Below are positions 1 to 20,000 of a stretch of 20,000 bases of DNA, piece by piece. The notes beneath the pieces are model-generated. The model worked only from the letters and a program-made list of their open reading frames with translations, was not told the origin of the DNA and ran no database searches. Position numbers and translations under genes: made by a program. Source of the DNA: an uncultured virus (IMG/VR IMGVR_UViG_3300008113_000139) (lineage: Duplodnaviria; Heunggongvirae; Uroviricota; Caudoviricetes); the IMG/VR virus record IMGVR_UViG_3300008113_000139, one strand, 5' to 3'. Every line of letters starts with the position of its first letter. Position 1 is the stretch's first letter.

Positions 1-2
1 CA

Positions 3-1142
3 GATGCTTACAAGACTATGGAAGATTACCGTATCAACCGCTGCGAGTATCAACTCGATGGTTTCGTAGTCAAAGCTCCTAACGATCTTCGCCCGGGACT
101 TGGCGAAAACTCACACGATCCTAACTGGGCAGTTGCTATCAAGTTTCCTCCTAAGGAAGCAATCACCAAGATCGTATCGATATCTTGGCAGTTCGGGAAA
201 ACCGGAGAGGTTACTCCAGTCGCAGTTATGGAACCTATCGATCTTGACGGTTCTACGGTTTCACGAGCTGCTTTGTTCAATTACGGTTATCTAAAAACCA
301 AAGGCGCTTTTCCTGGCGCCACTGTCGCAATCGCAAAATCAGGTGATATCATACCGCAGATTACTCGAGTGGTAGTCGAAGGTTCGGAATCAAATCTGGA
401 AGTTCCTACCCACTGCAAATGTGGTTCGGAATTGCATTTGCGCGGAATCCACCTGATGTGCGAGAATCCTACCTGCGAAAACATTGCATTCAATATGTTT
501 GCCCAAGGAGTTGCTCAGCTCGACCTCGACGGCGTAGGTGGCTCAATGATACACCAACTCTGGAAAGCAGGCTACCGCTCTGCTGTGGAAATCTTAAACC
601 CTACCAAGTTTACTCGGGAACGTCTGTTCGCAAACAGCGAACTCAAACCCGGTAAGATGGTAGAAAATATGTTCAAAGAGATCGAAAAGATCAAAGAACT
701 CAAACCCGCTGAAGTTATTCTTATGCTGGGATTCCCAGGTATGGGCGGTTCTTCTGCCAAACAGGTAGGTAACATGCTGTCTGGTGTCAAGTACAACTTC
801 TCAGGATTGGAAAAGGCGGTCATCGCAGGATTCGGTGCTGGTGAAAAGAAACGCGAGATTTATGAATCTGCAATCGCTGAATTAGGACAGTTCATCGAGA
901 TCACTATGCCGGAGAAAATTGCTGAAGACGCAATACCTTTCGAGATGACAGGCTCACCAAAATCATTTGGGTTTAAGACCAAGGATGAATTCGTTGCTGC
1001 TGCCAAGGCCAAAGGATTCTATCACACGGGTCTCAAAGAAGCAAAGGTGCTTTTCGTCGACGATCTCAACACCATGAGCAACAAGATGAAAACTGCGCAA
1101 TCCAAAGGCGTAAAAATCATGCTCTATTCAGAGATCCTCTAA
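3..1142 (+). CDS. ligA: NAD-dependent DNA ligase, C-terminal part (gene starts upstream of the window)
   Basis: Frame open from window start. Motifs DGFVVK (IV), PNWAVAIKF (V), OB-fold QFGKTGEVTPVA and KSGDIIPQI, Cys4 Zn finger (CKC...C...C), HhH-like LDGVG and FPGMG, C-terminal BRCT-like MTGS...KGV. Confidence 0.93.
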   Translation, partial: DAYKTMEDYRINRCEYQLDGFVVKAPNDLRPGLGENSHDPNWAVAIKFPPKEAITKIVSISWQFGKTGEVTPVAVMEPIDLDGSTVSRAALFNYGYLKTKGAFPGATVAIAKSGDIIPQITRVVVEGSESNLEVPTHCKCGSELHLRGIHLMCENPTCENIAFNMFAQGVAQLDLDGVGGSMIHQLWKAGYRSAVEILNPTKFTRERLFANSELKPGKMVENMFKEIEKIKELKPAEVILMLGFPGMGGSSAKQVGNMLSGVKYNFSGLEKAVIAGFGAGEKKREIYESAIAELGQFIEITMPEKIAEDAIPFEMTGSPKSFGFKTKDEFVAAAKAKGFYHTGLKEAKVLFVDDLNTMSNKMKTAQSKGVKIMLYSEIL

Positions 1143-1150
1143 GATATATA
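1143..1150 (+). promoter_or_regulatory. Putative late promoter (GATATATA) heading leader-protein cassette 1
   Basis: AAGATATATACCTTAGAAAAAAAATACA is nearly identical to the sequence at 5263-5288. The same core precedes the gp15-like gene. Analogous to the T4 late TATAAATA element. Confidence 0.6.
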
Positions 1151-1173
1151 CCTTAGAAAAAAAATACATAGGA

Positions 1174-1653
1174 ATGAAACACATACAGCCTTTTGATCTA
1201 TTCATCAACGAAAAGAAAGACGAAAAGTACACCGCAAGAATCGAAGATTCAAGAAAGCCTGGCGGATCTGACAAAGACATCAAAAAAGATTATGGTCTTG
1301 ACGTTGAAAATCGTGACAGAGACGGATTTGATATAGTCGGAAAAAAAGAAGATATCGAGGCATTCATCGAAGACTATGGAATGGGATCTGAAGTAGAGAT
1401 AGAAGTTTACGAAAGTGCGGAAGCAACCAACGAAGGCAAGACTATCGGAACTCTTTCTGATGAAGATGACGATCTTTACTTAGAAGCAAAAGAACTTCTT
1501 GCTAAAGAATACGAGAAATTCCTTAAGACCGTTGAGCCAAAGTTGATGAAGATCATCAGTAAAGCAAGCAAGGATAACGTTCTTAAGACCAACCTACAGT
1601 CTAAAGCAGCGAATGACTTGGTTGATGTCTACAAAATTGGATTCCTAAAATAA
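1174..1653 (+). CDS. Hypothetical protein with MKHIQPFDLFINE leader (putative virion internal protein)
   Basis: 159-aa ORF, A-rich upstream region, shares the N-terminal leader with neighbours. Confidence 0.8.
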   Translation: MKHIQPFDLFINEKKDEKYTARIEDSRKPGGSDKDIKKDYGLDVENRDRDGFDIVGKKEDIEAFIEDYGMGSEVEIEVYESAEATNEGKTIGTLSDEDDDLYLEAKELLAKEYEKFLKTVEPKLMKIISKASKDNVLKTNLQSKAANDLVDVYKIGFLK

Positions 1654-1661
1654 GAATTGCA

Positions 1662-2486
1662 ATGAAACACATACACACATTTGAGAGCTTCTTAAATGAA
1701 GCAGAATCAGGAGGTCCTTACTTCCTCCAAATTAACCTAAGACAGAGCATGCTCGGCGGTCACTCTATAGACGCTGAAGTTGCTTCTTCAGGTACACAAG
1801 ATTTTGCCGACATTCGTGACAAAAGCGGTTTCTTAAAAACTCCTGCGTTGGACAAAGCGATGGCCGAACTGACTCTTTGGAAAAATAGAGATAAAAGCGG
1901 AAAGGTAGATGCTTCGTTCATCAAAGAATTTGAAAAGGCAATGGAAGGTATTGGGTTCAAACTTGCTAAGTTTAGATACTCAGCACCGCTTGTGAAACAG
2001 GTGGCTGATGAATCAGATGCGATCGCAGCGATCAAAGATACCGTCAAACTTTTAGACAAACTTTACGATTCTTACACACCTGAGTCGATTCCTGTTCAAC
2101 CGGGACCCGCTGCTTCTGCTAGAGGTCTGGCGGACAACTTAGTGAATAAATACGTAAGTGGAAGAGGAGACGTTGTGATGGAACTTGCCGAATTCATTTC
2201 AGCAGTCGCAGGACCTAAAGTCAACAAGTACATTAAGTACAGCGACCCAGTATACGACGGACCTATCATTGACAGAATCAAAGCACAGTACGACAAAGAG
2301 AGACCAGCCAAAGAACAGACTTGGGGTGTACTGAAGGCATCTGCTTACAAAGACGGGGTGGTCATCGTAAGAGTTGAGGATCCAAAGAAAACTTCTACAC
2401 CAGAATACACAACAGAGTACTCGGCTGGAAATCTTAAGAACAACGGAGTAAAACCCGGAGACATACTTCTTGCGGTCAAAAAGTAA
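1662..2486 (+). CDS. Hypothetical protein with MKHIHTFESFLNEA leader (putative virion internal protein)
   Basis: 274-aa ORF; leader identical to those at 2495 and 6054. Confidence 0.85.
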   Translation: MKHIHTFESFLNEAESGGPYFLQINLRQSMLGGHSIDAEVASSGTQDFADIRDKSGFLKTPALDKAMAELTLWKNRDKSGKVDASFIKEFEKAMEGIGFKLAKFRYSAPLVKQVADESDAIAAIKDTVKLLDKLYDSYTPESIPVQPGPAASARGLADNLVNKYVSGRGDVVMELAEFISAVAGPKVNKYIKYSDPVYDGPIIDRIKAQYDKERPAKEQTWGVLKASAYKDGVVIVRVEDPKKTSTPEYTTEYSAGNLKNNGVKPGDILLAVKK

Positions 2487-2494
2487 TCATAAGA

Positions 2495-2944
2495 ATGAAA
2501 CACATACATACATTCGAGAGCTTCTTGAATGAAGCGGCTAAAATAAGAATCGCATATACTCAGATCGATAAGAAAGCGTATGCTACACAAAAGCAAGGCG
2601 TCAAGTTTTCTGTGAAAATCAACAATCAAACAGCGACTGGAATCTGGGTCCCTAAGTTTGGCGATATGGCAAGCGGTGTTGACGTAAATGAATTGGAAGG
2701 ATCTGGCAGAAAAAGATTCTACATATTTTCTTCTGGCGGAACTTCTAAATCTTTTCCTATTAGTGCTCAACTTGAGGAATTAGACAGACAACCTAAAGAT
2801 TTACGTTTCACCGGTCCGTACCTTGACGTTAGCAAATTAAAAGATGTGTTCATTGACAAGATAACACAAGCTATAGAAAAACCTTCAAAAGATGAAGAAC
2901 TTTCGCCAGAGTTTTTGGAATACTTTGAGATAAGTCAAGTTTAA
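2495..2944 (+). CDS. Hypothetical protein with MKHIHTFESFLNEA leader (putative virion internal protein)
   Basis: 149-aa ORF, 8 nt after the previous stop; conserved leader. Confidence 0.85.
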   Translation: MKHIHTFESFLNEAAKIRIAYTQIDKKAYATQKQGVKFSVKINNQTATGIWVPKFGDMASGVDVNELEGSGRKRFYIFSSGGTSKSFPISAQLEELDRQPKDLRFTGPYLDVSKLKDVFIDKITQAIEKPSKDEELSPEFLEYFEISQV

Positions 2945-2964
2945 GAATAAAAAAATACATAAAG

Positions 2965-3333
2965 ATGAAACACATCAACACATTTGAGAACTTTGTAAAC
3001 GAGGCAGCAGTCTATGCAGACTTTACGTCTCAAGAAAAATCTGCGTGGAGACACTCTTCAAATCCTTACGGCGATTCCTACTTCATGCCTAAGACTGAAG
3101 AAGAATACACTAAGATGATGAAGTTCTTGGCAAGCAAAGGCTGGTCATTCTGGAATGTGAACAGATTCGGAGGACAGGAGCCAGTGAACGCAGACAAACT
3201 TCCAAAGTGGAAAAAAGACCTCGCATTCAAACTGAATCTGGGTGGCAAGACAGTGATGCCTACTATCGTAGGACCCACTACACAAGGCGCTCCGTTTGAT
3301 CACGAAAAGTTTTTCAAGATGACGGGCATGTAA
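2965..3333 (+). CDS. Hypothetical protein with MKHINTFENFVNEA leader (putative virion internal protein)
   Basis: 122-aa ORF; leader variant; upstream AAAAAATACATA also precedes ORF 1174. Confidence 0.85.
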   Translation: MKHINTFENFVNEAAVYADFTSQEKSAWRHSSNPYGDSYFMPKTEEEYTKMMKFLASKGWSFWNVNRFGGQEPVNADKLPKWKKDLAFKLNLGGKTVMPTIVGPTTQGAPFDHEKFFKMTGM

Positions 3334-3355
3334 AATCAAGATTGTTAAATACTAT

Positions 3356-3393
3356 AAGTTCTGTGGATGACCTCCACAGAACTTTTTTCTTTT
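3356..3393 (+). terminator. Rho-independent terminator closing cassette 1
   Basis: Perfect 12-bp stem AAGTTCTGTGGA / TCCACAGAACTT, 5-nt loop, followed by TTTTCTTTT. Confidence 0.88.
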
Positions 3394-3405
3394 AGTTAAT
3401 ATAAT
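3378..3405 (+). promoter_or_regulatory. Putative early/middle promoter AGAACT-N14-AATATAAT upstream of topoisomerase large subunit
   Basis: Same bipartite motif at 8275-8303 and 10332-10360; here it overlaps the terminator. Confidence 0.4.
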
Positions 3406-3441
3406 TACTGTAAGTTATTCACAAGTTCATACAAAGACATA

Positions 3442-5259
3442 ATGGCCAAGCAAAACAAACAAACTGCATCAAACAAAGAAATCGTAGCGCTCAGCGACTT
3501 TGAGCACGTACTTCACAGACCAACAATGTACATTGGTTCGGTCGAGAAATCTGAAGAAAAAGTACAGATCGTAGAGCCAGGAAAACTCGTCGAGAAGAAC
3601 AAGATCATTTCCGTAGGTTTCTACAAGATGCTCAATGAAATTGTCGACAACGCATTTGACGAAGCCAAGCGAATGAAAGGCCAGATGCCTAAGATCCGTG
3701 TCGAGATCGACTCTAAGACCAACCGAGTCAAAGTTACCGACACCGGAGGAGGATTTATCAATGCTGAGAAACCCAATCCTAAGACAGGACAGTCGAACGT
3801 AGAGACAGCGATGTCGATGCTTCGAGCCGGTTCTAACTTCTATAATGAAGATTCGACCGACAGCCTCATCGGAACCAACGGTGTAGGTGCTGCTTTGGTG
3901 AACATGCTGTCAGATGAGTTTTCCATCGAGACTGTGAACAACGATATTCACTTCGTCGCTACTTGGAACAAGTTCGTCAAGACCGATGAAACTTGCCGTC
4001 CTAAGAAACGCGGAGAACAGACAGGAACCACGGTTACATACATTCCAAGAAAGGATGTTTTCAAAGACTGTAAGTGGGATAAAGAATACTTGCACACGAT
4101 GTTCATATTCCGTCAGTTCTTGAAGAAAGAAGATCCTGTGATCAGCAACTTGGTAATTGAGTTTGTGTTCGATGGTCAGGTCATGGATCTTGACATCAAC
4201 TTCATTCCTGACGGTGCTCTTGCTTTCAAGAACAAACTAGGCATGTTCTTTGTCTGGGAGAAATACGAAAGCGGGACATCTGCTTCATTCGTCAACGGTG
4301 CTTTGTGTACGGGAATTCACCAGAGGATATTCACTGACTGGGTCAACGAAATCTTCGACTATCAACTTGCCCACCACTTTTACGATACATTCCTGATACT
4401 TAATTTTCCTCCTAAGCTGGTTCGCTTCGCCGACCAAAACAAGACCAAGTACGCGGCAGGACGCTGGGAGATTCAGCCAATGTTGGAAAAAGAATTCCAT
4501 AAGAAGTTGAGACACGCAGTACTTCGCTCAGATTTCTACGAAGCGGTCAAGAAAAAGATCGATGAAAGAAATCTCAAACAAGACCTCAACGCAATCAAGA
4601 ACAAGAAAAGAGCCGCTGCGAAAAAGATCAGCGACAAATACTTCCCACCGTCCGGAAGCAAAGGAACACTCTTCATAGTGGAAGGGAGTTCAGCGATGGG
4701 ATCAATCTTGCAAAAGAGAGATCCACGAGTTGATGCAGTCTATTCATTGAAAGGCAAGATCAAAAACGCAAGGAGTCTTTCTGACCTGAGCACCAACAAT
4801 GAAATCATTGACTTGATGAACATTCTCAATCTCGAGCCACGAGACGGAAGTAAGTGCACTTTCTCAAACATTGCAATCGCTACCGACTGGGACCCAGACG
4901 GAATCGGCCACATTGCATCCCTTGTGATCAACCTATTCTATAAGTGGTTCCCGCAAGTCATTGACCAAGGCAAGCTCAACATTCTTATTACACCTCTTGT
5001 GTCTGCCGAGGTGAACAACAAACGTAAGTACTTTTATTCGCTTCACGAGTGGGGACAGTTTGAGAAAAGCGGAACACCTTACCGCGGAGTTCGTTACCTC
5101 AAAGGTCTGGGTTCATTGAGTGTTGAAGACTGGCAGCTGATCATGGCAGAACGTAAGATGTTTAAAGTTCGTCAAGACCGCTCGGCAGCCAAGTTCATCG
5201 ACATCGCATTTGGCGCCAACAGTGACAAACGCAAGAAATGGCTTGAGGGTAGAATCTAA
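3442..5259 (+). CDS. gp39: Type IIA DNA topoisomerase large (ATPase+TOPRIM) subunit, GyrB/ParE-like, equivalent to T4 gp39+gp60 in one ORF
   Basis: EHVLHRPTMYIGS, GHKL motifs NEIVDNAFDE, DTGGG, GTNGVGAALVN; TOPRIM VEGSSA, LKGKIKN, DWDPDG; YLKGLGS. Confidence 0.95.
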   Translation: MAKQNKQTASNKEIVALSDFEHVLHRPTMYIGSVEKSEEKVQIVEPGKLVEKNKIISVGFYKMLNEIVDNAFDEAKRMKGQMPKIRVEIDSKTNRVKVTDTGGGFINAEKPNPKTGQSNVETAMSMLRAGSNFYNEDSTDSLIGTNGVGAALVNMLSDEFSIETVNNDIHFVATWNKFVKTDETCRPKKRGEQTGTTVTYIPRKDVFKDCKWDKEYLHTMFIFRQFLKKEDPVISNLVIEFVFDGQVMDLDINFIPDGALAFKNKLGMFFVWEKYESGTSASFVNGALCTGIHQRIFTDWVNEIFDYQLAHHFYDTFLILNFPPKLVRFADQNKTKYAAGRWEIQPMLEKEFHKKLRHAVLRSDFYEAVKKKIDERNLKQDLNAIKNKKRAAAKKISDKYFPPSGSKGTLFIVEGSSAMGSILQKRDPRVDAVYSLKGKIKNARSLSDLSTNNEIIDLMNILNLEPRDGSKCTFSNIAIATDWDPDGIGHIASLVINLFYKWFPQVIDQGKLNILITPLVSAEVNNKRKYFYSLHEWGQFEKSGTPYRGVRYLKGLGSLSVEDWQLIMAERKMFKVRQDRSAAKFIDIAFGANSDKRKKWLEGRI

Positions 5260-5264
5260 AAGAA

Positions 5265-5272
5265 GATATATA
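5265..5272 (+). promoter_or_regulatory. Putative late promoter (GATATATA) heading leader-protein cassette 2
   Basis: AAGATATATACTTGGAAAAAAATACA closely matches the element at 1141-1168. Confidence 0.6.
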
Positions 5273-5297
5273 CTTGGAAAAAAATACAAAGTTCTAA

Positions 5298-5699
5298 GTG
5301 ATCAAAAATTTCCACGACTGGCTCAACGAAGAAACCGACTATAAAGTCAAGTCTCCGATAGATGTCGAGATCATAACGGGCAACGTCAGGACCAACTTGG
5401 ATCCACAAGCCGAAGATTGGATGTCAAAGTCAAAAGATCTTGATGACTATAAGGCCATGTTGAAGGACATGCGCAAGGCTATTGGCGAAGACGACAAGCA
5501 AGCGGTCGAAAAGATCATAGGCAAAGCCAAAGAAACTCCTCTATTCGCAAAAGAACCGGGCACTATCTGGAGAAGGAAACAAATCGAGAACATGGAACCC
5601 ATGCGCTCAGATGCAGATTTTAACCGTTGGGTCGCCAGATATATAGTAAACAAACTAGGAGTTTTCATCTCTTGGTCAGAAAACAAGAAAGAATCATAA
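5298..5699 (+). CDS. Hypothetical protein with shortened leader variant (MIKNFHDWLNE)
   Basis: 133-aa ORF, GTG start, FxxWLNE variant of the leader, directly after the promoter motif. Confidence 0.75.
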   Translation: MIKNFHDWLNEETDYKVKSPIDVEIITGNVRTNLDPQAEDWMSKSKDLDDYKAMLKDMRKAIGEDDKQAVEKIIGKAKETPLFAKEPGTIWRRKQIENMEPMRSDADFNRWVARYIVNKLGVFISWSENKKES

Positions 5700-6043
5700 A
5701 TGAAACACATTCAGACATTCGCCCGGACGGCGTCGTAGAAGACGGCGGACCTGTCATAAACGTAGTTACGTACAATGTAATCACTGGAGGAACTTGGACC
5801 GCGGCGCAGTTCTTTAACCAAAAAGACGCACAGGCATGTGCTGATCTACTGAACAAAACCGAAGTAGGGTGCGCAAGCAAAGGCCCGAAATCTAAAGAAT
5901 ACGCAGCAGTTGTCAGAAAGGATACTTTTGGTAAGACCCTGTTCTTTGGTGAATTGGAATCGCTCAACGATACCGCTGGTACCAAGCTTGACATGAAAGA
6001 CATTTACGCAAGAGCCGTACAAGCATACAATTCTCTCAAATAA
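5700..6043 (+). pseudogene. Leader-family gene broken by an apparent deletion/frameshift near 5720
   Basis: ATG at 5700 reads MKHIQTF then ARTAS-stop. The coding-like body (PDGVVEDGGPVINVV...AYNSLK) continues in another frame to 6043. The ExFxNE part of the leader is missing. Confidence 0.65.
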
Positions 6044-6053
6044 AGAAATGACG

Positions 6054-6356
6054 ATGAAACACATACATACATTTGAAAGTTTTCTTAACGAGGCAAAAGA
6101 CATGTCATACTGGAAACAATACGCTAAAGGTCATCATTCGTTACCAAAGTGGTACAACGATGAAGTAAAAAGCGCGTCAGAAATTGCTGAACTCGTTGAC
6201 GAGGTTATTAAGAATGACCAAGCAGAAGCAGATATACCTTTTGACATTGACGAAAAAGATGAAAAGACTCTTGTCAAAATGGCGACCGATTATTTTAAGC
6301 AATTCAAAACTATCAACGGCAACGTCATCAGTGCCATGTTATTCCAAGGAGCATAA
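6054..6356 (+). CDS. Hypothetical protein with MKHIHTFESFLNEA leader
   Basis: 100 aa from ATG 6054 (ORF track starts at 6048); leader identical to 1662 and 2495. Confidence 0.85.
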   Translation: MKHIHTFESFLNEAKDMSYWKQYAKGHHSLPKWYNDEVKSASEIAELVDEVIKNDQAEADIPFDIDEKDEKTLVKMATDYFKQFKTINGNVISAMLFQGA

Positions 6357-6373
6357 AATCAAAACAACTATAA

Positions 6374-6733
6374 ATGGAAAAGGAATTACTTGCTAACGCA
6401 ATACAAATCCAAGGTCAATTAAAGGTCCTTCACTGGCAGACTCTTTCATACGCAGAACACAACGCTTTTGAAATGATCTATGATTCTATCGGAGACAAGC
6501 TCGACCGAATCATCGAGGTCTACAGCGGAAAATACCAAAGACCTAAGTTTGGGGGTGTAAAACAAATCACCTTTGCCGACTACGACAATCTTAAGATCGA
6601 CGCATTCTTGGAAGCATTCGAAGACTTCATGAACAACAGCTTCATGGCTCAGCAAGATGCTGAATTGAACAACATCAAAGATGAGATCGTAGCCGACATC
6701 CAAAAGCTCAAATACTTGCTTACATTAAAATAA
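6374..6733 (+). CDS. Small Dps/ferritin-like four-helix protein (DUF5856-like)
   Basis: LHWQTLSYAEHNAFEMIYDSIGDKLDRIIE matches the Dps-type HW...H......Y....D...E pattern; C-terminal ELNNIKDEI...KLKYLLTL. No leader. Confidence 0.7.
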   Translation: MEKELLANAIQIQGQLKVLHWQTLSYAEHNAFEMIYDSIGDKLDRIIEVYSGKYQRPKFGGVKQITFADYDNLKIDAFLEAFEDFMNNSFMAQQDAELNNIKDEIVADIQKLKYLLTLK

Positions 6734-6742
6734 ACAACCGCA

Positions 6743-7771
6743 ATGGGAGAATTTGTAAAACTTTTCGAAGAATTCGTCAACGAATCGCTGTTTCCAGATA
6801 GAGCATGGCACATCAAGTTTGGCAAAGCCAACGACAAAGACGCCATCAAAATGTTGAAAGACTTCTACGGGGACGAGATCATGGGTGAAGACTTCTATCC
6901 AGGTCCTGGCACCGATAAGACAATGGAATTGTCGAATGACAAATTGGTAAGTCTTTTCGACAAAGGATTGATCGTTGCCGTTGATCCAGATGACTTTGTT
7001 TACAAAGTTGCTGAATCAGAAGAACATATTGATGAAGCTTCTTTCGCCGGCCGTGCTTGGTCTGGCAAGATCGCAAACCTCGACAATCTATTTTCTTGGT
7101 TCTACGACAAAGGAATCCTAAACAAAGGAGAACAAGCTAAGAAAGACAGCCTGTTCCGTCAGTACTATCGTTACTACAACGACGGTGACTTTCCAAAAGG
7201 TCTTTCATCAAAAGGAATCAGCAAATATCACGGAGAAGAAAAGATCGAGAGAGCCCTTGAAGACGAGATCGAAAACTTCATGAAGCAGATCCTCAACAAG
7301 TACACCGGTAAGTACGACCGCAAAGAGTTCCACTTGGACACTCTTCTTAGCGACCTTTACACACTTCGTAGTGTCGTAGCAGGTCGCGATCTTGAAGGTG
7401 GTGTTAAAGGCGAGCCTGATCCATACGGACGCTTGAATTACTGGGGTAAGAAAGTAAATGTTAAAGATTCAGAGTTCGAGAAAATGCTTGGTGAGCTTCG
7501 TCCTCTTTACGATGATGCAAGAAAAGCAGTTGATGCAGCAGTCGACAAGGAAGTCAAAGGCGGAATCTACAAGGACAAGAAATCTTACGAGATACCTGGT
7601 CCTAACAACGGCATATCTTGGGTAAGACAGAGAATGGAAGGCGACGGAATCTGGACGCCTGATCTTGAGAAGAAATACCAAAAGATGAAGACACACATGC
7701 TTAAGATGGGCGACATCCTGAACACAGTCATAGAAGGCGCAGAAAAAGCCAAGGCCGAACTTGGATCATAA
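6743..7771 (+). CDS. Hypothetical protein with leader variant MGEFVKLFEEFVNES
   Basis: 342-aa ORF; FEEFVNE matches the leader consensus; acidic linker AESEEHIDEA around aa 90-99. Confidence 0.8.
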   Translation: MGEFVKLFEEFVNESLFPDRAWHIKFGKANDKDAIKMLKDFYGDEIMGEDFYPGPGTDKTMELSNDKLVSLFDKGLIVAVDPDDFVYKVAESEEHIDEASFAGRAWSGKIANLDNLFSWFYDKGILNKGEQAKKDSLFRQYYRYYNDGDFPKGLSSKGISKYHGEEKIERALEDEIENFMKQILNKYTGKYDRKEFHLDTLLSDLYTLRSVVAGRDLEGGVKGEPDPYGRLNYWGKKVNVKDSEFEKMLGELRPLYDDARKAVDAAVDKEVKGGIYKDKKSYEIPGPNNGISWVRQRMEGDGIWTPDLEKKYQKMKTHMLKMGDILNTVIEGAEKAKAELGS

Positions 7772-7801
7772 AGAATAACAACATCAAAAAACAAATACGA
7801 A

Positions 7802-8218
7802 ATGAAACATCTAAAAAACTTTGGAGACTTCATAACAGAACTCAAGAAATCGCAAGTTTCTGAGGAAGATGAGGATCTCGTAAAAAAGAACACTGAAGAA
7901 TCGTCAGACGATTCTGAAGAAAAGAAAGACGAAGCTCCTGAAGGCGGAGAAGAAAAGAAGGACGACAAAGAAATCGACCTTGATCTTGACGTAGCAGGCG
8001 ATGACGAAAAGAAGGAAGAAGCTCCTGAAGGCGGTGAAGAGAAGAAAGACGACGAAGAAAAAGTAGAACTCGACCTTGACCTTGATACCGACAAGAAAGA
8101 CGACGATTCTTCCGACGATGACGACAAGAAAGACGACGACGATTCTTCCGACGACGACAAGAAAGACGACGATGACGACGATGACGACAAAGCTCCGTCT
8201 GAAGACAGCGGTAAGTAA
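7802..8218 (+). CDS. Highly acidic low-complexity protein with leader MKHLKNFGDFITE (possible prohead core/scaffold-type protein)
   Basis: 138 aa dominated by D/E/K; internal repeats EAPEGGEEKKDD, DLDLD, DKKDDD. Confidence 0.75.
   Translation: MKHLKNFGDFITELKKSQVSEEDEDLVKKNTEESSDDSEEKKDEAPEGGEEKKDDKEIDLDLDVAGDDEKKEEAPEGGEEKKDDEEKVELDLDLDTDKKDDDSSDDDDKKDDDDSSDDDKKDDDDDDDDKAPSEDSGK
7919..8190 (+). repeat. Intragenic direct/tandem repeats of the acidic protein
   Basis: GAAGCTCCTGAAGGCGG at 7931 and 8018; GACAAGAAAGACGAC units three times from about 8090. Confidence 0.8.
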
Positions 8219-8237
8219 TCACTAATAAGTTATTGAC

Positions 8238-8269
8238 AAAACAGGGGCGCTAAGCGCCCCTGTTTTTTT
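8238..8269 (+). terminator. Rho-independent terminator closing cassette 2 (possibly bidirectional)
   Basis: AAAACAGGGGCGC-TAA-GCGCCCCTGTTTT then further Ts; GC-rich stem with A and T tracts on either side. Confidence 0.92.
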
Positions 8270-8274
8270 ATGTA

Positions 8275-8303
8275 AGAACTCTGGCACCTACTGAGAATAT
8301 AAA
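8275..8303 (+). promoter_or_regulatory. Putative early/middle promoter AGAACT-N15-AATATAAA upstream of topoisomerase medium subunit
   Basis: Lies between the terminator and the gene start, where a new promoter is needed; motif repeated at 3378 and 10332. Confidence 0.45.
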
Positions 8304-8323
8304 CATTACAATAACTTTTAGTT

Positions 8324-9718
8324 TTGAAGACCAAATCATATCCACTAAACATCTCAAAGCAAATCGATGTAAATTTCAGGAACTATGCTCTCTACGTTCT
8401 AGAGAATCGCGGAATTCCATCTTTCTATGATGCTTTGACGAATGTACAGCGTTTTATAGTTCTAAACGCTCCTCACAACTATAACAAGACAATATCACTA
8501 GTAGGTTCTTGCATTTCTGATGGATATCACCACGGAGACAAGTCGCTGACCGGCGCGATCAATAAACTGGCTCGTCCATTTGGAAATAGCGAGCAGCTTC
8601 TGCAAGGTGATGGGTTCTTTGGCACTCCTATCAATCACGAAGCATCTGCGGCTCGTTATACATCGGTCAAGATCAATCCTAAGATTGCCGATATGATTCG
8701 TAAGAGTGACTTCCTCAATGAAAAGAACGAAGAAGGATCTTGGAATCCTCTTTGGCTCGACTTACCCATCGGCATTACGAATATGATCATAGGCATCGCG
8801 GTAGGTTACAAAACAACCGTTCTTCCTCGAGATCTTGAAGACATCCAGAAATACTTGGATGGATCAATCAAAGAAGTGGTACCTAAGTTTAAGAATTTCA
8901 AGGGAAAGGTTAAAAGGTTCAAAGGCTTGAACAAGACCTGGCTGATCGAAGGAGTTATGCAGGTCAATGAATCAGCAAAGACGATCCGTGTAACTGAATT
9001 ACCGCCGCTCATGAAGTATGGCAGTTTCTTGAAAAAGTTAGAGACTATACTTGAGAACCACACTGTAAAAATGACGAACAACTCGTCAACGAATATCGAC
9101 ATAATCTTGCAGTTCGCTGGTAAGAAAGACGAATGGCAAGTGTTCTTAGACGCAGTCGAGAAAAGTATCAAGATGCTCATAACCGAAACGCCGGTCTTTG
9201 TAAAAGACGGACTTGTTCTGGAATACGAAAGAATCGAAGACTACATCAATGACTACCGTTATCGATTAGCTGATCTAAGAGTTCGCAGGATTCAGCACTT
9301 TAAGAAATTGAACGATGATGAACTGTTATTCTTAATCTATAAAGAAAAGTACTTGATGTTCATGCTTGCTGGAAAAGGTAAGATGAGAACCGACTCTGAA
9401 GTCGACTCTTTCTTGACAGAACTAACATCCGAACATCCACACATTCGTAGACGTTTGGAATCAATCTTATTAAAGTCCTTGACAGAACAAGAACTTGAAA
9501 GAACCCGTGAAAGGATTAAGTTCTTAAAAGAAGAAATCAAACGTCAAGAAAAAGAACTTGCACAAGCAGTCAAAGATTTCCAAAAGATGGAAGACACGGC
9601 TCTAAAAAGAGCAACCACAAACCGTTCAGCATCATCGGTGGATCTCTTTGCCGATGAAGAAGAAATCGATGGAATAGAAGTATATCAAAATGCAATACAA
9701 GATGAAGAAGAAATTTAA
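8324..9718 (+). CDS. gp52: Type IIA DNA topoisomerase medium (breakage-reunion) subunit, GyrA/ParC-like, T4 gp52 equivalent
   Basis: RGIPSFYDALTNVQR, YHHGDKS, GDGFFG, catalytic AARYT, GIAVGY, ELPP; TTG start; acidic C-terminus. Confidence 0.93.
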   Translation: MKTKSYPLNISKQIDVNFRNYALYVLENRGIPSFYDALTNVQRFIVLNAPHNYNKTISLVGSCISDGYHHGDKSLTGAINKLARPFGNSEQLLQGDGFFGTPINHEASAARYTSVKINPKIADMIRKSDFLNEKNEEGSWNPLWLDLPIGITNMIIGIAVGYKTTVLPRDLEDIQKYLDGSIKEVVPKFKNFKGKVKRFKGLNKTWLIEGVMQVNESAKTIRVTELPPLMKYGSFLKKLETILENHTVKMTNNSSTNIDIILQFAGKKDEWQVFLDAVEKSIKMLITETPVFVKDGLVLEYERIEDYINDYRYRLADLRVRRIQHFKKLNDDELLFLIYKEKYLMFMLAGKGKMRTDSEVDSFLTELTSEHPHIRRRLESILLKSLTEQELERTRERIKFLKEEIKRQEKELAQAVKDFQKMEDTALKRATTNRSASSVDLFADEEEIDGIEVYQNAIQDEEEI

Positions 9719-10331
9719 TACCGCACCGCTTCTGCATGCGCGCCCACAATCACACGACGAAGATGAACAAACAAACATGCATCCAGGAATCTCAGTTCTA
9801 GGCGATCACATCTGGTTCTACGGCCCTATAGATGAAAGATCAGCTCTTGCTCTGAACCGCTCTTTACATGAGTTATCAATGAAACTAGCTCCCACGGCGT
9901 TTTCTTCGATGCAAGAAGTTGGATCTCCTTCACCAATCTGGCTTCACATAAATTCAACAGGCGGAGAGATATTCTCATCTTTTGCTATCGCTGATACCGT
10001 TGAAAGGATATCCTCGTTGACCCCGGTCATAACAGTCATTGAAGGATGTGCTGCATCAGGAGCTACATTCGTATCAACCGCAGGAACAAAAAGGCTCATG
10101 CGAAAAAATGCCTACATGCTCGTTCATGAGTTAAGCAGTGCATCTTGGGGCAAGTACACAGAACTCAAAGACGACATGGTCAGCAACGACTCTATCATGA
10201 AGACTGTTAAAGATTGGTACACATCTAAGACAAAGCTACCTGCCAAAGAACTCGATAAAATACTATCACACGATATCTGGTGGAATGCCAAGCAATGTCT
10301 CAAGTACGGCCTCATTGATCAAATCATCTAA
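9702..10331 (+). CDS. clpP: ClpP-family serine protease
   Basis: IWFYGPID, INSTGGE, catalytic triad context CAASGA (Ser), MLVHE (His), HDIWW (Asp), C-terminal YGLIDQII. Start may be 9690 or 9702. Confidence 0.9.
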   Translation: MKKKFNTAPLLHARPQSHDEDEQTNMHPGISVLGDHIWFYGPIDERSALALNRSLHELSMKLAPTAFSSMQEVGSPSPIWLHINSTGGEIFSSFAIADTVERISSLTPVITVIEGCAASGATFVSTAGTKRLMRKNAYMLVHELSSASWGKYTELKDDMVSNDSIMKTVKDWYTSKTKLPAKELDKILSHDIWWNAKQCLKYGLIDQII

Positions 10332-10360
10332 AGAACTACTATACTTACTCTGAATAAAAT
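10332..10360 (+). promoter_or_regulatory. Putative early/middle promoter AGAACT-N15-AATAAAAT upstream of the clamp-polymerase-UvsX genes
   Basis: Third intergenic copy of the bipartite motif. Confidence 0.4.
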
Positions 10361-10382
10361 AACAAATCATAAAATCAAAAAA

Positions 10383-11123
10383 ATGAAAAACGTAAAATCA
10401 CTTCAATTAAGCTCAACTGAAGAACTTTCCAATTTTCTCAGAAGGTTTGCGCCAATCTCGTCAAGCCTTTTGATCGAAGTGGAAGATGGACAACTCAAGG
10501 CAAAGACTCACACTCCCGAAAGGTCTGTTGTGAAATCATCCAAAATCGACATGACTCGTGTTTTCGATATGGAAGATGGATCTGATGATTCTGTAAAGTT
10601 TGGTCTTTACTCTGTGGATCGTATGATGAAATCATTCAGTCACTTCGGAAGCGGGGCCATCGAGTTTGAACTTCATCAGGAAAATACATCGGAAGGAAAT
10701 GTAGGAACTGACATCAACTTGAAGAACGAATCTTTGGACATCAACTTCCAATGTGCCAGCCTTCGTCTGTTCACACACATCACCGATGAAATGATGGACA
10801 AGATTGCGGATTCATCTGCTGCTGAGGTCTCTTTCGTTCTTACCAAAGAAATGCAAGCTAAGATCAACAGCTTGGCTGGAATCGACGCAGACCAGAAGTT
10901 GCTGACAATCGGTGTTAAGAAAGGAAACGTAGTCGTTTCGGGTAAGAGCTTTAACTTAAACCTCATGAACATCGAGACTTCCACAGATGTAACAATCTCT
11001 GTTTACAAAAATCAATTTGCATATTTGGATAAAGAAGACACAATGGTGTATGTGACTGAAGATCGTCTTATCTTCCACTCTATTGAGTCTGATACCAAAA
11101 TGATAATCGGAAAAGCTGAGTAA
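10383..11123 (+). CDS. gp45: DNA polymerase sliding clamp (T4 gp45-like)
   Basis: 246 aa; FLRRFAPISSSLLI and FGLYSVDRMMKSF resemble the gp45 N-terminal patterns; stop overlaps the polymerase start (TAATG). Confidence 0.7.
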   Translation: MKNVKSLQLSSTEELSNFLRRFAPISSSLLIEVEDGQLKAKTHTPERSVVKSSKIDMTRVFDMEDGSDDSVKFGLYSVDRMMKSFSHFGSGAIEFELHQENTSEGNVGTDINLKNESLDINFQCASLRLFTHITDEMMDKIADSSAAEVSFVLTKEMQAKINSLAGIDADQKLLTIGVKKGNVVVSGKSFNLNLMNIETSTDVTISVYKNQFAYLDKEDTMVYVTEDRLIFHSIESDTKMIIGKAE

Positions 11124-12301
11124 TGAAGTACTGCCAGATCGATCCCGCCGCATCAAGCAAAGAGGACATCGAGGCAGAGATCGCAAGACTAACATACTTG
11201 ATGAACCTCAAAAAGAATGAGGAACAAGCTATCAAGATCTTCATTAACTCTGTCTATGGTGCCACAGCTTCCCCCTACTTCGTTGGTTACAATGTAAGAG
11301 TTGCAGAGGCAATTACTCTGCAAGGACAAGAGATGATTAAGTTCGTCTCAAAAATTACGAACCGTTACTTCAACGAGTTTTGGCACAAAGACAAGAAGCT
11401 TCACGAAGTCCTCGGCCTTACGGACGTTAAACAAGTAAAAGGCGAAGTCGCAGTCTACGGTGATACCGACTCTTGCTACGTAGCTTTTGAGGAAGTGGTT
11501 TCTGGATGTGATTGGAAAGAAGACCCAATCAAACTTATTCACGGAATCTATAAGAATAGATTAAAAGAATATCTAGGAACCGCTTTCAAAAAGTTTGCTG
11601 AAGGTTACGGAACAGAAAACATCCAAGATCTCGAGCTCGAAACCATTTCATACTCAGCAATCTTCTTAAAGAAAAAGAAGTATGTGATGGATAAAGCTTG
11701 GAAATCTGGAGAAGGCGACGGTATCTTTTACAAAGAACAAGAAAAGATCGACGCAAAAGGTGTTGAAATCGTACAGTCATCAACTCCTGCTTTTGCTCGT
11801 AAGAAGATGAAAGAACTGCTGAAGATCATTTTTCGCGAAAGAAACAAGCTCAACATGCGCAGCCTCGCTGATCTGCTTAAGAAAGAAAAGCAAGCGTTCA
11901 TACTTGACAACATCGAGAACATCTCAATGTCTTCGAGTATCAGCGATTACGAAAAAGGAATTGCAGATGATCGTAAATCACTGGTCTTCAATGACCACTG
12001 CCCGATGCACGTCCGCGCCGCTGGGTTCCACAACTATCTGATAAACAATAGTAAGTGGAAGAACAAGTACCAGCTAATTAAAAGTGGAGACAAAGTAAGA
12101 TATTACTACGCTAAGAACGATGAAGGCGGAGAAAACGTATTCGCTTACTTGCCAGCAAACCATCCGGTGGAAATTGCTCCTGCTGTTGATTATGATCTGC
12201 AGTTCGCAAAGTGTATCGTAGATCCTCTCAATCGTTTCATCGCAGCAATCGGCTTACCACCTCTATCACCAGAACTCATCGTAAGAACACAACTATTCTA
12301 A
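11123..12301 (+). CDS. gp43: Family B DNA polymerase, C-terminal subunit of a split enzyme (gp43B-like)
   Basis: Motif B KIFINSVYG, ITLQGQ, motif C YGDTDS, KKKKY, KGVEIVQSSTP; no exonuclease domain or motif A; only 392 aa. Confidence 0.9.
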   Translation: MKYCQIDPAASSKEDIEAEIARLTYLMNLKKNEEQAIKIFINSVYGATASPYFVGYNVRVAEAITLQGQEMIKFVSKITNRYFNEFWHKDKKLHEVLGLTDVKQVKGEVAVYGDTDSCYVAFEEVVSGCDWKEDPIKLIHGIYKNRLKEYLGTAFKKFAEGYGTENIQDLELETISYSAIFLKKKKYVMDKAWKSGEGDGIFYKEQEKIDAKGVEIVQSSTPAFARKKMKELLKIIFRERNKLNMRSLADLLKKEKQAFILDNIENISMSSSISDYEKGIADDRKSLVFNDHCPMHVRAAGFHNYLINNSKWKNKYQLIKSGDKVRYYYAKNDEGGENVFAYLPANHPVEIAPAVDYDLQFAKCIVDPLNRFIAAIGLPPLSPELIVRTQLF

Positions 12302-12317
12302 AAAACAAAATAAGAAC

Positions 12318-13571
12318 ATGGCAAAATCATTTTCCTTTACAGAACTAGACGCAGCTCTAACCAAAATCAATCCTAAAGGCTCTATCATCACAACGAACAC
12401 ATTCTCAAAGATTGACGAATACATTCCATCCGGGAACTACATGCTGAACGCTCAGCTAACAGGTTCTCTCTTTGGAGGTATTCCTAACTCAAGATCAATC
12501 TGCTTTGCTGGAGAATCCGGCACAGGTAAAACATTCTTAACATTGAATGCTTGCCGTGAAGCACAGAAGATGGGCTATCATATCATCTACTGTGATTCCG
12601 AAGCAGCTGTTGATGAAGACACAATGAAGAACTTCGGAATTGATCCTGAAGGTGTTCGTTATCAGCCAGTAGGAACTTCATTGGAAGTTCGTCACTTCGT
12701 AACCAACCTTTGTGATCAACTTAAGAAAGCCAAAGACAAAGGAGCAGAGACACCCAAGATCCTTTTGGTTCTCGACTCTCTGGGCAACTTAGCTACTACC
12801 AAAGAACGTGCTGACGCTGCATCAGGAAGTGAAAAGAAAGATATGACAAAGCAACAAGACTTGCGCTCACTTTTCCGCGTTATCACTACCGACCTCGCAG
12901 AGTTCAAGATTCCGTTCATCTTTACCAACCACACATACGCAAGCATCGGTTCTTTCATACCAGGCCAAACAATCTCTGGCGGTGGCGGAGCAATCTACAA
13001 CGCTTCGATTATTGTACAGCTCTCGAAAGCTGGTCTTAAAGAAGGCGCCGTTGGTTCAAACGGATTCGCGATGAAGACAGGAATCGTCGTAACATCAAAA
13101 CCTGCTAAGAACCGCTTTGCTCGCCCTCTTCCTATCAAGTTTCATATTTCATTCTACAAAGGTATGAACCCATACGTTGGTTTGGAACAATACATTAACT
13201 GGGAAAACTGCGGAATACAAAAAGGCAAGCTGATCGGTCAAAAAGAATTCGATAAGTGGTATGGCGGAGGTCACGAAAAGAAAGCAGAAGTTGAAGCAAC
13301 TCGTTTCGTTAAGAAAAACGAAGATGGCACTGAGACAGTCTTATACTTTGAAGATCGACCAACTGCTCGCACTATGGCATGTCGCCACTTAGGAGAAGAA
13401 ATCAAACCACAAGATCTGTTCACACCTCGTGTAATCACTGAAGAAGTTCTTCGAGAACTTGACGAAAAGATCATCAAGAAAATGTTCATGCTGCCAAACA
13501 TAGGTGATGTGAATCAGATCGAAGATGATGAAATCGTAGGTGATATTTTTGATACTGAAAATGAAGATTAA
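12318..13571 (+). CDS. uvsX: UvsX/RecA-like recombinase
   Basis: LNAQLTGSLFGG, Walker A GESGTGKT, DSE, Walker B LVLDSLGNL, FTNHTY, SGGGGAIY, KNRF. Confidence 0.93.
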   Translation: MAKSFSFTELDAALTKINPKGSIITTNTFSKIDEYIPSGNYMLNAQLTGSLFGGIPNSRSICFAGESGTGKTFLTLNACREAQKMGYHIIYCDSEAAVDEDTMKNFGIDPEGVRYQPVGTSLEVRHFVTNLCDQLKKAKDKGAETPKILLVLDSLGNLATTKERADAASGSEKKDMTKQQDLRSLFRVITTDLAEFKIPFIFTNHTYASIGSFIPGQTISGGGGAIYNASIIVQLSKAGLKEGAVGSNGFAMKTGIVVTSKPAKNRFARPLPIKFHISFYKGMNPYVGLEQYINWENCGIQKGKLIGQKEFDKWYGGGHEKKAEVEATRFVKKNEDGTETVLYFEDRPTARTMACRHLGEEIKPQDLFTPRVITEEVLRELDEKIIKKMFMLPNIGDVNQIEDDEIVGDIFDTENED

Positions 13572-13884
13572 CCAAAACAAACTTCCAGTCAAGTATGCTC
13601 TGAATGTGTACAAGGAAATGAAAGAGTTTCCCACACACATGGACTTAGTGTACATGCTTTTAAGCAACTTATCAGACAGGGAAGAAATTGAGAAATCCTT
13701 TACACCGTCCCAAGTGTGGCAATACATGAAAGACGGTGTAGGGACCATCAATGAACTGCAAGGTTTCCTAGACTATGTGTCGGATCCTGCTGACTGTCCT
13801 GGTGCGTTTCTTCAAAAGTTGGAAATGACACAAGGAAGAAAACCCGAGTGGCAATACAAAGTATTAGACAATCCTTGGGCGTAA
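13561..13884 (+). CDS. Hypothetical protein between uvsX and helicase (position of T4 gene 40)
   Basis: 107-aa ORF from ATG 13561 overlapping the uvsX stop (track start 13540); no recognisable motif. Confidence 0.65.
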   Translation: MKINQNKLPVKYALNVYKEMKEFPTHMDLVYMLLSNLSDREEIEKSFTPSQVWQYMKDGVGTINELQGFLDYVSDPADCPGAFLQKLEMTQGRKPEWQYKVLDNPWA

Positions 13885-13920
13885 AAAATCATTTAATCAA
13901 CTCGTGTATATAAACAATGT

Positions 13921-15181
13921 ATGGTATCTACCCATTTAGAAAAAATCTTTTATCACTACTTACTATCGAGAAAAGAACTCGTTGATGTAGTCAGCAATAA
14001 CCAAGGAGTTCGTCGAAAAATACAGCACGATTCCGACCAAAGCACAGATCGTAGAACTCACTAAAGTTAAAGGCTTACAAGAAGACCTAACAGAAACTAA
14101 AGTTGATTCGCTGTTCGATGTCCGTCTTGGAGAATACGATGAAGACTGGCTTCAGCAAACAGCTGAGTCTTGGATTGAATATAAGAACCTTGACATATCG
14201 GTTCTAGACCTCATCACATATCTTAAGACTACCAAGGTTTCTGTGGAAAACGTCAAAGACGTGGTACAGAATGCCAAGAACATCATAACCGAACGCAACA
14301 ACATTCAGTTTGGATTCGATGAAGGTCTTGACTTCTTTGATCCTGAGTCTCACACACAACCAACCACCGATACATTTAGCTCAGGAATTCCTTACATTGA
14401 TCTTGTTCTTGGCGGAGGATTCTACTCAAAAGCGCTTTTCTGCTTCATTGGTGAAATGAAGATTGGTAAGTCGATCTGGCTGGCCAACCTTGCAGCCAAT
14501 AGCGTAAGAATGGGTTACAATACCGCGGTCTTATCGTTAGAGATGAGAGATCGCAAACTCGTTAAGAGGTTAGGCGCAAACTTGCTAAACATCAGTATGC
14601 GAGAGTACGCTCAAGCAGCCGAAGACAAAGTCATGATGAAGAAGCGTCTGGCCCAAGTAGGGTATGATAGTCTTCAGGTGCCAGGAAAACTTTACGTTAA
14701 AGAATTTCCAACATCATCTGCCGGTGTTCCTGACATCGAGCGCTACTTACAAAAGATGGAAGAAACCAAAGGAATCAAGTTTAAGGTGATCATTCTTGAC
14801 TACATCAACATTCTTAAGAACTGGAGAAATCCCAATTCCGAGAATATGTATATGAAGATCAAACAAATTGCTGAAGACTTAAGAGCGATGGCTATGAGAA
14901 ATGACTGGGCTATCGTTACAGCGACTCAGATCAACCGATCTGGCTTCGGAAGTACCGACTTAAACGCAACCAACATTTCAGAATCAGCAGCATTAGGTCA
15001 TACGGTCGATGCAATGTTTGGTATCATACAGGATGAGATCATGCACGCAAACCGAGAGTACATATTGAAACTAATCGCTAACCGCGACGATGGATACAAA
15101 AATTCCCGTAGGAAGTTCTTGATTAACTATGATTACATGAGAATCATGGAAGATCCGGACTCAACAATAATCACAGAATAA
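13921..15181 (+). CDS. gp41: Replicative DnaB-family helicase (T4 gp41-like), with frameshift/deletion near 13993
   Basis: Walker A GEMKIGKS, SLEM, KEFPT, ILDYINIL, TATQINR, ISES. The main frame is open from 13991 (AITKEFVEKYSTIPTK...); the natural-looking N-terminus MVSTHLEKIFYHYLL (13921) is in another frame. Confidence 0.88.
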
Positions 15182-15606
15182 TGAAAGAAGATAAAATCTT
15201 TAACAACCGGTACAACACGGGAGACCTGGACTTTGAGCAGTTTGGTAAAATCGAACCAGACGACATTCACAGGCCCAAAGACAGCTTTGATGAGTACATC
15301 GCAAACAAGATACAGCAAGATCTTTACAACATTTTCGTAGGAGCTCACTTTTACGAAGAATACAGCAAAAGTAAGAAAGTCCCCAGAAGCGAGGTAGCTC
15401 CTATCTACTATTACTTTGACGAGCGCCTCACTAAGTCAGAAGCAATGTCAGCTATTGAAAAGTTCGTAAACATTGCTGAATTCATGAGTATGTCTTACGA
15501 TGTACTGTACGAAGAATTGGCGCCAACCTACAAGGAAAAGCTTCTAAAAGAACTTGACCTTAAGTACGGAATTTTTAAGAAGAAACGAATTCATAGATTG
15601 TTTTAA
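15181..15606 (+). CDS. Hypothetical protein, possibly gp33-like late transcription co-activator
   Basis: 141 aa, TAATG overlap with helicase. C-terminal LAPTYKEKLLKELDLKYGIFKKKRIHRLF resembles gp33-family C-termini by eye. ORF is solid, function is tentative. Confidence 0.45.
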   Translation: MKEDKIFNNRYNTGDLDFEQFGKIEPDDIHRPKDSFDEYIANKIQQDLYNIFVGAHFYEEYSKSKKVPRSEVAPIYYYFDERLTKSEAMSAIEKFVNIAEFMSMSYDVLYEELAPTYKEKLLKELDLKYGIFKKKRIHRLF

Positions 15607-15612
15607 GAAAGC

Positions 15613-16604
15613 ATGCAGAGAATAAACGCAAAAAGAATCTGGCTGATATCCGACACACACTTAGGAGTTCGTTCGAATTCCCGTGAGTGGATGGACATCA
15701 TAGAAGATTACTTTAGAAACTTCTTTATACCGCTTCTGGAAAAGGAAGGAAGACCCGGCGATGTGGTAGTCCACTGCGGTGATGTATTTGATTCAAGACA
15801 GTCGATCAACCTGTACGTACTCAACAAAGGTATCAGCATATTTGAAGACATTGCCAAGATCATGCCAACTTATATGATCATCGGCAATCACGACATCTTT
15901 ATGAAGTACACCAACGAAATCAACTCGTTGAAAGTTTTTAGGAACGTCGAGAACATAACTGTGTTTGAAGAACCTACACACATGATGTTTGGAGATAAGA
16001 AGATGTTCTTTTTACCTTGGGTTGAAAAGCACGAAGAAATCAAAGAAATCATAAAAGATCCAAAGAATGCATCAGACGTCCTCTTTTGTCATACTGATAT
16101 TCGCGGTCTATCTTTTAATCGTTTCACAAAGATTGAAGAAGGAACCGAAGCAGAAGTCTTCAAAGGCCATAAGAGAGTTATACCGAAACACAGTTCAAAA
16201 ATGATTATTCTCCAAGATTTCTAAGATACAAGCTCGAGTGGATTCTCGAGCAGACATTAGAAGACCTCCAGGCAACTTTTCAAAACAATTTTATAGATAT
16301 TATGGTCACACCACAGTGGTCCTTGAAATTCCCTTTCTCGGCCTTTACTGAAAAGTTTAGTGGGTATCGTAAGATCAATCATAATATCGTCACCGAAGAA
16401 GAACAAAAAGTTGAAGACGGCGAAGAACTTGCCGAAGGAGAATCTGGAGAAATCAATCTTACGTCATTGATCGAAAAACATATAGAAGGTCTTCACTACT
16501 CAGACGCAATCAAAGAAAAACTAATATCCGTAAGCAAGAAACTCTACCAAGAAGCCTTGCGAGAATTGGAGGAAAAAAGAAGTCATGAAAATCAAAACAA
16601 TTGA
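15613..16604 (+). CDS. gp47: Mre11/SbcD-like recombination nuclease (T4 gp47-like), interrupted by an apparent deletion/frameshift near 16180
   Basis: Metallophosphoesterase motifs SDTHLG, GDVFD, GNHD, FCH. The GHxH motif is missing. The C-terminal part (TETQFKNDYSPRFLRYKLEW...) continues in another frame, open from 16173 to 16604. Confidence 0.85.
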
Positions 16605-18261
16605 GTGGAAGAATTTTGGCAGTTATGGAAATAACGTCCAACGAATATCTTTCGACGAAAATCAAGGTAACTTCTATCTTGTCCTTGGAGGTAACGGAGC
16701 TGGAAAGTCAACGATGTCCGACGTTATCAAGTTTGGACTTTATGGAAAAGTAGACAATAAGAAACTTAGAGATCTTCCTAATCGTTTCAATAATTCACTG
16801 TCCGTTAAGATTGAAGTTGAAAAGAATCCTGGCACTGTCGCCGTCATAGAAAGAGGAATCGCGCCAAACTTCTTTCGTCTTTACATCAACGGAGCAGAAT
16901 ACGACCAAGCAGGCAAAAAGAACATGCAAGAATTTCTTGAAGAAGAAATCTTAGGAGTTCCCTACTATGTTTTCAACAACATGGTATCTTTGTCCATCAA
17001 TGACTTTAAGAGCTTCATAAACATGGGAGTTCACGACAAGAGAATGATCATCGATAGACTGTTTGGACTCGAGGTTCTCGGGGCTATTAAGTGGAAAGTT
17101 CGTTACCAAATCAAAGCCATGAAGGAGCAGATCGATATGATTGATACCGAGATATCCGTGATTGAACGCAATGTTACTTCTTCAACTCAAGAGTTAGAAA
17201 ATCTTAATGAAAAACTTAAGACAGCTGGTGAAGAAAAGAAAAAGGAACTCAATGAACGTATCGAAAAATTGAACGAGTTTATTAAGAGTGCCAACGATAA
17301 GATGAACCAAATTGCTGACAAGAGCAAAGAAGTTGATGACATGATGAAAGAATGGGAATCAGTGATCAGCGGTCATAAGACAGAAATACATGTGTGCACT
17401 GAGAAAATCAACCTTTATGAAAAAGGCAAATGTCCTACATGTGAAGCCGATCTTACAACCGACCACCACAAGTCAATGCTTCAAGATTACATAAACCGTG
17501 ACAAAGAATCGCGCGATGCAATCCAGCAAATTCGTATTAAAGTCGATGAACTTACCGCTCGTAGGCAGAAGATTAAGGAAGCGTACTCTGATCTAAGTAA
17601 TAAGAAAGTATCTGCTTCAACCCAGCTTAGCGCTTTCTCTGGAGAGCTGAATCGTCTCAACGAAAATAACGCAACTGATGAACAGACACAGTCTTTACAA
17701 AACATTATAGACGATAGTCTTGAAAAGAAAACTGAAGCTCTTCACAGAAAAACGTTGGAAGAAAAGAAAGCAAACTTCTACAAAATCATAGAAGACATAT
17801 TCGGCGATAAAGGTGTTAAGATATCTGCCCTAAAGAGAATCTTACCAGTTCTTAACGCAGAAATTCGCAAAGTGTTGGTAGATCTTAACATGGACTATCG
17901 TGTTTCTTTTAATGAAGAGTTTGAAGTGGACATCCAACATTTAGGATTCAAAGTAACTCCGGAACAATTAAGTACAGGAGAACGTAAGAAGGTTGACTTT
18001 GCTGCTCTCATAGCTCTTATCCGCTTAATGAAGACCAAGTTTGCTGGCTTAAACTTAATCTACTTGGATGAAATCTTTTCGTCGATCGATAGTGATGGGA
18101 TCTATCATATCCTCAAAGTATTGCATAAGACTTGCCGTGAACTTAACCTAAACATATTCGTAATCAATCACTCTCAACTTCCTACTGAAATTTTTGACTA
18201 TCGCGCAGAGATCAGCAAGAACAACGGCTTCTCAAACCTTACCATAGAAAAGATCGGGTGA
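16585..18261 (+). CDS. gp46: Rad50/SbcC-like recombination ATPase (T4 gp46-like)
   Basis: WKNFGSYG, Walker A GGNGAGKS, long coiled coil with zinc hook CPTC, signature LSTGE, Walker B LDEIFSSID, H-loop INH. Confidence 0.95.
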   Translation: MKIKTIEWKNFGSYGNNVQRISFDENQGNFYLVLGGNGAGKSTMSDVIKFGLYGKVDNKKLRDLPNRFNNSLSVKIEVEKNPGTVAVIERGIAPNFFRLYINGAEYDQAGKKNMQEFLEEEILGVPYYVFNNMVSLSINDFKSFINMGVHDKRMIIDRLFGLEVLGAIKWKVRYQIKAMKEQIDMIDTEISVIERNVTSSTQELENLNEKLKTAGEEKKKELNERIEKLNEFIKSANDKMNQIADKSKEVDDMMKEWESVISGHKTEIHVCTEKINLYEKGKCPTCEADLTTDHHKSMLQDYINRDKESRDAIQQIRIKVDELTARRQKIKEAYSDLSNKKVSASTQLSAFSGELNRLNENNATDEQTQSLQNIIDDSLEKKTEALHRKTLEEKKANFYKIIEDIFGDKGVKISALKRILPVLNAEIRKVLVDLNMDYRVSFNEEFEVDIQHLGFKVTPEQLSTGERKKVDFAALIALIRLMKTKFAGLNLIYLDEIFSSIDSDGIYHILKVLHKTCRELNLNIFVINHSQLPTEIFDYRAEISKNNGFSNLTIEKIG

Positions 18262-18267
18262 TATATA
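18260..18267 (+). promoter_or_regulatory. Putative late promoter (GATATATA) upstream of the structural gene
   Basis: Same octamer as 1143 and 5265, at the switch from replication to structural genes, 5 nt before the ATG. Confidence 0.55.
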
Positions 18268-18272
18268 GTTAA

Positions 18273-19916
18273 ATGGGACAATTCTTACATAAGTACAATA
18301 CGGACAATGTCCACACTCGAGCGGTGATCGTAGGTTTAATCAACCTGCTTAACTCCCGCATTCAGTACGAAAATGTCCTGTCAGATACTGTCGTAGAAAC
18401 TATAGGTGTTCCTTTCTTACCAAACATGGGCGGTGACGAAAGGTTCTTACAGGATTTCTTCACTCATTGGAATGATTGCAAACACCCAAGAATGGCCGAC
18501 GGCAACTACGATGTAATACCTCGTGGTGTTGTAACGCTGTCAAGTAATACCATCAATACAACTGCAATGACTCATAGGTTCGTCCGCGGATCTTATGTCA
18601 AAGAAGTAAACGGGGAACTGCAAAGATACAATGCTTTCTTGAACTCATTACCTCTTACGATGGACTTTGATATTGAGGTTGAGACAGACACTGTCATTGA
18701 TGCTTTCAAGATTCAGCAAGCAATCTTAGAAACTTTCTATAAAGTTCAGGTCTTTTCCGTGAGCTTCAAAGGATTCCGTGTTCCTTGTCAAGCAGGGTTC
18801 TCTGATGACTTGGGAATAGAAAAGACTTTTGAATTTACATACCAAGATGAGACTGCAGTTAAGTTTAAGTTTTCCATCTCGGTTGAAACATATTACCCGG
18901 TGACTGACCCGACCACCGAAAGACTTGACTCAAACCGTATGACTCGTATTGCAGCTCAGCCTTCAGAGGCTGGCAATGAAAGATCCGGTAGAAGACTGGT
19001 TCTTGACCAGAGATCACTGAACGCAGATTCAGATGGCATAGGTCTACGCATCTATCCAATCAAGGAAAAAAACACACCGCCTTACTACATAGAACTTACT
19101 TCCCCTTCAGCGGAAGACAATTTCTTTTCAACAGGAACAATACCTCTTACTTGGGTAAACACTGGTACCATAACCAATGTAAGCATATACTATCAAATTA
19201 AAGGAACCGAAGAATGGATTCCTATAGTACTTCACCTAAAGAACACGGGATTCTTTGAATGGGTAGTTCCTTTCTTTAACACAAACGGAGACCAGATAGA
19301 ATCTGACGGAATATCATCCAAGGTAATATCACCTTCGGGCATCGATGCAAGAGTTCGTGCTATCATAGACGCGGCAGGCGGAGTAGAAAACGTCGTAGTG
19401 TTTGAATCAGGTGAATCTTACAATAATGATGACAACATAGAAGTCACTGTGATACCACAACCTTTTGCCGAAACACCAACCGTCGTTGCCCCGCTAATTC
19501 AAGCAAGCGTGGACGGTGCTGGGAGTGTCATAGGTGCAAATATCGTTGAGCCAGGAAGCGGGTTCGCTGAATCTGTCACAACCAGCATTCTCATTAAAAT
19601 CGAAGATGATTTCAATACTGCTGTCTATGACGTTCTAACCAAAAATGGTACGTTCACAGGAGACATTGATAACACAACCATCATTGAAGATCAAAGTTAT
19701 ATAACTAATATCAATCCAACCGTTCAAGAGCTGGTTAGCACTGGATATCTAATCTTAGGATTAGGAGTAACAGGATACGGCATACCGAATGATACAACGG
19801 TGATTGACATAGACGAAGCTAACAATACGATTCAATTAAGTAATGTTGTGACGGAAAAAGAAACAAATGCAAAATTCCAACTGTCCCAGGTGGAAGCAAT
19901 CTTAAAGATCAGGTAG
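18273..19916 (+). CDS. gp15: Tail terminator/sheath stabiliser (T4 gp15-like) N-terminal domain fused to beta-rich C-terminal domains
   Basis: N-terminal ~215 aa with GVPF...ERFL, IPRGVVTL and PLTMDFDIEV...DAFKIQQAILETF resembles gp15. The C-terminal ~280 aa are T/V/I/G-rich with Ig-like and GxVxxxxxxxxGxxY/F structural motifs. Confidence 0.65.
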   Translation: MGQFLHKYNTDNVHTRAVIVGLINLLNSRIQYENVLSDTVVETIGVPFLPNMGGDERFLQDFFTHWNDCKHPRMADGNYDVIPRGVVTLSSNTINTTAMTHRFVRGSYVKEVNGELQRYNAFLNSLPLTMDFDIEVETDTVIDAFKIQQAILETFYKVQVFSVSFKGFRVPCQAGFSDDLGIEKTFEFTYQDETAVKFKFSISVETYYPVTDPTTERLDSNRMTRIAAQPSEAGNERSGRRLVLDQRSLNADSDGIGLRIYPIKEKNTPPYYIELTSPSAEDNFFSTGTIPLTWVNTGTITNVSIYYQIKGTEEWIPIVLHLKNTGFFEWVVPFFNTNGDQIESDGISSKVISPSGIDARVRAIIDAAGGVENVVVFESGESYNNDDNIEVTVIPQPFAETPTVVAPLIQASVDGAGSVIGANIVEPGSGFAESVTTSILIKIEDDFNTAVYDVLTKNGTFTGDIDNTTIIEDQSYITNINPTVQELVSTGYLILGLGVTGYGIPNDTTVIDIDEANNTIQLSNVVTEKETNAKFQLSQVEAILKIR

Positions 19917-19947
19917 GAAACCAGTGTTGGTTTTCCAAAAATGATTG

Positions 19948-19957
19948 GAATATATAG
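19948..19957 (+). promoter_or_regulatory. Putative late promoter variant (GAATATATAG)
   Basis: ATATATA core followed by an A-rich leader and ATG at 19983. Confidence 0.45.
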
Positions 19958-19982
19958 AATAGAAAAAATAATCTAACATAAA

Positions 19983-20000
19983 ATGTCAAAAAATCTCAAG
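19983..20000 (+). CDS. Start of next gene (MSKNLK...), truncated by window end
   Basis: ATG after an A-rich leader and late-promoter-like motif; only 6 codons visible. Confidence 0.4.

Follow-up and report, generated by a model that had tools for sequence, protein, structure and literature searches.

In bacteriophage T4, the best-known internal proteins are basic, and the internal protein IPI, co-injected with the DNA, counters GmrSD in the next host. In the T4 protein gp23, FGSFLTE is followed by AEIGG, which we take to be the gp23 maturation site. Encapsulins use short terminal cargo-loading peptides to bring unrelated cargo into an HK97-fold shell. These peptides are usually C-terminal and are not removed by a protease, and the compartment is cellular and not a virion. 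IPII and IPIII of T4 both begin with MKTYQEFIAE/A, where the slash follows the Glu. Within this capsid-targeting sequence (CTS), residues 4 and 7 serve targeting and residues 8 and 10 serve processing, and the internal-protein loci of T-even phages are variable (PMC9026906). In phiKZ, 201phi2-1, and SPN3US, a gp21-related protease cuts head and ejection proteins after Glu, and the propeptides of these giant phages are believed to direct proteins to the interior of the prohead (PMC5694885).

The window described here is a stretch of 20,000 nucleotides from an uncultured freshwater phage that is T4-related. On the + strand, nine genes located from 1174 to 8218, eight intact and one broken, open with a 13-residue leader, M-K-H-I-x-x-F-E-x-F-[LIV]-N-E. 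No published description of such leaders was found in the literature. From its sequence, the leader is probably a lineage-specific form of a T4-like, capsid-targeting propeptide that is removed by a protease (probability of roughly 0.65). Many different proteins are probably packed into the particle, because the leader resembles the head-loading tag of T4.

A common leader in two gene cassettes

A first-pass annotation of this DNA had named nine leader starts, and all nine were found at those positions on the + strand (Table 1). Chance is not the explanation for this set. Seven ATG-started matches were present in the six-frame translation of the window versus 0.1 on average and 2 at most in 300 first-order Markov simulations. 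The leader was found on eight of 22 + strand genes versus 0.008 on average and 1 at most when residues were shuffled within proteins 1000 times. Elsewhere in the window, the core motif occurs in the interior of one + strand gene (gp39, 4330) and in one minus frame. The annotation had also claimed that no replication gene of the window opens with the leader, and the gene calls agree. Three further leader genes are located 7.8-8.5 kb upstream of the window on sibling contigs, and about 17 kb of this phage's DNA contains at least 12 leader-tagged genes. One upstream gene possesses the first ten residues of the leader and lacks the NE. This gene, together with the block 2 gene that has no leader (DUF5856), was counted against the T4-type reading. 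The leader genes are grouped in two cassettes, at 1143-3394 and 5265-8276, with replication genes around them, and a strong terminator-like hairpin closes each cassette.

Table 1. Features of the two leader cassettes and of two other loci in the window; a slash marks the junction after Glu.
Feature	Position	Strand	Details
GATATATA box, candidate late-type promoter of block 1	1143..1150	+	31 nt upstream of first leader gene
Leader gene, 159 aa	1174..1653	+	ATG start; MKHIQPFDLFINE/K...; acidic payload
Leader gene, 274 aa	1662..2486	+	ATG start; MKHIHTFESFLNE/AE...; alpha/beta payload
Leader gene, 149 aa	2495..2944	+	ATG start; MKHIHTFESFLNE/AA...
Leader gene, 122 aa	2965..3333	+	ATG start; MKHINTFENFVNE/AA...
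Terminator-like hairpin, end of block 1	3356..3394	+	12-bp stem and T run
GATATATA box, candidate promoter of block 2	5265..5272	+	25 nt upstream of 5298 gene
Leader gene, 133 aa	5298..5699	+	GTG start; short leader form MIKNFHDWLNE/E...
Third GATATATA box	5638..5645	+	54 nt upstream of 5700 gene
Broken leader gene	5700..6043	+	133-bp deletion at 5712/5713
Leader gene, 100 aa	6054..6356	+	ATG start; MKHIHTFESFLNE/AK...
Embedded gene without leader, DUF5856	6374..6733	+	PF19174, E 3.3e-15; PHROG 858
Two-module leader gene, 342 aa	6743..7771	+	ATG start; leader MGEFVKLFEEFVNE/S, 85-aa insert, second junction HIDE/A, conserved all-alpha domain
Leader gene, 138 aa	7802..8218	+	ATG start; MKHLKNFGDFITE/L...; very acidic low-complexity payload, pI 4.1
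Terminator-like hairpin, end of block 2	8238..8276	+	13-bp stem (8 GC pairs) and T run
ClpP-like protease gene, in replication module	9690..10331	+	PF00574, E 2.9e-25
GATATATA box, then gp15-like tail gene, start of virion module	18260..19916	+	PF16724, E 2.5e-5

The gene at 5700 had already been read as broken, and sibling contigs now locate what is missing from it. It encodes MKHIQTF and five more residues before a stop, and the open frame resumes in another frame and continues to 6043. The deletion is flanked by short ACATTC repeats; the end of the leader is lost and the frame is shifted. Two sibling metagenome contigs (L141 and L142) possess the 133 bp and encode an intact 158-aa leader protein, MKHIPSFDNFLNE/E..., and the 133 bp are also present in a contig from an independent lake run (X14). 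RNA-library contigs cover leader genes; the timing of expression is not readable from such contigs.

The leader is virus-specific, with at least 140 stretches in viral contigs versus one in bacterial and archaeal genomes totaling 596 Gb. A set of 231 leader proteins from viral contigs has S, A, or G directly behind the Glu in 148 cases and N at P2 in 196. The protein pattern left both positions free, but the DNA pattern by which the loci were fetched required N in one or more genes per locus. In the same 231 proteins, F or Y is found at -6 from the Glu (207 and 23) and at -3 (224 and 7), counts that are partly built in, since the pattern demanded an aromatic residue or Leu at -6 and an aromatic residue at -3. 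In the window, the residue next to [LIV]-N/T-E is A, S, E, K, or L. At the level of sequence, the last residues of the leader and the one behind them show a gp21-type cut-site pattern, with L/I(/V) at P3, Glu at P1, and a small residue next.

Synonymous codons are mixed at each conserved leader position, and the conservation of the leader is apparently due to protein-level selection. It is very improbable that the nucleic acid itself is conserved, either for translation initiation in a host that does not use Shine-Dalgarno pairing or as a homology patch for cassette swapping, with the peptide as a by-product. Such a role could suit the regions upstream of the leader genes, which are A-rich and contain no Shine-Dalgarno-like sequence, as well as the variability noted above for T-even internal-protein loci. 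It could also suit contigs of a single run in which the leader copy of one gene is connected to that of another (1701 to 6047, and 1701 back to 1662), through either recombination or an assembler misled by a 40-nt repeat. However, Leu is encoded by TTA, CTA, CTT, and TTG, Ser by AGC and AGT, and Phe, Asn, Glu, and His each by both of their codons. In other lineages, the variant leaders agree in their pattern of residues but not in DNA sequence. Cassette swapping may be an extra benefit, yet it gives no account of the conserved junction.

Payloads behind the leader

Beyond the Glu, the proteins were expected from the first-pass annotation to be dissimilar. This was borne out, as an all-against-all BLASTP comparison of 12 payloads found no pairwise similarity (best E value of 0.17). 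None of the payloads matched a Pfam family above cut-off or a PHROG. With pI values between 4.1 and 9.3, most of them are acidic or neutral. The gene content of the cassettes varies among relatives. The 1662 gene carries the leader in all 13 of its homologues, and the 2495 gene has a homologue that is 82% identical in the relative G014 (locus L051).

The folds predicted with AF2 for two payloads differ, being all-alpha for 6743 and alpha/beta for 1662. The leader has a pLDDT below 50 in both models, and further low-confidence residues follow it in one of them. The 1662 protein has a mean pLDDT of 82.4, with residues 1-17 below 50. In the 6743 protein, residues 105-342 are mostly above 90, and residues 1-22 and 78-100 are below 50. 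When the longest 150 of 174 leader proteins were scanned, seven had a Pfam match above cut-off (AAA_5, CTP_transf_like, cREC_REC, DUF5824, and DUF6934). AAA ATPase and cytidylyltransferase-like payloads, which are present in relatives, are atypical head cargo and stand against the T4-type reading.

The payloads could also be one diverged family in which the leader is the first helix of a common fold. All are small and mostly unannotated, and sequence searches can miss distant kinship. However, this is extremely improbable given the BLASTP result and the two different folds, each with a low-confidence leader. The leader is also present on AAA_5, cytidylyltransferase-like, and cREC_REC domains, and a single family, that of 6743, bears leaders of quite different length and sequence. 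These comparisons of sequence support the leader as a modular element, an address tag with a variable payload.

The 6743 family has 103 homologues, and its junction can be described from the 97 of 104 sequences that contain the domain anchor. The last Glu is located 4-5 residues ahead of the anchor in 90 of the 97, L, I, or V occupies P3 in 89, and Ala occupies P1' in 80. The leaders that precede this junction are 8 to 123 residues long and occur in several variants, including a T4-like MSFKEYLSE/A.

The earlier reading of the locus had two halves. The address tag with a variable payload and its likeness to the T4 CTS gained support from sequence comparison, through the modularity, the gp21-type cut site, and the head genes and box considered below. 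The other half, in which the payloads are anti-defense or host-takeover effectors that are co-injected, gained no support. A comparison of predicted payload structures with known anti-defense folds had been proposed as a check, and the two payloads that were modeled match no known fold.

Head genes of relatives and the promoter-like box

The link to head genes is drawn from relatives, of which G014 is the closest, as the sampled DNA of the window phage does not extend to its protease, scaffold, and capsid genes. PF03420, the gp21 family, was found in 14 of 20 leader-bearing contigs (5/5 plus 9/15 large contigs), and the six contigs without a match are all fragments estimated to be 28-67% complete. 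PF07068 (gp23) was found in 5/5 leader-bearing relatives, and G014 possesses both families. The scaffold part of the protease gene contains three, four, and seven copies of the leader motif in three genes of relatives. Capsid proteins of relatives open with M-x-x-L-[IL]-N-E/[AS]-E in all five inspected. Uncultured huge phages, Lak phages, and Tenacibaculum phage PTm1 are the groups most closely related to the window phage. PTm1, which is cultured, has no such leader, so no laboratory model is at hand.

A small leader gene is located between portal and protease in the loci of three of four relatives, which is the position of gp67/68 in T4. It is possible, if unlikely, that the leader does target the prohead and is cut, but that the payloads are core assembly components of the prohead, like T4 gp67, gp68, and the internal peptides, and would be degraded or expelled at maturation instead of being retained as effectors that reach the next host. 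The body of the 7802 protein, very acidic and of low complexity, is similar in character to the acidic tail of T4 gp67. The payloads as a group are mostly acidic or neutral when compared with the best-known internal proteins of T4, which are basic, and the 6743 family is kept across many lineages, unlike fast-evolving counter-defense genes. However, at least 12 different core components would far exceed the number in T4. The varying content of the cassettes fits accessory cargo, and enzyme-like payloads are found in relatives.

The GATATATA box is present four times in the window, each time on the + strand (0.29 expected); three of the sites stand before leader genes and the fourth before the gp15-like tail gene. 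The PF16724 match of the latter, at 24.0 bits, is just under the cut-off of 25; homologues of this gene adjoin the head modules of G004 and G005, and the gene order at the locus agrees with G014. The wider ATATATA is found five times in the window versus 1.16 expected, a modest excess that 8 of 200 shuffles reach. In G005, GATATATA occurs 32 times on the + strand and not on the - strand, and it precedes portal, protease, capsid, head-closure, sheath, tube, and tail-fiber-like genes in addition to six leader genes. Its use in G005 extends beyond virion and leader genes, as it is also found before an RNR small-subunit gene. In G014, AATATATAAA is more frequent than GATATATA.

The window also contains a ClpP-like gene, and PF00574 was found in four of five large leader-bearing relatives. 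The leader might be a tag for another partner, such as an N-terminal degron, or a helix that binds an adaptor, for timed removal by the phage's own ClpP-like protease, or a sorting tag for another compartment. A short amphipathic N-terminal peptide on unrelated proteins is how a degron would be expected to look. Even so, this is decidedly unlikely, as it leaves unexplained the fixed [LIV]-x-E/small-residue junction, the motif copies within the protease-scaffold gene, the leader on head-module genes, and the box that leader genes share with virion genes. In addition, G005 has leader genes and no ClpP match, on a contig that is about 53% complete.

If the leader is a capsid-targeting propeptide, the two cassettes, each with an ATATATA-type box and a terminator, would be expressed together with the head proteins; the box that otherwise precedes virion genes and the strong terminators suggest this. 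Based on the relatives, the two leader aromatics (-6 and -3 relative to the final Glu) would attach to the scaffold core while the prohead assembles, and this scaffold would itself consist of repeated copies of that aromatic-x-x-aromatic-[LIV]-x-E motif. Next, a gp21-family prohead protease would cleave behind the Glu in [LIV]-N-E, ahead of the small residue. Cleavage would release the payload within the head.

Comparison with known systems

Encapsulin cargo peptides are similar to the phage leader by analogy only. The propeptides of phiKZ, 201phi2-1, and SPN3US are mostly more than 100 residues long with the motif A/S/G-x-E and do not form a short common tag across many genes, unlike the phage leader. 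In the T-even internal-protein loci, CTS-like leaders precede diverse small proteins, and there too the leader is conserved and the payloads differ among related phages. However, the phage belongs to a far more distant clade, whose capsid protein is 20-26% identical to T4 gp23. Its payloads are mostly acidic or neutral, and its cassettes are located within the replication module, each with its own promoter-like box and terminator.

Compared to T4 itself, whose system has been studied experimentally, the phage leader is known here from sequence alone. The host is probably not enterobacterial, unlike that of T4. The leader has 13 residues and its own consensus, MKHIK[LT]FExF[LIV]NE with Asn at P2, while the T4 CTS has 10. 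At least 12 genes are tagged, versus IPI-III and Alt in T4. Two-module proteins with an internal second junction and, in relatives, a protease fused to a scaffold region of motif repeats are further differences. Nevertheless, the leader, like the CTS that is found on IPI, IPII, IPIII, and Alt and is cut by the gp21 protease, is a short N-terminal peptide on unrelated proteins. As in T4, a small residue follows the Glu, and head proteins of the gp21, gp23, and gp20 families are encoded by the phage's relatives. F(-6), F(-3), [LIV](-2), and E(0) of the phage leader coincide with the targeting and processing positions of the T4 CTS.

Leader genes of the window and their surroundings

The sequence shows the window to be a T4-related phage's replication module, whose genes all lie on the + strand (see the table). 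A megablast search with the whole window gave no match among GenBank phages. By UvsX, the nearest phages are the uncultured 462-kb phage LR756500 (45%) and then the Prevotella Lak megaphages (41%). By capsid protein, the Tenacibaculum phage PTm1 comes nearest among cultured relatives. Two sibling metagenome contigs, L141 and L142, belong to the same phage as the window, with 100% identity over 1-5712 and 99.95% over 5713-9918, and they supply 10 kb upstream of it. The phage occurs in at least 14 DNA runs. G014, the closest of the leader-bearing relative contigs, carries a homologue of gene 2495 that is 82% identical, and the gene order gp47-gp46-gp15-like is common to G014 and the window. We infer freshwater Bacteroidota as the host group only from the relatives and the missing Shine-Dalgarno sites.

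The first-pass annotation had listed nine genes, named here by their start coordinates, that begin with one shared leader peptide. All nine starts were found where it had placed them. The leader consensus in the window is M-K-H-I-x-x-F-E-x-F-[LIV]-N-E. The six-frame translation holds seven matches that start with ATG, where 300 Markov simulations gave 0.1 on average and 2 at most. Of the 22 + strand genes, 8 carry the leader; 1000 residue shuffles gave 0.008 on average and never more than 1. Elsewhere, the core motif is seen just twice, inside one + strand gene and in one minus frame. The leader genes form block 1 (genes 1174 to 2965) and block 2 (genes 5298 to 7802), and a DUF5856 gene inside block 2 is without a leader. 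Upstream of the window there are three more leader genes, one of which has the first ten leader residues without the NE. Gene 5700 is broken because the window is without 133 bp at 5712/5713, between two ACATTC repeats. These 133 bp are present in L141 and L142, where they give an intact 158-aa leader protein, and also in a contig of an independent lake run.

It seems that the window assembly is without several short stretches found in other data sets, the 133 bp at 5712 included. These may indicate a deletion-prone variant or an assembly fault. The Mre11/gp47-like gene (15613-16604) lies in two frames that match residues 3-191 and 235-356, respectively, of its G014 homologue, with about 43 residues absent. 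Contigs from each of two sequencing runs, X1 and X14, carry 39 additional letters at about 13998, and an X14 contig has extra letters at 16179/16180. X1 contigs also fuse the 1662 leader to the 6054 leader, with 1701 joined to 6047, and return from 1701 to 1662. For these 40-nt leader repeats (1662-1701, 6047-6093), either recombination in the population or a misled assembler could be responsible.

The family-B DNA polymerase of this phage is in two genes about 15 kb apart. The N-terminal part, of 458 aa, is encoded on the minus strand of L141 (14408-15781), some 4.4-5.7 kb before the window starts, and covers the exonuclease domain plus positions 26-147 of the polymerase profile; the 392-aa part in the window covers positions 152-447. 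The relative contig G004 likewise has a 465-aa N-terminal polymerase part as its own ORF. The replication module also contains a ClpP-like protease gene that begins before the adjoining topoisomerase gene has ended (9690 versus 9718). PHROGs files it under head maturation proteases; the head protease of the relatives is of the gp21 family.

Features of the window and their positions
Feature	Position	Strand	Remark
GATATATA box	1143	+	31 nt before leader gene 1174
GATATATA box	5265	+	25 nt before leader gene 5298
GATATATA box	5638	+	54 nt before leader gene 5700
GATATATA box	18260	+	5 nt before gp15-like tail gene
AAAAATACA site	1160-1168	+	
AAAAATACA site	2951-2959	+	
AAAAATACA site	5280-5288	+	
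AAAAATACA site	14016-14024	+	
Leader variant MIKNFHDWLNE	gene 5298		shorter; GTG start
Leader variant MGEFVKLFEEFVNE	gene 6743		
Leader variant MKHLKNFGDFITE	gene 7802		
Terminator-like hairpin	3356-3384		directly after last gene of block 1
Terminator-like hairpin	8238-8266		directly after last gene of block 2
NAD-ligase, 3' part		+	
Topoisomerase II large subunit	3442-5259	+	
DUF5856 gene	6374-6733		inside block 2
Second topoisomerase II gene	8324-9718	+	
ClpP-like protease gene	9690-10331	+	
Family-B DNA polymerase, C-terminal part	11123-12301	+	
RecA/UvsX-like gene, plus helicase		+	
Mre11/Rad50-like genes		+	
gp15-like tail gene	18273-19916	+	

A possible expression signal was found in GATATATA, which occurs 4 times in the window, always on the + strand, against 0.29 expected. 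The wider ATATATA, with a count only modestly above chance, has one further + strand site, the fifth, at 19950 beyond the gp15-like gene. Neither form precedes a replication gene in the window. In the relative contig G005, the box is the most upstream-enriched 8-mer (32 on the + strand, 0 on the minus strand), and in G004 GATATATA / [AG]ATATATAAA occurs 34 times on the + strand and 6 times on the minus strand. Among the 27 box sites of G005 with a downstream ORF, seven are before virion genes (portal, protease, capsid, head closure, tail sheath, tail tube and tail-fibre-like), six before leader genes detected by pattern and one before a subunit of RNR. In G014, [AG]ATATATAAA stands before portal, protease and other genes adjoining head genes. 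GATATATA / [AG]ATATATAAA is a candidate late promoter of the clade, unlike the TATAAATA of T4. The T4 late box TATAAATA was also considered as a promoter and is absent from the window. Matches of the sigma-70 type numbered 10 in the window, versus 11.0 in shuffles.

Terminator-like sites overall were 8, versus 7.3 in shuffles, and only the two strongest, at the block ends, were used. These are the two strongest hairpins in 1000-8600. Since they directly follow both block ends, and with the context of the boxes, the leader genes look like two self-contained, probably late, transcription units between replication genes. Contigs of two metatranscriptome libraries cover parts of leader genes, from which level, timing and strand are not readable. 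The runs were found by a leader-gene query and such libraries may contain DNA, and the contigs are no more than a hint of expression. The A-rich AAAAATACA also occurs 4 times, always on the + strand, against 0.48 expected, and three of the four sites are 6-10 nt before leader-gene starts. It may provide the context for translation initiation in a host that lacks Shine-Dalgarno pairing. GATATATA is better supported as a box than AAAAATACA.

Leader distribution, payloads and the conserved junction

A degenerate DNA pattern of the leader matched at least 140 stretches in IMG/VR viral contigs, often several per contig, and 1 stretch in 596 Gb of bacterial and archaeal genomes. With a relaxed protein pattern, 231 distinct leader proteins were obtained from the viral loci. 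Their consensus, in which some positions were imposed by the search patterns, is M-K-H-I-K-[LT]-F-E-x-F-[LIV]-N-E-[S/A/G], and conservation ends after the small residue. The protein pattern left E8, the N at P2 (P1 being the Glu before the putative cut) and the post-Glu residue free, although in one gene per locus E8 and N were set by the DNA pattern used for fetching. Every conserved leader position shows a mixture of synonymous codons, and selection therefore acts on the peptide. In LR756500, the variant MKYIKEYEEF..E gave 20 pattern matches, versus 0 in a reversed control. PTm1 gave 0 matches to a loosened leader pattern.

The payloads, the parts behind the leader, had been described as dissimilar, and an all-against-all BLASTP of 12 payloads agreed (best E 0.17). 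Neither Pfam nor PHROGs had a match above cut-off to any of the nine leader proteins of the window. AlphaFold models built on homologue alignments predicted an alpha/beta protein for 1662 (mean pLDDT 82.4) and an all-alpha domain at residues 105-342 for 6743 (mean pLDDT 79.9). The leader is below pLDDT 50 in both models, as is the stretch 78-100 of 6743, before its second junction. By BLASTP and profiles, and for two of them by predicted structure, the payloads are unrelated and the leader is an add-on.

Possible functions of the payloads were explored through fold searches. Foldseek against PDB gave a best E of 0.58 with the model of 6743 and of 0.046 with that of 1662. VIA-align of the two models against 48,161 chains gave best Z values of 8.4 (rmsd 3.4, 120 aligned; generic helical bundles) and 4.9 (rmsd 3.2, 63 aligned), both within the range that the tool calls common. 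The ESM Atlas gave no convincing lead for the payloads, and tblastn of the 6743 protein against GenBank phages gave no match. When the longest 150 of the 174 complete leader proteins of the relatives were scanned with Pfam, seven were above cut-off, in five families: AAA_5, CTP_transf_like (twice), cREC_REC, DUF5824 (twice) and DUF6934. Five had sub-threshold matches only and 138 had none. With the fold and Atlas searches unconvincing, an anti-defence role of the payloads would be only an analogy with IPI of T4. A role as core or assembly components would be just as possible for the 7802 protein, which is very acidic, and for the 6743 family with its wide conservation.

For the 6743 protein 103 homologues were found, and a domain anchor of the G-R-A-W type was found in 97 of the 104 sequences of the family. 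In 90 of these 97 the last Glu stands 4-5 residues before the anchor; P3 is L, I or V in 89, and the post-Glu residue is Ala in 80. The peptide ahead of the junction ranges from 8 to 123 residues and has several variants. The window copy consists of the leader, an 85-aa insert, HIDE/A (the slash marking the junction) and then the conserved domain. Its nearest homologues are without the insert, and their leader is joined directly to ASFAGRAW. A propeptide that is removed at a fixed cut site would be expected to give such a pattern. That the leader might instead be part of the fold is hard to reconcile with it.

Head genes of relatives and a possible packaging code

PF03420 (gp21 family) was found in all five large contigs of leader-bearing relatives and in 9 of 15 further ones; the six contigs without it are fragments, 28-67% complete. 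PF07068 (gp23) was present in 5 of 5 contigs, and the capsid proteins are 20-26% identical to T4 gp23. The capsid protein starts M-x-x-L-[IL]-N-E/[AS]-E in all 5 read. The protease gene is long (576-747 aa), with repeats such as EYAEYIAE, SYSDYLAE and FFKFINE behind the protease domain (3 copies in G005, 4 in G004 and 7 in G014). A leader gene of 112-118 aa lies between portal and protease in 3 of the 4 loci examined; in T4, gp67 and gp68 occupy this interval.

Other head-related matches were also seen. G002, G003, G007 and G017 have a second, short gp21-family match (132-aa ORF) far from the head module, e.g., G002:C1:57359-57613. A diverged protease paralogue in giant phages is mentioned in the SPN3US literature (PMC5694885). 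G004 has long ORFs (133341-135326 and 138619-139854) with N-terminal and internal leader-like motifs, one of them a full MKHIQLFEQFINE at residue 347 of a 411-aa ORF. The long ORFs are either polyproteins that are cut into modules or fused gene calls.

The cargo leader may be a copy of the scaffold's own repeat, serving as a programmable packaging code across a large clade. A probability of roughly one in three (0.35) is given to this reading. The 3-7 tandem aromatic-x-x-aromatic-[LIV]-x-E units of the relatives' protease-scaffold protein would be the leader's model. A protein with one N-terminal unit would join the core and be freed by the cut that dissolves the scaffold. The code would be in use across T4-related, Lak-related and huge phages, each lineage with its own variant: MKHIKLFEQFINE here, MKYIKEYEEF..E in LR756500 and MSFKEYLSE in others. 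Every phage would pack its particle with a dozen different proteins or more, among them polyproteins of several modules that are cut apart within the head. The leader as a degron is an alternative that is kept alive because the window and 4 of 5 relatives have a ClpP-like gene, but it leaves the conserved junction, the scaffold repeats and the leader genes of the head module all unexplained.

If the packaging code is real, protein cargo would be far larger and more varied than the few internal proteins of T4, in many uncultured large phages of lakes, seas and guts. The cargo would be the first phage products inside a newly infected cell, and the leader would offer an inexpensive way of spotting it by sequence in metagenomes. 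From the conserved junction, exact mature N-termini are predicted for metaproteome searches, for example at residue 14 of the 1662, 2495, 2965 and 6054 proteins and after HIDE in the 6743 protein. The tag could also be used as a loading handle when particles are engineered from phages that do not belong to the enterobacterial T4 group. A likely role is moreover assigned to a class of small "hypothetical" genes, counted as 8 of 22 on the + strand of the window.

Comparison with T4 and other described systems

T4 gp23 holds FGSFLTE, then AEIGG, which we take to be its maturation site. This stretch is much like the FESFLNE/AE of window gene 1662. IPII and IPIII of T4 begin with MKTYQEFIAE/A, and the MSFKEYLSE/A variant of the 6743 family is close to it. 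In T4 the first ten residues are enough for packaging, according to passages of PMC9026906. The same passages assign residues 4 and 7 of the capsid targeting sequence mainly to targeting and 8 and 10 to processing (PMC9026906). Counted from the Glu, these residues, as described there, correspond in the present leader to its two aromatics, at -6 and -3, to the [LIV] at -2 and to the Glu itself.

A literature search for six leader strings gave no match. Among the matches listed, the term "capsid targeting sequence" was used for T4, P1, P22, SPN3US or vaccine platforms and for no uncultured phages, and it was in none of the papers listed for cyanophage, megaphage, huge-phage and metagenome terms. 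The kind of system is already known from the T4 capsid targeting sequence and the variable internal-protein loci of T-even phages. What is new is how the tag is built, how many genes carry it, the two-module proteins, a scaffold made of the same motif, and the clade.

Follow-up and report, generated by a model that had tools for sequence, protein, structure and literature searches.

The window analysed here, a 20,000-nt stretch of DNA from an uncultured virus, belongs to a large, T4-like phage whose host is probably a member of the Bacteroidota. Otherwise unrelated proteins encoded in it start with the same short leader; what is this leader for, and how did it come to head so many genes? We put the probability at roughly 0.75 that it is this phage clade's T4-type capsid targeting sequence (CTS), doubling as a swap-point for payloads.

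Leader-bearing genes in the window

The identical 14-residue peptide MKHIHTFESFLNEA is encoded on the + strand at 1662, 2495 and 6054; the last copy starts at the second ATG of an ORF that opens at 6048. This identity, reported in the earlier note, is exact, and the codon differences listed there are the ones found: four between the 1662 and 2495 copies and seven between 1662 and 6054, to which eight between 2495 and 6054 can be added. Every one is synonymous. Codon usage in 19 window genes gives a saturation expectation of 7.0 +/- 1.7 differences; the rough chances of purely synonymous change under neutrality are 7e-4, 4e-6 and 6e-7, for three copies that were picked for their identity.

Further copies, absent from the earlier note, are present at 1174, 2965, 5298 (GTG start), 5700, 6743 and 7802. 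The nine leader-bearing genes lie in two apparent operons around gyrB, and their leaders have the consensus M-K-H-I-x-T-F-x-x-F-L-N-E. In the window, ATGAAACACAT occurs six times on the + strand and never on the - strand; a loose form of the motif starts 7 of 23 called genes and is found in 1 of 308 internal windows. The features are as follows (a slash marks a known or predicted cleavage site).

1143..1150, +: candidate late promoter GATATATA of cargo operon 1, from a motif search; function putative
1174..1653, +: leader gene (MKHIQPFDLFINE), 159 aa, payload without assignment
1662..1703, +: leader copy 1 (MKHIHTFESFLNE/A)
1662..2486, +: leader gene, 274 aa, no Pfam, PHROG or Atlas family
2495..2536, +: leader copy 2; bases 1-14 form the junction word of the strain L168 indel
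2495..2944, +: leader gene, 149 aa, payload without assignment
2965..3333, +: leader gene (MKHINTFENFVNE), 122 aa
3356..3388, +: hairpin and T run, probable terminator of operon 1, found by eye
5265..5272, +: candidate late promoter GATATATA of cargo operon 2, from a motif search; function putative
5298..5699, +: leader gene with GTG start (MIKNFHDWLNE), 133 aa
5700..6043, +: leader gene with apparent frameshift; 133 bases missing in the window between 5712 and 5713
6054..6095, +: leader copy 3, the most diverged in DNA
6054..6356, +: leader gene, 100 aa, helical
6743..7771, +: leader gene (MGEFVKLFEEFVNE), 342 aa
7802..8218, +: leader gene (MKHLKNFGDFITE), 138 aa, acidic low-complexity tail
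8238..8269, +: hairpin and T run, probable terminator of operon 2, found by eye
9690-10331: ClpP gene

The motif GATATATA heads both cargo operons and also precedes a gp15-like gene and the protease gene of the related record G004. In five records it occurs within 60 nt upstream of genes at 1.2-2.5 per kb and inside genes at 0-0.05 per kb; leader genes show no enrichment for it relative to the rest (4/28 vs 18/277 in the related record G001).

The apparent frameshift in gene 5700 reflects a 133-base gap in the window between 5712 and 5713. The missing letters are present in all four sequencing runs, and L125/L126 are 100% identical to 5713-6542 with a frame that stays open upstream; a pseudogene was therefore rejected in favour of a gap in the window sequence.

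Selection on the peptide and copying of the DNA

According to the earlier note, the silent differences point to purifying selection for a peptide signal and away from a DNA repeat. The first part is borne out. Across the window's six 13-residue leaders pS reaches 0.86 and pN 0.19, against a pN of 0.69 for unrelated payloads; leaders of G001-G004 point in the same direction, and each of the five records tested has a pN far below its pS. In a set of 84 leaders the search pattern itself fixes the F7, F10, L11 and E13 columns, which leaves K2, H3, T6 and N12 as the independent ones.

The exclusion of a DNA repeat does not stand. The identical 13-mer precedes 64 payload families, whose leader DNA differs much less than codon usage would lead one to expect: two copies differ on average in 3.6 codons, against 6.2 expected. 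Serine is AGY in 63 families, leucine TTR in 61, isoleucine ATA in 60, threonine ACA in 59 and Phe10 TTC in 57; leaders of G001 show little codon bias beyond the base composition of that record. The leader copies go back to a single copied DNA cassette. The 6054 copy is an unusually diverged one.

Shared codons could also arise if the DNA were conserved because it folds as RNA or helps to start translation in a host that lacks Shine-Dalgarno sites. A Shine-Dalgarno motif is present in only 1 of 21 window genes, gene starts favour A-rich codons, and codons 6-13 can be drawn as a weak hairpin. Yet there are no compensatory pairs: the third bases of codons 6/12 are AT in 75 copies, AC in 17, GT in 8 and GC in 0, and at codons 7/11 mismatched CA (12) outnumbers paired CG (7). 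Folding is no better than in synonymous controls (mean z +0.21, n=101), with no covariation in the leader. ATA (16/17) and ACA (20/22) exceed their shares at other N-termini (0.39 and 0.55), and A-richness does not account for AGY or for TTC at Phe10. We consider this explanation extremely unlikely.

Breakpoints and gene turnover

The suggestion that the shared start might serve as a recombination handle has gained strong support. Between near-identical contigs, 11 of 12 distinct breakpoints fall inside leader DNA (p = 7e-11 for uniform placement, although breaks outside leaders may simply be lost to selection). Strain L168, a single contig 98-99% identical to the window, lacks exactly genes 1174 and 1662, and the join, which brings gene 2495 next to the end of a ligase gene and the promoter, lies within a shared 14-base word. 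Gene 1174 is also missing in the relative L157, where gene 1662 is the first gene after the promoter; in record G006 the orthologue of 1174 sits behind gyrB. The slot of gene 2965 is occupied by a different payload in the L136/L137 contig. Junctions rest on assembled contigs, and those of L175/L193, which join identical leaders, are possible misassemblies. Leader-to-leader joints whose sides measure 24-41 letters (such as 1692>2495, 1163>6054, 2957>3347) were left uncounted because the repeat itself or other phages could produce them.

Payload swaps at leaders can be explained by the near-identical 39-base stretch that opens every cargo gene. Short-homology recombination between two leaders would delete, insert or swap whole payloads in frame, and a swapped payload would end up behind a working start site and an address tag. 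Selection on the peptide would keep leader DNA alike, while copying would spread it. Words of 6-10 bp are described as sufficient for amplifications and deletions in T4 (PMC9391042), so the 14-20 bases shared at junctions here should be enough. The T4 words are scattered and due to chance; here the word is built into every cargo gene and gives in-frame products.

These results could be taken to mean that the leader is nothing more than a DNA cassette spread by copying, made up of a start site and a recombination word, and that its constant peptide is a functionless side effect of recent copying. The strong shared codon ancestry, the position of the breakpoints and the duplication of 5' UTR plus leader in G006 (30900 and 31524) all suit such a cassette. 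It is nevertheless very unlikely, since it leaves unexplained why pN is far below pS in every record tested and why the leader terminates on an L/I-X-E protease motif. Among 98 distinct identical-peptide copies (a set selected by peptide) changes are many but silent, and the three changes listed for leader 1662 in run X14 (1694, 1697, 1700) are all synonymous. The motif also persists on different DNA at 5298, 6743 and 7802, and in short distant forms.

Similarity to the T4 capsid targeting sequence

T4 internal proteins (IPs) also carry a short N-terminal leader on unrelated, variable payloads. In the T4 CTS, residues 4 and 7 are described as acting in targeting and residues 8 and 10 in processing, with cleavage after L/I-X-E (PMC9026906). 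IPII and IPIII start with MKTYQEFIAE/A, which has aromatic residues at E-6 and E-3 and an aliphatic residue at E-2. The spacing of F7, F10, L11 and E13 in the window leader equals that of T4 Y4, F7, I8 and E10; the leader has aromatics at both targeting positions and ends on the prohead-protease motif. The T4 gp23 propeptide region reads AQAFGSFLTE/AEIGG, compared with HTFESFLNE/AESGG at 1662.

The window holds no head genes, and evidence on the protease and capsid comes from the relatives G001 (gyrB 85% identical) and G004. Both have a gp21-type protease, a scaffold and a gp23-type capsid protein with a matching propeptide site (HYHSLNE near residue 43), a head system of the T4 kind. In these two relatives a PF03420 protease is joined to a scaffold with many [LIV][NT]E sites (rank 1 in G004, rank 2 in G001); five partial records gave no PF03420 match.

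There are a number of differences from T4. The leader has 13 residues rather than 10, and roughly 20-28 genes per record are tagged (28 in 238 kb in G001, 23 in 101 kb in G006), compared with three in T4. Payloads reach several hundred residues, and some are modular or enzyme-like. The host is probably a member of the Bacteroidota.

The CTS reading gives the following scheme. Tagged proteins would be made late in infection, probably from GATATATA promoters. The amphipathic leader, with F7, F10 and L11 on one face, would bind the prohead core and the proteins would be enclosed in the head, where a gp21-type protease would cut after L-N-E. At least some payloads would enter the host along with the DNA.

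The peptide could be selected for another role, such as docking to a phage or host protease, marking for degradation by one, or tagging for a cytoplasmic phage structure. The window encodes ClpP, and payloads that are enzyme-like or made of DUF285 repeats need not be virion proteins. Such a role is unlikely in view of the match to CTS spacing and to capsid propeptide ends, and of the enrichment of an analogous tag among virion proteins of Atu_ph07.

Virion proteins of other phages

The virion proteome of Atu_ph07 lends indirect support to the packaging and cleavage that are presumed for tagged proteins here. ORFs matching M[KR]..[LI]xE, a motif chosen after part of the virion list was known, are in the published list in 23 of 32 cases, against 112 of 834 others (OR 16.5; 10.1 without paralogues; 1.0 for an offset control). 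The virion preparation was PEG-purified, and the 866 ORFs used overcall the 714 annotated. The window-type motif F..F[LIV][NT]E has no matches in Atu_ph07. In CBB, three of five ORFs hand-picked from 31 regex matches are in the MS table, which is weak evidence. No such leader was seen by eye among 37 CDS from 41.6 kb of the cultured phage MaF61, which has a related capsid. The MA9V-1 paper contains SDS-PAGE only.

Relation to known shuffling systems

The principle of the tag is already known from T4, and the leader is a new variant of the T4 internal-protein system. T4 ipII and ipIII have 32 identical coding bases and 14 upstream bases in common. Shuffling of IPs was proposed in 1994, with the mechanism left without detail in the account given in PMC4122927; the crossovers found here map to leader DNA. 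We found no literature report of crossovers mapped to CTS-coding DNA, although Repoila 1994 may already show IP-leader junctions. No description of the leader in Bacteroidota jumbo phages was found, though one may exist. With exact junctions to hand, the idea of shuffling at IP loci can be tested.

PeSLs of RB49/phi1 and other T4-like phages are described as intergenic early-promoter/stem-loop cassettes of ~100 bp (PMC2839356, PMC4122927). As in PeSLs, accessory genes are gained, lost and replaced through crossovers in a short repeated element at gene starts, as 11 of 12 breakpoints attest, and no dedicated recombinase is known. Unlike PeSLs, the repeat consists of 39 coding bases held constant by peptide selection; its operons are apparently late, the DNA upstream of one copy is unrelated to that of another, and no hairpin or other structure is supported.

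Payloads

Pfam assigns no family to 72 of 88 leader-bearing proteins, and tail, baseplate and capsid families match none of the 88; DnaB helicase is one of these regex matches. Some payloads are enzyme-like (cytidylyltransferase-like, PAP2, LicD, PGA_cap) or contain DUF285 repeats. Eight leader genes have no Pfam or PHROG family at E<0.001, and the ESM Atlas gave no usable match for 1662 or module 2 of 6743. Module 2 also has no tblastn match in cultured phages, among which no close relative was found (best gyrB 29.6%). Two fragments turned up when shorter forms of 1662 were sought, and they say nothing about modularity. The AlphaFold model of 6054 (pLDDT 78, helix at 7-14) has no fold match (best PDB Z 5.2; no BFVD match under E 2); 6054 matches a PHROG anti-restriction family below threshold (E 0.051).

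If the CTS reading is right, the 13-residue tag predicts virion cargo among genes without assignment and also explains cargo turnover between strains. Tagged proteins of T4 are known restriction inhibitors (PMC12373910, PMC13716836); consequently, the 64 payload families are candidate new delivered effectors. A wider reading is possible but doubtful: leader DNA might be the universal joint of an integron-like, recombinase-free effector library in freshwater Bacteroidota jumbo phages. Equally tentative is the notion that this library comprises dozens to hundreds of virion-delivered effectors, possibly moving as excised one-gene circles. If so, landing behind a leader would be enough for a gene to be expressed and its product packaged, processed and injected straight away. 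The tag would then allow anti-defence proteins that act against Bacteroidota immunity in the first minute to be predicted from sequence alone, and the mechanism left open for T-even IP shuffling would be supplied.

Gene 6743 is modular: its leader is followed by an extra module of ~85 aa, a second protease-like site (..HIDE/ASF) and then module 2, which in most homologues comes directly after the leader. The leader is present in 77 of 103 homologues, and distant homologues have shorter, lineage-specific forms. For 6054 the leader is kept in 9 of 9 homologues, and orthologues of 5298 in G002, G003 and L004 each have their own leader variant. The orthologue of 7802 occupies the same position in G001.

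Leader genes and operons

Nine genes in the window begin with the leader, an N-terminal peptide of 13-14 residues (M-K-H-I-x-T-F-x-x-F-L-N-E) found on unrelated payload genes. They form two groups and include genes 1662, 2495 and 6054 (named by start coordinate):

1174, 1662, 2495, 2965: leader genes between ligase and gyrB
5298, 5700, 6054, 6743, 7802: leader genes between gyrB and gyrA

Both groups start about 30 bases behind GATATATA and end at a hairpin with a T run. Across five records, GATATATA has a density of 0-0.05 per kb within genes, compared with 1.2-2.5 per kb in the DNA before them. Since the genes it precedes include a gp15-like gene and the head protease of G004 (G001-G006 are related viral records), the motif fits a candidate late promoter; it shows no particular enrichment upstream of leader genes. 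A leaderless DUF5856/Dps-like protein (PHROG 858) lies within the cargo operon at 6374-6733, and is conserved next to gyrB in G001, G002, G003, G005 and contig stretch L004. Between the topoisomerase subunit genes (3442-5259 and 8324-9718) five relatives have a cargo-gene block that varies, but in G004 and L007 the two genes are adjacent.

A frameshift or pseudogene at 5700 was rejected: all four sequencing runs carry 133 extra letters at 5712/5713, and the open frame runs on in two contigs whose sequence is otherwise 100% identical to the window's. Compared with relatives, the window's DnaB helicase also lacks about 13 codons at ~13998 and its gp47-like nuclease about 39 codons at ~16191, each with a frame change. 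The apparent pseudogenes are probably sequence gaps.

Selection and descent of the leader

Exactly as the earlier note observed, the peptide is identical in genes 1662, 2495 and 6054; the copies differ by 4, 7 and 8 codons, all synonymously, with 7.0 +/- 1.7 differences expected at saturation. Purifying selection on a peptide signal, as the earlier note proposed, is confirmed. A search whose pattern itself fixes the columns F, F, L and E gave 84 leaders from seven records, of which 55 have E at position 13. Pairwise pS and pN are 0.86 and 0.19 in the window (n=6), 0.62 and 0.31 in G001, 0.77 and 0.18 in G002, 0.50 and 0.12 in G003, and 0.72 and 0.32 in G004; pN of unrelated payloads is about 0.7. 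The leader is a real feature. In G001 the motif starts 23 of 305 genes and matches 10 of 3775 internal windows.

The same note's view that the leader is not a DNA repeat fails. A degenerate scan for leader DNA picked up 98 stretches in contigs from metagenomes and 4 in viral ones. With the window's three, the set holds 117 copies, 98 of them distinct, in 64 payload families, a count inflated by a few truncated copies. With one copy per family (n=64), codon counts, with payload usage in brackets, are AAA 61 (0.72), CAC 51 (0.43), ATA 60 (0.32), ACA 59 (0.38), AGY 63 (0.32), TTC at position 10 57 (0.24), TTR 61 (0.47) and AAT 52 (0.54). A pair of leaders differs at 3.6 of its 12 codons where 6.2 would be expected; almost all of the changes are transitions. 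Leader codons are far more alike than codon usage predicts. The leader DNA is a copied cassette, and its identity comes from descent together with purifying selection, not from convergence. Other N-termini are likewise A-rich, to a smaller degree; a hairpin in the leader DNA was tested and is unsupported. Around their starts, T4 ipII and ipIII are likewise identical over 46 bases.

Crossovers at the leader

Among 114 leader copies, pairs at least 95% identical over at least 100 bases adjoining the leader were compared as contigs, not reads. Of 32 such pairs, 18 are colinear and 14 broken, giving 12 distinct breaks after merging duplicates. Eight fall within 3 bases of the edge of the searched leader; three, at 185, 231 and 268 bases upstream, lie inside the preceding gene's leader; the last is in an A-rich patch 15 bases 5' of the ATG. 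Uniform placement would give such clustering with p ~7e-11. Selection against junctions elsewhere would produce an identical pattern.

The clearest case involves the window itself. L168 matches the window at 724-1187 (98.9%) and 2478-2983 (98.2%) and lacks the 1,321 bases containing genes 1174 and 1662; gene 2495, with its leader and payload, here stands behind the candidate promoter and the UTR that precede gene 1174 in the window. At this junction both leaders have the 14 bases ATGAAACACATACA in common. Assemblers usually use words of 21 bases or more. The junction word is shorter than this and longer than the 6-10 bp that suffice for recombination in T4 (PMC9391042). The L168 UTR variants are present in runs X10 and X14 too, and in a 2.7-kb X14 contig 11 of the 14 differences listed (of 18) are concentrated at the leaders of genes 1662 and 2495.

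Other arrangements also differ: L157 (79%) has the 1662 orthologue in first place, the 2965 slot of the L136/L137 contig holds a different payload, the 1174 orthologue of G006 lies behind gyrB, and in L176 an upstream region of L129 type is linked through 20 shared bases to a payload of L132 type. With 11 of 12 distinct breaks in leader DNA and the L168 junction within a 14-base word, the suggestion that the leader is a recombination handle for payload swaps holds, and crossovers at the leader are well supported, from contigs.

At the DNA level this works like PeSL shuffling, by intergenic cassettes of T4-like phages, as described in PMC2839356 and PMC4122927. The leader is not a PeSL because its repeat lies in coding sequence and is maintained by selection on the protein. 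According to PMC4122927, which gives no details of a mechanism, shuffling of T4 internal proteins (IP) was hypothesised in 1994.

Payloads

No Pfam family is found in 72 of 88 leader-bearing proteins; the other 16 match DUF285 (5), cytidylyltransferase-like (3), PAP2 (2), DUF5824 (2), and LicD, DUF5661, PGA_cap and DnaB (1 each), the DnaB match being taken as false. Five consecutive DUF285-repeat proteins in G001 (174543-181949, L019) each carry the leader, an unusual cargo for a head interior.

Payloads are modular. All nine 6054 homologues keep a leader. Most of the 103 homologues of 6743 align only to its module 2, from residue ~85-93 onward; a leader begins 77 of the 103. Four (76-81% identity) have the same unusual MG[EQ]YVKLFEEF leader immediately before module 2; in six, other modules intervene. 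In metagenome stretch L100, module 2 is preceded by the exact leader of 1662, 2495 and 6054. Distant homologues have short forms such as MSFKEYLNE and MKIHEILNE. Three others (P0089, P0090 and P0102) have a leader type ending VEA/VKP (a slash marks a cleavage point, predicted for leaders), perhaps from a phage with different protease specificity.

Likeness to capsid targeting

The leader probably works like the capsid targeting sequence (CTS) and IP loci of T4. T4 IPII and IPIII begin MKTYQEFIAE/A; residues 4 and 7 serve targeting and residues 8 and 10 processing, and gp21 cleaves after L/I-X-E (PMC9026906). Leader residues F7, F10, L11 and E13 lie at equal distances from the final E to those of the T4 tag. 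Residues 7-14 are predicted helical, with a hydrophobic moment of 0.50 (T4 tag, 0.45). At about residue 65 of T4 gp23, whose propeptide is described as 65 residues long, AQAFGSFLTE/AEIGG closely resembles HTFESFLNE/AESGG of gene 1662; in the capsid proteins of G001 and G004, HYHSLNE lies at about residue 43. In both records a PF03420 protease fused to the scaffold lies upstream of the capsid gene, and the scaffold ranks second (G001) and first (G004) in [LIV][NT]E density among proteins of at least 150 aa. Loading of leader proteins into the head, with cleavage, is likely, at roughly three chances in four.

The fused protease and scaffold (gp21/gp22 equivalents) form a single ORF, at 189221-191065 in G001 and 17120-19195 in G004 (691 aa). 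At 19950-20000 the window has AATATATA and then a gene start (MSKNLK...) resembling G001 28456-30018, a 520-aa protein near the portal gene with no Pfam match; this gene is a candidate prohead core protein. Members of the T4 IP locus inhibit type IV restriction (PMC12373910, PMC13716836, PMC3012670). Leaders of this kind are not mentioned in the accessible part of PMC7824862, and searches of the literature turned up no account of the tag in this phage's clade.

Possible packaging tags in other phages

Packaging was tested indirectly with phage Atu_ph07. The virion list used has 140 rows from supplement parts 2 and 3 of PMC6102473, whose text counts 131 above threshold; 137 were assigned by mass and order, and 135 fell within the 866 ORFs called. 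Among ORFs that begin M[KR] and have [LI]xE by residue 15, 23 of 32 are in the virion list, compared with 112 of 834 others (OR 16.5); this pattern was picked after part of that list was seen. Without ten paralogues the figure is 14 of 23 (OR 10.1); a looser motif gives OR 2.6 and the identical pattern at offset 30 gives OR 1.0. The window-type motif has no match among the 866 ORFs. Because the pattern is post hoc and Atu_ph07 is distant, the enrichment supports this class of tag and not the window phage itself. In phage CBB, 3 of 5 hand-picked ORFs are in the MS table (PMC5259590, section 24); in MaF61 no leader is seen among 37 CDS viewed. Many Atu_ph07 virion proteins without assigned function, from L047 (gp53-63) and scattered genes, carry a tag of the phage's own (M[KR]W.QL[TN]E, MRLIDLLE); the accessible part of the Atu_ph07 paper does not mention this tag.

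Phage, relatives and host

The window belongs to a large T4-like phage and has genes for NAD-dependent ligase, split type II topoisomerase, ClpP, PolB, RecA and DnaB as well as gp46/47-like and gp15-like genes. Relatives by gyrB are seven viral contigs (57-85% identity). The nearest long relative is G001 (238 kb, 84% complete), whose capsid protein is closest to that of an uncultured phage, then to Lak phages, pT24, PAU and PTm1. In L001 16840-21816 (part of G001), insertions (introns, inteins or homing nucleases) interrupt recA, ribonucleotide reductase and a gp46-like gene; the window is free of them.

SD sites are typically lacking in Bacteroidota. A host from this phylum is likely because SD-like motifs are rare upstream of genes in the window (1/21) and G001 (7/225), against 94/137 in Atu_ph07. 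Region 1000-8500 is covered in all 30 bins by four runs; one carries the label fungus metagenome and the other three aquaculture, freshwater and lake water.
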